Part shown: piece by piece, positions 1-64,000 of the stretch
Position numbering within the stretch: the first letter of the stretch is position 1
Layout: the number at the start of each line of letters is the position of its first letter
Program-made: the position numbers and the translations under genes
Source: Candidatus Collierbacteria bacterium RIFCSPLOWO2_01_FULL_50_23
GTDB taxonomy: Bacteria; Patescibacteriota; Microgenomatia; UBA1400; MFAQ01
Assembly (NCBI GenBank): GCA_001774555.1
Contig: MFAI01000036.1
Coordinates: 1,488-65,487 of the forward strand
Reading direction: 5' to 3'
Length of the DNA stretch: 64,000 nucleotides
The notes under the pieces: model-generated
What the model saw: only the letters and a program-made list of their open reading frames with translations
Told to the model about the DNA's origin: nothing
Database searches by the model: none

Positions 1-120
1 GCGCCGGTGTTTCCGAGATTGCTAGCGGTTTTCTGGAAACAAGAGCAATCCAACCTCCATTCACCCCCCACTTTGGTTCCCTCCTCAACCAGAGCCTCGC
101 CACACTCCCCACCATCGGCT

Positions 121-160
121 AAAAAACAAAAAATCCCGCTATTTGGGCGGGATTTTCTGT
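121..160 (-). terminator. Rho-independent terminator downstream of pilin gene 179..718 (hairpin atcccgc-cccaaatag-gcgggat followed by T-run on the minus strand)
   Basis: Read on the minus strand: cagaaaATCCCGCccaaatagCGGGATtttttgtttttt. GC stem plus U-tract immediately 3' of the pilin stop. Confidence 0.5.
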
Positions 161-178
161 TTCTTTGACCAAAAAATC

Positions 179-718
179 TTATGGACTGATCAAGTTTAGA
201 CCCGGATCGGTTCCAATTTCATACACGGTCGCGGAAGTTCCACCATCGTTGCTCACAACTGGGGCGTTATCGGTCGATTCCAAATAGCCATTGAGCTCAT
301 AAGTGCTACCGTTGCTCACGAAGGAGTAAACCATGCCTCCAGCCGCAATACTGGTCGTTCCGTCGGACAGCAAAGTGGCATCGGTTGCCGACTGACGGGG
401 ATCAACGGGCAATACTGACAGGAACTTGCTGACATCCACACCAATATAGTTAGCTATATTGCTGGTGTCGCGGGTTCCGGTCGAGTCTCCCGCGAAAGGA
501 ACAGCGACAGTCCCCGACAAATTCTTACCGTCAGCAATTGCAAGATCGATCGCCTTACGGATCGTAGCTAGATCAGATAGGCGGGTTGCATCCCGACCTT
601 TCTTCTGTATCTCAGTCGGATTAATAGCGAGAACGATCAGCGTAGCCAAGATTCCCAAAATTGCGATTACGACCAATAGTTCGATAAGCGTAAATCCTTT
701 AGTTGTTATTTTCCTCAT
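179..718 (-). CDS. Type IV pilin (candidate major pilin of cluster 1)
   Basis: N-terminus MRKITTKGFTLIELLVVIAILGILA is a class III prepilin leader with G|FTLIE cleavage/methylation motif and a hydrophobic alpha1 helix. Sits in an operon with PilO/PilMN/PilC/PilB. Confidence 0.8.
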   Translation of the reverse strand: MRKITTKGFTLIELLVVIAILGILATLIVLAINPTEIQKKGRDATRLSDLATIRKAIDLAIADGKNLSGTVAVPFAGDSTGTRDTSNIANYIGVDVSKFLSVLPVDPRQSATDATLLSDGTTSIAAGGMVYSFVSNGSTYELNGYLESTDNAPVVSNDGGTSATVYEIGTDPGLNLISP

Positions 719-773
719 TCATTCTCACCTCCTTTCCGATAACTAATTTAGTTATAGCATTTTTGACATAGTT

Positions 774-1037
774 TCAATCAAACGGCTCAGATCTGACTAC
801 CGGAATAACGGATACCGGGCTGGCGACCTTGATTGACTGTTGCAAAGTCCGAAAATTTTCCAATTTCAATACTGGCACAGAGGTATTGGCAGTGACCTCC
901 GAGATGTCAGGAACTCTGCTTGTTTCAATAAGTCTATAAGCCATAAAACCAGCGAGAACCAGGAATGCAACCATGCTGACCATGATCCGCAAATTGAGTT
1001 TCAAGGAAAGTTGACTTTCCTGTTCTTTGATATTCAT
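774..1037 (-). CDS. Hypothetical small membrane protein within the pilus operon (PilP-like position)
   Basis: 87 aa with a single TM segment (MVSMVAFLVLAGFMAY), lying between the pilin and PilO. No recognisable motif. Confidence 0.35.
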   Translation of the reverse strand: MNIKEQESQLSLKLNLRIMVSMVAFLVLAGFMAYRLIETSRVPDISEVTANTSVPVLKLENFRTLQQSIKVASPVSVIPVVRSEPFD

Positions 1038-1568
1038 TTATAGTTTTTGATTCATCATTAAAGCTCCAATAAAAACTGCCCTTACGCCGACTTTCGTTTC
1101 AGGTTTCATTACTGTCATTTTATCGATTTTGAAAAAATAGGGTAAATTAGATAGACCAGCCAAGAAACTTGTCACACCGGCATAATTTCCCTCCAGAGTT
1201 ATCTCTGACCCGAGACCGGCAATGTAATGCCCGAGAACGTCAACCGGACCGGGAAAGTCATCAAAACCTAGAGCGATCGTCAAGTTTTGTGCCTTGGCAA
1301 GTCCTTCGACGGCGGTCGCGAAAGCGGCTACGTCTTTCTCATTTGCCGGCAAAGTCCGTAACCAAGAATTTCCCAAAACAGAATAGGTGGGAAGATTTGA
1401 ATCCAAATTATCCAACTTTATCTGATTATTCCTCAAATTATCTACTCTGGCCTGTGTTTTGGAAAACAACATCAGTTGTCGCTGTGTTAGATAAAACAAC
1501 AGCAACGCACCGGCCAGAAAAAAGCCGAGAATAATAATGTGGACGACGGGCTGGTCGGTTTGTTTCAT
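1038..1568 (-). CDS. pilO: Type IV pilus assembly protein PilO-like
   Basis: 176 aa with N-terminal TM (IIILGFFLAGALLLFY) followed by a coiled-coil region. Overlaps the PilM/N stop by 4 nt (ATGA coupling). Confidence 0.5.
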   Translation of the reverse strand: MKQTDQPVVHIIILGFFLAGALLLFYLTQRQLMLFSKTQARVDNLRNNQIKLDNLDSNLPTYSVLGNSWLRTLPANEKDVAAFATAVEGLAKAQNLTIALGFDDFPGPVDVLGHYIAGLGSEITLEGNYAGVTSFLAGLSNLPYFFKIDKMTVMKPETKVGVRAVFIGALMMNQKL

Positions 1569-3019
1569 GGAGTTATTTGATTCGCAATACGAAAAGTAAC
1601 TGAAGACTCCCTTTCAAGACTGCCAAAATATAGTTTGCCATTGGAAAAATTCGATTGCGTCAATAGTCGGTTATAAAAATCCAAAACCAGTTGGCGCGAA
1701 CCGGCAACACCGGTCATCGCCCAGGTACTTTTGGAATCGGCCAATCTTACTGAACCAGGTCCCCTTGAAAAAACCAAACTCGTCAAGAATAGATCGGTTG
1801 GAGTAATGCTGGAAAGCTGACGCAGGATCACATTTTCACCACCGGTACTCTCACGTAACCAGATCAACTGATCAGACAATAGATTCAATTCATTGGCGGA
1901 AAAAATTTGGACTTGATTTTGCGGTTGGATCAACCGCTCCCGGTACGATTCTCCGACTACCTCCACCTGCTGTTGGCGCACCCGTGTCGATGTGTAAATA
2001 TAGAATAAGCCGGCAATACCGATAATCGTCAAGAAAATCAAAAGATTCAATCCCGCCTTCCAATTACCGATCAGCCTTTCCCGAATCACCGCCAGCCTAA
2101 ATTCGAGCGGTAAAAGGTTGAAAGATGCCGCCGTGTCGAATGTCTTCAGGGACAAACCATAAGCAGTGTGTAATAAGCTGTGATTCTTTACCTCGGCAGA
2201 GGACAAACGGCTATCCGCCAAATAGGCCGCCACATTTTGTGCCTTAAAATTATCGACCAAAGCTTGTATTTGAGGATTGGACCCGGAGATAACGATCTCC
2301 CTCACCGGCCGGTTTGGATGCTTCGAATTCGAAAAAACGACATAGTCGCGGATCGCATTACTGATGCCGCCTTTTTTGGTAATTTCTGAATCGGACAAGT
2401 AGTCTGAAAAGCGGGGGTTGCCGTTAGTAATATAGGTAAATTCGGCAAAATTATCTCCCAGATAGATCAAAAGCTGATCCTTTCCTTTGAATTGAGACGG
2501 GACAACGATCCGAATATTGGCAAAAACCGCCGGCTCGATCGCAACCACAACCAAACCGGTTGCCGAAACGACAGACAGATAAGACTGGATCACCGTTTTG
2601 GGGATTGCGGCCAGCAGTACCTCGATTTGACCCTCAACGTCATGGCCGATGATCTGCCAATCGGTTTCCACTCCGGAAGGCAGTAATGGCAATAGTGATC
2701 GGACCTGATAATTAATGGCCTCCTCGATTTCCTTGCCGGCGAACTTTGACAGGGTGAACTCTCGCAAAAAAACGCGGTTATCCGAAACCCCAACGACAAC
2801 TTTTTCTCCATAACTGATCGGGTGGGGTTGAGTCGAGATCAGTAGTTGATTCAACACCTTTATCAGACCGGCAGAGTCCTTTATCTCTCCATTGACGATA
2901 AAGCCGGAAGGCAGGGGCAGCTGTCCGAAACAAGCCAGTCTGGACCCATCAGAAGAAATTTGAGAAACTTCAGCAAAACGATCCGTAAAATACAAACCAA
3001 TGGCAGGCTTGGCAGGCAT
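1565..3019 (-). CDS. pilM: Type IV pilus assembly PilM-PilN fusion protein (actin-like ATPase domain fused to a PilN-like TM/periplasmic segment)
   Basis: N-terminal ~330 aa resemble PilM/FtsA-like actin-fold proteins. An internal TM segment (LNLLIFLTIIGIAGLFYIY) and a C-terminal ~130 aa resemble PilN. Operon context supports the call. Confidence 0.7.
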   Translation of the reverse strand: MPAKPAIGLYFTDRFAEVSQISSDGSRLACFGQLPLPSGFIVNGEIKDSAGLIKVLNQLLISTQPHPISYGEKVVVGVSDNRVFLREFTLSKFAGKEIEEAINYQVRSLLPLLPSGVETDWQIIGHDVEGQIEVLLAAIPKTVIQSYLSVVSATGLVVVAIEPAVFANIRIVVPSQFKGKDQLLIYLGDNFAEFTYITNGNPRFSDYLSDSEITKKGGISNAIRDYVVFSNSKHPNRPVREIVISGSNPQIQALVDNFKAQNVAAYLADSRLSSAEVKNHSLLHTAYGLSLKTFDTAASFNLLPLEFRLAVIRERLIGNWKAGLNLLIFLTIIGIAGLFYIYTSTRVRQQQVEVVGESYRERLIQPQNQVQIFSANELNLLSDQLIWLRESTGGENVILRQLSSITPTDLFLTSLVFSRGPGSVRLADSKSTWAMTGVAGSRQLVLDFYNRLLTQSNFSNGKLYFGSLERESSVTFRIANQITP

Positions 3020-3033
3020 AACCCTATTCTAAC

Positions 3034-4365
3034 TCATATTTCCTTAATACTCACCACCGCCCAACCACCACTTCCCGGTTCGACAATAGCGCGGGCCATG
3101 CTCGGATCAAACTCGATCGTGGCGTTATTTTCCACAAAGATCTCCTTCGCCAAAATACCCGATAAAATCGAGTTGCTATTTACATAGACACAACCGTTAA
3201 GAGCTACGAAAACCACCGTCGCCGTATTCGAAGATGTCTTGATCGATGGATTACTACACTGATCAAAAGTATTTTCCGAGATAAAAACCAACCCAGCCCC
3301 GAACGAATTACGAAAAAACTCAACATTACTGCTCGTGACAATGCGGCCCTGGCCCGCCGGATTGTCCGGGCTACTGACCACAACCACAATCGAGTTGCCA
3401 CCAACGGTCTCGGCGGTATAAAAATCATTATTTGAGTCAATTGTGAAGTCTTTTGTGATCCAAACAGGACCGGTAAAGGTTAAGTTCGTACCACTCGGAA
3501 CGGTCAAGTTCCCAACGATCTTGATACCACCCAAGTAGTTCGATCCGGAAGTACAATCTAGCGAGGAGCCGTCAACGACACAGTCGCCATTCCATATGCT
3601 CGCCCCCTGCGCTTGGTTTTTCCAATAATTAGCATCTACGCTGCCCAGCGGTGTAGCCGGAGGACCGGCGGCAAGAGAAAAGGTTCCGGAATAGGGACAG
3701 TTGCTTGGCGGTTGGGGCGCCATGACATCCTCACCGACCCAGCAGGCGGTCAGAGAACTTGCCCATGCATCTTTTTGAACATAAACCCCGCCCGACGACG
3801 GGCTATCCAGACCTCCAATATAGTCCACAGCCCAGACACTTCCAAGAATTCTGGAGCCACTATTGCCGGAAGAGATCGACTTTCCCCTGATGGCTCCATT
3901 GGAGTAGATGTTGCCGCTGGTATTATTTGAGCCTCGAACCACGGTTTGACCTTCCAGACTAATACCCCCGACTCCGGCCTGAAGCGCAAAGGTGAAACTG
4001 GCCTTGCTTGAAGAAGGGGCCACAACGACCTCCAAATTTTTTATGATTCCGGCGGCATACCCTGTGGCCCTGATTGTTTTTTGATTGCTATCACCGCCAA
4101 CCTCTGCCGAAACAGTCGCGTTTCCCCCAATCGCCAGTTCGAGAGAATATGAAGGGCCGAAATCCTGTCTGGCCCGTAAGCGCAGCATCACCTCATCAAC
4201 CCCCGCCCAGGCGGCATACCATGCCTGGTCCGAAGCATGAATCGTTTCTTCGATTTGAATGTTCGCAACAGACAAGCTGCTGCTGGCAATAGCACTGGTG
4301 ATCGCCACCATACCGATTAGGAGAATCATCACCAGACTGGCCTGCCCAAAGTTATTTCTTTTCAT
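3034..4365 (-). CDS. PilX_N-like minor pilus component with a large Gly/Ser/Thr-rich beta-type C-terminal domain (putative pilus tip or adhesin protein)
   Basis: N-terminus MKRNNFGQASLVMILLIGMVAITSAIAS matches PilX N-terminal family architecture. The rest is low-complexity G/S/N/T-rich. Located inside the pilus operon. Confidence 0.45.
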   Translation of the reverse strand: MKRNNFGQASLVMILLIGMVAITSAIASSSLSVANIQIEETIHASDQAWYAAWAGVDEVMLRLRARQDFGPSYSLELAIGGNATVSAEVGGDSNQKTIRATGYAAGIIKNLEVVVAPSSSKASFTFALQAGVGGISLEGQTVVRGSNNTSGNIYSNGAIRGKSISSGNSGSRILGSVWAVDYIGGLDSPSSGGVYVQKDAWASSLTACWVGEDVMAPQPPSNCPYSGTFSLAAGPPATPLGSVDANYWKNQAQGASIWNGDCVVDGSSLDCTSGSNYLGGIKIVGNLTVPSGTNLTFTGPVWITKDFTIDSNNDFYTAETVGGNSIVVVVSSPDNPAGQGRIVTSSNVEFFRNSFGAGLVFISENTFDQCSNPSIKTSSNTATVVFVALNGCVYVNSNSILSGILAKEIFVENNATIEFDPSMARAIVEPGSGGWAVVSIKEI

Positions 4366-4910
4366 CAGTCGATTACATTAGTAAACGTATCCGAAAAACT
4401 AGTTTGATAGTTTTCAAAGGGGAAAATTGTGTTAATTACACCCGAAACGGTGACCTGTCTTCCTCCGGTTGCCAGAGAGGCAACAGAAAAGTTGAACGCA
4501 GAAATTTCAGAATAACTGGGAAAAAATAATATGGTCGGATCAGGATTGGGGGTGCAGCCACTGGCCAACGTCTGGCTATAACGTACATTCTTACTTATCG
4601 AGTCATAGACGAAGCTCCAGCACTCGGCCGCCGATGTAAGCAATAGGGAACTCGAGCTGCCGCCAACCACCGAGGTGTTTTGAATCGCTCTCGTCAGAGT
4701 CCGGGAGAAGACCCGCAAAGATTCCGTCGTTGTCGTCGTCGCCAAGACCTGATCCCGAAGCGAAAGAGTGGTAAAGACCAGCCAAACCGAGGCCACACTA
4801 ATTACGGACATGATACTCAGGGTGATGATCACTTCGAGCATTGAAGTTCCGGCCTGCCCGACTGAATGAGTATTTTTCGACGCGGACTGATAGTTGATTC
4901 GCATTTTCAT
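4365..4910 (-). CDS. Pseudopilin / minor pilin
   Basis: Prepilin-like N-terminus GTSMLEVIITLSIMSVISVAS with Glu at +5. ATGA overlap with the upstream gene. Confidence 0.55.
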   Translation of the reverse strand: MKMRINYQSASKNTHSVGQAGTSMLEVIITLSIMSVISVASVWLVFTTLSLRDQVLATTTTTESLRVFSRTLTRAIQNTSVVGGSSSSLLLTSAAECWSFVYDSISKNVRYSQTLASGCTPNPDPTILFFPSYSEISAFNFSVASLATGGRQVTVSGVINTIFPFENYQTSFSDTFTNVID

Positions 4911-5455
4911 CTCCAGTAAGTAACGAGGGTGTTTAGCTGATAATCTTTGTCTTGATTATTTTCCTTCCAAGTTACTTTTACCAAAGCATAAAAAGAGAGT
5001 CGGTCGATCAACCCTCCCGCCTCCACCACACCGCATACCGGAGTATCACAGACCATATCTCTCATCACCGGTGACAAAGTGATCGTTCTGGTAAACTGAC
5101 CGACGGTTTCAGATCCGGAAACCAACGTCCACAATCCGGAATTCATCACCGGATGAAAGTCGCCTAACCCCAAAGAATTAAAGTCCCCCGCGCGGACACT
5201 CAAAAGAGCCTCCATTCCTTCCTTTGCCAACAAGTTCGCCCGGCTTCTGAGTTTATTCAAACCAACACTGTTGCTGGCCAAACTATTTGCGGACAGGCTT
5301 CCCACCACAATTACCATCATCAGCGAGATCGATACCAATATTTCCACCAAAGAAAAACCCTGCCCGCCTGCTTGCCAGCCCGCAGAGCTGTGCTCAGCAT
5401 TGCTGGCGGGCAAAGCTTGCGGCGTGTCCTGATTTGACTTAGTTGACAATGCCAT
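4907..5455 (-). CDS. Pseudopilin / minor pilin
   Basis: GFSLVEILVSISLMMVIVVG prepilin methylation motif after a ~30 aa leader. Confidence 0.65.
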   Translation of the reverse strand: MALSTKSNQDTPQALPASNAEHSSAGWQAGGQGFSLVEILVSISLMMVIVVGSLSANSLASNSVGLNKLRSRANLLAKEGMEALLSVRAGDFNSLGLGDFHPVMNSGLWTLVSGSETVGQFTRTITLSPVMRDMVCDTPVCGVVEAGGLIDRLSFYALVKVTWKENNQDKDYQLNTLVTYWR

Positions 5456-5855
5456 TTTGTTGGAAAATTACCAATTCGGTATTACCCGTTGAGGTAAGTG
5501 TTAATTGACAAGACAGGACGCAACCGGTGAGTTGACCGGTCAGGGGAGTAAAACCCCAGTTAAATGAGCTGGGACTATAAGTGATACCGGCGGGTGATTG
5601 AAAACGAGCGATCTCTCCCAAGTTTGATCTCAAGATCACTATGCCGGAAACCAGACTTATTTCATAACTCAGCTGATCTTTATTAGCGATTGCCAGTTCC
5701 CTTCCATACTGAAGTTGGCTCCTGATCTCGTCACCGGCGCTCCGAAGCTTAAAAACCGCCTGAAGTTGAGATAGGCCGGCAACACCTGCGGCCGTAACTG
5801 CAACCGTGATCGCCACGACCAATACCACCTCGAGGAAGGTGAAGCCTTTGTTCAC
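5439..5855 (-). CDS. Pseudopilin / minor pilin (GspH/FimT-like size)
   Basis: MNKGFTFLEVVLVVAITVAV class III prepilin N-terminus. Confidence 0.7.
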   Translation of the reverse strand: MNKGFTFLEVVLVVAITVAVTAAGVAGLSQLQAVFKLRSAGDEIRSQLQYGRELAIANKDQLSYEISLVSGIVILRSNLGEIARFQSPAGITYSPSSFNWGFTPLTGQLTGCVLSCQLTLTSTGNTELVIFQQNGIVN

Positions 5856-7084
5856 TTCAGAGTCGAGGTAATTTTGTAAATAGGAACAATCACTATCAAA
5901 GCCAATCCCAAAACTCCGAAGCCCAAAACAAAAATCATCGCCGGCTCGATCAACGACAAAAGATTGCGTAGGGCCACTTCAAGTTCTTCCTCGTAATAGG
6001 CCGCCAGCCTGTCAAGTGTATTACCAAGGTTTCCGGTTTTTTCGGCACCCCTGATCAATCTAGTCATGATCGAGGGAAAAAGTTCTTTTTCGAAAAAAAC
6101 TGCATCGGCCAAACTTTTTCCGGCAGTCAAATGGTCGTTGATGCGAATGCAGGCATCGCGATAAAGCGGGTTACCCAAACTCGCCGCCAAAATATCGAAT
6201 GATGAAACAACTTCCACGCCATAAATATAAAATCCACCCAAAACCCGCGAAAAACGGGCCAGGTTGTAACGAATCACCAACGGCCCCACCACGGGAAGTC
6301 TCAAACTCAACCGGCCGAGAAGCCGATCCCCGTAAGAACTTCGCGAAAAACCGATCAGCGCAACAACCGAAAGCCCGACCAGTACCAGCATCAAATACCA
6401 ATACTCGGCAAAAAAGGCAACCGTACTTGCCAGCGCCAAGGTATATCCAGGTAGTTTTTGTCCCGAACTCTGGGCAAAAAGTAAAATTTTCGGAACAATA
6501 GACACACTAATAAAAATCATCACTGCAGCCATCGCGGTGACGACAACAATCGGATAGATCAAAGCTGATCGGACCTTGCTGGCAAGTTCGTTTTCCCGCC
6601 GCAACTGCATGGCCAAATAACCCAAGCTCTCAGCCAAGGTACCACTACCTTCACCCGCACGGACGACCGCCAGATACGCTGGGGGAAAAATTTTTGGAAA
6701 ACGGGCAAAGGCCTCAGAAAGTTTCACCCCCGACTGTACTTCCAAAATAATTTTACTGATCACTCTGCCGGAACCGGTGGCGCTTTTCTGATCAACAAAG
6801 GTAGACAGGGCGTCCAAAATCGGCAAACCGGCTTTGATCATCGAAGAAAGCTGATTGGTGAAAAGGATCTTCTCCGCAACTGACATTCTTTCGTTCAACT
6901 CCCGGTCCAGCCGAATGAAAAAATTTGTCAGGATCCCAATTTCCAGGGGGTTTCGAACTCGCAGGCTAACCACCGTCAATCCCTGTTCAGAGAGCATTGT
7001 TTGGGCCTCAAGCTCCGAGCCCGCCTGCAATCGCCCGCTTTTATATTCATCACGGCTGACGGCTTTGTATTCAAATTCTGGCAT
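5852..7084 (-). CDS. pilC: Type IV pilus inner-membrane platform protein PilC (GspF family)
   Basis: 410 aa with two GspF-type repeats and three TM regions, adjacent to PilB. Sequence resembles the T2SS F-domain family. Confidence 0.88.
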   Translation of the reverse strand: MPEFEYKAVSRDEYKSGRLQAGSELEAQTMLSEQGLTVVSLRVRNPLEIGILTNFFIRLDRELNERMSVAEKILFTNQLSSMIKAGLPILDALSTFVDQKSATGSGRVISKIILEVQSGVKLSEAFARFPKIFPPAYLAVVRAGEGSGTLAESLGYLAMQLRRENELASKVRSALIYPIVVVTAMAAVMIFISVSIVPKILLFAQSSGQKLPGYTLALASTVAFFAEYWYLMLVLVGLSVVALIGFSRSSYGDRLLGRLSLRLPVVGPLVIRYNLARFSRVLGGFYIYGVEVVSSFDILAASLGNPLYRDACIRINDHLTAGKSLADAVFFEKELFPSIMTRLIRGAEKTGNLGNTLDRLAAYYEEELEVALRNLLSLIEPAMIFVLGFGVLGLALIVIVPIYKITSTLK

Positions 7085-7092
7085 ATTTTATA

Positions 7093-8796
7093 TTAGTCAA
7101 AAGTAACTCTGAGCACTTCCTCGACCGTGGTCACTCCGGCGACGACTTTCGCCGCACCGTCAAACAGCATCGTATGCATCCCATTCCTGATCGCCGCGTC
7201 CTTTATTTTTTTGGCCGTCGACCTGTCCAAAATTAACTGGCGGATTTCATCATTAATCGTAAAAAGCTCATAAAGACCGGTCCTTCCCGAGAAACCGCTG
7301 TAGTTACAAAAATTACATCCCGGCGCCACCCTCGTCTCGGCCGGAATGATCTTGGCCAACAGTTCTTTCTCGGCTGGTTCGCTGACGCTGGCCACCAGGT
7401 AATTAACGACGTTCGGATCGGTCGCTTTTGAAACAGAGCAGTGGGTACACAGCTTCCGGACCAACCTTTGGGCGATCACCAATTCAAGCGTAGACGCCAC
7501 CAAGAAAGGTTCCGCGCCCAGATCAATTAACCTGGGGATGGCTCCCGAAGCATCATTGGTGTGCAAAGTCGAAAGCACCAGGTGACCCGTCATCGCCGCA
7601 TTTGTCGAAATGCCGGCGGTATCGGCGTCACGAATTTCTCCAACCATAACAATATCAGGGTCTTGCCGCAACAAAGAACGCAAACCCTCAGCGAAAGAGA
7701 AGTTAATTTGCGGGTTAACCTGAGTCTGATTGATTCTTCTGATGTGATTCTCGACCGGATCTTCGACTGTTGAGATATTCACCTCACCGGTATTTAACAG
7801 ATTAAGCATGGTATAAAGACTGGTCGTCTTGCCTGAGCCCGTTGGCCCCGTCAGCAGGATCAATCCATGCGGTCGTGTCAAAATGCGCTTGATCGTTACG
7901 ACACTGGCCGAGTCATAGCCCAGATTTTCCAAAGAAAATTCCGGTTCGCCGCTCTCCAACAAACGGAGGACTACTTTTTCACCCTCAACGGTCGGTAGTA
8001 CCGAAACACGCAAGGAAACAACGTCCCTCTCTTCCGACTCGAACTTGAACCGGCCGTCCTGGGGTAGCCGGCTCTCATCAAGTTTCAGGGTCGACAGGAT
8101 TTTGATGCGGGCCACGATCGCCGCGTGGAGATCCTTGGGTAAAGAAATCATGTCATGCAGGACGCCGTCAATACGGTAACGGACCAAAACCAGATCTGGT
8201 AAGGCTTCGATGTGGATATCAGACGCCTCCTGGATTACCGAATACTCGAGCATTTGGTTAACCGCCTCGACGACAGAAACATCCTCAGCCAATTCCTGAA
8301 GCGTCACGTGTCCGTGCCTTTTCTTGGCTTGTTCCAGTAACTTGGTAAAGGTATCCGCCAAACTGGATTTGTATTGATGTAATCCGAATTTTATGTCTCT
8401 TTCAAATGCCAGAAAGGGGATCACCGTCAAACCGGTAACCTTGCGGATAAAGTTGATCGTCTCCAGATCTTTCGGGTCCTGCATCGCCAGACGAAGCGCG
8501 CCGCCTTCGTGGGCAAAGGGGATCACCCGTCGTTCTCTGGCCAGCTCCTCTTTTACCAAAGTGAGGATCTCCTTTGGCACCATGATCCTTTTCAGGTCAA
8601 TGTACTCGATCCCCATTGACTTGGCCATCAAATTACCCAAAACATCCTTCGCGATCAGCCTCCTGCCAATCAAGACGTCGTGCAAAGGAACGGCGAGATG
8701 AACCGCTGTTTTTTGGGCATCGTCCAGATCCTTCTCTGGGGTCAGGTTGGCCGAACGCACCAGATTGTAGATGTCAAAAAACATAGGGGCAGCCAT
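7093..8796 (-). CDS. pilB: Type IV pilus assembly ATPase PilB (GspE family)
   Basis: 567 aa with Walker A LLTGPTGSGKTTSLYT, Asp box, Walker B, His box and the tetracysteine CTHC...CNFC motif typical of PilB/GspE. Confidence 0.9.
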   Translation of the reverse strand: MAAPMFFDIYNLVRSANLTPEKDLDDAQKTAVHLAVPLHDVLIGRRLIAKDVLGNLMAKSMGIEYIDLKRIMVPKEILTLVKEELARERRVIPFAHEGGALRLAMQDPKDLETINFIRKVTGLTVIPFLAFERDIKFGLHQYKSSLADTFTKLLEQAKKRHGHVTLQELAEDVSVVEAVNQMLEYSVIQEASDIHIEALPDLVLVRYRIDGVLHDMISLPKDLHAAIVARIKILSTLKLDESRLPQDGRFKFESEERDVVSLRVSVLPTVEGEKVVLRLLESGEPEFSLENLGYDSASVVTIKRILTRPHGLILLTGPTGSGKTTSLYTMLNLLNTGEVNISTVEDPVENHIRRINQTQVNPQINFSFAEGLRSLLRQDPDIVMVGEIRDADTAGISTNAAMTGHLVLSTLHTNDASGAIPRLIDLGAEPFLVASTLELVIAQRLVRKLCTHCSVSKATDPNVVNYLVASVSEPAEKELLAKIIPAETRVAPGCNFCNYSGFSGRTGLYELFTINDEIRQLILDRSTAKKIKDAAIRNGMHTMLFDGAAKVVAGVTTVEEVLRVTFD

Positions 8797-8876
8797 ATAG
8801 TTTAACTTTACTATATTTAGATGAGGCCCGCCTGCAACGCTATGCGTAGCATTGCGGGCAGGTAAAATATAATGAC

Positions 8877-9113
8877 GTGTACTACACTTACGTTTTGAAG
8901 AGCCAGTTTGATAACGAAATTTACATCGGTTGGACAGATAATCTCAGACATAGAATCGCCCAGCATAATTGTGGACAAGTTGAAGCTACCAAAAACCGAA
9001 GACCACTTAAGTTAATATATTACGAAGCCTGCTCAACAAGAGAAAAAGCAATTTTGAGGGAAAAACAGTTAAAGTCAGGATATGGTCGGGCGTATTTGAA
9101 GCGTAGGTTGTAA
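8877..9113 (+). CDS. GIY-YIG nuclease superfamily small protein (UPF0213-like)
   Basis: YTYVLKSQFDNEIYIGWTDNLRHRIAQHN matches the GIY-x10-YIG ... R ... H/N core of standalone GIY-YIG proteins. Confidence 0.7.
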   Translation: MYYTYVLKSQFDNEIYIGWTDNLRHRIAQHNCGQVEATKNRRPLKLIYYEACSTREKAILREKQLKSGYGRAYLKRRL

Positions 9114-9149
9114 AATATATCCCGAAGGGACCCCATTTGGGGCCCGCAT

Positions 9150-9221
9150 TGCCGAGTCGTCTAATGGTAGGACGTCTCCCTTTGGAGGAGAATATTCCTG
9201 GTTCGAATCCAGGCTCGGCAA
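9150..9221 (+). tRNA. tRNA-Gln (anticodon TTG)
   Basis: Manual cloverleaf fold: acceptor TGCCGAG/CTCGGCA, D-arm GTCT..GGAC, anticodon stem TCTCC/GGAGA with loop CTTTGGA, T-arm CCTGG-TTCGAAT-CCAGG. No encoded CCA. Confidence 0.8.
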
Positions 9222-9433
9222 CTCGAGGCTCGCAAGAATATCCTATAGTTGAATAATTTCCCGTTCTATGGTAAAGTATCCCCGTTGCACTTTAAGAAAT
9301 GCGTCGGCAGAACTCAGTCGCCTCATGGCTATTGACCTCTGCTGACATCAAGTTCACTTACTTCCTTTCGCCGGAGACGGAAGGAAACGTCGGCAGCCCA
9401 ATTCGCATTCACCCTTCAGAAAGAGGTTAAAAC

Positions 9434-10426
9434 ATGTCAGTGCTACTCACATCGGGATGGATCCAGCTCCTGCTGGTCCTCCTGGGCATCGTCGCCCTGG
9501 TTGCCACCCTCTGGGCGATCTTCAGCGACACGTTCAACCGGGGCGAAAAGGCCGTCGCTGTCATCCCGAGCCTCGTCCTCGTCCTCTCCGCTTCAGGCGT
9601 TTTATGGGGCCAGACGCACATCGTCGTCCGACCTAACCAGTACGTCCTGGTGATCGACCGCCAGACGGGCGAACCGATCATTCCCCTGCGCGGCGCCGGC
9701 GTCACCGAAGTTCCGCTCTGGACCTGGACACGCTACGAGTACCCGGCGCAGAAGGACTACCAGTGGTGCCCGACGTTCACCCCGTCGTCGAAAAACGGGG
9801 CGTCGCTAACCGTGGTGGTCTGCTTCACCACCGATGCCAGCGCGATCGACTGGACAGCCCAGTTTCGCAGTTTCAACGGCGACCAGGACGTGGTCATGGC
9901 CGGCTGGCAAAACGCCGTCCAGACGGACGTCGCTTCAGCCTTTTCGAAGTTCGACCCTCGCGACTTGACCAACAAACGCTCAGATGTCGAAACCGGGATT
10001 TTCCAGGCCACCTTCGAGTGGTTCAAGTCCCACGGCATCAGCGTCACCATGGTGGGGCTCAAGAACTGGCAGTTTGCGTCACAGGCGATCAACGACGCCT
10101 ACGACCAAGCCCAGCTCTCCCAAACCAAGGTGGACGTGGCCAACGCCGAAAAGGCAGCCGCACAGGTCGAGCAGGAGACTGCATTGATCCGCGCTGAAAC
10201 CCAGGTCAAGGTGGTCACTACCTTGGCCGCAGGTCAGCGAGCGGCCTGCAATACCGCCGGCATGGTCAGCGAAACTGCCTGCCTGGAATACCTCCAGCTC
10301 GTCTGGCTCAGTCAGGGCGGCATCGACCCCAGCGTGGTCGTGATCACCGGCGGCGGCGATGCCGCTCCCGTGATCGCCCTGCCCGCCGAAAACGTGCCGG
10401 CAAACTCGCCGACGCAATCACCGTAA
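9434..10426 (+). CDS. SPFH / band-7 (stomatin-prohibitin-HflK/C-like) domain membrane protein
   Basis: N-terminal TM, then a region with the SPFH pattern (VVRPNQYVLVIDRQTGE ... LTVVVCF ... a long Ala/Gln/Glu-rich coiled-coil tail). Unusually high GC (~60%+) compared with flanks. Confidence 0.55.
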   Translation: MSVLLTSGWIQLLLVLLGIVALVATLWAIFSDTFNRGEKAVAVIPSLVLVLSASGVLWGQTHIVVRPNQYVLVIDRQTGEPIIPLRGAGVTEVPLWTWTRYEYPAQKDYQWCPTFTPSSKNGASLTVVVCFTTDASAIDWTAQFRSFNGDQDVVMAGWQNAVQTDVASAFSKFDPRDLTNKRSDVETGIFQATFEWFKSHGISVTMVGLKNWQFASQAINDAYDQAQLSQTKVDVANAEKAAAQVEQETALIRAETQVKVVTTLAAGQRAACNTAGMVSETACLEYLQLVWLSQGGIDPSVVVITGGGDAAPVIALPAENVPANSPTQSP

Positions 10427-10558
10427 GTCACCGGCGCGTGGCCATCTGGCCTCTCCGACACGCGCAGGTGCAAAAATCCCCACCGGAGGTGGCATCAGAT
10501 GATGCTGCCCGAGGTGGGGTTTTACGTTCGCCAGCTGGGTAGGGGATATAATAGATAC

Positions 10559-11068
10559 ATGAGCCGACCAATCGCTATTTTTGGTTTACCGGAGGAGAAA
10601 TTTGTCAACAAAGTTTTCTCTCTGCGCCAGAAACTCCTCGAGGAGAAAAAACTGGAAGAGGCCGAGTCCACCACCCTTCCGCACCTCACCATTCTCGTCA
10701 ACACCACTCTCGACGATCTGGTCAGCAACGACTTCCTCATCCAAAAACTAACCCCCCTGGTTTCAGTCCTAAAACATTTCTCCCTCACTGTCACCGGTTT
10801 CGAGAAACTGGACACCAGTATCATCGCCAAATTCGATACCGGCCTCACCCGGAAACTGGTCTACCAAACGTCATCCGTCCTGCCCGGTTTCCGCGCCATC
10901 ACCACCGATTTTCTCAAGATCCTCCGCCGCACGGTTCCAACCGCAACCGACGAAGCCCTTGAAACGGTAAAGACTGAATTCAAAAGTGAAATTACTATCG
11001 ACCGCATTTGTATCGCCGGCGGCAGTCTCCGCCGGGAGGATGTTATCTGGACCGGCAAACTGGGTTAG
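10559..11068 (+). CDS. Hypothetical protein, weak 2H-phosphoesterase (LigT-like) resemblance
   Basis: Start chosen at MSRPIAIFGLPEE (internal ATG of the track ORF). IAIFGLP and PHLTILV (H-x-T-x) resemble LigT motif 1, but the second H-x-T/S-x motif is not in the expected position. Confidence 0.3.
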   Translation: MSRPIAIFGLPEEKFVNKVFSLRQKLLEEKKLEEAESTTLPHLTILVNTTLDDLVSNDFLIQKLTPLVSVLKHFSLTVTGFEKLDTSIIAKFDTGLTRKLVYQTSSVLPGFRAITTDFLKILRRTVPTATDEALETVKTEFKSEITIDRICIAGGSLRREDVIWTGKLG

Positions 11069-11082
11069 GATATATTAGAGTG

Positions 11083-11742
11083 ATGAAATCAACTAAGTTT
11101 GCCATCGTCATGCTGGCAGCTTTTTTTATTTTCTCTCTCCTGGTGCTCTCCGGAGTCCTCGCCCAAATTGACCAAGATATAACCGTCGTAATTCAAAGTC
11201 GCCTAACCAAAACACTCGACACCCCTCTTTCCTTCCTTAGTCTACTGGGAGCCGCCGAGATCACCACTTTTTTTCTCTTGATTGCCCTATTTTTCATGAA
11301 ACTCCACCGCAGCCTGATCACTCTACTAATGTTTGCCTTGGGTACCGGTATCGAGTTACTTGGAAAAACCTTTCTCTATCATCCCGGCCCCCCGAACATA
11401 TTCTTTCGTTACAACCTGGAGGTTCTCTTCCCTTCCGCCTATGTCCAAACCGGCCACTCATATCCCTCGGGCCACAGCTTCCGTACTGCCTTTCTGACCG
11501 TCCTGGTCGGCTATCTGATCTTCCAATCCAAAAAGTTATCACAAAGGAGCAAAAAGAGCCTCTCTCTTCTCTGCTATCTCTTCCTGTTTTTGATGTTGCT
11601 TTCCCGCGTCTCTCTAGGAGAACACTGGACCACCGACGTCATCGGCGGACTACTCCTGGGCGCCGGTCTGGCCGGCCTCTCCATTTCTCTGATTACTCCA
11701 GGCACAAACAGTGGCAATTTTGACTCAAAACTGGTAAAATAG
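11083..11742 (+). CDS. PAP2-family membrane phosphatase (phosphatidic acid / undecaprenyl-PP phosphatase type)
   Basis: Start at MKSTKF. Multi-TM protein with PAP2 signature motifs PSGHS and SRVSLGEHWTTDV (SR-x5-H-x3-D). Confidence 0.7.
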   Translation: MKSTKFAIVMLAAFFIFSLLVLSGVLAQIDQDITVVIQSRLTKTLDTPLSFLSLLGAAEITTFFLLIALFFMKLHRSLITLLMFALGTGIELLGKTFLYHPGPPNIFFRYNLEVLFPSAYVQTGHSYPSGHSFRTAFLTVLVGYLIFQSKKLSQRSKKSLSLLCYLFLFLMLLSRVSLGEHWTTDVIGGLLLGAGLAGLSISLITPGTNSGNFDSKLVK

Positions 11743-11823
11743 GGCCACTCGTTAACGCCTGCTCGGGCTGAATTAACCTGGCAACAGGTTTTTTTGTGCC
11801 AGAGAACGTAGACCCATAATAAT

Positions 11824-13656
11824 ATGACAGACAGAAAGATCAGAAACATCGCCGTCATTGCCCACGTTGACCACGGCAAAACGACCCTAATTGACGCCCT
11901 CTTGAAGCAGAGTCATATTTTTCGTGACAATCAGGCGGAAATGAGCCAGACCACCATCCTCGACAGCAACGACCTTGAACGGGAGAAGGGGATTACCATC
12001 CTGGCCAAAAACACCGCCATTTCCTACCACGACGTCAAGATCAACGTCATCGATACCCCGGGACACGCCGATTTTTCCGGCGAGGTCGAACGGACTCTCG
12101 GTATGGCCGACGGCGCCCTCCTGATCATCGACGCCCAGGAAGGACCGATGCCCCAGACCCGTTTTGTGCTAAAAAAAGCCTTTGAACTCAACCTGAAGAT
12201 CATCGTGGTCATAAATAAGATCGATAAACCCTACGCCCGCGTTCCTGAAGTGATCGACAAAACCGACAATCTCTTTCTCGAATTGGCCACCCGAGACGAA
12301 CAGCTCGATTTTCCGATTCTCTACGCAGTCGGCCGCGACGGCAAAGCCTTCAAAGAACTACCAACCGACTTCAACCAGCCGGGAGACATCACCCCGCTGA
12401 TGGACGCCATCCTGGAATACATTCCCTCACCGGAAAACTCACTCGAGGGCAGCTTCAAAATGCTCGTTTCTAGCCTCGATTACGACTCCCACAAAGGCCG
12501 TTACATCATCGGTAAAATTTTCCGCGGCAGCATCAAACCCGGCGACAAAGTTGTCCTAAGCGGAAACAATCGAAGTTACACCATTGAGACCGTCCAGCTT
12601 TCCCGCGGTCTTTCTCGCTACGAAACAAACGAGGCTTTTGCCGGGGATATTGTTGCCCTGACCGGAGTATCCGATGCTAAGATCGGTGACACTATTGCCA
12701 ATGCCGCGGATACCGAGCCCCTAGCCGCCCCCAAGCTCACCGAGCCAACTCTTCATATGACCATCGCCGCCAACACCTCGCCTTTCTCTGCCCGCGAAGG
12801 CCAGTTCACCACCAGCCGTCAGCTGGAAGACCGCCTCTACAAAGAGCTTGAAACCAATCTTTCCCTCAAACTCGAAAAGCTCGAAAGCGGTAAGTTCCAG
12901 ATCTCCGGCAAAGGCGAACTCCACCTGGCTATTCTTCTCGAAACCCTTCGTCGTCAGGGCTATGAAATGGAAGTCGGTAAACCCGAGGTCATCGTCAGGA
13001 CCATCGATGGCATCAGTCAGGAGCCGGTCGAAGAGGTCAGTATCATCGTCCCCAGTGAGTATCTGGGCACTATCACCCAGGAGATCGGCAAGCGTCTTGG
13101 GGTGATGGTCAAAATGGAGCCCATTTACGGCGTCGAGACCGAGTTCACCTATACCATCCCAACCAGGAACATCATCGGCCTAAGGAGCCTGCTTCTGACG
13201 GCTACCAAGGGCACCGCCGTGTTCAGTTCCCAGGTGACCGGCTACCAGCCTGTAGGCAACCCTCTGCCCAAGCTCCGCCGTGGAGTACTTATCTCCTCAG
13301 AAACCGGTGAGGCTCTGGCTTATGGCCTCCAAAACGCCCAGGGTCGTGGTATCACCTTCGTCGGGCCGGGAACGGAGGTCTACGAGGGCATGATCATCGG
13401 CGTCAACGCCAAGGAAGAGGATATTGAGATCAACGTCACCAAAGGCAAGAAGCTCACCAACATGCGCTCCCAAGCCTCAGATGGTGTCATCCAACTTACT
13501 CCGGCTACCGTCATGAGTTTGGAGCAGTCTTTGGACTTCCTCGAGGGCGATGAGCTCCTGGAGATCACCCCGGTCTCCCTCCGCTTACGCAAGAAGTATC
13601 TGACCGAGATCGATCGCAGACGTACCAACCGCGGACAATCGGCCATTTCCCAATAA
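11824..13656 (+). CDS. typA: Translational GTPase TypA/BipA
   Basis: 610 aa. G1 [10 protein letters not shown]3 DTPGH, G4 NKID. Domain order and length match BipA rather than EF-G or LepA. Confidence 0.9.
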
Positions 13657-13702
13657 TCAAGTTTTCAATCGTTTGGTAGCCGTGAGATAATACCCATGTA
13701 TC

Positions 13703-13789
13703 GCCGAGGTGGTGAAATGGTAGCCACGCGGGACTTAAAATCCCGTTCCCTTCAAAGGAGTGCGGGTTCGAGTCCCGCCCTCGGCACCA
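13703..13789 (+). tRNA. tRNA-Leu (anticodon TAA)
   Basis: Acceptor GCCGAGG/CCTCGGC with discriminator A and encoded CCA. Anticodon loop CTTAAAA. Long variable arm. T-arm GCGGG-TTCGAGT-CCCGC. Confidence 0.85.
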
Positions 13790-13790
13790 T

Positions 13791-13864
<74 letters not shown>

Positions 13865-13960
13865 CTAATCCATTCCACTCCCATACCAATCTGCCAAATT
13901 TCCGCTATCCATTGGTGGTGGGGGGTCATCAGGTCCAAACTAGTTCTTTTTTTCACTCAC

Positions 13961-14033
13961 GGAGCGGGTGAGGGGAGTCGGACCCCTGTCATCAGCTTGG
14001 AAAGCTGAGGTAATACCGTTATACGACACCCGC
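13961..14033 (-). tRNA. tRNA-Gly (anticodon TCC)
   Basis: Reverse complement reads GCGGGTG-TC-GTAT-AACGGTA-TTAC-C-TCAGC-TTTCCAA-GCTGA-TGAC-AGGGG-TCCGACT-CCCCT-CACCCGC-T-CC. Very close to canonical bacterial tRNA-Gly(UCC). T-loop TCCGACT is atypical. Confidence 0.8.
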
Positions 14034-14270
14034 TAATTCACTCGTATTTTACCAAATTTCGAGGGCAAAAAATTCGAAATAGCACTCTCGGGTTTTCTAA
14101 ACCATCTTGCCGCCACCAATCAGGAATGTTCTGTCGAGCTTCACCACCGGAAGAAAACGGTCCAAACCAACCAAGGATTTTTATATCCCTATCGCATTGA
14201 TACCTTCCGAGATAGAGATAAATACCAGGCTGAAACTTCTCGATATCAAATGCAGACTTCAGAACTTCCA

Positions 14271-14347
14271 TGGTCGGGGTGAGAGGACTCGAACCTCCGG
14301 CCTCTGCGTCCCAAACGCAGCGCTCTAGCCATCTGAGCTACACCCCG
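14271..14347 (-). tRNA. tRNA-Pro (anticodon TGG)
   Basis: Reverse complement: CGGGGTG-TA-GCTC-AGATGGCTA-GAGC-G-CTGCG-TTTGGGA-CGCAG-AGGCC-GGAGG-TTCGAGT-CCTCT-CACCCCG-A-CCA. Confidence 0.85.
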
Positions 14348-14399
14348 ATACGCCTATTTTAGCAAAGTCAGCCATGAATAGGTTAAAATATAAGGGTAT

Positions 14400-14477
14400 G
14401 GTGGGTGTAGCTTAGTTGGTTCAAAGCGCCTCCCTGTGGAGGAGGAGATCGCGGGTTCGACTCCCGTCACTCACCCA
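14400..14477 (+). tRNA. tRNA-His (anticodon GTG) with encoded G-1
   Basis: G(-1) precedes acceptor GTGGGTG, pairing with discriminator C73. Anticodon loop CTGTGGA. T-arm GCGGG-TTCGACT-CCCGT. Confidence 0.8.
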
Positions 14478-14564
14478 AAAAGGTGATATAGATTGATATA
14501 TCGGTATATACATGTCATTACACCTTGCTCGTCCAAAAAGTATGAATATATTAAGATAAATACT

Positions 14565-15368
14565 ATGAATGAAAAAGAAATTATAGGGATCATTAAAAGC
14601 ACGGTCTCTGTAGGTGTTACTGAGTCAATTGGACACAGAAGCTCAATGGAGGACACTCATCTTACAGTTACAAAACTCAATACCTCAAAAAACGATGGTG
14701 TGGAAAAATCCTTTTTTGCAGTGTTTGATGGTCACGGTGGGTCAGATGGCTCAAACCTGGCGAGAGAAACTGTTGAGGAAATAGTAATTGAAAATCTTAA
14801 CTTAGACAAACAGCCTGAGGAAGCACTGCGAGACACGTTTCACCAAATTGATAAAGGAATAGAAGATTCTGGTTTTCCATATGGATGCACCGCAGCCTCA
14901 GTTTTGTTAGAAGGAAACTCGCTAACGGTCGCAAATGTCGGTGACACCAGAGTTCTATTGATTAAACTCGGTGAAGGCGAAGAAACAGCTCAAAGGATTT
15001 CAAAAGATCATACCCTTAGTGATGAAGAAGAAGTGGAACGCGTTAAAGCTACAGGTGCTCAAATTGCAAGAGGAAGAATTATGGTTGGAAATGTCGGAAT
15101 AAACGTTGTTAGAGCTTTGGGGGATAAGTTTTTTGGTGAAGCAGTATCTGCTGACCCAACAGTATCAAAACAAATATTGGCTCCTGGTAAATACCGCGTA
15201 GTATTAGAATGCGATGGTGTTTGGCAGGCAGTCCCAGATGAAGACTTGGCGAAACTGATCACAGGAAAGAACCCTAAGGATGCAACCGAAGCACTTGTAA
15301 AAAAAGCAAATGACGATTGGGTGAATGACAACTTTACAGCGATTGTTGTAGATATTGAGATATTTTAG
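14565..15368 (+). CDS. PP2C-family (PPM) Ser/Thr protein phosphatase
   Basis: Start at MNEKEI. PPM motifs GHRSSMEDTH, FFAVFDGHGGSDGS, a later DG ... GD metal-binding region and a C-terminal D-x-DN. Low-GC (~38-40%) gene. Confidence 0.75.
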   Translation: MNEKEIIGIIKSTVSVGVTESIGHRSSMEDTHLTVTKLNTSKNDGVEKSFFAVFDGHGGSDGSNLARETVEEIVIENLNLDKQPEEALRDTFHQIDKGIEDSGFPYGCTAASVLLEGNSLTVANVGDTRVLLIKLGEGEETAQRISKDHTLSDEEEVERVKATGAQIARGRIMVGNVGINVVRALGDKFFGEAVSADPTVSKQILAPGKYRVVLECDGVWQAVPDEDLAKLITGKNPKDATEALVKKANDDWVNDNFTAIVVDIEIF

Positions 15369-15422
15369 GAATAACGGTCACATATATCTCCATCATTCTC
15401 TTTATCGCTGGCGTCGAGAAAA

Positions 15423-15505
15423 CCTCGGCCTTTCAGGCCGAGGATGAAAGACGCACTAAGGATATTTCTTCCTTGGCGAGAAACCCACGGCCTTTCAGGC
15501 CGGGG
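15423..15505. repeat. Tandem pair of near-identical GC hairpins (cctcggcc-tttc-aggccgagg and ccacggcc-tttc-aggccgggg) about 62 nt apart
   Basis: Direct inspection: two copies of a ~60 nt unit, each containing a GGCC-TTTC-GGCC hairpin, between the PP2C gene and the next ORF. No downstream U-tract. Confidence 0.45.
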
Positions 15506-15511
15506 AGTTTC

Positions 15512-15563
15512 ATTTGCGCACAAATCGGTTCCAAGAACTCATCATCAAGAACCCCAAAACACC
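15512..15563. repeat. Copy 1 of a ~52 bp direct repeat (atttgcgcacaaatcggttccaagaactcatc...gaaccccaaaacac), spanning the TTG start of ORF 15514..16290
   Basis: About 88% identical to copy 2 at 16984..17034, same orientation. Confidence 0.55.
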
Positions 15564-16290
15564 CCATAACCTTGTAGGGAGCTCCAAAAATGGTATCATT
15601 TCGAGCATGGGGAAACCAAAAGAAGCCCAAGGCACACCCGAGCAAACCACTTTCGAAAATACCCTTCAATTAAGATTCAGAGGATTAGTGCTCGACATGC
15701 TTTTTACTCGATGGCACTCGGAGGAGCTTGATCGACTGCTTGATTTATATCAAAAAGGGGATCTTGATGCTTGTTATATTCTCGGCTTCGTATCAACTCA
15801 CCATGAGGCAAAGGTATGTCCTGAGCACTATGGTGCTGGCCGAAACCTTTGGGACTACGTTACCAAAGAGATGTATCCACTACTACAAGCTAAATATGGA
15901 AACCAGGTTGGCTCGGACATATACCGGCAACTGTTCGGCTTCCTTTTTGAAAACCAAGACCTAGTAGCAGATGGAGAGCTAAACCAAACCTTGGTCCTAT
16001 CCTGGCTAAGTAGTCTCGAGGCTGCACTCGGACACATTGAACAGACTATTTTCATTTCAGCGGGTAATTCGACCAAGACTTATCTTGAATCCAAAATCCA
16101 AGAAACTGAGGCTAACGTTCAAGTCTTTAGAATCGCTCTCGTAGAAAACGGTGGGGAATTGAAAAATGGCAGAAGGGTCGATCAAGAATACATTGATGGT
16201 CTAGAAAAGAAAATTAGGTCCTACAATGAGGCGTTAAACCGTCTGAAAGACTTTCAAACAAGCGTCGGGAAAATCATTTTGGAAAGCTAA
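15514..16290 (+). CDS. Hypothetical protein (no recognisable domain)
   Basis: 258 aa ORF with a TTG start in the track; alternative ATG starts lie downstream. Low GC. No motif recognised. Confidence 0.35.
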   Translation: MRTNRFQELIIKNPKTPHNLVGSSKNGIISSMGKPKEAQGTPEQTTFENTLQLRFRGLVLDMLFTRWHSEELDRLLDLYQKGDLDACYILGFVSTHHEAKVCPEHYGAGRNLWDYVTKEMYPLLQAKYGNQVGSDIYRQLFGFLFENQDLVADGELNQTLVLSWLSSLEAALGHIEQTIFISAGNSTKTYLESKIQETEANVQVFRIALVENGGELKNGRRVDQEYIDGLEKKIRSYNEALNRLKDFQTSVGKIILES

Positions 16291-16367
16291 ATAAATTCTA
16301 CACTCATCCAGCCAGTGACCCAATAATATGATATATATTGATATATCAATGTATATCCAAATGTAAA

Positions 16368-16898
16368 TTAATTTAATTTCTTTGAGTAAAATACAGCGTC
16401 ACCGTTGCCGTAGTATTCTTTCAAAATCCCAATCTTGACGAAACCCAATTTTTCATAAAACTTATGATCTGCCGTTAGAAGAACATGGGTACTAAGGATC
16501 AGGCTTTTTGCCCCCATTTCTCTTGCAGCATTTTCGGCCATTTCTACAAGCTTCGAACCGATTCCAAGTCCGCGAGTGGAAGAGTCAACTGCTAGTACGA
16601 ACATCTCAGCTTTATTACCATCTGGCCAACTAATAGGATTTTGTTTCCCAAATAAGACAATACCTAATAACTTTCCGTCCTCATTTCTTGCTTCAAGCAA
16701 AAAACCATGCTTCAAATAATCCTTAACCTGATCGATGTCAAGCCACTCCTTAAGAGTTTGGCCTTTATTCTCCACATCGAAACTAGCCTGATCTCCAGGA
16801 GTCAATGCGTTAAAAGCGTTCTCCAAGAAACAACTTAGTTCTGTAAGACTTGGATTCTCTTGAATCTCATATTTCACCTCTTCGTTTGTAGTAGCCAT
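16368..16898 (-). CDS. GNAT-family N-acetyltransferase
   Basis: 176 aa. Acetyl-CoA binding motif A VDSSTRGLGIGSKLVEMAENAARE (R-x-x-G-x-G/A) and a GNAT-length fold. Confidence 0.75.
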   Translation of the reverse strand: MATTNEEVKYEIQENPSLTELSCFLENAFNALTPGDQASFDVENKGQTLKEWLDIDQVKDYLKHGFLLEARNEDGKLLGIVLFGKQNPISWPDGNKAEMFVLAVDSSTRGLGIGSKLVEMAENAAREMGAKSLILSTHVLLTADHKFYEKLGFVKIGILKEYYGNGDAVFYSKKLN

Positions 16899-16983
16899 TA
16901 CAACGATTATACAAGTTCAATATGTCGCTAGGCCACGTTATCCTGAAACATATGAGGGCGTAAATAACTCTCGTAATTTTGCA

Positions 16984-17034
16984 ATTTGCGCACAAACCGG
17001 TTCTAAGATCTCATCGGGAAGAACCCCAAAACAC
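16984..17034. repeat. Copy 2 of the ~52 bp direct repeat (atttgcgcacaaaccggttctaagatctcatcgggaagaaccccaaaacac)
   Basis: Intergenic between the GNAT start and the HExxH gene stop. The in-frame reading hits a stop after 6 codons, so this is a remnant or boundary copy. Confidence 0.55.
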
Positions 17035-17072
17035 TTGGCAAGGTTTAATAAATCAACTGAGGCCTGAATAAA

Positions 17073-18056
17073 CTATCGTTTTGCGGCAATAATAGTTTTC
17101 AACAAAGAGGCCTCTTGGGTACCGCTTTCCAGTAACATCGCCAGAATATCTTTGTTGAAGTGAAGAATAATCTCCTTGGCTAACTTGTTCCTAGCACCGG
17201 TTTTACCAATTCGTACATCAGCGAAAATTTCAAGCAAATTGGGGATTTCATCCCGCAAAAGAAAAAATATTTGCAGAATATGGGTGTACTCTGTAGTTTT
17301 AAAAACCGCGCTGTCATCAACCCTCAAAAAAGTCGTAATTAGCTTTGGGTCAAGACCTTGCTTAATCGCGTTAGCGGTGACAAACTTTATGCTTTCAGCG
17401 ACAAATGGATTATCAATATTCTTGATGTTTGTTGCCGTATATCCTTCGGTATATATCTCTTCTAATAGATCTTTCGACGATGACATGCTCATCTTATCCA
17501 TACCCGCCAAAACATCAATACTGTCATACTCCAATTCATCGGTTGAATTAGCTGTTTGATCAGGTTTTATCCGTATAACACCCCTCTGTCTTGAAACAGC
17601 ATGACGACATTCGTGGAACAGAACCGTCGAAACTTGAAAAATGCCAAATTGATCCAGATTCTCAGGATAAAGAACCACAACCATTCTTTCCAATGGGAAA
17701 TAATAGCCTTTTACAGTATCTTCGTCAGGAAAGAAACCTTTGCGCACGAATAACACTTTTAATTCGAACTGTCCTTCTTCGATCAATCCTTCCCCTGAAG
17801 CTTGGTGTCTAAAATATTGGACGACATCGTTACGTATGGATTGAATTTTGGGGTCAATACCATTTTCCGGAACAGCGAATTTCTCTATGTTATCTTTAAT
17901 TTCTTCTGAAATTACACGGGGCTCATGTTTGCCTACCGGTACCAACAGTCCACGCAATTCATCTCGCAACTTCGTTTCTTTGATAGCTTTATCTTTTATT
18001 TGAGGCAAGACGCCCTTATTTTGCAGTACCACATCAGCTTCAATTACAGGTTCCAT
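17073..18056 (-). CDS. Hypothetical protein with HExxH motif (putative zinc-dependent metallopeptidase)
   Basis: 327 aa with FHECRHAV (HExxH). No signal peptide. Low GC. Confidence 0.4.
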   Translation of the reverse strand: MEPVIEADVVLQNKGVLPQIKDKAIKETKLRDELRGLLVPVGKHEPRVISEEIKDNIEKFAVPENGIDPKIQSIRNDVVQYFRHQASGEGLIEEGQFELKVLFVRKGFFPDEDTVKGYYFPLERMVVVLYPENLDQFGIFQVSTVLFHECRHAVSRQRGVIRIKPDQTANSTDELEYDSIDVLAGMDKMSMSSSKDLLEEIYTEGYTATNIKNIDNPFVAESIKFVTANAIKQGLDPKLITTFLRVDDSAVFKTTEYTHILQIFFLLRDEIPNLLEIFADVRIGKTGARNKLAKEIILHFNKDILAMLLESGTQEASLLKTIIAAKR

Positions 18057-18113
18057 AATACTTAGTATATCCTCCGATTTACGTAAACCACAGGAAGAAC
18101 CCCAAAAAGCCCG

Positions 18114-18755
18114 TCAGGAAAAATCTGCCTCGACCAGACGGTTAAGAACAGCGGAATCAAGATCCGCCTTATTTACTATTTCGCCCGCATTTAACCTCAT
18201 CAGCTTCCTCCAGTTACTAACATGGGTAACCAATTTGACCCTTAGCTTTTCCATAACCAACTCCTGATTTGGCATGGCTTTCCGCGATTCCTCCGCACTA
18301 GCTCTTATGCCGGTAATCAAATGTATCCTGGCCCGGGCATTTCTACTCGTTTGCCGGCCACTACCGCCGGCATGAACACTGGCCGTGAACTGCTCCCATT
18401 TTCCGCACTCGTCATTTGTAATCCGCATTGAATCCGGATTATTTATGTATTGCATCAGCCAGTCCAGGTATTTTGTCAGCCCTGGGACTGACGGATTCTC
18501 TCCGTCCTGCTCCGATAAGTATCTCAAGATACTATCGACTTCGTCAGCTGGGGACTTTTCGTCGTTCTCTCTTCTGTCCATGGCATTATCCACTTGACCA
18601 AGACGCGCCTCTGATCCCTTGTGGATCCTTCTCCCTTTACTCCCCCAAGATTCAGCTTTCTTCTTTTTTCCACCACCGCCAGATCCGCCCCTGCCATGAA
18701 TCTTCTCATCAATAACATCAGCCAACTCATCCTCCGAAAGGCTTCTTTCTATCAT
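18114..18755 (-). CDS. Hypothetical protein with Gly-rich/Lys-rich N-terminal tract
   Basis: 213 aa. GRGGSGGGGKKKKAESWGSKGRR low-complexity segment. No recognised domain. Confidence 0.3.
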   Translation of the reverse strand: MIERSLSEDELADVIDEKIHGRGGSGGGGKKKKAESWGSKGRRIHKGSEARLGQVDNAMDRRENDEKSPADEVDSILRYLSEQDGENPSVPGLTKYLDWLMQYINNPDSMRITNDECGKWEQFTASVHAGGSGRQTSRNARARIHLITGIRASAEESRKAMPNQELVMEKLRVKLVTHVSNWRKLMRLNAGEIVNKADLDSAVLNRLVEADFS

Positions 18756-18785
18756 CTTGCTATTTTACCCCACAAAAGAACCCGT

Positions 18786-19499
18786 CTACCGTCTTTCTTT
18801 TCTTGCCCAATAGGCATTAACTTCGGCAAGCGTTTCAAAAGATCCCGCGTCGGACCAATATCCCTCAAGCATCGACCACCGAAGTTGACCTTCTTCCAAA
18901 TATTGATTATTCAAATCCGTAATTTCGAGTTCGCCCCTTGGCGAAGGTTTAATTTTGTCTATTTTGTCAAAAACCGTGGGGTCATAAATATAGACACCGG
19001 TAACGGCCAGATTACTCTCCGGCACTTGTGGCTTCTCGACTATCCTCTTTACTATTCCACCTTCAATGGTGGCCACCCCAAATCTCTCCGGATCGTCAAT
19101 TTCCTTTAAGAAAATCATTGCCCCTCCCCTGAATTCTCGTACCGCCTCACTAATATCAGCGTTAGTACAATTGTCACCCAAAATTACCGTAACATTGTCA
19201 TTATCAGCAAAACTCCTAGCCAGTCTAAGTGCGTCAGCAATACCCCCTTCACCTTCTTGATATGCATACTCAAGATGTTTTAGACCAAAAGCCTCTCCGT
19301 TTTTGAGTACTCTAATGAAATCTCCGGCAAAAGGACCGCCCACTATCAACATAATCTCGTCGATCCCGGCCCTGACCAAAGTCTCGATCGGACGGTAGAT
19401 CATCGGCTTGTCGTAAACAGGCAATAAATGTTTATTGGTTACATACGTCAGCGGCCTCAACCTGGTTCCAAGTCCGCCTGCGGTTATTACTCCCTTCAT
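18786..19499 (-). CDS. Sugar-phosphate nucleotidyltransferase (glucose-1-phosphate thymidylyl/uridylyltransferase, RmlA-like)
   Basis: Start at MKGVITAGGLGTRLRPLT (G-x-G-T-R-x-x-P-x-T nucleotide-binding loop) and a later EKP motif. The track ORF extends further 5' but overlaps the neighbouring gene. Confidence 0.7.
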   Translation of the reverse strand: MKGVITAGGLGTRLRPLTYVTNKHLLPVYDKPMIYRPIETLVRAGIDEIMLIVGGPFAGDFIRVLKNGEAFGLKHLEYAYQEGEGGIADALRLARSFADNDNVTVILGDNCTNADISEAVREFRGGAMIFLKEIDDPERFGVATIEGGIVKRIVEKPQVPESNLAVTGVYIYDPTVFDKIDKIKPSPRGELEITDLNNQYLEEGQLRWSMLEGYWSDAGSFETLAEVNAYWARKERR

Positions 19500-19573
19500 G
19501 GGCAAAATTCTAACACAAGCAGCAATAAAAAACCCGTCCTTTTGGGGGACGGGTTCATTTCGATGACCGAGGG

Positions 19574-20383
19574 TCAGGCCTGGGGATGCCCCTGAGGGCA
19601 CATCGCCGCGCCCCTCTCGATCGGCAAGCTGCAGTACTGGCAGTGAGTCGCGACAAACTCCTTCTGCGCCTCGTCTCTGGCATCTTTTGCCAGATCGGCT
19701 TTCAGGTCGGCAAGCGCATTTTCAACCTGCACGCCATAGGTTTCGACCGTGTCCACCACGGCATTCATCTCAGCGAGTTCCCCAGCCGTCTCAATGGCTG
19801 TGGAGATAACCTTCTTGCCGAGGTTCAGCAGGTTTTCCAGGCCGAAGCCACCGGGGTTGGTCATCCGGCGCAGGGTTTCATCGGCCACATCGGCCGCGGT
19901 GCCTTTTGCCTTGTCCGTGTTCGGCCGGCTGATCACCACGCTGGTGTCCTCGGCTTCAACACTGAGGCGAACTTCGCAAAGGCGCGAGCCGTCGGCAAGC
20001 GAGGTCAGGACGATCGAGTCGCCGGATCGCGTCACACGGAATTTGTCTCCGAGACGCGTCTGGAGACGCCCAGCGAGTTCGTTCAGGGACAGCGGCGCCT
20101 CATAACGCATTTGCTTCCCCTTGAGAAGCTCCATGACGCGGGTAACGACCATCGCCGTCCCCACTCCACCGGGCCCGAGCGCTGCCAGGCCGGCATCAAG
20201 GGCGTCATTCTGCGCCGGCCGCGACGCCACGATGCGCATTCCAGCAATCTCTGCCTTCAGCAACGCTTCGTCTGCCATCGAGAGATTCATCGCGTTGATG
20301 GTAGTCTTCGCATCCGCCTCAGACAATGCCGCCAGAAGTTCTTTCTCCGATTTTGCGACTTCGGAAAGTCTCAACTTGGCCAT
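19574..20383 (-). CDS. Hypothetical Ala-rich protein with C-terminal zinc-ribbon-like CxxC...CPxG
   Basis: 269 aa in a high-GC (~58-60%) block. C-terminus CQYCSLPIERGAAMCPQGH. No other motif recognised. Confidence 0.35.
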   Translation of the reverse strand: MAKLRLSEVAKSEKELLAALSEADAKTTINAMNLSMADEALLKAEIAGMRIVASRPAQNDALDAGLAALGPGGVGTAMVVTRVMELLKGKQMRYEAPLSLNELAGRLQTRLGDKFRVTRSGDSIVLTSLADGSRLCEVRLSVEAEDTSVVISRPNTDKAKGTAADVADETLRRMTNPGGFGLENLLNLGKKVISTAIETAGELAEMNAVVDTVETYGVQVENALADLKADLAKDARDEAQKEFVATHCQYCSLPIERGAAMCPQGHPQA

Positions 20384-20568
20384 ATTTACCTCCTATGGGT
20401 TTTGGCCGAACTATTATGTGCAATTTCGTATGTTCAATACGACTGAGGATATTTTAGATTATCTTGCCAGGAAATTCAACCTATAGCATATGGTGGGTGA
20501 ACGAAGGTGTGGGGGCGAGCGAGTTGACGAAAAGAGTCAAAAACCTAAAGAGTATATAATTTCAAAAA

Positions 20569-22420
20569 GTGAGATTTGAAAGAACCGCAGAACGAATGTG
20601 GGTGCGCGTCGAACAGGCCGCCACCAAAACTACCGTCAAAGTCAACCAACAAGTAATCGGCGAACACCTCGGTGCCTGGACTCCTTTTGAATTCGAAATT
20701 ACCAAGGCCCTCGGGAACGAGAACGAGCTTGAAGTCATCTGTGAAGATGTCAGTCACGTCACCGGTGGCTTTTTGCCGGCAGTCGGCATCCACTGGACCG
20801 GCGCCCGCCGGGTTGTGGTAAAGGATTGTCCCACCATTCTCCGCCCATCCGTCGCATCCCGAGCCTCCGTCGAAGGCACCAAACTCTTGGTTGACGGCGA
20901 ACCTTTCCGAACCCGCGGTATTCTCCACTGGGGTCTGTATCCGGAGCATGGGGGCAAACCCTGGCCGACCGAGGAACAAATGCGTCAGGAGATCAGAGAC
21001 GTCAAGGCGCTGGGGTTTAATCTGATCAAATTCTGTCTTTGGGTCCCCCCCGGAGCGTTATTACCAGCTCTGCGACGAAATGGGAATGTTTGTCTGGCAG
21101 GAATACCCCGTCTGGGACAAACCAATTCACGACAGAAGTCTGATCAAAGAATTCGAGGAACTTTTCCGCCACGACGGACCCTACGACTCGGTCATTCTGC
21201 GAACATTAACCTGTGAAAACACTCAAACCGACCCCGCACTCATCCAGGAAATAATGGACCTCGGCCACCGTCTCATTCCGGGCGCACTGATTCTGGACAA
21301 CAGCAGTTGGGTCGGCGACGAGCGTGCCGGCGACTTTCACGATGAGCATCCCTATCTTCACAATGCCCAATGGATTTATTACCCCAAAAGGATGAAGGAC
21401 CTTAATCTCCAAAAACCACTCCTTCTGGGAGAAACCATGGCCGTTGATACCCCGCCGGGCGGGCCGCACACTCAAGGCATAGAGGTGCGCCGCTTCCAGA
21501 TCGAAACCCTGGCACAAGCCCTACCTGACACCGGCTACGTCCTAAACTCAATTCGCGACCTTGACAGCGTTCCTCTGGGGCTCTTTACCTACAGCGGAGA
21601 GCCAAAGTATAGTCCCGAGGACTGGGCGTGGCACACTGACCATCTGGGGGCGCCCACCCGCCGCATTCCCGAAGCCGATCCGAGTCTTGGCCATATTATT
21701 GGTCCAAGGAAGGGTGAATGGAAATGCCCTGAACACACCTGGTGGAGTCCGTGGATAAAAATCTACGATCAGGACTTGCCGGAAGATCTGATTCAGCGGG
21801 AGTGTGTCTTTGAACTGCTATCCGGACGGGTGCTTAGTCAGACCGAAGGCACCCGCGTGCTTGTGGAAATGTGGGACCTCCACCCGGGTGAAGTAATAAA
21901 ACACCCCCTGGTGGTCGAGTTCACCACCCAGGGCGAACGTCGGGTCGTTTCCGCCTTCCGTCACGATACTCCTGCCGGACAGCTATTGTGGCAAGTCCTA
22001 CAGGCACGCACCGGTCCGGCTCCGGAAATCGGCCCTCTTATTGGCGACGCCATTGTTCTGGGCGACTGGGAAATGAGTACCGACGGAGAAAACTGGACTC
22101 CTACCGTCTGCGATACACCCCTGGTCAATCACGGCGCGAACGTCTACGAAGGCTGGGCCACCTTCCGCACCGGCTTTGACTATCCGGGCGGCGAGATGAC
22201 CCTTCGTGCCGAGGCAGTGGGGGACCAATACCGCATTGAAATCGACGGTCAGCCGGTGGGGACGGGCGGCAAGGGCATCCGCGACATTCCCAAAAACTTT
22301 CCGGTCAATCTCAGTCAAGGTAGACACAATATTGTCTTCGAAGTCAGAGATTGGAGAGCGGCCGGCGGCATGGTCGGCCCGGTTTACTTCACGAAAAATC
22401 TAGGCCTGCGCATCTTCTAG
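20569..22420 (+). pseudogene. Glycoside hydrolase family 2-like (beta-galactosidase/mannosidase-type) gene remnant, 5'-truncated and frameshifted at a poly-C tract
   Basis: Two track ORFs (20569..21216 and 21080..22420) in different frames join across the C-run at ~21046-21054. Frame 1 ends ...NLIKFCLWVPP and frame 2 continues YQLCDEMGMFVWQEYP, matching the GH2 TIM-barrel entry motif (N-x-V-R-x-S-H-Y-P ... L-C-D-x-x-G-x-x-V-W-x-E). The N-terminus starts mid sugar-binding domain (TPFEFEIT). Confidence 0.5.
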
Positions 22421-22473
22421 CCATATCTTCGCAAAAATCGTACGGCCCATAACATTGACATAATAATTTTTCC

Positions 22474-22508
22474 GTGTTAAGATATTCCCGTTCTTTGACA
22501 ACTCTTGT
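22474..22508 (+). promoter_or_regulatory. Candidate sigma70-type promoter (TTGACA-17nt-TAAGAT) upstream of ORF 22632..23312
   Basis: cattgacataataatttttccgtgttaagatattc has a consensus -35 and a near-consensus -10 with 17 nt spacing, leaving a ~120 nt leader. Confidence 0.35.
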
Positions 22509-22631
22509 AGGGAGTTAAGTGGACACAAGCCAAAGCTGACCAATGGGTCGGCGCTTTCTTGTGTTTGCTTCGTCTCCCTGCAGCTACTTTTCCGGGAGAA
22601 ACTTTTTTGATGCCCCTAAGGAGGCTCGTCT

Positions 22632-23312
22632 ATGTCACAAACATTCGCAGTTTACGGCTCCACCATGAGAGTGGAGATCCTGGTCGGGGAAATGCCCCAG
22701 CCGATCTACCGGCGCAAAGATGACGACATGCCGTTCGTCGAGGCCCTGTTGGGCCGCCCGTACGTCATCCGCGTCACCCCCACGTTCGTGAACGGCCGGC
22801 TGGAGGTCATCTCCAGCGTTGACGGCCGCAACACCCTCAAGAACGAGGTCGCCAACCCGATCGAAAACCATGGCATGGTCATCTCCAGCCCCTGGGAAAT
22901 CACCGGCTTCCGCCTCAACCAGGTAGAGACGGCTCAGTTCGTTTTCGGCGGCACGGCAGGATCGGTGGTCGAGCAGGCTACCGGCAGCACGGTGAACGCC
23001 GGCGTCATTGGCCTGGCGAGCTACCGCGAATTCCAGCAGTTCAACCAGCGCGAAGGCCCAATAAACTATGGCCTCACGCGCTCCAAAGGCGGCGAAGGTG
23101 CCGACGCCGGCACCCATGCGGGCGAGGCGCGCTTCGACCCCGTCGGCACGACCACATTCCGGCGCGCGACCCTCAGGCCTGTGGAAATGCTCGAAATCCA
23201 ATACCGCACTCGGGATTGGCTCGTCCGGAACGGCATCATCGCGTCCGACGATCCCAGCCCCTGGCCGGGCTTCCGCTCAAACAACACAGGGTACGACATC
23301 CTCCGCAAGTAG
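22632..23312 (+). CDS. Hypothetical protein (high GC)
   Basis: 226 aa with a good ATG plus GGAGG RBS (ctaaggaggctcgtctatg). No recognised motif. Followed by a strong terminator. Confidence 0.4.
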   Translation: MSQTFAVYGSTMRVEILVGEMPQPIYRRKDDDMPFVEALLGRPYVIRVTPTFVNGRLEVISSVDGRNTLKNEVANPIENHGMVISSPWEITGFRLNQVETAQFVFGGTAGSVVEQATGSTVNAGVIGLASYREFQQFNQREGPINYGLTRSKGGEGADAGTHAGEARFDPVGTTTFRRATLRPVEMLEIQYRTRDWLVRNGIIASDDPSPWPGFRSNNTGYDILRK

Positions 23313-23339
23313 TAGTAGCCTCGCCCTTCCGGGCAGGAG

Positions 23340-23376
23340 ACGAAAGGACAAGCCATCGGCTTGTCCTTTTTTTTTG
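23340..23376. terminator. Bidirectional rho-independent terminator (aaaggacaagcc-atcg-gcttgtccttttttttt)
   Basis: Perfect 12 bp stem and a 9-T tract, between convergent genes 22632..23312 (+) and 23385..24086 (-). Confidence 0.7.
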
Positions 23377-23384
23377 GGAAAAAG

Positions 23385-24086
23385 CTAATTTTTCGGAGTT
23401 TCCCCATAAATCCGCACTTCCGTGCCTGGATTGTTGGCCTCTGCCCGAGTGCCATTCTTCTCACCCACGGTCGGCTGACTCCAGTAGAAGAGCACTTCGG
23501 CATCCTCAGTGCGCATGTTGACACAGCCATGGCTCATGGGGCGGCCAAAGTTGTTGTGCCAGTAGGTTCCGTGGAGACTGAAGCCCCTAGAGGCTGATAT
23601 CTTCGAGTTGCCAAAGAACATGACGTAGGGAACGTTCGGCAGGTAGTAATAGGTACCAAGCGTAGGGTTACCGCCGGACATCTTGGTATAACGGAACTTC
23701 CCCCAAATGGTGAACGTGCCCGTAGGCGTGGGGTACCACTTTCCCGTAGAGACCAAGAACTCATAAATCTTCTGATTACCCTCAAAAGCATAGACTTTCT
23801 GGTTGGTCAGATCGACCTCGATCCGCTTCGGACCGGAATTCTCGCCGAGGACCCGGGCCAGCCTCCCGGGATAGACCTCAGTCGAATCGGCAAAATGGCC
23901 GTGGAACGTAGCCCGGGTGTCTCCCGAATCGTACTCACCGGTCAGACTATCAGGCACGATTGGGTTCTGCTCTGCCAGGTAGCGAGAAACTAACCGAAAG
24001 CCACCAAAAGCACCCACCAAAACCAGCAAAGACAGCCCCAAAGCCAGTTCTCCGAGACGGTGATACAGAAGCTTCATAGAGCCCAT
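23385..24086 (-). CDS. L,D-transpeptidase (YkuD domain) with N-terminal membrane anchor
   Basis: Catalytic motif HGTYWHNNFGRPMSHGCVNM (His ... Ser-His-Gly-Cys). N-terminal TM LALGLSLLVLVGAF. Confidence 0.8.
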   Translation of the reverse strand: MGSMKLLYHRLGELALGLSLLVLVGAFGGFRLVSRYLAEQNPIVPDSLTGEYDSGDTRATFHGHFADSTEVYPGRLARVLGENSGPKRIEVDLTNQKVYAFEGNQKIYEFLVSTGKWYPTPTGTFTIWGKFRYTKMSGGNPTLGTYYYLPNVPYVMFFGNSKISASRGFSLHGTYWHNNFGRPMSHGCVNMRTEDAEVLFYWSQPTVGEKNGTRAEANNPGTEVRIYGETPKN

Positions 24087-24231
24087 TATGAGGTAAAAAA
24101 ACGATTAATGTCAACCGATTTTGTCAAAGAAGATATTAGGTGGATGTATCAGACTTTCCGGTATAGCCCAAACTTGCTTTATGGCCTATATTATGCTATA
24201 ATACACCCCTATAGGTTGAATAAACCAAACT

Positions 24232-24891
24232 ATGATAGGAGATTTTGCCACCACCATCGCTACCGTCGTGATCATGGCCATGTCCAGCCCCTCAGCCATG
24301 CTTAAGCCCGAAACCTTCACCGATAAGGTTATCGGTGAAAAACAGTTCTCGCTTGAGAACCGATACGCCGTCAAAAGCGTCAACGAGGTCATGAAGAAAA
24401 ATATTCTTCTAAACCTTGCTTACCTTAACGGTACTGTCACCAAAAGATCAGAAATTGACTGGACCAAGGTTACCTCTACTTTCCACTTTGAGAAGACCCT
24501 CAAGGCCGGAGAGACCTTCGCCTACCACGAAATCGTTCGTCCTGAGTATAAGGGAAGTCTTGCCTTTACCACTAAGGCTCGCTTTAATGCCTCTGACGGC
24601 TTCCTTTCCGACGGCTACCTTTATGGAGATGGCGTCTGCCACCTTGCCTCCTTGATCAACTGGGCGGCCCTCGATGCCGGTCTTACGACCGTTGTGCCCA
24701 AGGACCACAGAAGTGTCGCTCATATCCCCGACGTCCCTGATGACTTTGGTGTCTCTATCTACATGAACGCCAGTACGGGTACCGGCGCCAACAACAACCT
24801 CTACATCACCAACACCAGGGACAAACCCATTACCTTCCACTTCGACTATAACGGTACCAATCTAAAGGTTTATGTGACCGAATTAATCTAA
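24232..24891 (+). CDS. VanW-family protein (putative)
   Basis: YGDGVCHLASLINWAALDAGL resembles the conserved GGGVCQVSTTLYNAAL segment of VanW (PF04294). Upstream GETFAYHEIV fits the preceding family block. Confidence 0.45.
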   Translation: MIGDFATTIATVVIMAMSSPSAMLKPETFTDKVIGEKQFSLENRYAVKSVNEVMKKNILLNLAYLNGTVTKRSEIDWTKVTSTFHFEKTLKAGETFAYHEIVRPEYKGSLAFTTKARFNASDGFLSDGYLYGDGVCHLASLINWAALDAGLTTVVPKDHRSVAHIPDVPDDFGVSIYMNASTGTGANNNLYITNTRDKPITFHFDYNGTNLKVYVTELI

Positions 24892-24914
24892 CTCTAGGTT
24901 TGTTATAATACGCT

Positions 24915-25958
24915 ATGGCTGGATACATGAGTCGGCGTGAATTTCTCAAGCATACATGGCGTACTCTCTCAGCTCTTCCTTTCATTGATAAAATGGACCG
25001 GCTTTTTCGGGTCAAACGTTACGACCTCACCACCGGTATCGAGATTGACTCTGATGACGAGCACGTCAGCTTTGCCGAAGCAGCTCAGCTGTGTCGTCAT
25101 CTTGGCGATTCTTTCCGCCGACTCGACCTTGACCACTGGCGGGAAGAATTAACCGTCGAAAGACTGAAAAAATGGACTGAAATCGTTGTCTTGCAAATGA
25201 ACGCAGAGGATTTTATTGACTGGCCAGATATCAATCGAGCCAATGATGAGCCGGATGAATCAAAGTTGTTCTATGTACCCAAAGACGGGAGTGATGCCAA
25301 CCACGTCTTGGGCGTGTCCGACTGCCAGACAACCGCCAAACTCACCGGACTTTTTATTAATCCATATAGCGATCTTTACAACTCTCCCGATTGGCTTGGA
25401 ATCAGAATTCACGAATTAGTTCACAAGTTAGCCCAAGAAACGACAATCTGTAAGGGTACTCCCCCTGACCAGATGGAAGCCAGCGCCAATATCATCATGC
25501 TACTTACTTTGGCCGCCATGGCCAACCGGGGTATGGCTACCGCCTTCAAGTCCTTCGTTTTCGAATTTACCGATGTCTGTCTCGGGGCCACCAGATATCT
25601 AGTATCCAACGAGGAGGAGTTAAGAGAGTATGAAGAAATCAGGACCACCATACGCCCAGGTATTATCTCTCAAACCCGCTATGAAAAATTAAATCGCGAA
25701 TACTCCGGCAACCAATATGAGCGTCTCGAAATTCTGAAAAAGTATTCCTATTTACCTCTGGAAAAAATCATGAGGGCTCATTTGAAAAGTCACGACCTTC
25801 TGAAAGATCTGACACTTCAACCACGGTTTGTTTATCCCAAAGGAAGCAGCTTCAATGTCGCCCCCCATTATGAACCGAGAATAGTCAACCTCCATAACTG
25901 GTCTTGGATCATGTTCCACCTAGAGGAACTAACCGATTCTTTTTTGACCTTCAAATAA
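24915..25958 (+). CDS. Tat-signal secreted protein with HExxH motif (putative metallopeptidase)
   Basis: N-terminus MAGYMSRREFLKHTWRTLSALPF has an S-R-R-x-F-L-K twin-arginine motif. Internal IHELVHKL is an HExxH motif. Confidence 0.4.
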   Translation: MAGYMSRREFLKHTWRTLSALPFIDKMDRLFRVKRYDLTTGIEIDSDDEHVSFAEAAQLCRHLGDSFRRLDLDHWREELTVERLKKWTEIVVLQMNAEDFIDWPDINRANDEPDESKLFYVPKDGSDANHVLGVSDCQTTAKLTGLFINPYSDLYNSPDWLGIRIHELVHKLAQETTICKGTPPDQMEASANIIMLLTLAAMANRGMATAFKSFVFEFTDVCLGATRYLVSNEEELREYEEIRTTIRPGIISQTRYEKLNREYSGNQYERLEILKKYSYLPLEKIMRAHLKSHDLLKDLTLQPRFVYPKGSSFNVAPHYEPRIVNLHNWSWIMFHLEELTDSFLTFK

Positions 25959-26004
25959 TTTACCTCTTGCTTCAGACAAATCCGGGTGTTAGAACAAATA
26001 GATT

Positions 26005-26433
26005 ATGGATAATCAACAAACTCTCAAAACCATCACCAATTTAACCTCGCTCATCAATGGCCACATTGCCGGCCTGGACCGGGAACGCGAAAATCTCGGC
26101 AAACTCTCTGAGATGTTAAACGATATCCTCGCCAACGACCCAGCTTACAAAGAGGCGAGTGACAAGGCCAAAGAAGTCATCAAGGAGAAATCAAAAGCCA
26201 AGGCCAATGTTCTCCAACAGACCCATCCTCACGATATTTCGTTCAAAATCAAGGATAGCCGTATTGAGATCAGACAGCTATCCCTGGAACTGTCCAATTT
26301 TCTGACCGAGTACCAAAAGCTAACCGGCAGCAGCGAGTTCGAAGGCGAGGACGGTGAGATGCGCCAGATCATCACCACCGCCAGAATCGTCGGCAAAACC
26401 GACTTCAACGACAAACCCAAGCACGAAGCTTAG
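26005..26433 (+). CDS. Hypothetical protein
   Basis: 142 aa, charged and coiled-coil-like. No motif recognised. Confidence 0.3.
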   Translation: MDNQQTLKTITNLTSLINGHIAGLDRERENLGKLSEMLNDILANDPAYKEASDKAKEVIKEKSKAKANVLQQTHPHDISFKIKDSRIEIRQLSLELSNFLTEYQKLTGSSEFEGEDGEMRQIITTARIVGKTDFNDKPKHEA

Positions 26434-26488
26434 AAAAGTCAGCTTCAACCTGATAAAATATACCTGTCCGCCTTTGGCGGAGCCACTT

Positions 26489-26562
26489 GGGTCCGTAGCT
26501 CAATGGTAGAGCAATTCCCTCTTAAGGAAGCGGTTGTGGGTTCGAGCCCCACCGGGCCCACC
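26489..26562 (+). tRNA. tRNA-Lys (anticodon CTT)
   Basis: GGGTCCG-TA-GCTC-AATGGTA-GAGC-A-ATTCC-CTCTTAA-GGAAG-CGGTT-GTGGG-TTCGAGC-CCCAC-CGGGCCC-A-CC. Confidence 0.85.
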
Positions 26563-26568
26563 CCTTAC

Positions 26569-26645
26569 GCGCCTGTGGCCTAATGGATAGGGCACCAGTC
26601 TTCGGAACTGGGTTTGTGGGGGTTCGATTCCCTCCAGGCGCACCA
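26569..26645 (+). tRNA. tRNA-Arg (anticodon TCG)
   Basis: Acceptor GCGCCTG/CAGGCGC with discriminator A and encoded CCA. Anticodon stem CCAGT/ACTGG with loop CTTCGGA. T-arm GGGGG-TTCGATT-CCCTC. Confidence 0.78.
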
Positions 26646-26689
26646 GACAGTTAACCTGCTATAATTAAACATTATTAATCAACAAAACT

Positions 26690-27430
26690 ATGCCAAAACG
26701 ACCTGAGGATGACGTAGCGCCAAAAGAGAAAAAAGGAAAGATTAAGACTCCTGTAGTGTCAGTCCATCTTTCGTTTCTAAAGGAGAATGCGTTGCGATAT
26801 AAAAATTTAACTGCCGAAGGCCAGTCTGAGATTGAGAGATACTTTAAGGAAGCTTTCAATAGATTGCCAGAGGAGGAACAGAGGGCTATTTCACTTGAGC
26901 TCCAGGCCTTGGATCTTGAAATGGGTTTAGTTAGTAATCAGAATGAAGGAATTGCAATAGTTCGACAGATAGAGATAGTAAATCGCATTAGAGAAGTTAT
27001 GGAGCGTGGTGGCGTCATTGCCAGCGCAAAAGAGGGTGGCTTGGGTCGTACTCGGGATCGACTTGGGGAAGATGGCGGGAAAGCATTTGCGTACTTGAGT
27101 GAATATGAAACATTTGCTCGAAGTGTTAAGGATAAATCTGAAGATATACGAGAAAATGCAGAATATTTACTCGCACTCGTATCTGGCATTAAACAAGAGC
27201 TAAGCAGATTAGATCTTGTAAACGTCGCCTTATCACGATCACAAGGCGAACTACGAGCAGAACGAAAGGCTCGCTCGCCTCTGGACACAAGCGTTTCGCA
27301 ATTCGGAAGACAATTAGATCATACTATTGAATTAGAAGGCCTCATTGGATTTTCTACTCTTAATAACCTCATAAAAGAATTTCACTCTGCTAAAAGATAT
27401 TTGGAAGATTCTGTTTTACGATCGGACTAA
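26690..27430 (+). CDS. Hypothetical protein (lower GC, directly after the tRNA pair)
   Basis: 246 aa, charged and helical. No motif recognised. Confidence 0.3.
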   Translation: MPKRPEDDVAPKEKKGKIKTPVVSVHLSFLKENALRYKNLTAEGQSEIERYFKEAFNRLPEEEQRAISLELQALDLEMGLVSNQNEGIAIVRQIEIVNRIREVMERGGVIASAKEGGLGRTRDRLGEDGGKAFAYLSEYETFARSVKDKSEDIRENAEYLLALVSGIKQELSRLDLVNVALSRSQGELRAERKARSPLDTSVSQFGRQLDHTIELEGLIGFSTLNNLIKEFHSAKRYLEDSVLRSD

Positions 27431-27503
27431 TTCAAGAATACTGCACCACCCGGTCCCTTGACACTCTTTGGCGGTTATGTCACCATACTGCTAGTAGCCT
27501 GCT

Positions 27504-28103
27504 ATGTTTACAAGCATCATCAAGAAGATCTCTATCTTTGCCTCTTTGTTCCTGATCACGCTGGTCCTCCTTGAATACGTCGACGTCACCAACAGACGAG
27601 TCCCCCAGGTTGCCGGAGCCAGTAGCACCCTCCCGAACATCGCTGTCCCGGATTACACCACCGTCTTCTCCGCTCTGCCAAACAGAAAAATTGACATCGT
27701 CACCTCGGTCAAGACCGCCGACGCTCGGGCTGAAATACTGCGCCAGTATCTAGCCCATTACAATTCAGTCTTGGAACAATACGCCGGCCTGATTGTCGAG
27801 GTGTCTGACCAAAATGATTTCGATTATCGCTGGTTGGTGGCCATCGCCATGCAGGAAAGCACCCTCTGTAAGTTCATCCCCGAAAATTCATACAACTGTT
27901 GGGGGTGGGGGATTTACGGCGACAAAGTCACCCGTTTCGACAGTTACGAGGAAGCCATCAGGAGGATCGCTCCCCAGTTTAAGAGGATCTTCCTTCAAGA
28001 CAAACATTACAAAGATCCGATGCAGGTTATGAGAACCTACACTCCGCCATCGGATGGTTCCTGGGCAGAGGGGGTGCTCCAATTCTTCGACAAGCTCCAA
28101 TAG
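27504..28103 (+). CDS. Hypothetical membrane-anchored or secreted protein, possible lysozyme-like / glucosaminidase-like cell-wall hydrolase
   Basis: N-terminal TM. The segment WLVAIAMQESTLCKFIPENSYNCWGWGIYG weakly resembles glucosaminidase/SLT-type motifs. Confidence 0.25.
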   Translation: MFTSIIKKISIFASLFLITLVLLEYVDVTNRRVPQVAGASSTLPNIAVPDYTTVFSALPNRKIDIVTSVKTADARAEILRQYLAHYNSVLEQYAGLIVEVSDQNDFDYRWLVAIAMQESTLCKFIPENSYNCWGWGIYGDKVTRFDSYEEAIRRIAPQFKRIFLQDKHYKDPMQVMRTYTPPSDGSWAEGVLQFFDKLQ

Positions 28104-28116
28104 ACTGTGCTCTGTA

Positions 28117-30894
28117 TCACGAGCAAGCCGCCGGATTATTGTTAGCTACACAAATAGGGATCTTGATTTCGCTTGCCAACTGTTTACCGTCGCGAGGAAA
28201 AGGGTTCTGGTGGTCGATAATATGCGCGTGCCAACTAAGAATATGCCACCCGTCTGCCACTTTTCTAGTATCCAAAGTCATCGCCTGCCTGCTTTTCCAA
28301 GTCGAACCTATTCCCCCCAATTCAGTGGCGGGAACAAATAGTCTTTGCACCGTATAGTCATCCCCATTTTGATCTATGCGCAACTCAATATGATGCACTG
28401 TCGACAACCTATCCGTACTTGTCGAGGTTCCTCTCGATCCAAACCCATATACGGTCAGATTGCCTTTGACTGTTCCCCCCAAAAGCTGTATCGGGCTCAA
28501 GTTCCCCCTCCCCTCGTCCCTAGCCCCATCTATTGTGGCATACGCGTACCCCAGCTTCTCGTACCAAGCATGGGCATCCAAAATGTCATATGCGGTCGCG
28601 GGTAACACCGGATGATGGGCCGCCCCCGTGCCGCCAGTCCCAGGATCTCGGTTGAACCATATCACCTGATTTATATTCACCTGCAAGCCATCGCCGCTTG
28701 CCGCCGACCCGTCTCCGAAATTGTTTGTCGATCCCTCTTTTGCCAAACACCTTGTCCGCAGTTCATACGAGTCGGCCCCCCCCTCGGCCGTAAGCGTCAT
28801 ATTCACAAAATTCTCTACCGTATTTTGGCTCAAAGAACGATAAGAACCTCCACTCCTTTGAATCACCAAGTTGTGACTGCCGCTCAAAGTATTTTTTGCT
28901 GTTCCTTTGGCCGGGTATTTGCCCGGCTTCAAACAAGTCATACTTTGCGTTATCACGTCTCCGGAATTAAATCTCTTTCTTTCTGGAAATATGCTCCTAT
29001 TCACAACCCACACCTGGTTTTCATAAAACTTATCTGTGGGGCCCCACCACGCCCCTCCAGCGGCAATATTTCGGTTTCCAGCTCGCACCTGGTTTAATAT
29101 AAATTCATTCGTATAATTGTCCGAATCAGTGAGAGAGTCAAAACCTCCACAATCCACTCGAGCAAAGCCATTTAAAAAGCATGTTCCATCTCCGATTGGC
29201 GGCTGTGTCGGAGGGGGAGTAGCAGTTGACACCAATGGCGTAGGCGTAGGAGTTCGCGTTGGCGACGGAGATGCATTTGGACTAGACGACGGTGCAATTG
29301 CAAAAGAATCTGAAAAGTTACCCCCTCCGCCGTTTGCCGCAGTCACCGGCGCCTTGATAAAATCTACTTGTAAACGATTGGATGTCACGTTGATTTTCGC
29401 AAACCCGTGTGTGGGGTTAAAACTCGACCCCGACCATCTGGCAAAATAGACCTGTTCGGGATCGGACAAGTCAAAAGACGTTAGCGACGCTCCCCCAGAT
29501 CCCACCATGTAAAAAATTGTACCTTGGCCTTTAGTGTAAGTTCTTCCGGAACTAGTAGTAGAGTTGACTATACAAACACTGGGATAAAAAGAAGGACTGC
29601 TAACACAGTTACTACTTCCTGCCTTTCCCAACAGCTTGCTTATCTGGACACCATGTTTATGCCCTTCCAGCACCAAGTCCACCTTTTTTTCTAAAAGCAA
29701 GTTCATTACCTCTGTCCCCGAATCACAGCCCAAGCCCATAACTATACATGGGTAGTGTTTGCCCACGATGATCCACCCAATACCAGCGGCCCTGGCCGAA
29801 TCAATGGCGTTCACCAACCACGTTCGGTGAACACCGCTTGAGTAAGAATAATATCCTTCACTGTCATCAGAAAAGTCCAAGCCCGGGGAAATCATGATAA
29901 ACCTAGCCAGAGGCAAAGACTGGGGGTAGTCAAAGTAAAATTCCCGGGCATACTTGCCCACCATGCCGGATATTCGGTTCGGCAAACAGTTGGCAAAATT
30001 AATAATGTTCCCATCTGGACCACTGTCTTCGTGATTACCCGCCACCAGCTCAAAAGGGAAACTACTTCCCACATAACCTTTAACAAAATCGCACCAGGCC
30101 GATTCTGGCGTCACGTGGTTGTAACTTAAATCTCCCAAAGCCAGAAAGAAATTCAAGTTATTTTTGGCCACTTCAGTCAGCACTACACCACCACGATAGG
30201 TCCGGCCACCAATATCACCCGCCGCCCCAAAGGTAAAGCTACCAGGCGCGTTGGTGGGAATAGGGGTAGCGGTTGACACCAATGGCGCAGGCGTAGGAGT
30301 CCGCGTTGGCGTCGGTGAATTAGTTGGCAAAACCGGATTCAAAGTCAATATTGACCCCCCACTCTCAAACAGCAATTCTCTCGCTTCTATGTCTACCACC
30401 TGCACCCCATTTATCCCAACAACCGTCGAGGTGTCGCTTTGAGACGTATTCGAGTCGAATTTCAAAGACGCTATCAATATCTCTCCTACTACGGGATTGG
30501 CTCTTGTCAGCGGATCCAGCCCCACCGCCACTCTGATCTTGCCAGTCGAGTTAGCCTCACCCTTTTCTGTCTTCACAATTACTCGGTTTAAAACCGGTCC
30601 CAATTCAACCTCGTTTTTCAGTTGCACCTTACTGGCATCAAATTCCACCACTAGGTCTGCAAAAACTACTTTTTTTCCTTTGGTATCTAGTCTCACCGTC
30701 AAGCTCTGATCGGGAGGCAATGTGGTCGCTTCGGGGGACACAAAAACACGCACTTTCTCACTAGTTGCAGCTCTCAGAGAAAACCTCACTTCACGCTGTA
30801 CCAATATCAATACTATTCCAAATCCCGCCAGCAACAATCCCGCCAGCAACAATCTTACCATCGAAACCCGCCCAACTAGTTTCCTTATCACCAT
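28117..30894 (-). CDS. Large membrane-anchored surface protein: cohesin-like N-terminal beta domain, Thr/Pro linker, calcineurin-like metallophosphoesterase domain, second Thr/Pro linker, C-terminal domain
   Basis: 925 aa with N-terminal TM. Metallophosphoesterase motifs GDLSY, GNHE and GHKH are present. Linkers PTPTRTPTPAPLVSTATP and SPSPTRTPTPTPLVSTATPPPT. The N-terminal region VVFADLVVEFDASKVQLKN...GEILIASLKF resembles a cohesin module. Confidence 0.55.
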   Translation of the reverse strand: MVIRKLVGRVSMVRLLLAGLLLAGFGIVLILVQREVRFSLRAATSEKVRVFVSPEATTLPPDQSLTVRLDTKGKKVVFADLVVEFDASKVQLKNEVELGPVLNRVIVKTEKGEANSTGKIRVAVGLDPLTRANPVVGEILIASLKFDSNTSQSDTSTVVGINGVQVVDIEARELLFESGGSILTLNPVLPTNSPTPTRTPTPAPLVSTATPIPTNAPGSFTFGAAGDIGGRTYRGGVVLTEVAKNNLNFFLALGDLSYNHVTPESAWCDFVKGYVGSSFPFELVAGNHEDSGPDGNIINFANCLPNRISGMVGKYAREFYFDYPQSLPLARFIMISPGLDFSDDSEGYYSYSSGVHRTWLVNAIDSARAAGIGWIIVGKHYPCIVMGLGCDSGTEVMNLLLEKKVDLVLEGHKHGVQISKLLGKAGSSNCVSSPSFYPSVCIVNSTTSSGRTYTKGQGTIFYMVGSGGASLTSFDLSDPEQVYFARWSGSSFNPTHGFAKINVTSNRLQVDFIKAPVTAANGGGGNFSDSFAIAPSSSPNASPSPTRTPTPTPLVSTATPPPTQPPIGDGTCFLNGFARVDCGGFDSLTDSDNYTNEFILNQVRAGNRNIAAGGAWWGPTDKFYENQVWVVNRSIFPERKRFNSGDVITQSMTCLKPGKYPAKGTAKNTLSGSHNLVIQRSGGSYRSLSQNTVENFVNMTLTAEGGADSYELRTRCLAKEGSTNNFGDGSAASGDGLQVNINQVIWFNRDPGTGGTGAAHHPVLPATAYDILDAHAWYEKLGYAYATIDGARDEGRGNLSPIQLLGGTVKGNLTVYGFGSRGTSTSTDRLSTVHHIELRIDQNGDDYTVQRLFVPATELGGIGSTWKSRQAMTLDTRKVADGWHILSWHAHIIDHQNPFPRDGKQLASEIKIPICVANNNPAACS

Positions 30895-33800
30895 TATCGT
30901 TCAATATATTTGATAACTAGTTTCGGCGCAGTCTCTGACTTACCGTCCCAAGATACCACAAACTTTCTTCCCCACTGTCTACCAACACCCTTCAATATCA
31001 CCGCCATACTGTTTCCCCTCACCCAATCATCCCTATTTATCACTTCTTGAATAACTGCCGCCATATCGTCCAACTCATACCAAGCATTAGACGACCAGCT
31101 GACATTTGAGCTATGGTTCACTCTGGCCTTGGTCAACTGCCTCCCCGAAGGTACACTAGAATCAGAAAAAGTAAGGCTATTCCCACTCGCCTCCGCCGCT
31201 ATATTCATATCCATGTTTATCCACTGACCCTTGGCCGAAAAAAACTTCAGCTTTGCCGATACAATACTCGCTTTAGCCGGAACATCGACATTCGTAAATC
31301 TTAGACCAGCATAGCCCCTCCCGACCGCCCCTCCGTCTCCCAGCCACAGTTGTCCATAGTTGGAAGGATAGTAAGTGTCCAAAACTCCCTTTTCCTCATT
31401 TACGTCGTCAGCCGATGATCCGATCTGCGACTCAACCATCAACTCAACTCCCACCCCCGCCCCAGTATCCACTCTTGTGAGCGCAGGACTTGTCTGCACG
31501 TTTGTCTCAAATGTTCTCAGCCAAATCGCAAAATCCACTCCGTCCACTACATTGTCATCGTTGAAATCAGCATCGGCCGGACAGGCCCCACCTGGTTTAC
31601 CAAATTGACCTATAAGTATCTCGAGATCCATCTCATTCACCGCCCCATCACAATCAGCGTCTCCCACAAAGTCAGCCGGGGGGAGGATCTCCGCATCTCG
31701 AGTCCTAGTCGGCACTGCCGTCGATGTGGGAACGAAAGTAGGAACCCGAGTCGCAGTCGGCACTGCCGTCGATGTGGGAACGAAAGTAGGAACCCGAGTC
31801 GCAGTCGGCACTGCCGTCGATGTAAATTCGTGAGCACCAATATCAAACTTACCCCCTTGAGGTCTTGGGGTATTCCAATAGTCAACATTAGTTGCCGTTG
31901 CTATCCCGCCATCAATTGCAGGTGAACCAGAAGTTAGTTTATAATTTTCGGCGGTGGCGGAGGAAGCATTAATATTCACCAGTTTTGGATCCTGAGTCAG
32001 GTTATTCGCGGAGCTGATGCCCGAAAATGAGGAGGAACTTCCAGAATTTCTTGGGTAAAGAATGTTATTCCTAATAGAGCTGCCTGAATGACTACCGGAA
32101 TTTATAAGGATGGCTTGCTCCCGGGTGTCGACAATCGTGTTGTGTTCAATAACCGTATTTTTAATCCCGGAACAGCCGGGTTGATAGTTGAAGAAAGAGA
32201 TGCCTCTACGAGTACCGGCAATAATATTATTTCTGATGGCATTGTTAGAGGAGGGACAGCCCCGGCCATAGTTCTCGTCTGCTATGGAAATGCCGTTGGC
32301 TATTTTTTGCTTTTGGCCGCCATCGCTAGCGTCTAATTCAGAGACAAGATTTCGTTCGACAATCGAGTTTTTAGCGTTGTCAAGGTAAATATCTACACTC
32401 CAGTTGTCAACGACTCTATTACCGACGATTTGAGAGGAGTCGCTCCCTCTCCACGAAGCAATTCCTTCCCCCCAGTTTCCACGAACATAATTATCAATAA
32501 CTTTGATGTGGTCAGCATTAGTTACTCCGATGTTAATCGGCCAAGTGGGAGCATTGTTACACCCACGTTTGCCGTTTTCGTTGCACAAAACGTTGTTGGT
32601 AATTTCGCTCTTTTGCAACGTAGAATAGCTGGAGTTATCAAAGTCTATAGCTCGCGCGTGAGAGCGGGTAACTTTCATCTTATCCAAAACATTGTAGTTT
32701 CCCCTAATATTAATGCCAGCAGCAGGAGAGTTTTGCACAACAAAACCCGAGAGGGTCACGTAATTGGTGCGCGAAGAATTACTACCAATAGTCACCAGAG
32801 CGCCATAGTAGCTGATGCTCAATCCTCCTCCGTCAATCACCGGGGTCTCGTTTGGGTAGTTCTTGAAGGTAATTCTTCCAGTCGCCGTCCCGCTTTTAGT
32901 AATCCGCCAGGCTTGGTTGTACACCCCGGAGCGAACCCAGACCGTATCTCCGGGACCAACAGCATTAGTCGCCTTCTGCAGCGTTTTAAATGGCTGAGAC
33001 AGCGTGCCCGGGCTTGAATCCGATCCCTGTGGTGATACATAATAGTTACCAGAGCTGCCCGAAACCGGGGCGGGGGTTGCAGCCGCAGTTCCGGTCGGAC
33101 TAGAAACTACAGCGCCCGTAACGCAATTTCCACTCCCAGAGTCTAGTACTGTATGACTGGCATTATCACTTATAAACTGCCATTCGTAACTGGTAGGACG
33201 CAAGGTTAGTTTTAAAATCCCAAATCCGGAATTAAAACGAAACTCGCTATTTGATACAGCAGTGCCAAAAGAGTACAGGCTCTTCCCCCCAGTTCCCACT
33301 ACAAACTGCCTAATACCACCGCCAAAATCCGACAGGCCGGAGGGACCTTGAGGAGCAAATCTTTCATAGTCGTGATCGTGACCAGACAAAACTACGTCCG
33401 CCTTATAATCGTAAAGCGCCTGCCAAAAAGGCCGAACCGAAGTGTCACTCCCATGATTGCCGGAACTGAATCTTGGCTTATGCCAGTAGGCCAAGGTACA
33501 CGTCCTAGGGTTGGCAGCCAGATCACTCCTCAACCATTGTTCTTGAACCGAGCCGGTGCTGCGAGCTATTTCGGAATTAAGAGCGATGATGTGCCAACTA
33601 CCAATATTATAACTGTAGTACCCCTTATTCGGATCACCGGCTGCACTTCCAAAATATCCATAGTATCCCGCAGCTCCACTCGTGTTATATTCATGATTTC
33701 CCGGCACCGGCCGAGTAATACGCTTCAGTCGACCCCAGCTAGGCTCGTAATAAGTATTAAATGTCGACAAGGTCCCGTCCGGATATTGGTTGTCCCCCAG

Positions 33801-34028
33801 AGTCAATACCGCGATAGGATTAATCCACAGTGCCAAATCTGAGGTCTTCATTTGATGACAGAACGTAGTTCCAACCGTACTTGACGAGCAAGAAATATCC
33901 CCGGCAGTCACAATCACCGGATCACTGGACTGAGCCATTGCCCTCGCTGGACCAAACAAGCCCAACACAAACAACCACACTAAGAACAGATACTTATTCA
34001 TACACTTGTCCCAAAATTGATTCAACAA
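30894..34028 (-). CDS. Giant secreted protein: N-terminal purple-acid-phosphatase-like metallophosphoesterase, parallel beta-helix (pectin-lyase fold) repeats, 16-aa Thr/Pro tandem repeats, dockerin-like Ca-binding repeats, C-terminal domain
   Basis: 1044 aa with signal peptide. Metallophosphoesterase motifs GDNQY, GNHEY and GHDHDYER. Beta-helix repeats such as IRNNIIAGTRRGISFFN and TVIEHNTIVDTRE. Repeats TSTAVPTATRVPTFVP x3. DADCDGAVNEMDLEIL and DFNDDNVVDGVDFAIW look like dockerin/EF-hand-like loops. Confidence 0.55.
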   Translation of the reverse strand: MLNQFWDKCMNKYLFLVWLFVLGLFGPARAMAQSSDPVIVTAGDISCSSSTVGTTFCHQMKTSDLALWINPIAVLTLGDNQYPDGTLSTFNTYYEPSWGRLKRITRPVPGNHEYNTSGAAGYYGYFGSAAGDPNKGYYSYNIGSWHIIALNSEIARSTGSVQEQWLRSDLAANPRTCTLAYWHKPRFSSGNHGSDTSVRPFWQALYDYKADVVLSGHDHDYERFAPQGPSGLSDFGGGIRQFVVGTGGKSLYSFGTAVSNSEFRFNSGFGILKLTLRPTSYEWQFISDNASHTVLDSGSGNCVTGAVVSSPTGTAAATPAPVSGSSGNYYVSPQGSDSSPGTLSQPFKTLQKATNAVGPGDTVWVRSGVYNQAWRITKSGTATGRITFKNYPNETPVIDGGGLSISYYGALVTIGSNSSRTNYVTLSGFVVQNSPAAGINIRGNYNVLDKMKVTRSHARAIDFDNSSYSTLQKSEITNNVLCNENGKRGCNNAPTWPINIGVTNADHIKVIDNYVRGNWGEGIASWRGSDSSQIVGNRVVDNWSVDIYLDNAKNSIVERNLVSELDASDGGQKQKIANGISIADENYGRGCPSSNNAIRNNIIAGTRRGISFFNYQPGCSGIKNTVIEHNTIVDTREQAILINSGSHSGSSIRNNILYPRNSGSSSSFSGISSANNLTQDPKLVNINASSATAENYKLTSGSPAIDGGIATATNVDYWNTPRPQGGKFDIGAHEFTSTAVPTATRVPTFVPTSTAVPTATRVPTFVPTSTAVPTRTRDAEILPPADFVGDADCDGAVNEMDLEILIGQFGKPGGACPADADFNDDNVVDGVDFAIWLRTFETNVQTSPALTRVDTGAGVGVELMVESQIGSSADDVNEEKGVLDTYYPSNYGQLWLGDGGAVGRGYAGLRFTNVDVPAKASIVSAKLKFFSAKGQWINMDMNIAAEASGNSLTFSDSSVPSGRQLTKARVNHSSNVSWSSNAWYELDDMAAVIQEVINRDDWVRGNSMAVILKGVGRQWGRKFVVSWDGKSETAPKLVIKYIER
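31707..31820. repeat. Perfect 48 bp tandem repeat (~2.4 copies) inside CDS 30894..34028, encoding TSTAVPTATRVPTFVP
   Basis: gtcggcactgccgtcgatgtgggaacgaaagtaggaacccgagtcgca repeated head-to-tail with no mismatches over two full units. Confidence 0.85.
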
Positions 34029-34458
34029 AAATTAAGGTCATGTCACGCTCTCCGTCATTTTTGATTATGAAATTAAACACTTGCCCTGACTTCCGAATCG
34101 CTAAAACCTGTTCATCTTCCGAGCCTGGCGCATCCGGCCCTTCCACCTCCCAACCTTGGCCGACGAGCTCTTTCACGTACCATCTCGTTACTTCATCCAC
34201 TGCGTCCGTGGCTTCCCAAATCACGGTAAACCCCTCGTTGTTACCAAGAGTTTTCCTATACGATTTCAGAACCTGAATACCGGGATACCGGGGAAATTCA
34301 GGAAAATTCGGGTCGATTCGTCCTCCCAAATCTACCACTCCCTCTTGTAAACCCATCCGAGGTTCGACTACCTTTCCGTTTTTACCAATCATTAACCAGG
34401 TGCCAACCACAACCAAAAAAACCAACACTAAAGAAGCTAACACCCACAAAGACCTCAT
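33994..34458 (-). CDS. Hypothetical membrane-anchored protein
   Basis: 154 aa with N-terminal TM LWVLASLVLVFLVVVGTWLMI. No motif recognised. Confidence 0.35.
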   Translation of the reverse strand: MRSLWVLASLVLVFLVVVGTWLMIGKNGKVVEPRMGLQEGVVDLGGRIDPNFPEFPRYPGIQVLKSYRKTLGNNEGFTVIWEATDAVDEVTRWYVKELVGQGWEVEGPDAPGSEDEQVLAIRKSGQVFNFIIKNDGERDMTLIFVESILGQVYE

Positions 34459-34469
34459 CTACCTAGACT

Positions 34470-35160
34470 AACACATTGATCGGTACCCTAGCAAACAAGG
34501 GGCTCCAAATGTGCTCGTTTTTGGAAAAATTCGAACGCATTTCAAACAGAATTTTAAGGATCATTTTATTCAAACTTTGCAAATACCTCGCATCTTGATG
34601 CGAGGATAAAGTTTATTTGCAGCAGATGATGCTCCGCAAGCTTACGCATGCGGTTTCTCTTAGAGTGCAAGCTTTGCTTGTCCCAAGTCTTCTTGTTGCT
34701 GGTATTTGATGTATCTTCTGATGGTCTCCTCGCCTGCGCTCACGGTCACAGCAAAATAGCCGGTTGACCAAACAGACCTGAGGTTACGGTATTTCTGTTT
34801 TAGGAAATCAAATTTCTGCATTAGTGCACCACCGGTATTTTGTTTGAGTATTCCTACCACCTTGGAGATACTGTACTTGGGTGGAAAAGATAAAAGCAGG
34901 TGGACGTGGCCAACCTGGATACTAGTTTCCAGGAATTGGATCTCGGGGTAATACTTTCTGACTTCATGAAATTTGATTTCTAAGTACTCGGCTACCCCCT
35001 TGACGAGAACCTTGTACCGAAACTTGGGTATCCAGACCAGATGATATTCACAACGGTAGACACAGTGGGCTTGACGGGATAGTTTCACCACCACATTCTA
35101 CCCGTCAATCAGAAGACTTGGGAAGAAACTTCATCCCCGGGCTTACGCCCTGGAGGGTTT
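34470..35160 (-). mobile_element. IS200/IS605-family insertion sequence (tnpA only, no tnpB)
   Basis: Y1 HUH transposase ORF flanked on the 3' side by two perfect palindromes (cctcgcatc-ttga-tgcgagg at ~34584-34603 and ccgcaagcttacgcatgcgg at ~34636-34655), typical of IS200 subterminal hairpins. Boundaries are approximate. Confidence 0.55.
34660..35094 (-). CDS. tnpA: IS200/IS605 family transposase TnpA (Y1 HUH tyrosine transposase)
   Basis: 144 aa with CEYHLVWIPKFRYK and HUH motif VGHVHLLLSFPPKYS plus a C-terminal catalytic Tyr region. Confidence 0.8.
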   Translation of the reverse strand: MVVKLSRQAHCVYRCEYHLVWIPKFRYKVLVKGVAEYLEIKFHEVRKYYPEIQFLETSIQVGHVHLLLSFPPKYSISKVVGILKQNTGGALMQKFDFLKQKYRNLRSVWSTGYFAVTVSAGEETIRRYIKYQQQEDLGQAKLAL

Positions 35161-35220
35161 TAAGTAGAGAGGTTATAGTGTGGGGTACAAAAAAAATTAT
35201 ATAGAGAATCTCTGTGCAGA

Positions 35221-35889
35221 TTACCACTTTATTTTATCATACTGCGCGAGTTCATAATAACCTGTTTTTATTGCTAAAGGGCCGATTTCAATTTTAGGGG
35301 AAAATTTATATGCAGCCACAGATTCCAATCCATATTCCCCAAGGTCTTCACCCAAAACTGATCCGTTAATTGAGAAGTTTCTAGGCTTAAATTGAGCAAA
35401 AAAAAGTTTACCATCCCCTTTAAGTATCCTCGTAGTTTCTGCCCAAAATTGTTTTTTTTGGTTGGGGGTAACATATCTGTAACCACCGACGCAAACGATA
35501 GTGTCGAAAGACCTTGTTGCAAATGGTTGACGGGTAAAATCAGCATTTACAATGCTTGCTGAAGCTACCGGCTCTCCTTGATCCCGAACTCTGTTTTTCA
35601 ACAAATCCAATGCTGGCAGTGACAAGTCAAGAAAGGTCACATCTTTTAACCTACTTTTCAATACAGATGAAACTAGTCCAGATCCGGCAGCAAGTTCAAG
35701 AACCCTTCCCGGGTTTACTCCTAATTTAGATACTAAAAAATCGGCAAATTCTTTTCTTTTGGTCAGTATTTCCGCTGCTTCATCATATAAAGCTAATTCA
35801 GAGTTTCCATACTGGGACCTAGAGTCAGCCGCATACCATCTAAGCGCGTTGATGGCTAATGTGAGCGGGTTGGGTGTTTGTTCACTCAT
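35221..35889 (-). CDS. Class I SAM-dependent methyltransferase
   Basis: Motif I VLELAAGSGLVS, acidic residue after beta-2 (FLDLS), motif IV-like IVCVGGY. Confidence 0.65.
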   Translation of the reverse strand: MSEQTPNPLTLAINALRWYAADSRSQYGNSELALYDEAAEILTKRKEFADFLVSKLGVNPGRVLELAAGSGLVSSVLKSRLKDVTFLDLSLPALDLLKNRVRDQGEPVASASIVNADFTRQPFATRSFDTIVCVGGYRYVTPNQKKQFWAETTRILKGDGKLFFAQFKPRNFSINGSVLGEDLGEYGLESVAAYKFSPKIEIGPLAIKTGYYELAQYDKIKW

Positions 35890-36001
35890 GATATTTTATT
35901 ATCTGAGATCATCCATAATTTGTCAAAAGCCACAAGGTCAACTTTATCCCCGCGAAAGATGTGGTTGCCGCTCCGCAAGTACGAACAAAACCGCAGAAGT
36001 G

Positions 36002-36085
36002 TGCCGGAGAGAGGACTCGAACCTCCAAGCCCTTACGGGCAATAGGTCCTAAACCTATCGCGGCTACCAATTTCGCCACCCCGGC
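36002..36085 (-). tRNA. tRNA-Leu (anticodon TAG)
   Basis: Reverse complement: GCCGGGG-TG-GCG-AAATTGGTAG-CCGC-G-ATAGG-TTTAGGA-CCTAT-long variable arm TGCCCGTAAGGGCTTG-GAGGTTCGAGTCCTC-TCTCCGGC-A. Confidence 0.82.
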
Positions 36086-36129
36086 ATATAAGCTTATTTT
36101 ACATCGGTCGATGGTATAATTCAGCCCAA

Positions 36130-36921
36130 ATGGAAATCAAACTGGAAAAGCAGGAAAAAAGCACGGCTGTGGTAAACGTCGTCGTCACCCCCAAAGAGGT
36201 CGCCACCGAGGAACAACACACCCTGGAACATCTGGCCGAAGAAACTACCATCAAGGGTTTCCGAAAAGGCAAGGCGCCCCTAAACCTCGTCAAAAATAGC
36301 CTCGATCCAGAGAAACTCAAAGAAAGAACCATCATCCATCTTTTAGGACATGCCATCGACCAGGCCGTCAAAGATCTAAAACTCAAGGTGATAAGTAATC
36401 CCCACCTGACCAATGAGGACACCAGTAAGCCCGAGTGGGCATTTATCCTCGAGTTCCCCCTCTATCCGGAATTTGAACTAGGAGACTACCAAAAAAGGAT
36501 CAGGGCGGCGGTAGTCAAGGCCAAACCGGAAAATGACGACAAAAAGTTGAAGGTCATCTTCGATATACTTCTTGACACCGTCAAAATGGATATCCCCGAA
36601 GCTCTCATCGCCGAAGAGGTGAATCGCTCTTTGGGCCGCTTGGTCAGCCAGACCGAATCTCTGAATCTGTCCGTCACTGACTATCTCAAATCGATCAAAA
36701 AGACGCCCGAGCAGATGCGAGAAGAATACCAAAAGACCGCGGGGGAGAGTCTAAGGCTCGATTTTCTGCTCTTTGCCGTCGCAAAGGACCTAAAATTGAC
36801 AGTTTCCGAAGATGAAGTAAAATCATTACAAGGGGTTGCCGATGTCAAACCGGAGAGCCGTCCTTACCTCGAAAGTGTTCTCCTGAAACGCAAGGCGGTT
36901 GACAGCCTCTTAAAACTTTGA
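36130..36921 (+). CDS. tig: Trigger factor-like ribosome-associated chaperone (short form lacking an obvious PPIase domain)
   Basis: N-terminal GFRKGKAPLNLV ribosome-binding signature (GFRxGxxP) and a C-terminal helical arm. Only 263 aa versus ~430 aa for canonical Tig. Confidence 0.5.
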   Translation: MEIKLEKQEKSTAVVNVVVTPKEVATEEQHTLEHLAEETTIKGFRKGKAPLNLVKNSLDPEKLKERTIIHLLGHAIDQAVKDLKLKVISNPHLTNEDTSKPEWAFILEFPLYPEFELGDYQKRIRAAVVKAKPENDDKKLKVIFDILLDTVKMDIPEALIAEEVNRSLGRLVSQTESLNLSVTDYLKSIKKTPEQMREEYQKTAGESLRLDFLLFAVAKDLKLTVSEDEVKSLQGVADVKPESRPYLESVLLKRKAVDSLLKL

Positions 36922-36935
36922 TATTATAGGCTCAC

Positions 36936-37499
36936 ATGAATCAGCTCAGTTCCGCCAAAACCAGTTCAGGCACAAAACCAACATCTCCCAAGATAAATAA
37001 TTTCCTGGAAACTCTCAAAAACAACCAGGCATCCCCGATGGGCGGCCGTTTTGAATCTCCCTTTGGAGAAAATCCTTTTGCCCAGTTCAACCGCCAAAAA
37101 GAGATTGAAAAACAACGGGTGGCTCAATTTCACCAGGCCAGGCTTACTGAATGGGAGCGGGTCTATTCTGCCAAGGACAAACAGGTCGAGAAACAGATCG
37201 AAGAGATCAGACGGGAGCTTCAGGCACTGGCCAAACAGATCGTCAAATACGATCAAAACGTCACTCAGGCTATCCAAACCCAAGTGGTCACCCCAGGCGT
37301 TTACCACATCTCCTTCTTCGAACACATCAAACAGATAATCGCTCTGATCAGGAAAAACGTCACCGAAGCCAACTCCTGGCTTTCCGTTTTCAAAAAGCGA
37401 GGAGCCCAAAAGGGTGGGGCCTTCTGGGCAAACACCAAAAAGGGTGGCACTTCCTACTTGATGAGCGGCGAACACGCCGCCGCCCGCTCCGCCGGCTAA
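36936..37499 (+). CDS. Hypothetical protein
   Basis: 187 aa, Gln/Lys-rich and helical. No motif. Confidence 0.3.
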   Translation: MNQLSSAKTSSGTKPTSPKINNFLETLKNNQASPMGGRFESPFGENPFAQFNRQKEIEKQRVAQFHQARLTEWERVYSAKDKQVEKQIEEIRRELQALAKQIVKYDQNVTQAIQTQVVTPGVYHISFFEHIKQIIALIRKNVTEANSWLSVFKKRGAQKGGAFWANTKKGGTSYLMSGEHAAARSAG

Positions 37500-37562
37500 G
37501 CGAGCTGGTCGAGCGAAGTGTCGATCATCAGATCGACCTAAATTATTAATGACGAAATATTT

Positions 37563-37847
37563 ATGAAAACTACTGAAGCACCAGCAATATCAGATTATGA
37601 GAAAGTTTTGAGTCTCTGTGCTGAACACACGGTCCGATATAGTAAATTTCTTACAGAGTTAACTATGTTGATTGCAGGGCGTGGGGTAACGACAGAAACC
37701 GTCGAGGAACTCCTGGAATGTCTCGGTGGGAGCAAACAAATAATTGATACCGAATTGGTGCCGGACTGGATAAGAACAAAGGAAGAGGCCAATCGTAAAA
37801 AAATGCTTCATATCATTGCCTTAGCCCTTAACCAAGGTCAGGTGTAA
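37563..37847 (+). CDS. Hypothetical small protein
   Basis: 94 aa ORF. No motif. Confidence 0.25.
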   Translation: MKTTEAPAISDYEKVLSLCAEHTVRYSKFLTELTMLIAGRGVTTETVEELLECLGGSKQIIDTELVPDWIRTKEEANRKKMLHIIALALNQGQV

Positions 37848-37900
37848 AGTCCTTAGGCTCATTGGAAAATCACATAACCCATTGTAAAATATAGCTTCGA

Positions 37901-37973
37901 GGGCCCGTGGCGCAGTTGGTAGCGCGTTTCATTGACATTGAAAAGGTCATTGGTTCGAGTCCAATCGGGCCCA
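37901..37973 (+). tRNA. tRNA-Val (anticodon GAC)
   Basis: GGGCCCG-TG-GCGC-AGTTGGTA-GCGC-G-TTTCA-TTGACAT-TGAAA-AGGTC-ATTGG-TTCGAGT-CCAAT-CGGGCCC-A. Confidence 0.85.
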
Positions 37974-38070
37974 CAGAAATGGAGTTCCGCAAATGTGCGG
38001 GCAGGGATGCGAAGGGGCGAAAACGCAAAATTTTTTTTAGGCGTGTCATAATATCTCAATAACTGAAAGT

Positions 38071-39291
38071 GTGGGAAAACTTATGCAACTAATAAAAAGA
38101 ATACTCGGGATAAATAATATTTCGAAGATGGCGATTATTACTTTTTTCGCCAATCTTTATTTCTATAACCACGTCGGAACCTTATATCTTCAAACGCGCG
38201 GGTTGAGTTTGTTGCAAGTCAGTTCCATTTGGTCAATCATTATGGCCGCCAGTCTTCTGTCTGAAGTTCCTACGGGAATCATTGCAGATAAAATTGGTAG
38301 GAAGTGGTCGGTTGTCATCGCCCTTGCCATTCAGGCATTGGGAGAATTTTTATATTTGTTTTCTAGTAACTATCAAGCCTTCGTATTGATCGCCATTTTA
38401 GCCGGCGTTGGTTATGCCTTTTCATCTGGTGCCAGTGAGGCACTCGTTTATGATTCTCTTCCTGAAGAAAACCGTGAATCGCTGATGAAAAAGGCATCAG
38501 GGCACATCGGAGGCTTATATCAAATGGCCTTTTTCGTCGCCCCAATCTTGGGTGGATTAATCGTATCCCAACTAATTCTAAGTAAATTCATGCTCGCCAT
38601 ATTTTTAACAGGCATTTCCGTAACGGTTGCTTTCTTGATATCACTAACACTAGCCGAACCCCACAAGAATTATCATCACCCGGAACAGTCTCCACTTCAA
38701 ATTTTCAAAGGCGGACTAAAACTGCTCCTAACCCACAAGCGTTTACAGTGGATTGTGGCGATCTCTGTTCTCACAGCCTCTTTCTCAGGTTCCCTCTTAA
38801 GTCTATATCAACCATATTTTGTTCAACAAGGTATCAAGTCATCTTTCTGGATTGGTGCTTCGCTCTCTGGTGCCAGTCTAATTGCCTTCATGTTACTTAG
38901 ATATGCTCACAAAATTGAGGAAATTATCGGTGGTGGTTGGGCCTTGCTTCTGGTTAGCCTGTTACCTGGAATTGGCTATGTGCTGCTTTCAGTCACTAAG
39001 GCTCCACTCATCATCCCTCTTTTTATAATGACCTTTGCCCTTACTGACATAAAGAACCCCCTAATTTCTAGTTATCAGAACGCCAATATCGAAAGCCACA
39101 ACCGAGCCACAGTACTGTCGCTGATAAGTATGGTCAGCAAATTTTATGTGGCAATAATGGGTTTGGTATTCGGGAGGATCGCTGATTATTCCATCTCCCT
39201 AGCCCTTTTGAGTATTGGGGTTATGATAGTGGCATTCTCTCTGATACTAAAAACACACAAATATGCATATTCAGGCATCAAAACTTCATAA
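38071..39291 (+). CDS. MFS-family transporter
   Basis: 406 aa with ~12 predicted TM helices. Loop 2-3 motif GIIADKIGRKWS (MFS motif A G-x-x-x-D-R/K-x-G-R-R/K). Confidence 0.7.
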   Translation: MGKLMQLIKRILGINNISKMAIITFFANLYFYNHVGTLYLQTRGLSLLQVSSIWSIIMAASLLSEVPTGIIADKIGRKWSVVIALAIQALGEFLYLFSSNYQAFVLIAILAGVGYAFSSGASEALVYDSLPEENRESLMKKASGHIGGLYQMAFFVAPILGGLIVSQLILSKFMLAIFLTGISVTVAFLISLTLAEPHKNYHHPEQSPLQIFKGGLKLLLTHKRLQWIVAISVLTASFSGSLLSLYQPYFVQQGIKSSFWIGASLSGASLIAFMLLRYAHKIEEIIGGGWALLLVSLLPGIGYVLLSVTKAPLIIPLFIMTFALTDIKNPLISSYQNANIESHNRATVLSLISMVSKFYVAIMGLVFGRIADYSISLALLSIGVMIVAFSLILKTHKYAYSGIKTS

Positions 39292-40783
39292 AACATATTC
39301 AGATCGGGATATATTGGCGGAAGTATCTTTTACCATAAGTGACGGAGAAAAGGTTGGATTAGTTGGAGCAAATGGAAGCGGAAAATCCACTTTGCTTAAA
39401 ATAATAACGGGAATCGTCTCAGCTGATAGTGGATCAATTGTTATTAACCCAAAGAATATTACGGTTGGATACATCCCCCAAGCACCAGATGTATCTCCTA
39501 ACAGTCTGGTAAGGGAACTATTACAGTTACCTGGAATTCAACAGTACCAGATAGACAGGGCTTTGGGGAAAATCGGTATTGGTGATTTAGTTAACAGAGG
39601 CATTGGAAGTTTGTCTAGCGGCCAGAGAACCAAAGTTTTCCTCGCCAGACTTCTAGTAACCGAACCAGACATCTTGCTCTTGGATGAACCCACAAATCAC
39701 TTAGATATTGAGGCCCTGGAGTGGTTAGAGACTTATTTAAACAACTATCCTGGAATCGTAGTTCTTGTTTCACACGACCGCCGTTTCTTGGACAACACAG
39801 TCACAAGAATACTTGAGCTTGAAAACGGACAGATTAAGTCTTACGGTGGAAATTACACTTTTTATAGAAGTCAAAAAGAAATTGAATTGGAAACGCAGGG
39901 TAGAGAATTCAAAAAACAACAACAAACTATCAAGAAACTGGAAAATGAGATAGAGAAAAAGAAGGAGAAGATTCAAAAGCTTGAAAAAAGTGACCGACCA
40001 ACCAGGGATCGGGATAAATACGCTGCCACTTTTTTCGCCAACCGTGCGTCTAGAAAAATGGCCAAGGGGGCACAGTCTATCGAGTCGCGTCTGGAGCAAA
40101 TGGAGCTTGTTAAAAAACCGGAACCAGACTTACAACTTAAGGCATTGTTCGAGCCAAAAATCCGTAGCGGACATTCTGTGCTAGTTGCAGTAAACATATC
40201 TAAATTATTTGACAAAAACAAGATTCTGGACGACATTTATTTTTCGATACAAAGAGGACAACGAATAGCACTGCTTGGATCAAACGGCAGTGGCAAGACA
40301 ACATTATTGAAGATTATTACGGGCGAGCTACTTCCAGACACCGGAAAAATAGAGATGGGAAGCAATGTAAAGATTGGGTATCTAAGCCAGGAACAGGCCG
40401 AACTATCAAGCAAGAACAATGTTCTCGAAGAACTAACCTCACAGTCAGGAGTTGACAGGACAGATGCCTACAGACTTCTAAGAAAATTTTTATTGCCCAT
40501 AGAAAAAATTAACCAACCTGTTGAGACTCTTAGTAGCGGAGAAAAATCGAAATTATTGTTGGCTGAAATCATGGTTTCCGGGGCGAACCTCATTATTCTT
40601 GACGAACCAACCAATCATCTAGATATTCCTTCGCGAGAAGCAATCGAAGACGCCATCGTGAATTATGAGGGGACACTTCTCATTGTCTCACATGATAGAT
40701 ACTTTTTAGATCGAATAGGAATAACCGAATACATCGAGCTGGAAAATGGCAATATCCACCTATCGAAACCCATATCTGATTAA
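39263..40783 (+). CDS. ABC-F family ATPase (tandem ABC domains, no TMD; translation-associated EttA/Uup-like)
   Basis: Two Walker A sites (GANGSGKSTLLK and GSNGSGKTTLLK), two LSGG-type signatures (LSSGQRTKV and LSSGEKSKL) and a charged coiled-coil linker between domains. Confidence 0.8.
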   Translation: MHIQASKLHKTYSDRDILAEVSFTISDGEKVGLVGANGSGKSTLLKIITGIVSADSGSIVINPKNITVGYIPQAPDVSPNSLVRELLQLPGIQQYQIDRALGKIGIGDLVNRGIGSLSSGQRTKVFLARLLVTEPDILLLDEPTNHLDIEALEWLETYLNNYPGIVVLVSHDRRFLDNTVTRILELENGQIKSYGGNYTFYRSQKEIELETQGREFKKQQQTIKKLENEIEKKKEKIQKLEKSDRPTRDRDKYAATFFANRASRKMAKGAQSIESRLEQMELVKKPEPDLQLKALFEPKIRSGHSVLVAVNISKLFDKNKILDDIYFSIQRGQRIALLGSNGSGKTTLLKIITGELLPDTGKIEMGSNVKIGYLSQEQAELSSKNNVLEELTSQSGVDRTDAYRLLRKFLLPIEKINQPVETLSSGEKSKLLLAEIMVSGANLIILDEPTNHLDIPSREAIEDAIVNYEGTLLIVSHDRYFLDRIGITEYIELENGNIHLSKPISD

Positions 40784-40962
40784 AAGTGTTTTAAAATCGC
40801 GCGCAAAGGTCCCGCTAAGCGGGACACCCCCGCCAGTGGCGGGGAAAATACAAATAGTGCGAACTCCGCCAAAGGCGGACAGGCGCGAGGCGGTGAACTC
40901 CTAATTTGATCTAAAATAGGTTAGAATTTCTCTAAAGAAGACCACACAAATAGAGCGTCGTC

Positions 40963-41511
40963 TTATTTAGCTGAAAAGTCGAGGTGAATTCTGCTGGGCG
41001 TGGCGCGGTTTTCACCTTGATACCTTCCTTGGTATAGCTTGGCCTCACCCACAGACTCAAACCAAAATATCTGTCCAAAGCGCATGTTGGGGTAAAGCAT
41101 TGTAGGCATGGTGACGGTAATTTCCAGGGTGATATGGTTATAAAATCCCTGATCGATCAGTCCGGCGCAAACGTGGTTATTGATAAAAAGACGGCCGATC
41201 GAACTTTTACCAGTGACTAGACTGGCAAAATGGTCCGAGCCGAGCTTTTCAATTGTATATCCCAGATAAGCCTGCCCGAGACGCATCAAAAAACCCGACT
41301 TTGGAATTTTTATTTCTTCAAACTTCATATCTTTTTTGGGGTCAAGGCATGAAAATCCACCTCGTTTTGAGTTTGGCAGCAAACGACGCAGATAGGGAGC
41401 CAAACGATAGTCGTAGCTATTGGGATTGAGTTGGTCCTCGTAATACGGATCGATCTTGATCTTGCCGCGTTTTACTTCGATTTCAATTTGTTTTCCTGTG
41501 AGCCAACTCAT
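40963..41511 (-). CDS. dcd: dCTP deaminase
   Basis: Start at MSWLTGKQIE aligns with the Dcd N-terminus. GKSSIGRLFINNHVCAGLIDQGFYNHITLEI matches the dCTP deaminase/dUTPase-fold signature. Confidence 0.8.
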   Translation of the reverse strand: MSWLTGKQIEIEVKRGKIKIDPYYEDQLNPNSYDYRLAPYLRRLLPNSKRGGFSCLDPKKDMKFEEIKIPKSGFLMRLGQAYLGYTIEKLGSDHFASLVTGKSSIGRLFINNHVCAGLIDQGFYNHITLEITVTMPTMLYPNMRFGQIFWFESVGEAKLYQGRYQGENRATPSRIHLDFSAK

Positions 41512-41594
41512 TCCATTATCATGGCAAAAATTGGCAGTATAAATCAAGTGGGAAGTATTAGGGGAATCCTACCAAACCTTGGTATAGTATCCCT

Positions 41595-42458
41595 ATGGCC
41601 AAAGATAAGTATACCGCCACCTGGATCTCTCATTCGTCGCTTTCCGATTTTCTGTCCTGTCCCCGGGCTTACTTTCTCAAAAATGTTTACCGCGACTCAA
41701 GCAATAACCACAAAATTCAGCTGGTCACCCCGCCGCTAACTCTTGGCTCAGCCGTTCACGAAGTGATCGAGTCTTTGTCGGTTTTACCCACCAAAAACCG
41801 CTTCCGCGAATCGCTTCCGGCCAAATTCGAGAGCATTTGGGCCAAACTTTCCGGTCGCCGCGGTGGTTTTTTTGACGTCGAAACCGAGTACCGCTACAAA
41901 CAGAGGGGAATAAAAATGGTAAAGCGGGTCGATGAAAACCCCGGTCCGTTGATGAACTTGGCTGTCAAGATCGATATGGAGCTGCCTTTCTTCTGGCTCT
42001 CCGAAGAAGACAACATCGTCCTTTGCGGCAAAATCGACTGGCTCGAGTATCTGCCCGAAATTGATTCGGTCCATATTATCGATTTTAAGACGAGCAAATC
42101 GGAGGAGGACCCCAAGTCAATGCAGCTTCCCATTTATCATCTTTTGGTCCACCATTGCCAAAAAAGAAAAGTCGCCAAGGCCAGCTACTGGTATCTGGAA
42201 GGTAGCGATACCCCAACCGAACGGACACTTCCCAACCTAAAAGAAGCCGGCGCCAAGATCCTAAAGGTAGCCAAGCAAATCAAGCTCGCCAGACAACTGG
42301 AACGATTCAAATGCGAGACAAACGGCTGCCGCCACTGCGAACCGATGGAGGAGATGATCGCCGGCCGAGGGCAGTTTGTAGGCATTAGCGACTTTGGTCA
42401 AGACATGTACGTTCTTCCCTTCAAGGGAGAGGAAAAACGGGAGGGGATTGTCCTATGA
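41595..42458 (+). CDS. PD-(D/E)xK nuclease family protein with Cas4/RecB-type Fe-S cysteines (orphan, no CRISPR context)
   Basis: N-terminal Cys (FLSCPRAYF). Core motifs GKIDWLE ... IIDFKTSK (D ... D/E-x-K). C-terminal C-x5-C-x2-C (CETNGCRHCEP), a 1+3 cysteine arrangement. Confidence 0.6.
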   Translation: MAKDKYTATWISHSSLSDFLSCPRAYFLKNVYRDSSNNHKIQLVTPPLTLGSAVHEVIESLSVLPTKNRFRESLPAKFESIWAKLSGRRGGFFDVETEYRYKQRGIKMVKRVDENPGPLMNLAVKIDMELPFFWLSEEDNIVLCGKIDWLEYLPEIDSVHIIDFKTSKSEEDPKSMQLPIYHLLVHHCQKRKVAKASYWYLEGSDTPTERTLPNLKEAGAKILKVAKQIKLARQLERFKCETNGCRHCEPMEEMIAGRGQFVGISDFGQDMYVLPFKGEEKREGIVL

Positions 42459-42488
42459 GCCTTTTTTTGCTAAAATCAAGGCTAAATA

Positions 42489-42992
42489 ATGGGTAAATTT
42501 CACCGTATCAATCAATATATTAAGGCCGAATCAGTTCGGGTCATCGGCGAGGACGGCAGTCAGCTCGGCGTCATGTCCCTAAAAGAGGCTCTTGAGCGGG
42601 CTCGTGCCCTCAGCATTGACGTAGTTGAGGTGGCCGAGAGCGCCAACCCCCCTGTGGTCAAGCTGATCGAGTTCTCCAAGTTCAAGTATCAGGAAAACAA
42701 AAAGGACCGCGCCGGAGCAGCCTCTGCCCAGGAAACCAAAGAGGTCCGCCTGACCCCTTTCATGGCCCAAAATGACCTTCAGGTGAAGCTCGTCCGGGCC
42801 CGTCAATTCCTCAAGGGTGGCGATAAAGTCCGCCTCGTGGTAAAATTCACCGGCCGCGAAATTACCAAAAAGGAATTCGGCGAAAGATTGATGGCATCCG
42901 CGCTCGAACAGTTAAGCACTGAGGCGAGCATAGAACAGCTCCCCAAAATGCTCGGCAAACTCCTGATGGCTACCATTAAACCCAAAAAATGA
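42489..42992 (+). CDS. infC: Translation initiation factor IF-3
   Basis: RVIGEDGSQLGVMSLKEALERARALSIDVVEV and a C-terminal domain. Followed by rpmI-rplT. Confidence 0.85.
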   Translation: MGKFHRINQYIKAESVRVIGEDGSQLGVMSLKEALERARALSIDVVEVAESANPPVVKLIEFSKFKYQENKKDRAGAASAQETKEVRLTPFMAQNDLQVKLVRARQFLKGGDKVRLVVKFTGREITKKEFGERLMASALEQLSTEASIEQLPKMLGKLLMATIKPKK

Positions 42993-43189
42993 CCAAGATC
43001 AAAAACAAGACCAGAAAGATCGTCTACAAACGTTTCAAAATTACCGCTACCGGTAAGGTCATGCGCCGCATGCCAACCATGAGGCATTTGCGCCGCAAGA
43101 AAAGTGCCAAGATGATCCGCCGTTACCGCAAATACGTCGAAGTCACCGGAGTGATCGCCAAAAAAATTAAATCCATGCTCCACGTATAA
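42989..43189 (+). CDS. rpmI: 50S ribosomal protein L35
   Basis: 66 aa basic protein, KIKNKTRKIVYKRFKITATGKVMRR. ATGA overlap with infC. Confidence 0.85.
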   Translation: MTKIKNKTRKIVYKRFKITATGKVMRRMPTMRHLRRKKSAKMIRRYRKYVEVTGVIAKKIKSMLHV

Positions 43190-43192
43190 ACT

Positions 43193-43549
43193 ATGCCAAG
43201 AGTAAAAACAGGTGTCGTCAGACGCACCGCCCACAAAAAAGTCCTGACTGCCAACAAGGGCTATCGCATGACCAAGCGCAAGCTCTACAAGGTAGCCAAA
43301 GAAGCATATCTTCACGCCGGTCAGTATGCCTACAATAGCCGCCGCATTAAAAAGCGCGATTTCCGCACCCTTTGGATCGGGAGGATCACCGCCGCCCTGA
43401 AACTTCAGGAAAATCCTGTTTCCTACAGCAAGTTCATCAAGGCAATGGGCGACAAAAAAGTAACTCTCAACCGGAAAAGTCTTTCCGAGTTGGCAGTCAA
43501 ACTCCCGGAGGTCTTTTCCGCGGTCTTCAAATTTACCACCTCAAAGTAA
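43193..43549 (+). CDS. rplT: 50S ribosomal protein L20
   Basis: MPRVKTGVVRRTAHKKVL...GQYAYNSRRIKKRDFRTLWIGRI is the classic L20 sequence. Confidence 0.9.
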   Translation: MPRVKTGVVRRTAHKKVLTANKGYRMTKRKLYKVAKEAYLHAGQYAYNSRRIKKRDFRTLWIGRITAALKLQENPVSYSKFIKAMGDKKVTLNRKSLSELAVKLPEVFSAVFKFTTSK

Positions 43550-43645
43550 TAGATCCCCGATCAAGTCGGGGATGACAGGAGTGTCAAACCCGCCCCCCCT
43601 GTCATTCCCGCGAAAGCGGGAATCTATTTTGATAAGATAAGCAAG

Positions 43646-44632
43646 ATGAACCTAAAAGATATTTCAAAACAGGCAACGGCAGGAACCACTACCGCTGGAA
43701 CAATTTCCGAGCTCAAGGAAATTGAAACCAAGTATCTTGGTAGACATGGTGAATTCAATCAATATTTTGACCAATTACCTAAAGAGGAGAAGCCAAAACA
43801 AGGAGCAACATTCAATCTCGCCAAACAAAAATACTCAGCAGAAGTCCAAAAAAAATCTGATGAGATAATCGGACGAGAATCGGCCAGGGAATTTGACGTC
43901 ACTGTTCCCGGAATCCTCCCTTCCATTGGCCACCTTCACCTCATCACTGGGGCAATCGAGGAAATTACCGGCATTTTTGAAAAAATTGGATTCATCCGCC
44001 GCAGGTATCCCGAAATCGATACCGACTGGTACGCCGCAGAAGGTCTGAACATCCCCAAGGATCATCCAGCCCGTGACGATCAGGAAACCTTTTACGTGTC
44101 AGACAATGTTGTTCTAACCCCACACACCAGCAATGGTCAGCTCCGGGAGATGGAGGCGATGAAGAAGCCTCCAATAAAAATGATCAACATTGGCAAGACT
44201 TATCGCCGGCAGATCGACATCTCTCATACTCCCATGTTTCATCAGTTCGAAGGCTTGCTCATTGATAAGAATATCGATATCACCCACTTGATCGGCGTCG
44301 GTAATTATTTTGTCCAACACTATTTTGGCCGCGATCGCCGCATCAGACTCAGACCCCATCACTTCCAATTCACCGAACCCAGCTTTGAAATAGACATCAC
44401 CTGTGGCGTCTGCGGAGGACTCGACTGCCGTTTGTGCAAGGCCGGCTGGCTGGAGCTCGGAGGAGCTGGGATGGTCCATCCCACGGTGCTCAAAAATGGT
44501 GGCATAGATCCAAAAAAATATTCCGGTTTTGCTTTTGGCTGGGGCGTGGAGCGCGTTCTTGCCATGAAAAACAACTTACCTGACATCAGAAATATTTACT
44601 CCACCGACCTTCGGATATTAAACCAATTTTGA
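43646..44632 (+). CDS. pheS: Phenylalanine--tRNA ligase alpha subunit
   Basis: Class II motifs: HPARDDQETFYV, FRPHHFQFTEPSFEID, GFAFGWGVERV. Confidence 0.9.
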   Translation: MNLKDISKQATAGTTTAGTISELKEIETKYLGRHGEFNQYFDQLPKEEKPKQGATFNLAKQKYSAEVQKKSDEIIGRESAREFDVTVPGILPSIGHLHLITGAIEEITGIFEKIGFIRRRYPEIDTDWYAAEGLNIPKDHPARDDQETFYVSDNVVLTPHTSNGQLREMEAMKKPPIKMINIGKTYRRQIDISHTPMFHQFEGLLIDKNIDITHLIGVGNYFVQHYFGRDRRIRLRPHHFQFTEPSFEIDITCGVCGGLDCRLCKAGWLELGGAGMVHPTVLKNGGIDPKKYSGFAFGWGVERVLAMKNNLPDIRNIYSTDLRILNQF

Positions 44633-46695
44633 GTATGGACATCAAACTACCGGATTCTACCCTAAGAAAATACCTCATCACCAAAGCAACACCCGAAAAG
44701 GTCGCCGAGGCTCTCACCCTTTGCGGACCCTCGGTCGACCGCCTTCATCACAAGAACGGAAACAGCGTCTATGACATCGAAGCCATCACCAATCGCGTCG
44801 ATACCGCCTGCGCCTTTGGTGTCGCCCGAGAAGCGGCCGCGATTCTGCCTCTGTTCGGAATCAAAGCAAAATTAAACAACAGTCCTTACGACATCAAGGC
44901 CACCGACCTACCCGAAAGAACCGCTGTCAAACTGCCCCTTATTGTCGAAATAAAGGACGAGGCTCTCATTCCACGATTTGCGGCCATCGTTTTGTCCGAT
45001 CTCATCGTGGCCGACGCGCCAACCGAAATGAAAGAAGATCTCGAACTGTCCGGGGTCCGCACCCTCAACAATCTTATTGATATCACCAATTACCTGACTC
45101 TTTGTTTCGGCCAACCGGTTCACATTTTTGACTATGACAAAATCAAGGGCCACAAAATGATTCTTCGGGAAAGTAGGGCAGGGGAGAAGCTCACCACTCT
45201 TGACGGCAAAATCCACAAGTTACTCGGGGGTGACATTGTTATCGAAGACGGCGAGGGTAGACTGATCGATCTTTGTGGCATTATGGGCGGAAAGTTGTCC
45301 GAGGTGGATGAAAAAACCCAAAAAGCTGTTCTGTTTGTCCAAACATATCAGCCCAAAAAAATCAGACGCACCTCGCTTTATACTCAGGAGAGGACCCTCG
45401 CTGCCCAGATTTTCGAGAAACAACCCGATACAAAATTAGTGATCCCAACACTGATAGAGGGAGTCAGACTCCTGGTAAAACATGCCCGGGCAAAGGTTGC
45501 TGGAGAATCAATCGACCTTTATTTCCAAAAACCGCAAGCCAAAACTGTCAAACTTGACATCAAGTGGCTCAATCGCTTGATTGGATATGATTTCGATTTC
45601 AAAACAGTTACTGGAATCCTCAAAAACCTTGGTTTTGGAATAAAAAAAATCTCGGCGAGTTCGCTTGCAGCCTCTGTCCCCACCTGGAGACTCCACGACA
45701 TTTCTATTCCCGAAGACCTGGCTGAGGAGGTTGCCCGAATTTATGGCTACTTCAGGTTGGAAGGCAAACTTCCCGTCACTGCCAATCTTTCGGTTGCCAC
45801 AGATCCCTTGCTGGACTGGGAATACGCCGTCAAAAGATATCTTGCTGACTTGGGTTTTACCGAAATATTCAACTACTCCCTGGTCAGCCGGGATATTTTC
45901 CAAAAAGCAAACTTGGACACAGATCACTCCATCCCTCTGACAAATCCACTTGCAAAAGAGTTCGGGTTCATGCGCTGTAGCCTGATTCCCAGCCTTTTGA
46001 TGGACCTGGAGCACAACCAGGGGAAGGTCAACCTGCCGATCCGCATTTTCGAACTCTCAAATATATACCTGCCCGACCAAACTGCGAAGATGTTGTCGGG
46101 TTTGCCAGAAGAAAGATCGATTTTGTGTATGGCGACCCAAGGCATCAGTTACCGGCACTCCAAGGGTTACCTGGAAGCCCTCTTTGGTATGCTTCACATT
46201 CCCAATATCAGCTTCGCGTCCGTGGAAGGGAACGAAGGACCATGGCAAAAGAACCAGACGGCCGAGATCTATTCAGGGAAACACTTTATCGGCATTTTTG
46301 GCGCGATCAAACAGGGTATCAGAACGGCCTTCAGTCTCAATGATGATATTTACTTGACCAACCTCGACTTCCAATCAATTTCCGATTTGGCCAATACCGA
46401 TTTCAGCTATACCCCGATCTCGGACTACCCGGATCTGATCGAAGATATCACCATACAATCGGACCGGCATATTTCCGAACTAATTCAATTAATTAAACAA
46501 GAAAGCGCCCTCGTCAATAAAGTTGGTTACAAGGATTCTTTGAAAAATAAGCACACTTTTACAGTTCACTTCAACGATCCAAAGAGAAACCTTTCCGAAA
46601 GTGAAGTGACCAAAATTCGGGAAAAACTCAAATTGTTGGGGAAAAGGGGGGGGTCGGAATCGGTTCCGGAGTCGGTTCTGCCCAATCCTGGTTGA
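44629..46695 (+). CDS. pheT: Phenylalanine--tRNA ligase beta subunit (short form)
   Basis: Immediately follows pheS with a 4 nt overlap. B3/B4, B5 and catalytic-like domains are present. At 688 aa it lacks the N-terminal tRNA-binding extension of ~800 aa PheT. Confidence 0.8.
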   Translation: MSMDIKLPDSTLRKYLITKATPEKVAEALTLCGPSVDRLHHKNGNSVYDIEAITNRVDTACAFGVAREAAAILPLFGIKAKLNNSPYDIKATDLPERTAVKLPLIVEIKDEALIPRFAAIVLSDLIVADAPTEMKEDLELSGVRTLNNLIDITNYLTLCFGQPVHIFDYDKIKGHKMILRESRAGEKLTTLDGKIHKLLGGDIVIEDGEGRLIDLCGIMGGKLSEVDEKTQKAVLFVQTYQPKKIRRTSLYTQERTLAAQIFEKQPDTKLVIPTLIEGVRLLVKHARAKVAGESIDLYFQKPQAKTVKLDIKWLNRLIGYDFDFKTVTGILKNLGFGIKKISASSLAASVPTWRLHDISIPEDLAEEVARIYGYFRLEGKLPVTANLSVATDPLLDWEYAVKRYLADLGFTEIFNYSLVSRDIFQKANLDTDHSIPLTNPLAKEFGFMRCSLIPSLLMDLEHNQGKVNLPIRIFELSNIYLPDQTAKMLSGLPEERSILCMATQGISYRHSKGYLEALFGMLHIPNISFASVEGNEGPWQKNQTAEIYSGKHFIGIFGAIKQGIRTAFSLNDDIYLTNLDFQSISDLANTDFSYTPISDYPDLIEDITIQSDRHISELIQLIKQESALVNKVGYKDSLKNKHTFTVHFNDPKRNLSESEVTKIREKLKLLGKRGGSESVPESVLPNPG

Positions 46696-49336
46696 TCGCA
46701 AAATCCGTAGTTTGACTGGCTTCTTGACCATCAGAATTGTGCACCGTCACCGAAACAAAATGATTTCCCGTCATTAAACCGTGAAACGACTTCCGGTGGG
46801 GAAGTGAACCAAATCTCTGCTCCATGGTTCCGTCCAAATACAAATCGGCCCACTCAACCTCTTTATCCGAAAAAACATCAAACCTAACCTCCAGATCGCC
46901 GCCGTCGTAGCGAGTGTGGGAGGTCGGATTGGTAATATTGACACTGATCGAACTATTGCCTTCACAGAACTCCGTCGGTACTCTAAATCTCGTGTCTGCC
47001 GACTTTGTCGCTATCCAGCCGTCAATTGCCTTTTGCCACAAATCCCTATCTGTCAAAGAGTCTTTCTCGCGTGCCACAATTACCTCTTTCCAGTCAAAGT
47101 TTCCCGCCGCCACTTGAGCGGCATTAGCCAACTTGTCAGATTGACTCTTGCAAACAGGGGTCATCTTGTGGATTGGGTCTTCACCGGAGGGTAGTGTTCC
47201 GTCAATAAACCACTCTTTGTAACTTTCAAATCCATCATGCACGGGGAACCCGCTGATCTTATCGACCTCCACCTGAGAAACCCCCTTGGGAACGTCCCAG
47301 GGACGATCGGGGGTCTTACTAAGGACTTCAAGGATTTCTCTCCGCCAAATTGGTGCCGCCCCCGAAACACCACTGGCCACATTCCTCATCTGACTATTGT
47401 TGTTATTGCCAACCCAAACACCAACGACCGCGTCCCTGGTCCAGCCCAAAGTCCAGTTATCTTTTTGATCGTTGGTGGTTCCGGTCTTCACCGCTACCGC
47501 CCGGCTTCCAAGATTCAGATAAGAGTTCGGGGCAAAGGTGAGCAGGCGGGCAGTATTATCCGAAAGGACATTGTTGATCAAGAAGGCCACCCTTTCGTCC
47601 AGTACCCGTTCCGATGAAATGGCCCTGTTTTCCAGAAGAACCTTCCCGTTCCTGTCCTCAACCTTAAGGATTGCCACAGGCACAACTTTCATGCCTCCGT
47701 TGGCAAATGCCGCGTAAGCTGCGACCAGGTCCAGAAGGCGGATCTCACCGCCGCCCAAGGCCATCGACAAACCCAACCGAAGCTGGGTTTCTGTCGAGGG
47801 GTCCAGGCTATCGATCCCCATCTTGGCCCCCTGCGCCAGAACATCGCGCACCCCGGTTAGCGCCAGTAGTTTTACGGCGGGAACATTCAGAGAACTTCCC
47901 AAGGCTTCCCGAAGCCTCACTGCCCCTCGTTCTTTTCCGTCATAATTGCGGGGGTTGTAGGGAGTCGCGGCATCTTTTCCGGGAAACTCGGTCACCACAT
48001 CCATAAGCATCGTCGCCGGGGTAAATCCCTTAGCAAAGGCAGTCGCATAAACCAACGGTTTGATCGATGAGCCGGGCTGTCTCAATCGTGTGACTACATT
48101 AACCTGACCGTCAATGTCCTCGTCAAAATATCCTCTGGAACCAACCATCGACAGAATTTCACCATTATTGGGGTTAATAATCACACTGGCACCATTACTG
48201 ATCAGTAGTGACTTTTCCACTTTGGCAATTTCTTCGGCCACAATTTTCTCGGCCGCTTTCTGGAGCGGCAGGTCCAGTGTCGTCGTCACCTTTAACCCTC
48301 CCGCATCCATAATTCCCGGACCGAAAAGGTCATCCAACTGCCCTCTGACATGCATGACAAAGTGGCCCGCCTGTAAACTGGTGGCGCTTGGCTTGAACTC
48401 AACCTTGTCCAGAGCATCAACGACCTGTTTTTCCATCGTTGCATCAATGTAGTCGTCTTCACGCATCCTCCTGGCCACTTCTCGGGATCTGGTGACATAG
48501 GCCTTGGAGTTACTGGAAAGTAAGGGCGAGTAGCGGGAAGGCGCCTGAGGAATGCCGGCAATAATGACACTTTCTACCAAATCAAGATCGCGCACATCCT
48601 TGCCGAAATACATCTGAGCCGCACTAGCCACACCTCGGGCATTGCCACCATAAGGGGCTTCATTAAGGTACATCTGCAGAATCTCATCTTTGGTAAACCT
48701 TCTTTCAATTCGCAGGGCCAGGACAAATTCCCGAACTTTTCTGGTAATCGTTCTTTCATTGGTCAAAAGGACGTTTTTTACCAGCTGCTGGGTTAGGGTC
48801 GATCCTCCGATCAAGCGTTGCTGAACAATCAGATTCTTGGCGATACGGATAAACGCCAGGGGGTCGAATCCTACGTGTTTGTAAAAATCCTTGTCCTCGA
48901 TCGAAATGGTGGCGTTTTTCAGATAGACGGGTACGTCTGAAATCGGAGTGAATTTACGATTTTGGTCTACAAAAAGGTCGTACAAAACTTCTTTACCCGT
49001 TCTATCCAAAATCACCGACGAAAAACCCGTATACCGAACTACTTTATTGGGATCGGGCAGATCCCTGGAAAACCAAAAAACCAATCCGGCAAACAATACC
49101 GACCCCGTCACCACCAGACCAAACAACCACTTTCCCCAGTTGATTCCCAAACTGAGCTTTGTCAAACTAGGAAACCGAAATTTCTTTCTCCGGTATCTAC
49201 TATCAGCCATTGAGTATATCTTAAACCATACAGTCCGCTGGCGCTTAACTATTGGCTGGAATATAATCAAACTAATGTTGTTCTCCAAAAGAAAACGCAA
49301 ACTCTTCACCATCCTGATTTTTATCGGATCCCTCAT
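46628..49336 (-). CDS. Class A penicillin-binding protein (PBP1A-type bifunctional glycosyltransferase/transpeptidase)
   Basis: N-terminal TM. GT51 motifs EDKDFYKH and GGSTLTQQL. Transpeptidase SSIKP (SxxK), SxN and KTGTT. A ~150 aa C-terminal extension ends in a Pro/Thr-rich tail. Confidence 0.85.
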   Translation of the reverse strand: MRDPIKIRMVKSLRFLLENNISLIIFQPIVKRQRTVWFKIYSMADSRYRRKKFRFPSLTKLSLGINWGKWLFGLVVTGSVLFAGLVFWFSRDLPDPNKVVRYTGFSSVILDRTGKEVLYDLFVDQNRKFTPISDVPVYLKNATISIEDKDFYKHVGFDPLAFIRIAKNLIVQQRLIGGSTLTQQLVKNVLLTNERTITRKVREFVLALRIERRFTKDEILQMYLNEAPYGGNARGVASAAQMYFGKDVRDLDLVESVIIAGIPQAPSRYSPLLSSNSKAYVTRSREVARRMREDDYIDATMEKQVVDALDKVEFKPSATSLQAGHFVMHVRGQLDDLFGPGIMDAGGLKVTTTLDLPLQKAAEKIVAEEIAKVEKSLLISNGASVIINPNNGEILSMVGSRGYFDEDIDGQVNVVTRLRQPGSSIKPLVYATAFAKGFTPATMLMDVVTEFPGKDAATPYNPRNYDGKERGAVRLREALGSSLNVPAVKLLALTGVRDVLAQGAKMGIDSLDPSTETQLRLGLSMALGGGEIRLLDLVAAYAAFANGGMKVVPVAILKVEDRNGKVLLENRAISSERVLDERVAFLINNVLSDNTARLLTFAPNSYLNLGSRAVAVKTGTTNDQKDNWTLGWTRDAVVGVWVGNNNNSQMRNVASGVSGAAPIWRREILEVLSKTPDRPWDVPKGVSQVEVDKISGFPVHDGFESYKEWFIDGTLPSGEDPIHKMTPVCKSQSDKLANAAQVAAGNFDWKEVIVAREKDSLTDRDLWQKAIDGWIATKSADTRFRVPTEFCEGNSSISVNITNPTSHTRYDGGDLEVRFDVFSDKEVEWADLYLDGTMEQRFGSLPHRKSFHGLMTGNHFVSVTVHNSDGQEASQTTDFAINQDWAEPTPEPIPTPPFSPTI

Positions 49337-49368
49337 TCTGGTCGTTTCCTCACTGGCTCCCTTATTCT

Positions 49369-51360
49369 ATGGCCAGTAACAAACTCCTGCCCGAAGATAC
49401 CCTTGACCTGATTCCGGGCATTGGACCTGCTTTCCAAAAGACTCTCGCCCGTCTTGACCTTCATTCTCTTCGAGACCTCCTCCATCACTATCCCAGCCGT
49501 TATCTGGACTATCGGATCCACACCCCAATCAAGGATCTGACCGAAAAAAAAGACGTCAGCTTCGTCGCCACTATCGGTGAACCAAACCGATTCGTCAGCC
49601 GCACCGGCAAACTTATTATTCAGGCAATCGCGAGTGATAAAACCGGAAAGATCAAACTCACCTGGTTTAATACCCCCTATATTGCCCGCGTCATTTGCCC
49701 CGGGCAAACCTACCTTGTCGCCGGAAAAACTTCGTTTTGGGGCGAGTCACTGACACTGGTTGCCCCGATCATCGAGCCGAAAGGGGCGGTCTCCCTACAT
49801 ACTCACGGTCTGGTCCCGATTTATCCATTGACTTCCAGACTAACCTCACGTTTCCTTCGTCAAAAAGTCCACCTGGCCCTTACCCGATCACAGATCAAAG
49901 ATCCCCTGTCTGCCCGTCTGGTCAAAGAAAACAATCTGGTAAGCTACCAGGAAAGTCTTACGAATATTCATTTCCCCAAAGGGATGACCGATCAATTAAA
50001 GGCCGATGAACGACTTGCCTTCAACCACCACTTGGCGATCAATCTGAGTAACCAAATTGAGTTTGCCAGACTGCCCCCCGCGCCCGTTATTGCCCTCGAT
50101 CGAAAACTCCATAATAATTTGCTGGGCACCTTACCCTTCGAGCTTACCAAGGGGCAGGTCAAGGCCGTCGAGAACGGTTACGAGGATCTGTCCAAAAATC
50201 ACCTCACCCATCGGCTAATTCAGGGGGAGACCGGTTCGGGAAAAACCGTGGTTGTCTACTTTTACGCCGCTGTGACTATCGCCGCCGGCAACTCGCTTTG
50301 TTTACTGGCCCCGACTGAAATACTGGCTGCCCAACACTATCAATCATTTCTAAAACTAGGACTTTCCAAAGAACAAGTTGTGGAGGTAACCGCAAAAAAA
50401 CCTCTTCGCCATCTCCCTGGGAAACCTGCCGTCTTCATCGGCACACACGCACTCCTCACCCAACTGCCCCAAAAACTGCCTTTCCCCCTTGCCGTCGTTG
50501 TTATCGACGAGCAACACAAATTCGGCGTCGAACAAAGACAAAAGCTAACCCTCCGTGACCCGTCACCCCACTTATTCAATCTTACGGCCACTCCTATCCC
50601 GAGAACTCTCGCTCTGGGCCTCTTCGGAGAGGTCGCGGTCACCACTCTCAAACAAAAACCGAAAAATCGTCTGCCGGTTAAAACTTGGATTGTCACTCCC
50701 AGTCGCTACAAGAACAGCCAAAACTGGATCGAAGAACAAATCCGTTCGGGCAGTAAAATCTTTGTTGTCACTCCCCTGATCCATCACTCGGACAAAATCA
50801 TTGCTGAAAGCGTCGAGAAAACCTTTTTGGAGTATCAAAAGAAATACGGAAAGCTGACGGGGGTTGGTCTGATTCACGGTCAAATGAAACCTGAAAAGAT
50901 CGAGGCCGCCGTCTCCGCCTTCAAAAAAGAGACCGGCGGTATCCTGGTCTCCACCACCATCATCGAGGTGGGCATCGACATTCCCGAAGCCGACGTCATC
51001 ATTGTCCATTCCGCCGAACGTTTCGGCCTGGCCTCGCTCCACCAACTCCGGGGTCGGGTGGGCAGGGGAGCCCGTCAAAGCTACTGCTTATTGATACCGG
51101 GTAGCGACGAGCAGGAAGAAGAAGATCGTCTCCGGTTGCTGGAAAAATATCACTCGGGACTAATTCTTTCCAAAATGGACCTCCGCCTTCGCGGTTCCGG
51201 CGAACTCTTTGGCACCAAACAGCATGGCTGGCTACCGGTCCGGCTAAAAAATTTCTGGAACAAAAATCTCTTCCGTAAGGCCAGGGTCCTTGCCAAAAAA
51301 ATGGTCGAGCAAAACGAAACAGAGGCTGGTGTCATTGCCAACAGACTCATCACTTGGTAA
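49369..51360 (+). CDS. recG: ATP-dependent DNA helicase RecG
   Basis: Wedge/OB N-terminal region, then SF2 helicase motifs GETGSGKTVV (I), DEQHKFGV (II) and QLRGRVGRG (VI). Confidence 0.85.
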   Translation: MASNKLLPEDTLDLIPGIGPAFQKTLARLDLHSLRDLLHHYPSRYLDYRIHTPIKDLTEKKDVSFVATIGEPNRFVSRTGKLIIQAIASDKTGKIKLTWFNTPYIARVICPGQTYLVAGKTSFWGESLTLVAPIIEPKGAVSLHTHGLVPIYPLTSRLTSRFLRQKVHLALTRSQIKDPLSARLVKENNLVSYQESLTNIHFPKGMTDQLKADERLAFNHHLAINLSNQIEFARLPPAPVIALDRKLHNNLLGTLPFELTKGQVKAVENGYEDLSKNHLTHRLIQGETGSGKTVVVYFYAAVTIAAGNSLCLLAPTEILAAQHYQSFLKLGLSKEQVVEVTAKKPLRHLPGKPAVFIGTHALLTQLPQKLPFPLAVVVIDEQHKFGVEQRQKLTLRDPSPHLFNLTATPIPRTLALGLFGEVAVTTLKQKPKNRLPVKTWIVTPSRYKNSQNWIEEQIRSGSKIFVVTPLIHHSDKIIAESVEKTFLEYQKKYGKLTGVGLIHGQMKPEKIEAAVSAFKKETGGILVSTTIIEVGIDIPEADVIIVHSAERFGLASLHQLRGRVGRGARQSYCLLIPGSDEQEEEDRLRLLEKYHSGLILSKMDLRLRGSGELFGTKQHGWLPVRLKNFWNKNLFRKARVLAKKMVEQNETEAGVIANRLITW

Positions 51361-51369
51361 AATAGCCCC

Positions 51370-51519
51370 ATGGCCGCAACACCAAAACGCAAACTTTCCA
51401 CCAGAAGACAGGGCAAGAGGCGATCTCAGATCAAAGTTGAGGCGCTAAAATACATCAAATGCAAGAACTGTGGTCAACCAAAACTCACCCACTTCATCTG
51501 TTCGAACTGCCACAAATAA
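51370..51519 (+). CDS. rpmF: 50S ribosomal protein L32
   Basis: 49 aa ORF below the ORF-track cutoff: MAATPKRKLSTRRQGKRRSQIKVEALKYIKCKNCGQPKLTHFICSNCHK. Basic N-terminus plus a C-x2-C ... C-x2-C zinc ribbon is typical of L32. Confidence 0.8.
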   Translation: MAATPKRKLSTRRQGKRRSQIKVEALKYIKCKNCGQPKLTHFICSNCHK

Positions 51520-51535
51520 TTAGCTCGTTCCTTAA

Positions 51536-51901
51536 GTGAAAACCGCTGCCGATCCGCGTCATCTGAACCGAATAAAGGCATTCAAACAGATCTTTGCCAG
51601 ATCTTTTCTTGATCAGGTGGTTGACAACGACCTGGCTACCAACACCATCAGTCATCAGGACGAGATCGATGAAATCATCAAAAAATGCGCCCCGGAGTGG
51701 CCGCTCTCCCAAATCAATCGGGTTGACCTGTCCGTCTTGCGCCTGGCTGTCTACGAACTGCTATATAAGGCTGATGTTCCTACCAAAGTGGTCCTCGACG
51801 AAGCCGTTGAGATCGCCAAACGCTACGGCGGAGGCAGCAGCAGCAGCTTCGTCAACGGCGCTCTGGCGGCAGCACTAAAACTTACCAACCGAGAAACATG
51901 A
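51536..51901 (+). CDS. nusB: Transcription antitermination factor NusB
   Basis: 121 aa all-helical. RLAVYELLYKADVPTKVVLDEAVEIAKRYGGGSSSSFVNGAL matches the NusB C-terminal signature. Confidence 0.75.
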   Translation: MKTAADPRHLNRIKAFKQIFARSFLDQVVDNDLATNTISHQDEIDEIIKKCAPEWPLSQINRVDLSVLRLAVYELLYKADVPTKVVLDEAVEIAKRYGGGSSSSFVNGALAAALKLTNRET

Positions 51902-52587
51902 CACCAATGAATCCAAATAACCCCACCGTTTTCCAAAGTAGGATCGGCTATTCCTTCAAAAATCAGGCTCTCCTTACCACCGCCCTGACTCACCGTAGTA
52001 GTCTGAATGAACAAGGAGTCAAAGAAAGCAACGAACGGCTGGAGTTCCTGGGAGACGCCGTTCTCGAGCTGTTTATCACCAATTTCCTTTACGAAAATAG
52101 GCCCAACGACCCCGAAGGTTTCCTGACCGCAGCCAGAAGTGCGATTGTCAGAACCGAATCACTTTCCAAAGTCGCTGTAGACATCCAGCTGGGAGAAGAA
52201 CTGCACATGAGCAAGGGCGAAGCCATGGGCGGGGGCCGGGAAAACCCGTCCCTACTCGAAAATTCTCTTGAGGCACTTATTGGTGCCATTTTTAAGGACG
52301 GCGGATTCGAACATGCCGGCCACTTTATTGCCAAATTCATCCTCCCCAAGGCCAAGGAGATACTATCCCAGAAAGAACTCAAAGACCCCAAATCTCTCTA
52401 CCAGGAGAAAATCCAAAGCCGGGGCTTGATCTCACCGGTTTACAAAGTCATTAGCGAACAAGGACCTGATCACAGCAAAACCTTTGAAGTTGCAGTCCAC
52501 GTCGAAGATAAGGAAACCGGCAGGGGAAAGGGGAGGAGCAAACAAGAGGCCGAACAACAGGCCGCCCAAAAAGCCCTGGAATCATAG
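51898..52587 (+). CDS. rnc: Ribonuclease III
   Basis: RNase III signature ERLEFLGDAVLEL plus a C-terminal dsRBD (KSLYQE...GRGKGRSKQEAEQQAAQKAL). Confidence 0.88.
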   Translation: MTPMNPNNPTVFQSRIGYSFKNQALLTTALTHRSSLNEQGVKESNERLEFLGDAVLELFITNFLYENRPNDPEGFLTAARSAIVRTESLSKVAVDIQLGEELHMSKGEAMGGGRENPSLLENSLEALIGAIFKDGGFEHAGHFIAKFILPKAKEILSQKELKDPKSLYQEKIQSRGLISPVYKVISEQGPDHSKTFEVAVHVEDKETGRGKGRSKQEAEQQAAQKALES

Positions 52588-52630
52588 TTCCCGCCTGCCG
52601 GCAGGCAGGTGTGGTAAAATAGACAGCAAT

Positions 52631-52864
52631 ATGCTCAAAATCAAACTATCACCCATCGGCAAGATCAACCACCGTCAGTATCGCGTCGTGGTCGCCGAAG
52701 ACCGCGAAAAACTCACCGGCAATATCATCGAACACCTCGGTTCATATGATCCCCACGCCCCGGCCGATCAGTTCAAGATCAATAAGGATCTTTATCGATC
52801 ATGGCTCACGAAAGGGGCCCAACCTACCGATACCGTCAAAAGTCTGGTAGCCAAAACAAAATGA
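52631..52864 (+). CDS. rpsP: 30S ribosomal protein S16
   Basis: Start at MLKIKLSPIGKINHRQYRVVVAED (cf. MVKIRLAR.G.KKRPFYRIVVAD). The track ORF starts further upstream in an unrelated leader. Confidence 0.85.
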   Translation: MLKIKLSPIGKINHRQYRVVVAEDREKLTGNIIEHLGSYDPHAPADQFKINKDLYRSWLTKGAQPTDTVKSLVAKTK

Positions 52865-53130
52865 AACAACTCCTCGAGTACATTGTTCCCAATATCGTTA
52901 ATCATCCGGAAGATGTTGTCATCAACGAAACCGAAGAAAACGGCCTCATCAGTCTATCTATCAAGGTAAATCCCGAAGACATGGGTCGTGTAATTGGTAA
53001 GTCAGGCAAGGTCATTAAGGCGATCCGTCAAATCGGCCGTATTGTTGCTATCAAAAAAGGTGTCCGCGTCAACATCGATGTCGTTGATGAGGGCAACCGC
53101 ACCATTTCTGAGGAACTAAAGACCGAATAG
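52861..53130 (+). CDS. KH-domain RNA-binding protein (KhpA/YlqC-like)
   Basis: Start ATG overlaps the rpsP stop (ATGA). MGRVIGKSGKVIKAIRQIGRI is a type II KH GxxG loop. The classic rpsP-khpA pairing. Confidence 0.7.
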   Translation: MKQLLEYIVPNIVNHPEDVVINETEENGLISLSIKVNPEDMGRVIGKSGKVIKAIRQIGRIVAIKKGVRVNIDVVDEGNRTISEELKTE

Positions 53131-53883
53131 GTTTTCCTTTCCGACTCCTGCCGGAACTCCTCCCGAAGAGAAGGTCCCCAAACGTTTATAACTCGAAAGC
53201 GAGTTAATATTATCCAAATCCCTTTGTGTCAAAAATTTTCCTGACAGAGAATCGGCCGTGACAATCGAAAGCGGCATATGATAAAAGTTCAGACTCATCG
53301 AAAGTTTTGAATCGGACGCCCCGCTAAGAATCACTTTGGAGATTTCTGAAATTAAAAGTTCCGAAACCGAAGCAATCGGTAAGTACCGGTCAAGAGTATC
53401 AACAAAATTGATCAAATTCAGGGGCGAACCGGAAATTTCCAGTCTCACCGAGTGGGGGATCGCCGCTCCGACGTTCTTCACGATAGTCTCCTTCAGCTCC
53501 CCGCCGGCCAAGTTATATGTCACCAGATTTACCTGATTTTCAGAAGCTAATTTTCGAAGCGACAAGAGAATGTAGCCGGGATCAAACTTGTTTGGAATCG
53601 CCAAGTAGACGCTTTCGCGGGCCAAATCGTTCACATTTTGCTTGAAACTGTCCAAGGCGTCCAGGGTCTTGGCCAAGTTGTTATTTGCCGCTTCGAGATC
53701 AGAAACCTTTTTTGAAGCAGTCACCAGGTCGGCAAAACGAGGAAATACAAAAAGGAAAAGGACGGTCACCAGAAACAAGGCGGTCATTACTGCCACGATC
53801 GACTGTTTTATCAACTCGCCGTTTGATCCAACCGGTATGACGAAACCAAAAACCTTTTCTGTTCCGAGTTGAACTGTTGCCAT
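53116..53883 (-). CDS. PilO-like pilus assembly protein
   Basis: N-terminal TM (AVMTALFLVTVLFLFVF) then coiled-coil, directly downstream of the PilN-like and PilM genes. Confidence 0.45.
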   Translation of the reverse strand: MATVQLGTEKVFGFVIPVGSNGELIKQSIVAVMTALFLVTVLFLFVFPRFADLVTASKKVSDLEAANNNLAKTLDALDSFKQNVNDLARESVYLAIPNKFDPGYILLSLRKLASENQVNLVTYNLAGGELKETIVKNVGAAIPHSVRLEISGSPLNLINFVDTLDRYLPIASVSELLISEISKVILSGASDSKLSMSLNFYHMPLSIVTADSLSGKFLTQRDLDNINSLSSYKRLGTFSSGGVPAGVGKENLFGL

Positions 53884-54422
53884 TACTTTATCTTTAGTTC
53901 TAATATTATCAGATATGAGCCGGTTTTTTCCCTTTGGAGCGCTTTTTGAGCTATCGCTGAAAAAAGAAAATTTTGATCACTCTTGCTGCCGTCAATATTG
54001 CTGATCAGAAGGTCATAGTCAGCCAGGGAAGGCAGTCTAACCGAAACCGAGATAATTCCAGTTTGACCAAAATCTACCGCCGATAACTTTGCCCTGCTGG
54101 GTAACAGTTTATATACTCCGTCCAAAAAAATTTTGTACTTAAATCTTTTGCTTTGGATCAAATCCGCAGTTTCGATAATTTGTTTGACAGCCAGGTACTC
54201 CGCCACGTCGCGACTCCGCGAGGAATAGAGGCCCTGAAGCGTCTTTAACGACTCGGTTAATGAACTTGATCGAAATCCGAGATAGACGAACTGACCTGAC
54301 ATAAAGATGACCGATAGAACAAAAAAGGTCAAGCTTCCGAAGGTAACAATCGCATTGATCTGTCTGATTCTTTGGGCCTGTCGAAACTTCAGGGTATCTT
54401 GACGAACAATATTTATCTTCAT
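53883..54422 (-). CDS. PilN-like pilus assembly protein
   Basis: 179 aa. Short cytoplasmic N-terminus, TM (IVTFGSLTFFVLSVIFM), periplasmic domain. 1 nt overlap with PilM. Confidence 0.5.
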   Translation of the reverse strand: MKINIVRQDTLKFRQAQRIRQINAIVTFGSLTFFVLSVIFMSGQFVYLGFRSSSLTESLKTLQGLYSSRSRDVAEYLAVKQIIETADLIQSKRFKYKIFLDGVYKLLPSRAKLSAVDFGQTGIISVSVRLPSLADYDLLISNIDGSKSDQNFLFSAIAQKALQREKTGSYLIILELKIK

Positions 54423-55432
54423 TACTCCTCCTCGCTCGCTAATCCCGTGGCTACGGCATAGACCGGTCCCAGGTTTCTAATACTCTCGGACACATTAAAA
54501 CCCTCGAAGGCATTCCCGATAGCCACTTCCAGACCGGTTTGTTCCGTCAAGACCGGCACCAAGCCCTTGAGGTAGGCCCCGCCACCGGCCAGTATCAGTC
54601 GATCGATCTTCCTCTCGGGATAGGCAGACAGATAACTCGCGACCACCTTCTTGATGTCACCGATCAATCCTGACAAGACCGGCTCCATTGCCGTATAGAG
54701 CTTGCCCTCAAATTGTGCTTTTTCCAGACCATAGACCCTCTTATACTCCTCCGCCTGGTTTATAGCCAACCTAAAGGAGTCGGCAATAATCCTGGTAAAG
54801 GCCATCCCGCCCAAAGAAGAAAGGTAGTTGGTATAAATCACCGACGGATCTGCCACAACCATCCTGGTGTTGGAAAAACCGATATCAACCGCCAGGCTAA
54901 CACCGGCAACCTTTCTCGCGATAATGAGGCTCCTCACCAAAGAAACTATTTCATTCTCAACCCGATCTACCTCCAAACCAAGTAGGTCCATAAAGTTCAC
55001 ATAGGCACTGGAAATCTTGCTCGGAACAGCTACGACCAAAACCCTCATCTTTTCGGTACCCAGATTGGTCTTTGGTCTAAAAAGCACAACCCAGGATAAC
55101 TCCAATTTATCAATCGGGTAGGGGATCACTTGTTCTGCTTCCCATCTGATTGCCGTCGCCAGTTCAGGAGAAGACATTACCGGGAAGCTCATCACCTTGG
55201 TGAAAACCAGTTGCTCGGGAATCGAAACTACCACCCGATGCTTCTTTACTTTATTTATGGAAAGCATTCCACGGACAGCATCCACCAGACTGCTCTGGTC
55301 GGCGGGAACCAAGTCGACGCCCACCTTTCCGGTTGGATTTGGAGCAATGGCCGCAAGAGAAACGTTCCTCCCCGAAAGTTCAATTAATTTGATCGAACTG
55401 CTTCCGATATCTAGTCCAAAAAAGGCAGGCAT
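54422..55432 (-). CDS. pilM: Type IV pilus assembly ATPase-fold protein PilM
   Basis: N-terminus FFGLDIGSSSIKLIEL (actin/FtsA-like phosphate-1 loop) and PilM-length body. Confidence 0.85.
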   Translation of the reverse strand: MPAFFGLDIGSSSIKLIELSGRNVSLAAIAPNPTGKVGVDLVPADQSSLVDAVRGMLSINKVKKHRVVVSIPEQLVFTKVMSFPVMSSPELATAIRWEAEQVIPYPIDKLELSWVVLFRPKTNLGTEKMRVLVVAVPSKISSAYVNFMDLLGLEVDRVENEIVSLVRSLIIARKVAGVSLAVDIGFSNTRMVVADPSVIYTNYLSSLGGMAFTRIIADSFRLAINQAEEYKRVYGLEKAQFEGKLYTAMEPVLSGLIGDIKKVVASYLSAYPERKIDRLILAGGGAYLKGLVPVLTEQTGLEVAIGNAFEGFNVSESIRNLGPVYAVATGLASEEE

Positions 55433-55437
55433 AGGTC

Positions 55438-56232
55438 TTATTGTGTCAAACTACCATTGGTATACAAAACGTTGTCAAAAATTACCGGTACTCTGTCTGA
55501 AGTTTTCGAAAAAGTCAGATTTGTCACAACGTTGTTTTCGACCGTCCCCACGGCATTAATCGAAACCGTTTGACCACCGGCCAAAGTACCACCCACCGGT
55601 TCAAGCCCGACCGAGGTCTTTGCATACAGCGTCTTCACCCTGACCAACACCGGCGTTTGGGGAGCGGCCAAGTTGATGGGAACGGTCAGCTTGTTGTCAA
55701 AAGATACCGTCTTAAAAGTATAACTTCCCTCCGTGTAAGTGATCGGAGAATCGACTGTGGTTTCAAACTCATTGGTTACCGACCGGCCACTGTCAGGATC
55801 AGCGGTATAGTAGCTTACCGAATACCCGCTTGCCGCATCTCCAAAGAGAATGCTAACCATTATCGCCGTATTGGTGTTCCAGTATAGATTCAGGGCCGTT
55901 ATCCCGAGGGCTCCAACCAAAGAGGCCTGGACCACGTCTCCCTCATCAACTGCGTCCGCAACAAAACCGTTGACAGACTCTGAGGCATCATAGGTTGCCG
56001 AAAAACTACCGCCGCCGGGCAGTAAGGTTGGCGGAACATCCGCCTTGGTGTTCAAAGCCACTTCCAGAGCCGCTTCCGCCGCCTTGAATGACTGGCTGCT
56101 GACGTTTTCGATGCCCTGGCTTCTCAGGTTCTCAACAGACCGGCTGGCCACACCCACCGAAACGGCTCCCACCACCGCCATGATCATGATCAAGATTAGC
56201 GCAGCTTGACCTTTCATCGACTTGCCCGTCAT
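55438..56232 (-). CDS. PilX_N-like minor pilus-associated protein
   Basis: KGQAALILIMIMAVVGAVSVGVAS N-terminal segment as in the PilX N-terminal family. Remainder is Thr/Ser/Val-rich. Confidence 0.4.
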   Translation of the reverse strand: MTGKSMKGQAALILIMIMAVVGAVSVGVASRSVENLRSQGIENVSSQSFKAAEAALEVALNTKADVPPTLLPGGGSFSATYDASESVNGFVADAVDEGDVVQASLVGALGITALNLYWNTNTAIMVSILFGDAASGYSVSYYTADPDSGRSVTNEFETTVDSPITYTEGSYTFKTVSFDNKLTVPINLAAPQTPVLVRVKTLYAKTSVGLEPVGGTLAGGQTVSINAVGTVENNVVTNLTFSKTSDRVPVIFDNVLYTNGSLTQ

Positions 56233-56256
56233 AAATTTATTCTAGCATCAAAAATG

Positions 56257-56784
56257 TCATTGACCACTATTGCGCATCGTCACCTCAATAATATAGTCGT
56301 TGTTCACAATGGAGTCTCCTTGCTGGCTCGTCGAGGTTGCATTAAACTGCATCACCAGCCGGTCCGGTACACCCAAAGAACAATACCAGCTGAAGTAATA
56401 CCCCAAACCGGGTTTGTGGATCACCGTGACACCTTCCGGGTTGATGACGACCGTTTCGGCAGAAACCGAAGAGATCTGGCCGCCACTCTCGGAAATGGTT
56501 GAAAGTAGTTCATCGATCGCCTCAATCACCAGGGAATCGCCATTAAGGGACCCTGCAGTTAGACAGGCGTTACGGGATTGACCATCGAGCGAAATAGCTA
56601 CACCTTCCCGGAAAAAACGTCCAAGACCACTGGTGATCAGCCTGGATCGGTCATCCAGGGTTCTCCGAATCTCGATCTGTGAGGTCCCCCGCAGAGAACG
56701 GGAAAAAATTGCCGCCCCTGTCCCCGCTAATATCGCGATAATTCCTACCGCCACCATTAGCTCGATCAAGGTAAAGCCTCTCAT
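56257..56784 (-). CDS. Pseudopilin / minor pilin
   Basis: Start chosen at internal Met giving MRGFTLIELMVAVGIIAILAG. This ATG overlaps the upstream gene stop (ATGA). The track ORF extends 59 codons further 5'. Confidence 0.65.
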   Translation of the reverse strand: MRGFTLIELMVAVGIIAILAGTGAAIFSRSLRGTSQIEIRRTLDDRSRLITSGLGRFFREGVAISLDGQSRNACLTAGSLNGDSLVIEAIDELLSTISESGGQISSVSAETVVINPEGVTVIHKPGLGYYFSWYCSLGVPDRLVMQFNATSTSQQGDSIVNNDYIIEVTMRNSGQ

Positions 56785-57215
56785 AAGTCGTAAAGAGTTA
56801 GCACCGTCGGAATTGAACTTGAAACTGTGTCTGAACCAACTATCCAAGACATTGTCACGGTGACATCGACCCTGGTTGAGGCTCCTGCAGGTGAAAAAGT
56901 GCAAGTCATCTGGCAAGAATACATATCGTTGATTCCGAAAGTTCCGCAGGGGTCGTTGCACGTCTCGCTGGCAAAAAAAGTCTCCTTGTCCAGGTCCCTG
57001 GTATTTCTGTAGGCCTCAAGTACTTTTTCGATATATTTCGTCGCCTCCAACTTGTTCCTCGAAGCCATTGCCAGCTTGGTAGCATGCGTTATTACCGTCA
57101 GACTCATCACCAATGCCGTCGTGATTACCCCAAGTCCCACCAAGATCTCGATCATCAGTTGACCCGCCCGCCTGCATGCGCAGCTTGCGGCGTGGCCCTT
57201 CATCCTACTAATCAT
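56781..57215 (-). CDS. Pseudopilin-like protein (atypical leader)
   Basis: RRAGQLMIEILVGLGVITTALVMSL has a G|QLMIE site with Glu+5 and a hydrophobic helix. Less canonical than its neighbours. Confidence 0.4.
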   Translation of the reverse strand: MISRMKGHAASCACRRAGQLMIEILVGLGVITTALVMSLTVITHATKLAMASRNKLEATKYIEKVLEAYRNTRDLDKETFFASETCNDPCGTFGINDMYSCQMTCTFSPAGASTRVDVTVTMSWIVGSDTVSSSIPTVLTLYDL

Positions 57216-57223
57216 AATTCAGT

Positions 57224-57754
57224 TTAGCAGGGACCGGCATAGACCGGGCGACTGACATTTGCCGCTTGATAAATTGTCACGGCAAACAGGTATTTATATC
57301 CGCAAATATTCACAGTCGCAGGCGTGGCCGAAATAGTTCTGCTGTCAAAAGTGGTGCCCCCAGCGCTTTGAAAAACACTATTAGCCAAGGTTAAAGAAAG
57401 ATTGGGAATTGGCACAGAACCGACCCCCGGGCAAGTTGCCGATACTGTTAGATCGGCACCGGAAAAACCCACAACGTAGTTGGTCACATTCGTGCAGCCT
57501 GGAGGAATCTCAACCGCAGTTGCCTTGATCTGAATCGTTCGCAGCCAATCGGCCACGGCACTGGCGTCGTCGTTTGTCGATCTTCGTTCCCGATAATTCA
57601 AAAAGGTGACCAGCGACGTCCCCGAAAGCACAATAATAATTGTCGAGGTGATCAGCAGTTCGATCATGGTGAAGCCCCTGCCCGAAATGCCCTGCCCGAA
57701 AAGCTTCGCTTGACGATGCAGGCGGGTACGCATAACGTTGCAGGCGGGTTTCAT
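57224..57754 (-). CDS. Pseudopilin / minor pilin
   Basis: GRGFTMIELLITSTIIIVLSG motif. ATGA-coupled to the upstream gene. Confidence 0.65.
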   Translation of the reverse strand: MKPACNVMRTRLHRQAKLFGQGISGRGFTMIELLITSTIIIVLSGTSLVTFLNYRERRSTNDDASAVADWLRTIQIKATAVEIPPGCTNVTNYVVGFSGADLTVSATCPGVGSVPIPNLSLTLANSVFQSAGGTTFDSRTISATPATVNICGYKYLFAVTIYQAANVSRPVYAGPC

Positions 57755-58155
57755 GGTTGCGTGTATGAGCAGCTTCCGGCCAGCTCCAGGGTACAGGAGA
57801 GGGAGTAGGTTGTCGTGGTCGGACGCGAGTAGGGATAGGCGTTTCCCGTTTGGGGGTCGGTCGGGGTCGCCGAAAGCGTGACCGTCGCATCTGAGCAGGT
57901 CACTGTTCCGGCAATTGACGCGGGATAGATACCGGTATTTGAACGGCAGATCTCCAAAGCAGAACGAATCGTTTGCACATCCGCCTGACGTCTGGCGTCG
58001 CGGCTTCTTTGGTTGGTATTTGAATATGAAACGACCGCCGCCGCCATCATGACTGCCATTATGGTGACTGAAACCAATAGTTCAATAAAGGAAAAACCGG
58101 AGTCCTGCATTGCGGGGCGACGTGGTGAGGTTGACGAATCCACCTTGTTCTTCAT
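57751..58155 (-). CDS. Pseudopilin / minor pilin
   Basis: Start at MKNKVDSS..., ATGA-coupled to the upstream stop. DSGFSFIELLVSVTIMAV motif. Confidence 0.65.
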   Translation of the reverse strand: MKNKVDSSTSPRRPAMQDSGFSFIELLVSVTIMAVMMAAAVVSYSNTNQRSRDARRQADVQTIRSALEICRSNTGIYPASIAGTVTCSDATVTLSATPTDPQTGNAYPYSRPTTTTYSLSCTLELAGSCSYTQP

Positions 58156-58583
58156 TGCAGATTTGCTACACAGAAATAAGCCCCACTGCCCCAAGTACAA
58201 CTGCTATTAGTTGAATTACCGCCACTGCCGGTTTCCATTTGTGCACAAATACAGTACGTTGTAGCAGTACAGGTCTGGGTATAAGTATAAGTCCCCGGAT
58301 CGTTCGGCCAGCTTCCCTTCAAGTTAATATCGGCGGCGTCACAAGTGGTGGGGTAAACGAAACTGGTGGCAGAATAATACTGTTCCAGGGCATCTCTCAT
58401 CGCGTTTAGGTCGACTTTTCTCCGGGTATCGCGAGTTCTCACCTGAGCCGCGTTATACGAAACCGCCGAAAAACTGACCAGGATAGCGATGATTCCGATC
58501 ACGACCAGTAGCTCGAGTAACGTAAAGCCCCGCCCGCCTAAATGCATAGCTTTTGGTGTGGCTTTGTTTTTCATTTTTTCCAT
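58152..58583 (-). CDS. Type IV pilin (paralog A of a tandem pair)
   Basis: MEKMKNKATPKAMHLGGRGFTLLELLVVIGIIAILV. Shares the leader MKNKATPKAMH with the next gene. Exact start is uncertain (58583 or 58574). Confidence 0.65.
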   Translation of the reverse strand: MEKMKNKATPKAMHLGGRGFTLLELLVVIGIIAILVSFSAVSYNAAQVRTRDTRRKVDLNAMRDALEQYYSATSFVYPTTCDAADINLKGSWPNDPGTYTYTQTCTATTYCICAQMETGSGGNSTNSSCTWGSGAYFCVANLQ

Positions 58584-58585
58584 TT

Positions 58586-59056
58586 TCAGGGTTGTGTTAA
58601 TTGATAGATATAACCGGCATTTCCGGCTCCGCAAGTCACTACCGGAGTCAGCTTGTCTGGATCACTGGTATTTTCCAAACAGGTTTGAAGGGCATAAGTC
58701 AACTGGGAGGTCCGATTGTACCCATAATCAAACCAGGTTCCGTCCTCGACCTTCTCTTTCGGGTCAACCGGTAGTCTCTCCATATATGCACTCACCAACG
58801 CGGCGGAAAGGCCGATGGCATTATCGGGATACGACTGCGGGAACTGGTCGTTTTTATAAAGCTCGAGTGCGTTTTGGATTTGTCTCAACTCGCTCTTCCT
58901 TTGGACATCACGGGCTCTGGACCTGGCCTGACCGAAGTTAAAAGCCGCCAAACCAGTGAGGGTGGCGATGATCGCTATCACGACAACCAACTCAATTAAG
59001 GTAAAGCCCTGCCCGTCAAAATGCATAGCTTTTGGTGTGGCTTTATTTTTCATCAT
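58586..59056 (-). CDS. Type IV pilin (paralog B of a tandem pair)
   Basis: MMKNKATPKAMHFDGQGFTLIELVVVIAIIATL. The DNA of the first ~30 nt is nearly identical to paralog A. Confidence 0.7.
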   Translation of the reverse strand: MMKNKATPKAMHFDGQGFTLIELVVVIAIIATLTGLAAFNFGQARSRARDVQRKSELRQIQNALELYKNDQFPQSYPDNAIGLSAALVSAYMERLPVDPKEKVEDGTWFDYGYNRTSQLTYALQTCLENTSDPDKLTPVVTCGAGNAGYIYQLTQP

Positions 59057-59565
59057 TCAACACCTGCTTGACTAACGGTGTAATTACAGTTTACATCACC
59101 ACACGAGGCCGCTACTTCCAAATAGTTTGGATCGGCGGTATTTTCCAACGCCGCAAAAAGTTTGTAACCCGCATTCGTCTTTTCATAATAATAGGTCTGC
59201 CCATTGACAGGGTCGTTTGGCATCTTCGCCAAATAGGTGACTAATGCGCCCTGAAAAAATGCCGCCATCGGGTCTCCAAAGTCACAGTAATCCAAACCGG
59301 TATCGATGTAATCGCACGCCTTCATCTTCCCGGCACCATCGTCATTTGGATAGTCGCCCCGGTCGGTCGCAAAAGCCTCCAATCCTCTGACAATGGTCGC
59401 CAAGTCGCTCTTCCTTCGGGCGTCATGAGACTTCTTCAAGCTGAAAATAAAATTAGAAAAACCCACAGTGGCCAAAATAAGCATGATCGCCACTACGATC
59501 AATAACTCCATCAGGGTGAAGCCCTGCCTGCCGGCAGGCATGGCGCCATGTTGCATTAAACTCAT
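59053..59565 (-). CDS. Type IV pilin / pseudopilin
   Basis: Start at MSLMQHGAMPAGRQGFTLMELLIVVAIMLILA. Its ATG overlaps the pilD stop (TAATG). The long 5' extension in the track ORF overlaps pilD in another frame and is rejected. Confidence 0.7.
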   Translation of the reverse strand: MSLMQHGAMPAGRQGFTLMELLIVVAIMLILATVGFSNFIFSLKKSHDARRKSDLATIVRGLEAFATDRGDYPNDDGAGKMKACDYIDTGLDYCDFGDPMAAFFQGALVTYLAKMPNDPVNGQTYYYEKTNAGYKLFAALENTADPNYLEVAASCGDVNCNYTVSQAGVE

Positions 59566-60365
59566 TATATCAATCCCCAATACCAAGACCAGAGCTGCTG
59601 CCCCCAGAGTAAAGCCGCGACTGTACCCCAGACCAAAAATGGTCCGAATGGAATGGTCTGTCCGAACTTCTTTTTTCCAAGGAGCAACAAAAAGACCGCC
59701 AGTATCGCGCCGGTCAAGAAAGCAATAAACATCCCGGTTAGAGTCCGCGGCCAACCCAGGAGCAAACCAAGGGATGGCGCCAGCTTGACGTCTCCAAAAC
59801 CAAAGCCCCGCCCCTTCGTGAAATACCACAGACCGTAAAAGAACGCCGTCAGCACCAAACCCGAGATCACCGCGGTGACCAGGTCTGGGCTCTGCATCTG
59901 ATTTGTGCTGACCAGGCCCAAGCGATAACCCAGTGCCAATACAAATAAAGATATGTTCACTTGGTCGGGGATCAATCCGAACCTCAGGTCGGCAATAAAA
60001 ATCACCAAAAGCAACATCCCAATGATCAGCCAAAAGACGGGCTGGACGTAGTTCCATGGCTGTCCCCAAAGCAGAAAAAAACTCTTACCCATCAGATACC
60101 ACCAAACAAATAAGATTCCGGTCATGAACTCGACTATCGGATACTGCCAACTTATTCTTGTTTTACAATTCGCACATTTTCCGTGCAGTAGAAAAAAGGA
60201 GATTAGAGGAATATTGTGTTTCCAGGAAATTGTCCTTTTGCATTTGGGACAAACTGACCTACCCGAAAGGGGAGAGGTGCCATGAGTCGTCCTGTAGATC
60301 ACCACATTCAGAAATGACCCCCAAACTAAGCCGAAAATAAAGACAAATAGGATTATCACTGCCAC
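59565..60365 (-). CDS. pilD: Prepilin peptidase PilD (A24 family aspartic peptidase / N-methyltransferase)
   Basis: N-terminal TM then zinc-binding CPKC...CANC tetracysteine, followed by multi-TM A24 peptidase body. Confidence 0.85.
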   Translation of the reverse strand: MAVIILFVFIFGLVWGSFLNVVIYRTTHGTSPLSGRSVCPKCKRTISWKHNIPLISFFLLHGKCANCKTRISWQYPIVEFMTGILFVWWYLMGKSFFLLWGQPWNYVQPVFWLIIGMLLLVIFIADLRFGLIPDQVNISLFVLALGYRLGLVSTNQMQSPDLVTAVISGLVLTAFFYGLWYFTKGRGFGFGDVKLAPSLGLLLGWPRTLTGMFIAFLTGAILAVFLLLLGKKKFGQTIPFGPFLVWGTVAALLWGQQLWSWYWGLI

Positions 60366-60400
60366 CCCACTAATATAACATCAAACCCCGCCAAAGCAGT

Positions 60401-60994
60401 CTATTCGAAGCACTGCAAACATTCCCCTGCATCCTTCTGGGCAGTAGTACAGCCAACAGCTACTGAATTGCCTGCCGCGTTGATACTCCATTGAACTGCT
60501 ACCGTGTCGTTACGAAGCGCCTTGCCTTCAGGCGCATAACAGACAATCGCCGTTGTATTGGACCCGGAGCCAAGGTAAAGTGTCGTCGATAACCCTGAAA
60601 AGAACGCGCTCTTGAGCTCACCATCAGCCAAAACAGAATCGGTGATACAACCATTAACCGCTGCGGTATAGTCGGTACTAGTCGTATTTGCTATCTTCAC
60701 CACCGCGTGAGGATAACCAGACTCCGACACACGAAGAGGGTCGAAGACCGCACCGACACCGCCGGTGATACAAGTGACCACCGTCGACTGCCAGGGCAAG
60801 ACACCGTGAGTGGCATAATAACGCGTCAGAGCATTCAAGGTTTCAACGGATGCGTTTCTGTTGTTCGCGTCACGAGCCTTCTTCAGCTGTTCAAAAGGGT
60901 CAACGGCGGCGAGAAGCCCGGAGGCAAGGATACCCAAAACACCGATCACGATTAATAGCTCGATCAGGGTAAAACCCTGGGACAACTTTCTCAT
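60401..60994 (-). CDS. Type IV pilin (candidate major pilin of cluster 2)
   Basis: MRKLSQGFTLIELLIVIGVLGILASGLLAAV has a short leader and a canonical G|FTLIE site. C-terminal Cys pair (D-region disulfide). Confidence 0.8.
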   Translation of the reverse strand: MRKLSQGFTLIELLIVIGVLGILASGLLAAVDPFEQLKKARDANNRNASVETLNALTRYYATHGVLPWQSTVVTCITGGVGAVFDPLRVSESGYPHAVVKIANTTSTDYTAAVNGCITDSVLADGELKSAFFSGLSTTLYLGSGSNTTAIVCYAPEGKALRNDTVAVQWSINAAGNSVAVGCTTAQKDAGECLQCFE

Positions 60995-61043
60995 TTTATA
61001 TAGACAACTAGTAATATTTGTCTCTCACTCCACTGTAGAGTTT

Positions 61044-62246
61044 TTAGAACTGGTTTGTCAAATTGTAAATCGGCAGGATCACCGCCATGACCAGAAACCC
61101 AACCCCAATACCCATAAACACCATGATGATCGGTTCGATTGCCGTCGTTAATGCCTTCACCTTCAACTCCGACTGAGATTCATAAAACTCAGCCAGCTTA
61201 GACAAAATCTCGTCTACTTTTCCGGTTTGCTCACCGACTGCAATCATCTGCGACAGGATCGGCGGAAAATCAGAAGTGCTCGCGATCGCGTCTGCCAGGG
61301 TGGTCCCTTTTTCTACCTTCACCGCCGCTCGCCTGATTTCATCCCCATAGATCTGACTACCAAGGGTTTCTGAAACAATGCGCAAACCATCCAAAATCGG
61401 GATCGCCGCCGAAGAAAGCAGTCCCATCGTCCTGGCGAACTCGGCCAGGGTAATATCTTTTCGCAATGGCCCCCAAATCGGAATCTTAAACACCATCTGC
61501 TCTATTATCAGTCCTCCAACTTGGGAACGTGCCCAACGCCGGAAAAAAACAAGGCCGATCGCCAAACCTCCAAATAGCAGCCACCAATAATTGACCATGA
61601 AGTCAGAAATACCGATGAGGATCAGGGTGGGTGTCGGTAGCTTCGCCCCAAAATCCTTATACATCTGCGTCATCTTCGGGACGACAAAGATCATCATGAT
61701 CGTCGCCACCACCACCATCCCGATCATTACGATCGCCGGGTATATCAAGGCTCCCTTGGTTTTATTCCGGAATTCGCGCTGTTTGTCGAGCGTGTCCGCC
61801 ATTTTTCGCATGATCTCATCGAGAACTCCGGCCGACTCTCCTGCCTTTACCAGCGCGATGTAGACATTACTAAAAGTCCCCTCGGTCTTTTCCAAGGCCG
61901 ACCCCAAGGAAGAGCCTCCTTCGACCTCTGTCAGAACTTTATCAATTATCACCGCCATTTTGGGCTTGCTCTGATCTTTGAGAATTCTCAATGCGTCAAC
62001 CAGGGGTAATCCCGAAGCGATCATTGTGGACAACTGACGGGTGAAGTTGGTAATCTCTTCGAACTTTGGTTTTCCGATCGAGGAAAAAAGCTCATCAAAA
62101 ACGCTTTCGGATACCTCGCGAAGAGAGACGATGGTCAGTTTCTTACCACGCAATATCGAGGCGGCCTGAGGCAAGTTGTTGGCTTCAACCACTCCGGCAA
62201 CCTGTTTATTGCTCTCGTCTATGACCCGGTAGTTGAACCTTTTCAT
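61044..62246 (-). CDS. pilC: Type IV pilus platform protein PilC (second copy)
   Basis: 400 aa GspF-family protein with two repeats and TM helices, next to PilT. Confidence 0.85.
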   Translation of the reverse strand: MKRFNYRVIDESNKQVAGVVEANNLPQAASILRGKKLTIVSLREVSESVFDELFSSIGKPKFEEITNFTRQLSTMIASGLPLVDALRILKDQSKPKMAVIIDKVLTEVEGGSSLGSALEKTEGTFSNVYIALVKAGESAGVLDEIMRKMADTLDKQREFRNKTKGALIYPAIVMIGMVVVATIMMIFVVPKMTQMYKDFGAKLPTPTLILIGISDFMVNYWWLLFGGLAIGLVFFRRWARSQVGGLIIEQMVFKIPIWGPLRKDITLAEFARTMGLLSSAAIPILDGLRIVSETLGSQIYGDEIRRAAVKVEKGTTLADAIASTSDFPPILSQMIAVGEQTGKVDEILSKLAEFYESQSELKVKALTTAIEPIIMVFMGIGVGFLVMAVILPIYNLTNQF

Positions 62247-63307
62247 TTGATTTCACCGATGAGCCTGGCCAGAACTGCCGGGTGATTGGCATATTTGTAG
62301 GCCACATCTTTGTCCACCACCCCACGGTTAACCAAGTTTGCGATACTGCTCTCCAGCAAGATCATGCCCATTTCTTGGCTGGTCTGGATGACATTGTCGA
62401 TCTGATGGGTCTTTCCTTCACGGATATTACTCTTTATCGCCGGGGTACTGACCATGACTTCAACCGCGACAATACGCTTGCCGTCCTTAGTTGGAATCAG
62501 TCTCTGTGAAAATACCGCTTCAAGAGAGGTGGATAATTGAGATCTGATCTGCTCCTGTTGTTCCTCCGGAAAAGAGTCGATCACGCGATCAACAGTTTGC
62601 GATGCGCTGTTGGTATGCAGGGTAGCAAAAACCAGATGCCCCGTTTCCGCCGTCGTCATCGCCGCGGACATTGTCTCCAGATCACGCATTTCACCAACCA
62701 GAACCACATTTGGGTCTTCGCGGAGACTCGATCTTAGGGCTCTGGCAAAAGATTTGGTGTCATTACCGACTTCACGCTGCGAAATAATCGATTTTTTGTT
62801 TTGGTAGACAAACTCTACCGGGTCTTCAATGGTAATAATATGTTCTGCTCTGGTCACATTGATTTCTTCGATAATGGCCGCCAAAGTCGAGCTTTTGCCC
62901 TGACTCGTCGGACCGGTAACCAATATAAATCCCTGGTGCAGCTGGGCAAAAGTATGACAAATCGTTGGCAGCTTCAGATCATCTATCGATGGAACAATTT
63001 CCGGAATCAAACGAAAGGCCCCGGCGACCGAGCCTTTCTGAGTATAAGCATTGACACGAAAACGGGCCACACCGGGAATTGCATAAGAGTAGTCCCATTC
63101 TTTCTCGGTCAAAAAACGCTCCTTCTGCTCCGGGGTCATTGTCTCGAGCACCATCTGGCTAGTTGTCGCCGCATCAAGAACCGGTTCGCTGGAAATAAAA
63201 CTCAGTCGTCCGTGAGTTCGTAACGACGGCTGTGAACCAACCACTAAATGTAAATCGGAAGAGCCCGAATCAAAAACTGCCTTTAGCAAATCATTTATTT
63301 TGGTCAT
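62243..63307 (-). CDS. pilT: Twitching-motility / retraction ATPase PilT
   Basis: 354 aa. SDLHLVVGSQP, RFRVNAY, Walker A LVTGPTSQGKSST, Asp/His boxes. Lacks the PilB N-terminal domains. Confidence 0.88.
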   Translation of the reverse strand: MTKINDLLKAVFDSGSSDLHLVVGSQPSLRTHGRLSFISSEPVLDAATTSQMVLETMTPEQKERFLTEKEWDYSYAIPGVARFRVNAYTQKGSVAGAFRLIPEIVPSIDDLKLPTICHTFAQLHQGFILVTGPTSQGKSSTLAAIIEEINVTRAEHIITIEDPVEFVYQNKKSIISQREVGNDTKSFARALRSSLREDPNVVLVGEMRDLETMSAAMTTAETGHLVFATLHTNSASQTVDRVIDSFPEEQQEQIRSQLSTSLEAVFSQRLIPTKDGKRIVAVEVMVSTPAIKSNIREGKTHQIDNVIQTSQEMGMILLESSIANLVNRGVVDKDVAYKYANHPAVLARLIGEIK

Positions 63308-64000
63308 TAGATTTGCGCGACTCTCAAAACTTCCTCGATGGTAGTAATTCCTTCGAGAATCTTGATATAACCATCTTGTTTCATCAACATCATCCCTTCT
63401 ACGACAGCCTGTTTTTCGATACTGGCGGCATCGGAGCGCTGCATAATTAGTTTGGCAATATTTGAAGAAACCGGCAAGACCTCAAAAATGGCAATCCGGC
63501 CCAAATAGCCTGTCTGACCACACCGGACGCAGCCCTTGCCCTTATAAAGCAGGAGTTCACCCCCCTGTTTTTGAGCTTCAGTTATTTTTTGCGAATTACC
63601 CTTGATATAACTATCGAAGTACTCACCCAGGACCGACTTGATATCTGATACTATCGCCGGATCAGGAAGATAGGCGATCTTGCAGTCATCACAAATCCGC
63701 CGGAGTACGCGCTGAGCCACTATTGACGTCATCGAACTGGCGAGAAGAAACGGCTCTGACTTCATATCGATCAAACGAGGAAGCGCGCCGGCAGCTGAAT
63801 TCGTGTGAAGAGTAGAAAAAACCAAATGTCCCGTCAACGAAGCCTGGATAGCCAGTTCTGCCGTCTCTTCATCACGGATCTCTCCCACCATAATAATATT
63901 CGGATCCTGCCGTAAAAAAGAACGTAATCCTGAAGCAAAAGTTAATCCCGCCTGCGGATTGATCTGGACCTGATTTACCCCCGGCATGGCGTACTCGATC
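63307..64000 (-). CDS. pilB: Type IV pilus assembly ATPase PilB, second copy (C-terminal part only; N-terminus beyond window end)
   Basis: GspE C-terminal region with His box and tetracysteine CDDC...CVRC. The ORF is open to the window edge. Confidence 0.8.

What the first reader, a model, noticed from the sequence alone, without database searches (positions are those of the whole stretch)
1..8796. Two complete, separately organised type IV pilus clusters with duplicated PilB/PilC/PilM-N-O; PilM-PilN fused in cluster 1 only
Cluster 1 (179-8796) and cluster 2 (53116-64000) each encode their own assembly ATPase, platform protein, alignment proteins, PilX_N-like large protein and distinct sets of pilins. 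Only cluster 2 has PilT and PilD. In cluster 1 PilM and PilN are one 484 aa polypeptide, whereas cluster 2 keeps them separate. Two non-identical machines that share a single retraction ATPase and peptidase suggest functional specialisation (for example DNA uptake versus host attachment or twitching). The gene order shows ATGA translational coupling throughout.
Basis: partly seen in the sequence, partly recalled or inferred. Interest (0 to 1): 0.5.

Follow-up and report, generated by a model that had tools for sequence, protein, structure and literature searches.

The report
Two pilus machines in a CPR bacterium
This stretch of an ultrasmall Collierbacteria-like (CPR) bacterium carries two different, intact gene sets for type IV pili, a layout with close precedents elsewhere, so it is a solid but fairly ordinary finding.

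Summary
Cluster 1 (179-8796, minus strand) and cluster 2 (53116 to the window end) are two divergent type IVa-class pilus gene sets: PilB 43% identical, PilC 31%, PilM about 21%. Within the window only cluster 2 has PilT and PilD. Cluster 1 has a 484-aa PilM-PilN fusion.

Cluster 1 is not a remnant. Its ten genes keep the same order in every fetched Collierbacteria-like contig long enough to show it. dN/dS is 0.03-0.14 for the nine genes where it could be computed. One relative carries both clusters on a single 488-kb contig.

The fusion is real and keeps PilN's 'NLLP' PilM-binding motif. It is not new: PilM-PilN is fused in C. difficile, T2SS GspL has the same layout, and about 100 fused representatives turned up, including Roizmanbacteria and Dojkabacteria. 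Two T4P systems, one lacking PilT and PilD, are described in Saccharibacteria TM7x.

Extra points:
- The 443-aa 'PilX-like' protein is predicted to be a ComZ-like tip pilin (GspK-like pilin domain plus beta-solenoid).
- The cluster 1 major pilin is the most conserved protein of its cluster in the more distant relatives.
- The fused proteins mostly lack the canonical ATP-binding loop.

Function (adhesion, DNA capture or secretion) is inferred, not shown. Verdict: new member of a known kind; modest interest.

The parts
7093..8796 (-). PilB1, extension ATPase of cluster 1 (567 aa)
   Evidence: Pfam T2SSE 1.4e-122 plus MshEN. NCBIfam PilB 529 bits and GspE 519 bits, against ComGA 240 bits. Two CxxC motifs are visible in the sequence. 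70-92% identical in relatives.
5852..7084 (-). PilC1, platform protein of cluster 1 (410 aa)
   Evidence: Pfam T2SSF, two stretches, 6.6e-50. NCBIfam GspF/PilC well above ComGB. 31% identical to PilC2.
5439..5855 (-). Minor pilin-like protein (138 aa), leader MNKG|FTFLE
   Evidence: Weak N_methyl match. G-1/E+5 motif. Syntenic in all relatives.
4907..5455 (-). Minor pilin-like protein (182 aa), ...GGQG|FSLVE
   Evidence: N_methyl 5e-4. Motif scan. The true start is uncertain: relatives align from about residue 18-30.
4365..4910 (-). Minor pilin-like protein (181 aa), ...GQAG|TSMLE
   Evidence: Motif scan. Very weak N_methyl match. Syntenic.
3034..4365 (-). Predicted tip pilin (443 aa): GspK-like pilin domain without Glu+5, plus a beta-solenoid inserted before the last strand (ComZ topology)
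1565..3019 (-). PilM-PilN fusion (484 aa): actin-like domain 1-295, FNLLP motif 300-304, TM about 320-345, coiled coil, ferredoxin-like domain 395-480
   Evidence: Pfam PilM_2 plus weak PilN. AF2 pLDDT 85. Foldseek best hit is PilM:PilN(1-12) 5EOU, E 3e-21, with GspL only 1e-9. 60 homologue clusters of about 484 aa.
1038..1568 (-). PilO-like protein (176 aa), ATGA-coupled to PilMN
   Evidence: Pfam PilO 0.0056, below the cut-off. Position and synteny.
774..1037 (-). Conserved 87-aa protein with one hydrophobic segment, role unknown
   Evidence: No family match. Present in 14 of the 16 cluster-1 loci, 35-67% identical.
179..718 (-). Major pilin candidate of cluster 1 (179 aa), leader MRKITTKG|FTLIE, Cys-free
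   Evidence: N_methyl 3e-7. Preceded by a GGAGG-type ribosome-binding site after a 55-nt gap. 73-90% identical across relatives over its full length.
130..156 (.). Palindromic G+C-rich hairpin flanked by A/T runs, 22 nt past the pilin stop. Likely operon terminator.
   Evidence: Terminator-like site in the pattern scan, reported on the + strand; the symmetric A4/T4 flanks are read from the listed sequence. Consensus match only.
63307..64000 (-). PilB2, extension ATPase of cluster 2 (C-terminal 230 aa only, cut by the window end)
   Evidence: Pfam T2SSE 1.6e-64. 43% identical to PilB1. The orthologue in L016 is 595 aa with MshEN+T2SSE.
62243..63307 (-). PilT retraction ATPase (354 aa)
   Evidence: NCBIfam pilT_fam 448 bits against a cut-off of 319. 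The only copy in the window.
61044..62246 (-). PilC2 platform protein (400 aa)
   Evidence: Pfam T2SSF 5e-67. NCBIfam GspF 357 bits.
60401..60994 (-). PilA-like major pilin candidate of cluster 2 (197 aa, 6 Cys)
   Evidence: N_methyl 7e-8. Leader MRKLSQG|FTLIE. 52% identical in L016.
59565..60365 (-). PilD prepilin peptidase (266 aa)
   Evidence: A24_N_bact 2.5e-31 plus Peptidase_A24 2.3e-15. The only copy in the window.
56257..59565 (-). Seven further prepilin-like genes of cluster 2 (real starts near 59565, 59056, 58583, 58155, 57736, 57215, 56784)
   Evidence: N_methyl matches. G-1/E+5 motif scan. Orthologues in L016 are 42-60% identical.
55438..56232 (-). 264-aa GspK/PilX-like protein without Glu+5 (MKG|QAALI)
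   Evidence: No Pfam match. The N-terminal about 100 aa align to the 443-aa family, hhalign E 5e-5, probability 67%.
54422..55432 (-). PilM2, unfused (336 aa), canonical GLDIG loop
   Evidence: PilM_2 7e-39 over its full length. NCBIfam pilM 153 bits against a cut-off of 133. 829 homologues with E<=1e-40.
53116..54422 (-). Two proteins with an apparent N-terminal hydrophobic stretch (179 and 255 aa) in the PilN and PilO positions of cluster 2
   Evidence: Assigned by position only; the hydrophobic stretch was read by eye from the sequences. No family match and no similarity to PilMN or PilO1. Conserved in L016 (41-47% identical).

Best explanation
The window comes from a Collierbacteria-like member of the Microgenomates (Patescibacteria/CPR). 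It encodes two independent type IVa-class pilus assembly machines.

Cluster 2 is the canonical CPR pilus: PilB2-PilT-PilC2-PilA-PilD, several pilins, a GspK-like cap, PilM2 and two proteins in the PilN and PilO positions. It is probably retractile because it carries PilT.

Cluster 1 is a second, self-contained assembly module: PilB1-PilC1, three small minor pilins, a 443-aa tip pilin, PilMN, PilO1, an 87-aa protein and a major pilin. The proposed mechanism is inferred by analogy with studied T4aP and T2SS:
- The PilB1 hexamer drives PilC1.
- Both are held by a ring of PilMN. Its cytoplasmic actin-like domain is covalently tied to the membrane-spanning PilN part, and the retained NLLP segment probably docks back into the PilM groove.
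- The external PilN domain pairs with PilO1.
- The three small pilins and the Glu5-less 443-aa protein form the priming tip complex, which leaves the beta-solenoid exposed as the distal cap.
- The 179-aa pilin then polymerises beneath it.
- Cluster 1 prepilins carry the same G|F/T-x-x-x-E signal as cluster 2 pilins. They must therefore be cleaved in trans by a PilD encoded elsewhere, most simply the cluster 2 copy.

My preferred function is an adhesive filament for binding a partner cell or surface polymer. It would be either non-retractile or served in trans by PilT, the counterpart of the PilT-less host-binding T4P-2 of Saccharibacteria.

Shown here: gene content, divergence between the clusters, conservation, purifying selection, co-occurrence of both clusters in one relative, and the predicted folds. 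Inferred: protein interactions, trans-processing by PilD, retraction status and biological role.
For: - Components are identified by Pfam and NCBIfam.
- The two sets are deeply divergent.
- Cluster 1 gene order is identical in the 13 genome loci (four of them short contigs covering only its distal part) plus L014/L015.
- dN/dS is 0.03-0.14 with saturated dS for the nine cluster 1 genes where it could be computed.
- Both clusters lie on contig JBGGHH010000001.1 at about 188-200 kb and 260-268 kb.
- The PilMN model has pLDDT 85 with PilM-like, TM and ferredoxin-like parts. Its best structural match is PilM:PilN(1-12). The internal NLLP motif is invariant at N301, L303 and P304.
- The 443-aa model has ComZ/GspK topology. 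ComZ and GspK are argued to be tip subunits (PMC6561018).
- The prepilin motifs are the same in both clusters.
- There is a single PilD and a single PilT in the window.
- PilM2-type proteins are common (829 hits at E<=1e-40; the named ones are Collierbacteria or Patescibacteria-group), whereas the word-index search for PilMN found only about 60 clusters.
- Precedent: Saccharibacteria TM7x, where locus 1 has PilT and PilD and locus 2 lacks both and serves host binding (PMC11623550).
Against: - No expression, filament or interaction data exist for this organism.
- Only 64 kb is visible, so other PilD or PilT copies cannot be excluded.
- PilO1 and the PilN part match Pfam only below the gathering cut-offs.
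- PilN2 and PilO2 have no detectable homology.
- The adhesion role rests on analogy. The closest multi-domain match of the tip protein (ComZ) is a DNA receptor, and the solenoid fold is generic.
- PilB and PilC NJ trees do not link cluster 1 to the PilMN-type operons of other CPR lineages.
Confidence: 0.72

Rival explanations
1. Cluster 1 is a competence pilus. The ComZ-like 443-aa tip pilin captures extracellular DNA, which is then handed to the uptake machinery, while cluster 2 does motility and attachment.
Confidence: 0.15
2. Cluster 1 is a monoderm analogue of a type II secretion system. A short pseudopilus acts as a piston that pushes folded proteins through the wall or S-layer, as proposed for the second T4P gene set of Clostridium perfringens.
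Against: There is no secretin or GspC in the window and no obvious cargo gene in or next to the cluster. Pfam T2SSL, GspL_C and T2SSM do not match even at E<=10. The fold is much closer to PilM than to GspL (3e-21 against 1e-9). PilB1 scores marginally higher as PilB than as GspE. A bulky 300-residue solenoid cap fits an exposed tip better than a piston.
Confidence: 0.1
3. The two clusters are redundant recent duplicates, or cluster 1 is a decaying remnant of no functional consequence.
For: None beyond the duplicated gene names.
Against: Identity between paralogues is 21-43%. All ORFs are intact, synteny is conserved in the 13 genome loci plus L014/L015, and dN/dS is 0.03-0.14 for the nine genes where it could be computed.
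Confidence: 0.01

Closest known systems
Dual type IV pili of Saccharibacteria (Nanosynbacter lyticus TM7x; Grossman et al., PMC11623550)
   Same: A CPR bacterium with two T4aP-class gene sets. One locus has PilB, PilT, PilC, PilD, PilMNO and pilins. The second has its own PilB, PilC and PilMNO but no PilT or PilD. Two distinct filaments with different roles were shown experimentally.
   Different: It belongs to a different phylum. In TM7x PilM2 and PilN2 are separate genes, the second system's pilins sit in another locus, and its large minor pilin carries a beta-propeller rather than a beta-solenoid. Orthology between cluster 1 and TM7x T4P-2 was not tested here.
PilM-PilN fusion of Clostridioides difficile T4P (Melville and Craig 2013, cited in PMC6916266)
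   Same: A natural single-polypeptide PilM-PilN in a monoderm T4aP machine.
   Different: No sequence comparison with the C. difficile protein was run. The CPR proteins keep a diderm-style INLLP motif between the two parts, whereas Pelicic suggests a different motif in Firmicutes.
GspL (PulL/EpsL) of type II secretion systems
   Same: The same topology: cytoplasmic actin-like domain, one TM helix, external ferredoxin-like domain. It is described as corresponding to a PilM+PilN fusion (PMC10191384). The cytoplasmic domain is a structural match (1YF5, E 1e-9). Lack of nucleotide binding in GspL is from my own knowledge.
   Different: Pfam GspL families do not match. PilM structures match far better. 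There is no secretin or GspC here.
ComZ, competence-associated tip pilin of Thermus thermophilus (PDB 6QVI, PMC6561018)
   Same: A GspK-like pilin domain with a large triangular beta-solenoid inserted between the penultimate and last strands. The solenoid is related to DUF3494 ice-binding proteins.
   Different: 14-16% identity. The solenoid here is shorter (about 300 against about 380 residues). The DNA-binding lysines were not compared. The protein is acidic.
Second T4P gene set of Clostridium perfringens (PMC11580942)
   Same: A monoderm with two complete T4P gene sets, one proposed to act like a T2SS.
   Different: A cargo (BsaC) is known there and none is evident here. No sequence comparison was run.

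Membership tests
Type IVa pilus machinery (monoderm form) | PilB-type extension ATPase and PilC-type platform protein | tested here: met
   Both clusters have T2SSE and T2SSF. NCBIfam PilB/GspE and GspF/PilC are the top hits, though below the equivalog cut-offs.
Type IVa pilus machinery (monoderm form) | PilM, PilN and PilO assembly sub-complex | tested here: inconclusive
   PilM is clear in both clusters. The PilN part of PilMN and PilO1 match Pfam only below the cut-offs, although the AF2 model has the expected TM plus ferredoxin-like topology. The cluster 2 'PilN' and 'PilO' have no detectable homology.
Type IVa pilus machinery (monoderm form) | Prepilins with a class III signal (Gly-1, Glu+5) and a prepilin peptidase | tested here: met
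   Twelve prepilin-like ORFs, four in cluster 1 and eight in cluster 2. PilD lies only in cluster 2, so cluster 1 meets this feature only in trans.
Type IVa pilus machinery (monoderm form) | PilT retraction ATPase | tested here: met
   Met for cluster 2 (pilT_fam 448 bits against 319). Not met within cluster 1, nor in cluster 1 of the relatives.
Type II secretion system | Secretin GspD and GspC | tested here: not met
   No such protein was found in either cluster or among the other window ORFs that were scanned. This is as expected, since CPR lack an outer membrane (PMC6744442).
Type II secretion system | GspL and GspM family membership | tested here: not met
   No T2SSL, GspL_C or T2SSM match at E<=10. 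The fold is closer to PilM (E 3e-21) than to GspL (E 1e-9). Only the architecture is shared.
Com (competence) pilus of monoderms | ComGA/ComGB-type motor and platform, and no PilMNO | tested here: not met
   ComGA scores 240 bits against PilB 529 bits. ComGB scores 124-145 bits against GspF 268-357 bits. PilM is present in both clusters.
Tad (type IVc) pilus | TadA/CpaF ATPase, TadB/C and Flp pilins | tested here: not met
   The TadA-family model scores only 47.6 bits for PilB1. The pilins are T4a-like.
Natural PilM-PilN fusion proteins | One polypeptide holding the PilM actin-like domain, an INLLP-like PilN N-terminal motif, a TM helix and a PilN ferredoxin-like domain | tested here: met
   The same layout occurs in about 100 of the best 150 representatives.
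ComZ-like tip pilins | Pilin fold with a beta-solenoid inserted before the last strand | tested here: met
ComZ-like tip pilins | DNA binding | not testable with these tools
   Needs biochemistry. The acidic pI of 4.6 is only a weak argument against it.
Dual T4P of Saccharibacteria | Orthology of cluster 1 with TM7x T4P-2 | not tested
Only the architecture is compared.

The most novel reading that the evidence does not exclude
The PilMN-type operons may define a distinct type IV filament subtype. They share the layout PilB, PilC, minor pilins, large cap protein, fused PilM-PilN, PilO-like protein, small protein, major pilin, with no PilT or PilD. They occur in Collierbacteria, Roizmanbacteria, Dojkabacteria and unnamed lineages. 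In this subtype the actin-like domain has lost canonical nucleotide binding and is permanently tethered to PilN. That would make it a monoderm parallel to, or a relative of, the GspL-based T2SS platform. It would build a non-retractile filament whose surface is under unusually strong constraint, since the pilin is 73-90% identical where PilMN itself drops to 33%.
Probability: 0.15. Interest if true: 0.6.

Novelty: new member of a known kind. Interest (0 to 1): 0.3.

Why it matters
CPR bacteria are thought to depend on pili to find and hold their hosts. Knowing that Collierbacteria-like genomes keep two different machines under purifying selection extends the Saccharibacteria result to a second major CPR group. 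It also gives concrete targets:
- a conserved Cys-free pilin;
- a ComZ-like solenoid cap;
- a fused, probably nucleotide-free PilM-PilN.

The fused family could serve as a natural model for how GspL-type platforms arise from PilM+PilN. None of this overturns current views. It is a useful catalogue entry rather than a surprise.

Tried and rejected
- Recent duplication or a pseudogene remnant was rejected.
- Com or Tad identity of either cluster was rejected on NCBIfam scores.
- A conserved regulatory link of cluster 1 to the response regulator and histidine kinase next to it in L014 was rejected. These neighbours are not conserved in other loci.
- I tried to confirm PilN2 and PilO2 by hhalign and BLASTP against cluster 1 proteins. 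Nothing was detectable.
- I tried to place PilB1 and PilC1 with the PilMN-type operons of other CPR lineages using NJ trees (212 and 393 columns, few taxa). PilB1 is about equally far (44-50%) from PilB2 and from those ATPases, so the origin of cluster 1 stays unresolved.
- The promoter scan gave no more sites than shuffles (9 against 9.9 expected).
- The afdb50 fold library was unavailable.
- Whether the NLLP segment docks into the PilM groove in the AF2 model could not be checked, because coordinates are not exposed.

Full report
**What is in the sequence**

Cluster 1 is ten back-to-back minus-strand ORFs from 8796 down to 179.
- Pfam identifies PilB1 (T2SSE 1.4e-122 plus MshEN) and PilC1 (T2SSF).
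- Three ORFs carry N_methyl-type prepilin N-termini.
- A 484-aa ORF has PilM_2 at residues 16-170 and a weak PilN match at 398-463.
- There is also a weak PilO match.
- A motif scan finds four G|x-x-x-x-E prepilins in cluster 1, eight in cluster 2 and none elsewhere in the window.

Cluster 2 runs from the window end down to 53116. It holds PilB2 (only its last 230 residues are in the window), PilT, PilC2, a PilA-like pilin, PilD, seven more prepilins, a 264-aa protein, a full-length unfused PilM2, and two proteins with an apparent N-terminal hydrophobic stretch.

A tblastn of every component against the window shows two PilB, two PilC, one PilT and one PilD. The paralogues are far apart: PilB 43%, PilC 31%, PilM about 21%.
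- PilB2 is truncated.
- The cluster 2 'PilN' and 'PilO' are positional assignments only.
- There is no Pfam PilX_N match.
- 'ATGA coupling throughout' is really a mix of ATGA/GTGA overlaps, 1-nt overlaps and short gaps.

**Whose genome**

Ten tRNA genes and housekeeping genes (BipA, PheST, RecG, PBP1, trigger factor) show a chromosomal context. The PilMN protein has about 60 homologue clusters, all near 484 aa and 43-81% identical, some named Candidatus Collierbacteria. A scan of species-representative genomes returned 13 loci. They are titled Collierbacteria or 'Patescibacteria group', and several are titled 'uncultured Pseudomonadales', which looks like a mislabel. The window is thus from a Collierbacteria-like member of the Microgenomates (CPR).

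**Is cluster 1 real and maintained?**

In every locus long enough to show it, the order PilB1, PilC1, 138, 182, 181, 443, PilMN, PilO1, 87 aa, pilin is identical. Against the closest relative, dN/dS is 0.03-0.14 for nine of the ten genes, with dS above 1; for the 443-aa gene dS was too saturated to give a ratio.

In assembly GCA_041643075.1 the PilMN orthologue (59% identical) and the PilM2 orthologue (59% identical) lie on the same 488-kb contig. Cluster 2 sits at about 188-200 kb and cluster 1 at about 260-268 kb. Each has the same gene order as in the window. So a relative does carry both clusters, and the 'recent duplicate' and 'remnant' refutations both fail.

**Class of the machines**

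NCBIfam places both ATPases with PilB/GspE (529/519 bits for PilB1), far above ComGA (240 bits) and the TadA-family model (48 bits). Both platform proteins go with GspF/PilC, far above ComGB. PilT passes its family cut-off. Both clusters are T4aP/T2SS-class, not Com and not Tad.

PilM2-type proteins are abundant: 829 hits at E<=1e-40, the named ones from Collierbacteria or Patescibacteria-group genomes. Another Microgenomates genome is reported to have a single locus of the cluster 2 kind (PMC7143001). Cluster 2 is therefore the canonical CPR pilus and cluster 1 is the extra one.

**The PilM-PilN fusion**

AlphaFold2 with 46 homologues gives pLDDT 85. The model has an alpha/beta domain at 1-295, a long helix at 305-364 that contains the hydrophobic segment, a coiled coil, and an alpha/beta domain at 395-480. 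Foldseek's best PDB hit is P. aeruginosa PilM bound to the PilN(1-12) peptide (5EOU, E 3e-21). FtsA follows, and GspL cytoplasmic domains reach only E 1e-9.

Between the two parts sits FNLLP (residues 300-304; N301, L303 and P304 are invariant). From established knowledge this is the conserved N-terminal motif of PilN that binds PilM. The protein is therefore an end-to-end PilM+PilN fusion that keeps the interaction peptide.

This architecture is already known. [quoted passage not shown] It is also widespread:
- A profile search of 1.84 billion representatives returned 9732 hits.
- About 100 of the best 150 are 450-650-aa proteins with an internal [ILV]N[LIF][LIV]P motif followed about 20 residues later by a TM segment.
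- Named examples are Roizmanbacteria and Dojkabacteria.
- Four such distant genes sit in similar operons: PilB and PilC (not visible on the short Dojkabacteria contig), several pilin-like or large proteins, PilMN, a PilO-sized protein, a small protein (absent in one locus) and a pilin, with no PilT or PilD.

One thing I did not find in the papers I read concerns the nucleotide-binding loop. All 113 unfused PilM2-type proteins have the canonical phosphate-1 loop (GLDIG-like). By contrast, 60 of 60 Collierbacteria PilMN proteins and 100 of 117 fused representatives lack it. In the window protein the phosphate-1 Asp is Tyr (GLYFTD; the profile alignment to T. thermophilus PilM places it against GLEIG). 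By my by-eye alignment with PilM2, the phosphate-2 loop Asp is also Tyr (IYLGD). This suggests loss of canonical nucleotide binding, as I recall is the case for GspL. It is an inference from motifs only.

**The large protein of cluster 1**

The 443-aa protein has no Pfam match, and its named homologues are Collierbacteria or Microgenomates-group. Its AF2 model (pLDDT 84) has these parts:
- a 57-residue N-terminal helix;
- a four-stranded sheet;
- a roughly 300-residue beta-solenoid;
- one final strand.

Like GspK (established knowledge), the 443-aa protein lacks Glu+5 (G|QASLV). The cluster 2 264-aa protein shares this N-terminal module (G|QAALI; hhalign E 5e-5). Each cluster therefore has a cap-type minor pilin plus three small ones, the usual priming set.

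**The cluster 1 pilin**

The 179-aa pilin is as conserved as PilB1 against the nearest relative and is the most conserved protein of the cluster against all more distant ones. It is 73-90% identical, and still 75% in L013, where PilMN is 33%. Conservation extends over the globular part (mean 74%) with a single indel. The pilin is Cys-free and acidic, whereas every cluster 2 pilin has 2-6 Cys. In cluster 2 the pattern is the usual one: PilA is 52% identical against 75% for PilB2. This is unexplained, and it points to a strong constraint on the filament surface.

**Mechanism and function**

The assembly scheme given under 'best explanation' follows from component identity and established T4aP/T2SS biology. 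The need for a PilD in trans follows from the shared prepilin signal and the absence of a peptidase in cluster 1 in all relatives.

For function I prefer adhesion to a partner cell or polymer. The grounds are the TM7x precedent, where the PilT-less system mediates host binding and not competence or motility, the exposed solenoid cap, the tapirin similarity, and the acidic surface. DNA capture (ComZ-like cap) and a T2SS-like piston (no PilT, GspL-like fusion, GspK-like cap, and the C. perfringens precedent) remain open.

The origin of cluster 1 is also unresolved. In small NJ trees PilB1 and PilC1 are about equally distant from PilB2/C2 and from the other PilMN-type operons.

**Verdict**

This is a correct and well-described observation of a known kind of arrangement. 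Dual T4P in CPR, PilM-PilN fusion and ComZ-like caps all have precedents. The modestly new points are three: Collierbacteria-like genomes keep such a second system, the fused family largely lacks the ATP-binding loop, and its pilin is unusually conserved.

Noticed in passing
window 179-718; L001-L014: The cluster 1 major pilin is the most conserved protein of its cluster in all but the closest relative. It is 73-90% identical over its full length and still 75% where PilMN is 33%. It has no Cys and pI 4.6. Cluster 2 pilins all have 2-6 Cys and diverge normally.
   Followed up: partly
window 1565-3019; proteins P0001-P0060 and P0183-P0329: Fused PilM-PilN proteins mostly lack the canonical actin-fold phosphate-1 loop (GxDIG): 60/60 Collierbacteria-type and 100/117 other fused representatives lack it. 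All 113 unfused PilM2-type proteins keep it. In the window protein the phosphate-1 Asp, and by my by-eye alignment the phosphate-2 Asp, are Tyr. This suggests loss of ATP binding, as I recall for GspL.
   Followed up: partly
L018 3963-12939; L019 3345-12994; L020 127-6777; L021 224-9758: Distant PilMN genes (Roizmanbacteria, Dojkabacteria and unnamed lineages) sit in similar PilT-less and PilD-less operons. Each ends with a pilin gene, on the opposite strand in L020. L018 and L019 are preceded by two response-regulator genes, and both have a LytR_C protein between the PilO-sized gene and the pilin.
   Followed up: partly
window 28117-34028 (minus strand): Two adjacent very large proteins (925 and 1044 aa) each have a calcineurin-like phosphoesterase domain. 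The second also has right-handed beta-helix repeats. Possibly surface or secreted enzymes.
   Followed up: no
window 130-156: A perfect G+C-rich palindrome (AAAATCCCGC...GCGGGATTTT) lies 22 nt after the pilin stop codon. It looks like a bidirectional terminator closing the cluster 1 operon.
   Followed up: no
window 58152-59056: Two neighbouring cluster 2 pilins share an almost identical long leader (M..KNKATPKAMH..G.GFTL.EL), suggesting a tandem duplication.
   Followed up: no
window 59053-60069: A 338-aa ORF overlaps PilD (59565-60365) in another frame. Only its last about 170 codons (from near 59565) are a real pilin gene, so it is a trap for ORF-based gene calling.
   Followed up: yes
L001, L005, L007, L008, L010-L013 (record titles): Several contigs with Collierbacteria-type pilus operons are deposited as 'uncultured Pseudomonadales bacterium'. 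This appears to be a taxonomic mislabel of CPR MAGs.
   Followed up: no
window 13703-14476: A tight group of five tRNA genes (Leu, Arg, Gly, Pro, His) on both strands is followed by a PP2C phosphatase gene (14493-15368).
   Followed up: no
window 774-1037: An 87-aa protein with a single hydrophobic segment lies between PilO1 and the pilin. It was detected in 14 of the 16 cluster-1 loci (35-67% identical) and has no family match. It may be an extra platform component, a PilP-like role by position only.
   Followed up: no

What the first reader, a model, noticed from the sequence alone, without database searches (positions are those of the whole stretch)
9222..10440. High-GC insertion downstream of tRNA-Gln encoding an SPFH/band-7 protein
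Immediately 3' of tRNA-Gln(TTG), a ~1.2 kb block with conspicuously high GC and GC3 encodes one SPFH-domain membrane protein. The six-frame track shows many overlapping spurious ORFs in this interval, which is itself a symptom of high GC. Composition matches neither the flanking pilus/GIY-YIG genes nor the downstream genes. A tRNA-adjacent single-gene block of foreign composition suggests horizontal acquisition. If the organism is an epibiont of high-GC Actinobacteria, as Saccharibacteria are, the host is a plausible donor.
Basis: partly seen in the sequence, partly recalled or inferred. Interest (0 to 1): 0.5.

Follow-up and report, generated by a model that had tools for sequence, protein, structure and literature searches.

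The report
GC-rich SPFH membrane-scaffold gene beside tRNA-Gln
A single, unusually GC-rich gene next to a tRNA in a Collierbacteria (CPR) genome encodes a divergent prohibitin/stomatin-like membrane scaffold. Its odd composition is an old trait confined to the reading frame and shared by relatives, not evidence of recent theft from an actinobacterial host.

Summary
ORF 9434-10426 is the GC-richest kilobase of the window (GC 0.625, GC3 0.82, against ORF means of 0.49 and 0.53). It lies 211 nt after tRNA-Gln(UUG) and encodes an SPFH-fold protein.

- **Organism:** Candidatus Collierbacteria (Microgenomates), not Saccharibacteria.
- **Homologues:** they are rare, and every named one is CPR. None is actinobacterial, phage or plasmid.
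- **Where the GC excess sits:** in the reading frame only. The conserved promoter and leader are 47% GC.
- **Strand bias:** the gene follows the host's C>G strand bias.
- **Family trait:** the excess recurs in homologues that sit in other 42-50% GC backgrounds.
- **Age:** it is old. A relative about 19% diverged keeps the same SPFH to neighbour junction and the same GC step, with equal synonymous divergence in both genes (0.61 and 0.63).

The tRNA-Gln neighbourhood is nevertheless variable. One Collierbacteria genome lacks the gene there, and another relative has it on the other side of the tRNA. No integrase or att repeat is present.

Best reading: a stand-alone accessory transcription unit (promoter, structured leader, CDS, terminator) for a CPR-restricted SPFH scaffold, with GC3 held high by a gene-specific force. 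Ancient transfer with slow amelioration remains possible. Interest is modest.

The parts
9150..9222 (+). tRNA-Gln (anticodon UUG). It is the conserved anchor of a variable region.
   Evidence: ARAGORN and Rfam tRNA 65.6 bits. It is 92.5% identical to the tRNA-Gln of L001, which lies downstream of the SPFH module there. The 3' half is not duplicated anywhere in the window.
9237..9277 (+). Promoter: a conserved AATATCCTATAGTTGA block, -35 TTGAAT (9249-9254), a 17-nt spacer, and -10 TAAAGT (9272-9277, preceded by TGg).
   Evidence: I read it from the sequence; the built-in sigma-70 scan did not call it. The 16-nt block is identical in L001, where the promoter is TTGACA-17-TAAAAT. A CCTATA(G) element next to TTG is present in all four aligned loci. 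The same CTATAG(G)TTGAAT-17-TAAAAT layout occurs at window 20476-20486 (-) and at L007 5166. Promoter function is inferred, not shown.
9303..9346 (+). Leader hairpin P1 (GUCGGCAGA...UCUGCUGAC with an inner stem), about 25 nt downstream of the -10 element.
   Evidence: RNAfold on the segment gives -25.7 kcal/mol. The same hairpin folds in L001 (-24.8), L003 (-29.5) and L090 (-34.5), with changes on both arms such as GG/CU to AA/UU and GUGA/UCAC to GUAA/UUAC. There is no Rfam match. Only four sequences are available, so the covariation support is suggestive.
9362..9386 (+). Leader hairpin P2 (UUCCUUUCG...CGGAAGGAA).
   Evidence: It appears in the MFE and centroid folds of the leader. L001 has a hairpin at the equivalent place, but the sequence is not conserved.
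9388..9396 (+). Second copy of CGTCGGCAG, identical to the 5' arm of P1 (9302-9310), just upstream of the ribosome-binding site.
   Evidence: Read from the sequence. Related copies are present in L001, L003 and L090. It could pair with the 3' arm of P1 instead; that is inference only.
9421..9426 (+). Shine-Dalgarno AAGAGG, 7 nt before the ATG.
   Evidence: Read from the sequence. L003 and L090 have GGAGG at the same place.
9434..10426 (+). CDS of a 330-aa divergent SPFH/prohibitin-like protein. It has two N-terminal hydrophobic helices (8-30, 36-61), an alpha/beta SPFH domain (62-214), a long helix (217-274), a second helix (280-294), and a C-terminal VVVITGGGDAAPVIALP tail. Four cysteines are conserved (C112, C130, C272, C283).
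   Evidence: Composition. Pfam Band_7 25.6 bits, and 34 of 49 family members hit Band_7. AF2 model pLDDT 90.8. Foldseek against PDB: prohibitin 8rrh E 1.7e-12, then HflK/C, stomatin, erlin, QmcA and flotillin. The family profile matches PDB prohibitin at E 1e-7. Conserved columns.
10472..10523 (+). Intrinsic, bidirectional-looking terminator: an A-tract, a CCCCACC...GGTGGGG outer stem with an inner stem, then TTTT.
   Evidence: RNAfold gives -30.6 kcal/mol. Equivalent terminators follow the gene in L001 (-29.0), L089 (-32.8), L003 and L002, with compensatory inner-stem changes. The consensus scan flags part of it.
10559..11068 (+). Neighbour gene p169 (called as 189 aa from 10499, but that start lies inside the terminator). 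It has ordinary GC and serves as the co-inherited comparator.
   Evidence: L004 gene call at 1568-2077. Weak 2H-phosphoesterase-like Pfam hit, E 0.075. It is collinear with the SPFH gene in L089, with equal four-fold-site divergence (0.63 against 0.61).

Best explanation
The block is a self-contained, monocistronic transcription unit. It consists of a sigma-70-type promoter directly after tRNA-Gln, a leader of about 150 nt with a conserved 5' stem-loop, a good ribosome-binding site, the CDS, and a strong terminator.

**Protein.** It encodes a divergent SPFH (stomatin/prohibitin/flotillin/HflK-C) protein of a small family seen so far only in CPR/Patescibacteria. By analogy with solved SPFH assemblies, I infer that the protein is anchored by its N-terminal helical hairpin and oligomerises through the long helix and the C-terminal tail. 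This would form a ring or cage on the membrane that corrals or regulates other membrane proteins. The partner is unknown, and no NfeD or FtsH gene is linked.

**Composition.** The GC-richness is real but belongs to the reading frame, mainly third codon positions (T and A replaced by C and G). It has been kept for a long time in this lineage and in homologues that sit in other mid- to low-GC genomes. It most likely reflects a gene-specific force, such as selection on codons or mRNA of a strongly expressed structural protein, or GC-biased repair at a recombination-prone accessory locus. It is not the residue of a recent import.

**Locus.** The gene lies in a region around tRNA-Gln whose content differs between relatives. 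It is therefore an accessory gene gained or lost by indel, probably exchanged among CPR, without an integrase-type element.

**Shown:** the anatomy, the fold, the composition pattern, co-divergence with the neighbour gene, and presence/absence among relatives.
**Inferred:** high expression, cage formation, and the cause of the GC3 excess.
For: - **Fold and family:**
- **Stand-alone unit conserved as a whole:** blastn homology between the window and L001 starts 14 nt after the tRNA and includes the roughly 200-nt upstream region. Promoter and leader are conserved, and so is the terminator. No neighbour gene is conserved across 8 loci.
- **GC excess confined to the CDS:** leader GC is 0.469, 0.371 and 0.423 in three lineages, against CDS GC3 of 0.82, 0.67 and 0.69.
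- **Family-wide excess over local ORFs:**
  - window z = 3.1
  - L006 z = 3.6
  - L001 z = 3.2
  - L007 z = 2.0
  - L003
  - L089 0.79 against 0.56
- **Old and co-inherited:** window and L089 are collinear at 80.7% nt identity. Four-fold-site divergence is 0.61 for SPFH and 0.63 for neighbour p189, and amino-acid identity is 86% and 85%. Between the window and L001, four-fold identity is 0.44 against 0.34 expected at saturation, yet both copies stay far above their backgrounds.
- **Host strand bias present:** four-fold (G-C)/(G+C) is -0.32, against -0.43 +/- 0.19 for + strand host ORFs. A genome-wide C>G strand disparity in Collierbacteria is published (PMC7143001).
- **Native genes lean the same way:** typA has GC3 0.68 here and 0.665 in relative L009. 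A second gene behind the same promoter type is also GC-rich (ORF 19574-20383, GC3 0.72).
- **Taxonomy of homologues:** only 7 in the 5.8-billion-protein index. The exhaustive HMMER scan of 1.84 billion representatives gave 104 hits, 58 of them at E <= 1e-10. The named ones are Collierbacteria, Saccharimonadales and Dojkabacteria.
- **Variable locus:**
Against: - The cause of the GC3 excess is not demonstrated.
- The window has no ribosomal-protein or EF-Tu genes to calibrate expression-linked codon bias. The best proxies reach only GC3 0.58 (trigger factor) and 0.68 (typA).
- Four homologues show little or no excess: L002 +0.05, L091, L092, and the phage-like L008. A universal selective cause does not predict this.
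- GC1 and GC2 are also raised (0.60 and 0.46), as expected for a gene from a genome of about 62% GC.
- Polarising S->W against W->S changes with outgroups gave 15:3. That is what S-rich saturated outgroups would give anyway, so the test is uninformative.
- Most family members are unnamed metagenome proteins. Restriction to CPR rests on 3 named clusters and on the context of a few contigs.
- Oligomerisation, topology and expression level are inferred, not tested.
Confidence: 0.55

Rival explanations
1. Ancient horizontal transfer from a GC-richer donor, such as another CPR lineage, an unknown bacterium or a phage. The transfer went into an ancestor of the window/L089/L001/L003 clade and was followed by slow, incomplete amelioration. 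The GC-rich CDS would then be a historical residue.
For: - The GC1/GC2/GC3 triple (0.60/0.46/0.82) fits a genome of about 62% GC.
- The clade pattern fits: window, L089, L001, L003 and L090 are high, while the more distant L002, L091 and L092 are near background.
- Distribution is patchy and rare, and the gene is absent at the syntenic site of L012.
- Distant relatives exist in phages: phrog_200 at 53 bits, and the phage-like contig L008.
- Lateral transfer is documented as common for prokaryotic SPFH genes (PMC2636767).
- With per-lineage synonymous divergence of about 0.3 since the L089 split, a neutral model still allows an ancestral GC3 of about 0.9. That is my own rough two-state estimate.
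Against: - No GC-rich donor or close outside homologue was found in 15 billion proteins.
- The co-transferred promoter and leader are not GC-rich (0.37-0.47).
- Four-fold sites already carry the host strand skew.
- Window and L001 copies are near synonymous saturation, yet both remain +0.22 to +0.28 above background. A neutral model with vertical descent would then need an impossible ancestral GC3 above 1 (plus inference).
- More distant homologues in other backgrounds (L006, L007) are also GC3-enriched. That would require repeated transfers from unseen GC-rich sources.
Confidence: 0.27
2. GC-biased gene conversion or repair at a recombination-prone accessory locus. Frequent homologous exchange anchored on the conserved tRNA-Gln would raise GC3 of the exchanged gene without any selection on codons.
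For: - The module sits immediately beside a conserved tRNA, on either side of it in different relatives, in a region of variable gene content.
- The excess is strongest at synonymous sites.
- A second GC3-rich patch lies among genes with no Pfam family (19.6-23.3 kb).
Against: - The immediately adjacent p169 gene, co-inherited over the same time, has ordinary GC3 (0.56), and the step between the two genes is sharp.
- The leader inside the same module is not GC-rich.
- SPFH and p169 have equal synonymous divergence between the window and L089, so there is no sign of separate exchange of the SPFH gene.
- Homologues away from any tRNA (L006, L007) also show the excess.
Confidence: 0.1
3. Recent acquisition from a high-GC actinobacterial host through a tRNA-targeting island.
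For: High GC and GC3, the position next to a tRNA, and single-gene extent.
Against: - The organism is Collierbacteria, not Saccharibacteria.
- There is no actinobacterial or any named non-CPR close homologue.
- The same junction and the same GC step occur in a relative with synonymous divergence of about 0.6, equal to that of the neighbour gene.
- Host-like strand skew and host-like noncoding GC.
- G at four-fold sites is barely raised (0.28 against 0.25), unlike actinobacterial codon usage, where G3 and C3 are both high (the comparison is from general knowledge).
- No integrase, no att repeat, and no phage or plasmid match.
Confidence: 0.03
4. Assembly or binning artefact: a chimeric contig that joins foreign high-GC DNA to a CPR contig.
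For: An abrupt compositional step within a metagenome-assembled genome. One sister assembly's contig (L004) starts only 448 nt upstream of the gene.
Against: - The same sequence across both junctions is present in two further assemblies at 99.96-99.99% identity.
- The right junction is present in the independent JGI contig L089.
- A tRNA-Gln junction is present in L001.
Confidence: 0.01

Closest known systems
Prohibitin / HflK-HflC membrane cages (PDB 8rrh, 9o9z, 7vhq, 7wi3, 9cz2)
   Same: These are the best structural and profile matches: Foldseek E 1.7e-12 to 1e-9 and profile against PDB sequences E 1e-7. The order of parts is the same: N-terminal membrane anchor, alpha/beta SPFH domain, long coiled-coil helix, short second helix, and a hydrophobic C-terminal strand-like tail.
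   Different: - Sequence identity is only 12-18%.
- It has two N-terminal hydrophobic helices instead of one.
- It has four family-conserved cysteines.
- It is a single gene rather than an HflK/HflC or PHB1/PHB2 pair.
- No ftsH gene is linked in the window stretch examined.
- There is no NCBIfam hit, and the Pfam score is just above threshold.
Stomatin / QmcA-type SPFH proteins with an NfeD partner (PDB 8z5g, 9oh9; SPFH1/2/5 operons of Hinderhofer et al. 2009, PMC2636767)
   Same: SPFH fold. The N-terminal hydrophobic hairpin is reminiscent of the stomatin hairpin (general knowledge).
   Different: There is no NfeD gene or any conserved neighbour in 8 loci. It is monocistronic, with its own promoter and terminator.
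Phage-encoded SPFH/Band-7 proteins (PHROG phrog_200 'lipoprotein'; BFVD Band-7 proteins)
   Same: It gives a full-length HMM match to phrog_200 (53 bits, residues 12-324), stronger than the match to Pfam Band_7. A distant family member (P0053) lies on a phage-like, tRNA-rich contig (L008). Viral Band-7 models match at E about 1e-12.
   Different: tblastn finds no match in 50,697 phage genomes at E <= 1e-3. No phage genes lie next to the window gene. The viral structural matches are no closer than the cellular ones.
tRNA-associated genomic islands / integrative elements
   Same: It is adjacent to a tRNA gene, has atypical composition, and shows presence/absence among relatives.
   Different: There is no integrase, no duplicated tRNA 3' end and no mobility genes. 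In L001 the module lies 5' of the tRNA. The compositional anomaly covers the CDS only.

Membership tests
SPFH / Band 7 superfamily (PF01145) | Match to the Band_7 profile above Pfam's gathering score | tested here: met
   25.6 bits against a cutoff of 23.6, covering residues 64-242 and profile positions 2-171 of 176. 34 of 49 family members match, best E 3.4e-13.
SPFH / Band 7 superfamily (PF01145) | Alpha/beta SPFH fold followed by a long coiled-coil helix and a C-terminal oligomerisation segment | tested here: met
   AF2 model pLDDT 90.8, pTM 0.70. The top 30 or more PDB matches are all SPFH proteins, with prohibitin at E 1.7e-12.
SPFH / Band 7 superfamily (PF01145) | N-terminal membrane anchor | tested here: met
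   Two hydrophobic helices at 8-30 and 36-61 in the model and the sequence. Their topology was not determined.
SPFH / Band 7 superfamily (PF01145) | Assembly into large rings or cages on a membrane | not testable with these tools
   Only a monomer was modelled. This needs multimer modelling or cryo-EM.
NfeD-linked SPFH operons (SPFH1/2/5, PMC2636767) | Adjacent nfeD-type partner gene in the same operon | tested here: not met
   The neighbours are GIY-YIG, a 2H-like p169 and PAP2. There is no conserved neighbour across 8 loci. The gene has its own promoter and terminator.
HflK/C-prohibitin type (FtsH-associated) | Paired paralogous subunits and functional or genomic link to FtsH | tested here: inconclusive
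   There is a single gene and no paralogue next to it. ftsH was not seen in the parts of the window annotated, and the physical interaction is untestable here.
tRNA-integrating genomic island | Integrase or recombinase gene within the island | tested here: not met
   The block holds one gene. The flanks encode GIY-YIG, p169 and PAP2.
tRNA-integrating genomic island | Direct repeat of the tRNA 3' end at the distal border (attL/attR) | tested here: not met
   There is no second copy of the last 22 nt of the tRNA within 3 mismatches anywhere in the window. No relevant direct repeat lies in 8800-11200.
tRNA-integrating genomic island | Empty site in a relative | tested here: met
   L012 (Collierbacteria GW2011_GWA2_42_17) has the 281-aa gene, tRNA-Gln and typA with no SPFH gene between them. 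L001 has the module between the homologous 288-aa gene and the tRNA.
Recently transferred gene from a high-GC donor | Closest homologues in the donor group (Actinobacteria) | tested here: not met
   the closest relatives are CPR or unnamed metagenome proteins. The nearest is 85% identical (L089), syntenic, and has the same composition.
Recently transferred gene from a high-GC donor | Less time in the genome than its neighbours (no co-divergence; donor-like noncoding DNA and skew) | tested here: not met
   Four-fold divergence equals that of the neighbour (0.61 against 0.63). Leader GC is 0.47. The host strand skew is present.

The most novel reading that the evidence does not exclude
The reading frame of this CPR-specific SPFH gene may be actively held at a GC3 20-30 points above its host genomes across lineages that have diverged to synonymous saturation. 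Such a gene-specific compositional set-point would mimic the classic signature of horizontal transfer. The gene would also be controlled through a previously undescribed conserved structured 5' leader (P1 hairpin plus a repeated CGUCGGCAG element). If so, it would be both a caution for composition-based HGT calls in CPR genomes and a new cis-regulatory RNA attached to a new SPFH subfamily.
Probability: 0.25. Interest if true: 0.45.

Novelty: new member of a known kind. Interest (0 to 1): 0.3.

Why it matters
**Host inference.** In episymbiotic CPR bacteria, atypical composition next to a tRNA is tempting evidence for gene theft from the host, and this case shows the inference can fail. The anomaly is frame-limited, old and family-wide, and the homologues are all CPR. 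It gives no clue to the host of Collierbacteria.

**New SPFH family.** It defines a small, divergent, CPR-restricted SPFH/prohibitin-like family. The family has a two-helix anchor and four conserved cysteines, lacks an NfeD partner, and is packaged as an autonomous, probably strongly expressed unit. This is a candidate membrane-organising scaffold in organisms whose envelope biology is almost unknown.

**Limits.** SPFH proteins are ubiquitous and known to be laterally mobile (PMC2636767), so the finding is incremental.

Tried and rejected
- **Public-collection scans for close relatives.** Scans of GTDB species genomes, JGI metagenome contigs and IMG/VR with the close-family alignment found nothing.
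- **Word-indexed searches.** Two further searches with alignments returned almost only the sequences already known. Taxonomy of the wider family therefore rests on three named clusters from 30 cluster look-ups.
- **AFDB fold search.** Not available.
- **Mobile-element and RNA-family links.**
  - tblastn against phages and plasmids: no match at E <= 1e-3 and only noise at E <= 10.
  - PADLOC: no defence-system match.
  - NCBIfam: no match.
  - Rfam on 8800-10700: only the tRNA.
- **Overlapping or antisense gene as the cause of the composition.** Rejected. Alternative-frame open stretches are as long as synonymous shuffles give.
- **Translational selection inferred from C-ending codons alone.** Weakened. 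The C>G asymmetry is the strand bias of the genome: + strand ORFs are C-rich and - strand ORFs are G-rich (PMC7143001).
- **Polarising synonymous changes with outgroups.** Uninformative because the outgroups are saturated and S-rich.
- **Conserved partner gene.** None found.
- **att-site search.** Negative.
Full report
**1. What is there**

The window matches Candidatus Collierbacteria bacterium RIFCSPLOWO2_01_FULL_50_23. The product of ORF 9434-10426 is 100% identical to its protein A3A84_02010. Two sister assemblies carry the same DNA at 99.96-99.99% identity (L004, L005). The organism therefore belongs to the Microgenomates side of the CPR, not to Saccharibacteria.

tRNA-Gln(UUG) lies at 9150-9222. 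ORF 9434-10426 (+, 330 aa) has GC 0.625 and GC1/2/3 of 0.604/0.456/0.816. The 63 long ORFs of the window average GC 0.487 (sd 0.048) and GC3 0.536 (sd 0.099). The GC-richest 993-nt stretch of the whole 64 kb starts at 9472, and only the 22.5-23.7 kb region also exceeds 0.60.

A 150-nt profile shows the rise starting at the start codon and ending at about 10520. The 211 nt between the tRNA and the ATG have GC 0.469. The many alternative-frame ORFs inside the gene are no longer than synonymous shuffles give. They are by-products of composition.

**2. Anatomy**

Homology between the window and the closest full-length relative (L001, 73% protein identity) begins 14 nt after the tRNA. It covers about 200 nt of noncoding DNA as well as the gene. 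That upstream part contains the following elements.
- A 16-nt block identical in both loci (AATATCCTATAGTTGA).
- A promoter: TTGAAT, 17 nt, TAAAGT in the window, and TTGACA, 17 nt, TAAAAT in L001.
- A stem-loop (9303-9346) that folds in four lineages at -25 to -34 kcal/mol, with changes on both arms.
- A second hairpin, a second copy of the CGTCGGCAG arm, and a Shine-Dalgarno sequence.

After the stop codon, every homologous locus examined has a strong A-tract/stem/T-tract terminator (-29 to -33 kcal/mol) with compensatory stem changes.

No neighbouring gene is conserved among 8 loci. The thing is an autonomous one-gene transcription unit. Rfam has no match for the leader.

**3. The protein**

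Evidence for the fold:
- Pfam Band_7 is just above threshold (25.6 against 23.6 bits), and 34 of 49 family members match.
- A profile of the family finds prohibitins among solved structures (E 1e-7).
- An AlphaFold2 model built on 49 sequences is confident (pLDDT 90.8).

The model shows these parts:

| Residues | Feature |
|---|---|
| 8-30, 36-61 | two N-terminal hydrophobic helices |
| 62-214 | alpha/beta SPFH domain |
| 217-274 | 58-residue helix |
| 280-294 | second helix |
| C-terminus | low-confidence tail (VVVITGGGDAAPVIALP) |

All top PDB matches are SPFH cage proteins: prohibitin 8rrh at E 1.7e-12, then HflK/C, stomatin, erlin, QmcA and flotillin.

Four cysteines (C112, C130, C272, C283) are invariant in the close family. 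There is no NCBIfam model, no NfeD partner and no paralogous partner. By analogy I infer a membrane-anchored ring or cage scaffold. This is not shown.

**4. Who else has it**

- The word-indexed search of 5.8 billion proteins found only 7 relatives.
- An exhaustive HMMER scan of 1.84 billion cluster representatives found 104, with 58 at E <= 1e-10.
- Of 30 clusters looked up, three carry organism names: Collierbacteria, Saccharimonadales and Dojkabacteria. All three are CPR.
- tblastn found nothing in 50,697 phage genomes or 72,556 plasmids at E <= 1e-3. PADLOC found no defence link.
- A PHROG family (phrog_200) matches over the full length at 53 bits. One distant member (P0053, 25% identity) lies on a phage-like contig with ten tRNA genes (L008). 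Viral SPFH models are no closer than cellular ones.

Nothing points to Actinobacteria.

**5. What the composition means**

Four results argue against a recent import.

(a) The excess is confined to the reading frame. The promoter and leader, which travel with the gene, have GC 0.469, 0.371 and 0.423 in the window, L001 and L003. The corresponding CDS GC3 values are 0.82, 0.67 and 0.69.

(b) The gene carries the host's strand asymmetry. Four-fold sites have C 0.54 and G 0.28, a skew of -0.32. The + strand ORFs of the window average -0.43 +/- 0.19 and the - strand ORFs +0.02 +/- 0.18. A genome-wide C-over-G strand disparity has been described for Collierbacteria (PMC7143001). G at four-fold sites is hardly raised over background (0.28 against 0.25). 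The shift is mostly T and A to C.

(c) The excess is a family trait.

| Locus | Gene GC3 | Local ORF GC3 |
|---|---|---|
| L089 | 0.79 | 0.56 |
| L001 | 0.67 | 0.43 |
| L003 | 0.69 | 0.50-0.61 |
| L006 (42% identity) | 0.69 | 0.49 |
| L007 (27% identity) | 0.66 | 0.54 |

Four members show little or none of the excess: L002, L091, L092 and L008.

(d) It is old. L089, from an unrelated JGI metagenome, is collinear with window 9880-11092 at 80.7% nt identity. It spans the SPFH 3' half, the terminator and the neighbour gene. Four-fold-site divergence is 0.61 in the SPFH gene and 0.63 in the neighbour, and protein identity is 86% and 85%. The two genes have therefore shared their history since that split, and the sharp GC step between them has persisted. 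Window and L001 copies are close to synonymous saturation (four-fold identity 0.44 against 0.34 expected), yet both remain 0.22-0.28 above their backgrounds.

**6. The locus is nevertheless variable**

A scan of GTDB species genomes with the neighbouring typA gene recovered Collierbacteria GW2011_GWA2_42_17 (L012).
- **L012:** a 281-aa gene, tRNA-Gln(ttg), two unrelated genes, typA, then tRNA Arg/Leu/Gly/Pro/His. This is the same frame as the window, but no SPFH gene is present.
- **L001:** the homologous 288-aa gene (40% identity, E 2e-54 to the L012 gene), the SPFH module, then tRNA-Gln. Here the module is on the 5' side of the tRNA.
- **Window:** the C-terminus of the 288-aa homologue lies at 3-110. 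It is followed by an 8.7-kb pilus/T2SS cluster and a GIY-YIG gene before the tRNA. The SPFH gene, p169 and PAP2 lie after it.
- **L009:** this relative (typA 87% identical, four-fold divergence 0.82) has PAP2 and typA but different genes upstream of PAP2.

The region on both sides of tRNA-Gln therefore gains and loses genes. No integrase, no duplicated tRNA end and no mobility gene accompany the module.

**7. Explanation and rivals**

*Best reading (confidence about 0.55).* This is a long-resident accessory transcription unit for a CPR-restricted SPFH scaffold, and its reading frame is kept GC3-rich by a gene-specific force.
- For selection on codons or mRNA of a strongly expressed protein: the strong promoter architecture, the 5' stem-loop, the good ribosome-binding site and the strong terminator. 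Native typA also has raised GC3 (0.68, conserved in L009). A second gene behind the same CTATAG(G)TTGAAT-17-TAAAAT promoter is also GC-rich (GC3 0.72).
- Against it: the window holds no ribosomal-protein genes to calibrate, and four homologues lack the excess.

*Ancient transfer with slow amelioration (about 0.27).* This fits the GC1/2/3 triple and the clade pattern. It needs an unseen donor. It also struggles with the host-like leader, the host-like skew and the near-saturated window-L001 pair.

*GC-biased conversion at a recombination hot spot (about 0.10).* This is hard to square with the sharp step to the co-inherited neighbour.

*Recent transfer from an actinobacterial host (about 0.03) and assembly chimera (about 0.01).* Both are contradicted by the results above.

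**8. Comparison with what is known**

It is a member of the SPFH superfamily by profile and by fold. It is not a member of the NfeD-linked operon types, because that defining feature was tested and is absent. Membership of the HflK/C-prohibitin functional type cannot be decided here.

Lateral transfer and patchy occurrence of prokaryotic SPFH genes are already documented (PMC2636767). The finding is a new, divergent member of a known kind. It has two unexplained extras: the persistent frame-limited GC3 excess and the conserved structured leader.

**9. Verdict**

Interest is 0.3.

Noticed in passing
window 19570-23320: A second GC-rich stretch (GC 0.55-0.63) made of ORFs with no family assignment. 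ORF 19574-20383 (-) is 269 aa with GC3 0.72. ORFs 20569-21216 and 21080-22420 (+) overlap in different frames and look like one glycoside-hydrolase-2-like gene split by a frameshift (weak Glyco_hydro_2_N2 hit, E 9e-4). ORF 22632-23312 (+) has GC3 0.828, the highest in the window. This may be a better candidate for foreign DNA than the SPFH gene.
   Followed up: partly
window 9243-9254; 20476-20486 (-); 24209-24219 (+); L007 5166-5176: The motif CTATAG(G)TTGA(AT) recurs. Two exact CTATAGNTTGA sites are found where 0.05 is expected. At 20476 (-) and at L007 5166 it forms the same promoter layout as at the SPFH gene, namely motif/-35, 17 nt, then TAAAAT or TATAAT. At 24209 it lies just after a TTGCTT-17-TATAAT promoter. 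In L002 the element is the palindrome TCCTATAGGA. It could be a shared operator or an extended -35 element.
   Followed up: partly
window 1-64000: GC skew is negative in almost every 1-kb stretch along the whole window, so cumulative skew falls almost continuously. Four-fold sites are C-rich in + strand ORFs and G-rich or neutral in - strand ORFs. This matches the genome-wide one-directional C>G strand disparity reported for Collierbacteria and relatives (PMC7143001).
   Followed up: partly
window 3-9113 compared with L012 7587-8467: In L012 a 281-aa gene is followed 34 nt later by tRNA-Gln. In the window, 8.7 kb holding a type IV pilus/T2SS cluster on the - strand (179-8796) plus a small GIY-YIG gene (8877-9113) lies between the homologous gene end (3-110) and the tRNA. 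The 5' side of the tRNA is therefore also a gene-gain site.
   Followed up: partly
L008 (Logan SRR26541423 contig, 73.7 kb), 1-13629: This contig looks phage-like. It has ten tRNA genes within 3 kb, many small ORFs without Pfam families, and PHROG hits to terminase small subunit, an anti-restriction protein and a Cas-associated nuclease. It encodes a distant member of the SPFH family (P0053) with ordinary GC3.
   Followed up: partly
window 9434-10426 (protein): The protein matches PHROG phrog_200 (annotated 'lipoprotein') over its full length at 53 bits. That is clearly better than its Pfam Band_7 score of 25.6 bits. The PHROG annotation is probably a misnomer for a phage SPFH family.
   Followed up: no
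window 10499-10558: The 189-aa ORF that starts at 10499 begins inside the SPFH terminator stem. The 169-aa start at 10559, used in the L004 gene call, is preceded by a TATAAT box at about 10541 and is more plausible. The protein has a weak 2H-phosphoesterase-like signature (PHLTIL; Pfam 2_5_RNA_ligase2 E 0.075).
   Followed up: partly
window 26005-26433 compared with L011, L012 and L013: A 142-aa coiled-coil-like ORF has the highest four-fold C content in the window. Its homologues lie directly upstream of typA in three relatives, but here it is 12 kb downstream of typA. The typA neighbourhood has been rearranged in this genome.
   Followed up: no
window 14000-18100, 35200-35900, 38000-40800: These low-GC patches (0.39-0.44, GC3 0.31-0.44) hold PP2C, an acetyltransferase and unassigned ORFs. 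The genome is a compositional mosaic in both directions.
   Followed up: no
L009, L010, L013, L016, L020 (record titles): Contigs whose typA is 66-87% identical to the Collierbacteria gene are titled 'uncultured Pseudomonadales bacterium' in their public records. L016 also has CPR-like tRNA neighbours. These MAG labels are probably wrong.
   Followed up: no
L009 51-606: A small gene pair (72 aa and 118 aa, overlapping by 20 nt) lies upstream of a nuclease-like 169-aa gene and PAP2, at the position where the window has SPFH and p169. I judged it a toxin-antitoxin-like pair by eye only.
   Followed up: no

Follow-up and report, generated by a model that had tools for sequence, protein, structure and literature searches.

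The DNA between positions 14477 and ~18110 of the window, i.e. the 64,000-nt stretch analysed here, is probably a small accessory islet which was acquired horizontally, occupies a hypervariable slot and carries protein-modifying cargo. The islet measures ~3.6 kb and comprises four genes, encoding a PP2C phosphatase, an orphan protein, a GNAT acetyltransferase and a protein with an HExxH motif (Table 1). Features of this kind are commonplace; the islet lacks mobility genes and any recognisable defence system, and can be described as a decayed tRNA-linked accessory islet whose function is possibly conflict-related.

Limits, composition and repeats of the islet

The source genome is that of a groundwater Collierbacteria, a member of the candidate phyla radiation (CPR). 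The locus is real and not an artefact, as it is assembled with 99.8-100% identity in at least ten independent contigs from ENA, JGI, NCBI and Logan. All strain contigs carry the islet, with no SNP within it, and no empty site was seen among them.

The initial annotation placed five tRNA genes in front of a low-GC island of five genes, which extended to 18760 between neighbours at 48-50% GC. The tRNA genes and the five ORFs are present as described. The tRNA-His gene is the last of the five, its 3' end points to the islet, and the low-GC DNA begins immediately 3' of it (14476), as in an insertion at a tRNA 3' end, which bears out the proposed adjacency. The low-GC block itself was also recovered, but the drop in GC stops near 18110 and not at 18760, and the neighbours on the BipA side show a GC of 0.54-0.57 instead.

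Table 1 Coordinates of the tRNA genes, protein-coding genes and repeats in and around the islet
Feature	Position	Strand	Details
tRNA-Leu, Arg, Gly, Pro, His cluster	13703-14476	+,+,-,-,+	ARAGORN; Rfam agrees
tRNA-His (GUG)	14401..14476	+	ARAGORN; Rfam tRNA 66.6 bits
D2 proximal copy, 49 nt	14462..14510	+	last 15 nt of tRNA-His and 34 nt downstream; holds GATATAGATTGATATATC
PPM/PP2C Ser/Thr phosphatase	14565..15368	+	267 aa; GC 0.409, GC3 0.306; PF00481
D5, two tandem GC-rich hairpin copies	15415..15506	.	CCTCGGCC-TTTCA-GGCCGAGG; between PP2C and orphan
D1 copy a, 51 nt	15512..15562	+	core (G/T)(G/C)AAGAACCCCAAAA
Orphan protein	15514..16290	+	258 aa (start TTG 15514) or 227 aa (start ATG 15607)
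D2 distal copy	16307..16357	+	pseudo tRNA-His 3' end and downstream; ends in 28-nt palindrome (I6)
GNAT N-acetyltransferase, RimI/NAT-like	16368..16898	-	176 aa; GC 0.395; PF00583
D1 copy b, 51 nt	16984..17034	+	GNAT-HExxH intergenic region
HExxH protein	17073..18056	-	327 aa; GC 0.396; HECRH at residues 148-152
Third copy of 15-mer GGAAGAACCCCAAAA	18093..18107	+	37 nt upstream of HExxH start codon
G/K-rich 213-aa protein	18114..18755	-	conserved flank; GGSGGGGKKKK tract

Between 14500 and 18250, the GC of 500-nt windows is 0.37-0.45. Among 303 sliding 3.6-kb windows, the segment 14401-18000 shows the lowest GC (0.410 vs a mean of 0.487, sd 0.031, z ~ -2.5) and its tetranucleotide use is among the most deviant. 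The low GC is genuine and beyond chance. The GC3 of the four islet genes is 0.31-0.42, vs a window mean of 0.54. The window is patchy in composition (gene GC sd 0.05): further low-GC genes are present, such as the MFS/ABC-F gene pair at 38071-40783 (GC 0.41), and the highest-GC stretch is a 3.7-kb block starting at 19574 (GC 0.57).

Repeat scores were compared with those of a shuffle control (maximum 16, mean 13.0, sd 1.2), and the D1, D2 and D5 motifs have no occurrence in the rest of the 64 kb. The two D2 copies (14462-14510 vs 16307-16355) match at 38 of 49 positions, i.e. 78% identity, with a segment score of 21.5. The tRNA part matches in register at 13 of 17 positions and the downstream part at 25 of 32; 13/17 or better at a random position has a frequency of 3e-5. 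In the window, GATATAGATTGATATATC occurs only in the proximal copy and at 16330/16340, 0.1 occurrences being expected. The distal copy sits in the gap where the orphan and GNAT genes converge. D2 thus resembles an integration scar at a tRNA 3' end, although its palindrome could be a shared terminator or operator instead. It brackets the PP2C and orphan genes only, and no repeat was found at ~18110 or bounding the distal half. A partial tRNA-His 3' repeat was anticipated near 18760; it exists at 16307-16355, whereas the matches to the tRNA-His 3' end further on (14/17 at 18632 and 13/17 at 19364) are as frequent as expected by chance and fall within conserved coding sequence. The D1 copies match at 45 of 51 positions (blastn E 8e-10, score 36), and all three matches of GGAAGAACCCCAAAA in the 64 kb, where 0.33 are expected, are within the islet. 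The D5 copies share 90% identity (score 22.5) and, in the minus-strand direction, resemble a terminator.

Synteny was compared with the one relative found to share the locus (L091/L092). The genes in common with L091 comprise the 213-aa gene, YkuD, VanW, a 347-aa gene, tRNA-Lys/Arg, a 199-aa gene, tRNA-Leu, trigger factor, DUF5660 and tRNA-Val, and the shared proteins are 40-79% identical (most of them 63-79%). The tRNA-His of L091 is orthologous, with a conserved upstream spacer and its 3' end towards the same slot, and the similarity ends exactly at its 3' terminus. From the 213-aa gene to tRNA-His, L091 exhibits 9 kb with a type I CBASS, an anti-phage defence system (cyclase E 1e-106, 2TM effector E 1e-71), as well as further genes; nothing encoded there matches the four islet genes. 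These genes are therefore absent from the orthologous site of this one relative, in which both anchors are kept. As L091 holds CBASS and unrelated genes there, the interval is a hypervariable slot. Of the idea that relatives might show an empty interval next to tRNA-His, only the difference in content was retained, the interval of L091 being filled, and this difference does not set a date on the acquisition.

Cargo genes and conserved flank

The start of the PP2C gene was corrected to the ATG at 14565. Its product belongs to PF00481 (E 2e-43, 149.3 bits, cut-off 20.3) and exhibits all the metal-binding acidic motifs of the family (MED28, DGHGG55, GDTR126, DGVW217, and DN255). Eukaryotic PPMs account for all of its best PDB matches, bacterial Stp1 reaching just 1e-5, and its score against NCBIfam Stp1 (63.6 bits) is under the cut-off of 230. 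No Hanks-type kinase was found among the scanned genes of the window.

With regard to the orphan gene, both possible lengths appear among the gene callers and the codon-position GC pattern is typical for a coding sequence. A word-seeded search of 5.8 billion proteins returned no relative but the orphan itself. It shows no significant match in Pfam, NCBIfam, PADLOC or PDB, and its sole match is one PHROG family (E 0.005, no passing stretch). The GNAT belongs to PF00583 (E 1.2e-16, 61.5 bits, cut-off 20.7) and contains the RGLGIG acetyl-CoA motif. Its match to NCBIfam rimI (E 1.9e-10) is under the cut-off, and in the PDB it is closest to Naa30, Naa10, and Ard1.

The HExxH protein is the window's founding member of a rare, un-annotated family of gluzincin-like metallopeptidases. 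It exhibits the features of the gluzincin fold (clan MA(E)), namely an HExxH helix, a family-conserved downstream Glu and a zincin fold. Searches of Pfam, NCBIfam and PHROG gave no match at E up to 10, MPTase-PolyVal included, and Foldseek returned nothing significant. Among 20 family members, the sole Pfam match is an ART-PolyVal domain (PF18760, E 8e-13) fused in P0026. The two closest relatives, whose contigs have a GC of 0.43 and 0.38 (a possible donor composition), are directly downstream of nucleotide-sugar epimerase genes, and the window copy is two genes from rmlA, which hints that the linkage with nucleotide-sugar genes is old and possibly native. In other small genomes, relatives are found among genes of housekeeping appearance. 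Zincin peptidases, RimI-like GNATs and ART domains were previously described as protein-modifying modules that recur in the conflict proteins of mobile elements (PMC5512222).

The 213-aa gene, initially counted as island cargo, lies outside the cargo and forms a conserved flank: it is core and syntenic, with a GC of 0.486 and a GC3 of 0.51, which is average for the window. Its product has 12 homologues in CPR genomes (42-63% identity), and the family has so far been found only in CPR. It is weakly similar to the release-factor GGQ domain (RF-1, prfH and PDB release factors, E 0.002-0.009). Its score against RF-1/GGQ PF00472 is 16.4 bits for a cut-off of 35, the motif of the family being GG(S/G)GRQ instead of GGQ, and AF2 gave a poor model (pLDDT 55.9).

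Origin of the islet and competing explanations

Composition, boundaries, repeats, enzyme folds and motifs were observed directly, whereas the history of integration and any role in conflict are inferred. The islet was most likely acquired horizontally, in at least two pieces, from lower-GC organisms. The tRNA-proximal 1.85 kb, comprising the PP2C and orphan genes, may have been integrated site-specifically at the 3' end of the tRNA gene, D2 being the putative scar, whose copies have since diverged to 78% identity. The remaining 1.75 kb on the distal side, comprising the GNAT and HExxH genes, would be older or separately acquired cargo. These two genes are probably co-transcribed with rmlA and the 213-aa gene, because they are on the same strand with short gaps. 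In and beside the islet, the ORFs of 14477-18760 and the immediate flanks encode neither a mobility protein (integrase, transposase or relaxase) nor a phage protein, and contain no recombinase domain; as no recombinase is left, the islet would now be immobile. The predicted cargo consists of three cytoplasmic enzymes, namely a phosphatase for Ser/Thr, an N-acetyltransferase and a peptidase of the zinc type, which would alter the state of cellular or invader proteins. These enzymes are most likely accessory regulators or conflict effectors and would not perform housekeeping chemistry. The integrated island of the initial annotation thus stands as far as the distinct composition, the adjacency to tRNA-His and the different slot of L091 are concerned, but not with respect to an integrase or to gene cohesion.

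The same genes could be native, fast-evolving and lineage-specific, with a low GC that results from AT-biased drift or weak selection on genes that are dispensable, in a CPR genome of patchy composition, and with repeats that are local regulatory or terminator motifs. This is unlikely, albeit with an appreciable chance of being right. Many flanking genes are likewise without a Pfam match, further low-GC genes occur in the window, and mobility genes are absent; moreover, HExxH relatives occur in housekeeping-looking contexts and beside nucleotide-sugar genes, and the window copy is probably co-transcribed with core genes. However, the gene order shared with L091 is interrupted precisely at the two anchors, the content and size of the slot are wholly different, the tRNA-His 3' end recurs in register in the distal D2 copy, and among 55 window ORFs for which GC3 was measured, the PP2C gene has the lowest value. 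A chimera of the DNA of two organisms, arising in assembly or binning, would produce sharp GC steps such as those at 14480, near 18100, and again at 19570. Its probability is close to negligible, as the same joins are present in the independently assembled contigs, which stem from different samples and assemblers and some of which span both edges.

Horizontal acquisition of accessory cargo being the preferred reading, the role of this cargo was considered in turn. The islet might encode a novel anti-phage defence or counter-defence that dephosphorylates, acetylates and cleaves phage or host factors. The CBASS in the same slot of L091, the action of all three annotated products on proteins and the fusion of a member of the peptidase family to ART-PolyVal, a domain of mobile-element conflict proteins, all point in this direction, and an HExxH peptidase can on its own serve in abortive infection, e.g. 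Lit. Nevertheless, we consider this improbable. A search of the PADLOC-DB v2 models gave no significant match for the four islet genes or the 213-aa protein, the best being PDC-M21C for the PP2C (E 0.0038) and SspA for the 213-aa protein (E 0.036), with nothing for the others. No conserved co-occurrence of the four genes was found elsewhere, two of them having relatives in unrelated contexts only, or none. In addition, GNAT and PP2C are generic enzyme families, and the islet is not a single operon, because it consists of two pairs of divergent orientation with a repeat between them. A toxin-antitoxin system of the GNAT-toxin type, or another addiction module on a degraded prophage or satellite, is very improbable. 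The GNAT has about the size of the TacT/AtaT toxins and the location is tRNA-adjacent, but the ORF listing contains no small antitoxin ORF of the RHH/DUF1778 type beside 16368-16898, no ORF with a start codon was read in the intergenic region 16899-17072, the nearest proteins are RimI/Naa N-terminal acetyltransferases, and no phage relatives of the islet genes were found beyond generic acetyltransferase PHROGs. As there is no PADLOC or phage match and the genes do not travel together, the defence or toxin system put forward initially remains a guess from location.

Comparison with known systems

The islet PP2C shares the full domain and motifs with eukaryote-type PPM/PP2C (PPM1A/K, plant ABI1/HAB1) and with Stp1/IreP, and resembles PF00481 and the eukaryotic structures far more closely than it does the Stp1 equivalog of bacteria. 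The HExxH protein resembles gluzincins (MEROPS clan MA(E): M1, thermolysin M4, M30, and M61) and the zincin domains (MPTase) that occur in polyvalent proteins in having HExxH on a helix, a conserved Glu on a later helix and one relative with a fused ART-PolyVal domain. In contrast to these, it is a stand-alone protein of 327 aa, and it differs from gluzincins in its HExxH-to-Glu spacing of 46 residues and in the distinctive conserved C-terminal motif of its family, IPNF..L....R.G..G.R..LA..I...FGKE.L. The flanking 213-aa protein shows a recurrent weak likeness to the GGQ domain of class-I release factors and ArfB over residues 123-181, which include the ..IHL.TGI.. strand and the next helix. 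Unlike class-I release factors, it has an N-terminal G/K-rich tail, is devoid of codon-recognition domains and falls under every curated threshold.

As a locus, the islet is comparable to defence islands and hotspots in that it occupies a slot carrying a type I CBASS in L091, whereas its four genes match no defence model and exhibit no recognisable sensor-effector logic. It shares with the tRNA-targeting islands of tyrosine integrases the location at a tRNA 3' end, the deviant composition, the absence from a relative, and a repeat that includes the tRNA 3' terminus. In contrast to such islands, it contains no mobility gene, is only 3.6 kb long, and has a repeat with 78% identity that covers its first half only. 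The islet behaves like a decayed remnant or a cis-mobilisable fragment rather than like an active island.

Setting and extent of the low-GC islet

The initial annotation described a low-GC island of five genes, extending to 18760, behind a cluster of five tRNA genes. The tRNAs were all recovered by ARAGORN, in agreement with Rfam, as Leu(UAA), Arg(UCU), Gly(UCC), Pro(UGG) and His(GUG) at 13703-14476, with the orientations +, +, -, - and +; the Rfam scan returned no RNA family other than tRNAs. The low-GC block is real, with a GC content of 0.37-0.45 in 500-nt windows between 14500 and 18250, and BipA, on the upstream side, exhibits 0.54-0.57 in windows of the same size. Among 303 sliding 3.6-kb windows, 14401-18000 has the lowest GC (0.410, for a mean of 0.487 and an sd of 0.031), and its tetranucleotide distance falls just short of that of the adjoining high-GC block. 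The GC3 values are 0.306 for the PP2C phosphatase, 0.42-0.44 for the orphan (258 or 227 aa), 0.367 for the GNAT acetyltransferase and 0.375 for the 327-aa HExxH protein, with a window mean of 0.54 (sd 0.10). The right edge had to be moved. As the 213-aa G/K-rich gene is compositionally average (GC 0.486, GC3 0.509), the low-GC block, by composition, stops near 18110 and not at 18760. This gene, counted as the fifth of the island, is also syntenic in a related genome and is thus outside the islet.

That genome, a Collierbacteria-related CPR genome (locus L091, GCA_040960175.1), carries one of the 12 homologues of the 213-aa protein. L091 is collinear with the window over the 213-aa gene, YkuD, VanW, a 347-aa gene, tRNA-Lys/Arg, a 199-aa gene, tRNA-Leu(UAG), trigger factor, DUF5660 and tRNA-Val, the shared proteins being 40-79% identical. 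Its tRNA-His has the 3' end towards the 213-aa gene and the spacer upstream of tRNA-His is recognisably conserved, but similarity with the window ends at the final base of this tRNA. Between tRNA-His and the 213-aa gene lie 9 kb in L091 versus 3.6 kb in the window, with wholly different gene content: tblastn matched none of the four islet genes in L091, where a type I CBASS adjoins HD and PAS-like genes and the slot also holds a glycosyltransferase and others. Because the same anchors enclose completely different content, the interval is a hypervariable slot, of which the 213-aa gene is the conserved edge and not cargo. On the other side of the slot, tRNA-Pro (14271-14347 in the window, 19840-19914 in L091) is inverted relative to tRNA-His, the spacer adjoining tRNA-His being conserved. 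Beyond tRNA-Pro, L091 exhibits an HTH_23 (transposase-like) gene in place of the Gly, Arg and Leu tRNAs and BipA.

Two more segments of the window are missing in L091 and are therefore variable. The second variable segment, directly adjoining the islet, consists of the rmlA-like gene and the high-GC block and is missing between YkuD and the 213-aa gene. Within the window this block has the highest GC and deviates most in tetranucleotide distance, and its proteins of 269, 215+446 and 226 aa gave no family match. The 215+446 aa pair is possibly a split GH2-like protein, and strain SNP clusters are located in the 446-aa gene. The third variable segment, missing between the conserved 199-aa gene and tRNA-Leu(UAG), comprises two giant proteins, adjoined by a 154-aa ORF and a low-GC methyltransferase.

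With regard to other genomes, the closest relatives by BipA among GTDB representatives (87% and 76% identity) are on contigs too short for synteny. In a Collierbacteria genome with 70% BipA identity the tRNA cluster is shared but the genes beyond tRNA-His are unrelated, so that it says nothing on the timing of acquisition. A metagenome scan with the 213-aa family gave nine loci, none of them syntenic.

Features of the islet, its repeats and the variable segments (window positions unless stated otherwise)
Feature	Position	Characteristics
PP2C	14565-15368	complete PPM domain, PF00481 E 2e-43; all acidic metal-binding motifs present
GNAT		176 aa; RimI/NAT-like; best PDB matches Naa30, Naa10, Ard1
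213-aa gene	18114-18755 (-)	edge of slot
D2, 49-nt repeat	14462-14510 and 16307-16355	first copy is last 15 nt of tRNA-His + 34 nt; identity 38/49
D1, 51-nt repeat	15512-15562 and 16984-17034	identity 45/51
D1 15-nt core GGAAGAACCCCAAAA, third copy	18093-18107	37 nt upstream of HExxH start
D5, tandem pair of GC-rich hairpins	15415-15506	3' of PP2C
rmlA-like gene, then high-GC block	18786-23312	block 19574-23312, GC 0.57
Segment with two giant proteins	28117-35889	925 and 1044 aa; Metallophos, beta-helix, dockerin domains
Type I CBASS in tRNA-His slot	L091 10635-13626 (GCA_040960175.1)	CD-NTase cyclase E 1e-106; 2TM/Cap15-type effector E 1e-71

Islet products and the flanking 213-aa family

The best solved relatives of the PP2C are all eukaryotic (insect PP2C, ABI1/HAB1 and PPM1K/A/B); bacterial Stp1, in contrast, is related only at E 1e-5, and the protein is under the NCBIfam Stp1 cut-off. 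Among the window genes scanned none encodes a protein kinase, in line with the missing kinase partner that had been noticed. No antitoxin-like ORF is present beside the GNAT gene. The orphan has a coding-like codon-position GC pattern, and a search of 5.8 billion proteins returned only itself. Its sole library match is one PHROG family (E 0.005, no passing stretch), and neither a PDB match nor a useful weak Pfam lead was obtained. Regarding phages, tblastn on 50,697 phage records gave weak 26% matches for the PP2C and none for the HExxH protein. IMG/VR gave none for the PP2C, PHROGs returned generic acetyltransferase and PP2C families only, and a BFVD fold search for phage links gave no significant match.

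A word-seeded search with the HExxH protein matched itself alone; with exhaustive HMMER, 20 relatives (19-42% identity) were recovered out of 1.84 billion representatives. The family alignment keeps HExRH, followed 46 residues on by an EE pair (LxEExFTxG), and a C-terminal motif, IPNF...R.G..G.R..LA...FGKE. These conserved motifs, together with the AlphaFold2 model built from the alignment (pLDDT 87.2, pTM 0.88), define a predicted divergent, un-annotated gluzincin family. One relative (P0026, L110 290-2143) exhibits the HExxH module fused to a C-terminal ART-PolyVal ADP-ribosyltransferase domain (E 8e-13), and in another (P0019, 674 aa) the module is duplicated in tandem. ART-PolyVal is a hallmark of the 'polyvalent' conflict proteins of mobile elements, and these proteins also repeatedly contain zincin peptidases and RimI-like GNATs (PMC5512222). 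Six relatives were compared in their genomic contexts, which are brief, mostly on contigs of 2-4 kb, and differ from one another. In the two closest, an SDR sugar-nucleotide epimerase gene immediately precedes the family member; it is the only recurrent partner among the six contexts, none of which places the gene beside a GNAT or a PP2C. The contigs of the closest relatives have a GC of 0.38-0.43, near the 0.40 of the islet.

The 213-aa protein has 12 homologues (P0003-P0014, 42-63% identity), so far on CPR-type contigs only, which share an invariant TASVxAGGxGRQTSRNARARTHLxTGIR core and an N-terminal GGGGGKKKK tract (alignment A1). Similarity to GGQ domains was detected with Pfam RF-1 (E 0.009) and NCBIfam PrfH (E 0.005), both under curated thresholds, and with ArfB by hhalign (E 0.054, also under threshold, with a provisional ArfB sequence). 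Class-I release factors make up nearly all top matches when the PDB is searched with phmmer and with profiles (best E 0.002). The family motif nevertheless differs from the GGQ of release factors, and the AlphaFold2 model is poor and of low confidence (pLDDT 55.9). The putative GGQ-domain relationship is a lead, not a finding; the family may represent a new ribosome-associated factor.

Direct repeats and origin of the islet

Three direct repeats in 13600-20500 score 36.0, 22.5 and 21.5 against a block-shuffle maximum of 16 (mean 13.0, sd 1.2), and the D1, D2 and D5 motifs do not occur elsewhere in the 64 kb. The ends of D2 enclose exactly the PP2C and the orphan. Its downstream 32 nt match at 25 positions, the same-strand runner-up in the window reaching 19/32 (its own palindromic reverse-strand copy, 24/32, excepted), and its tRNA part, in register with this match, reaches 13/17, a level seen at 3e-5 of random positions. 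D2 looks like a decayed attL/attR pair left by integration at the tRNA 3' end. We infer this and do not observe it, because D2 holds an AT-rich palindrome (GATATAnATTGATATATC) that could be a terminator or an operator. The third tRNA-His 3' repeat sought near 18760 did not materialise: the matches at 18632 and 19364 fall within conserved coding regions, namely the WGSKGR motif encoded by the 213-aa gene and rmlA, respectively, and are no more frequent than expected by chance (~3.5).

One copy of D1 is upstream of the orphan ATG and the other is between GNAT and HExxH; its core is found ahead of the start codons of all three genes (orphan, GNAT and HExxH), at distances of 37-119 nt. An extended ancient tandem duplication behind D1 was rejected, the diagonal at offset ~1475 having a z of 3.4 and other offsets being equally good. 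The D5 hairpins resemble minus-strand terminators, yet no minus-strand gene terminates there. At 16937-17075 (-), the HExxH frame is open for 45 codons past its TAG stop (FIQASVDLLNLAKCFGVLPDEILEPVCAQIAKLRELFTPSYVSG), across the second D1 copy, which is probably a coincidence.

A chimeric assembly is excluded, since at least 10 contigs from independent assemblies (ENA, JGI, NCBI and Logan) carry the same sequence with 99.8-100% identity, and several of these contigs cross both edges. The best-supported reading is that of a small, horizontally acquired, now immobile accessory islet in a variable slot next to tRNA-His. Two or more pieces would have gone into it, of which the proximal one retains the integration-type repeat. 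The integrated island of the initial annotation finds partial support, with the 213-aa gene taken out of its cargo. As the chief alternative, the genes may be native and fast-evolving, in a compositionally patchy genome. GC is indeed patchy across the window, with 0.41 for the MFS/ABC-F pair (38071-40783) and 0.57 for the high-GC block. This alternative keeps some probability, because the sole syntenic relative is distant and the strain contigs compared exhibit no SNP and no empty site inside the islet. The host, which with its sister bins is catalogued by NCBI as Candidatus Collierbacteria bacterium RIFCSPLOWO2_01_FULL_50_23, belongs to the candidate phyla radiation (CPR), and the remaining window genes are CPR-typical (type IV pilus genes, PheRS, IF3, PBP, RecG and RNase III).

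Possible role and comparison with known systems

Of the four cargo products, three are cytoplasmic enzymes that modify proteins and the fourth is the orphan. The location and the ART-PolyVal fusion of one relative, and these only, suggest a role in conflict, be it defence, counter-defence or the control of a host/partner interaction. A defence or toxin system, as had been proposed, found no support in the defence-model scan (PADLOC-DB v2), which gave no significant match; the same result agrees with the view that the combination fits no known system. Joint occurrence of the four genes was not found in other genomes. We consider it rather improbable that the islet is an unrecognised CPR conflict module. 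The eukaryote-type PP2C, the NAT-like acetyltransferase and the new gluzincin would then together rewrite the protein modification of an invader or of a host partner. The module would be swapped via the tRNA-His slot that holds CBASS in L091, and the 49-nt repeat derived from tRNA-His would be the mark of a cassette mobilised in trans and independent of a recombinase.

In reduced Collierbacteria genomes, whose mobile DNA and immunity have been little charted, a hypervariable, defence-capable slot, with CBASS in one genome and the islet in another, is now documented. Two minor by-products are worth recording: a rare un-annotated gluzincin family, with ~20 representatives in 1.84 billion proteins and one toxin-like ART-PolyVal fusion, and a CPR-restricted 213-aa family whose GGQ-like segment could bear on ribosome rescue in CPR organisms. 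As tRNA-linked accessory islets are routine in bacteria, the islet in itself alters little: it is a new, decayed CPR-genome instance of an already well-known kind of feature.
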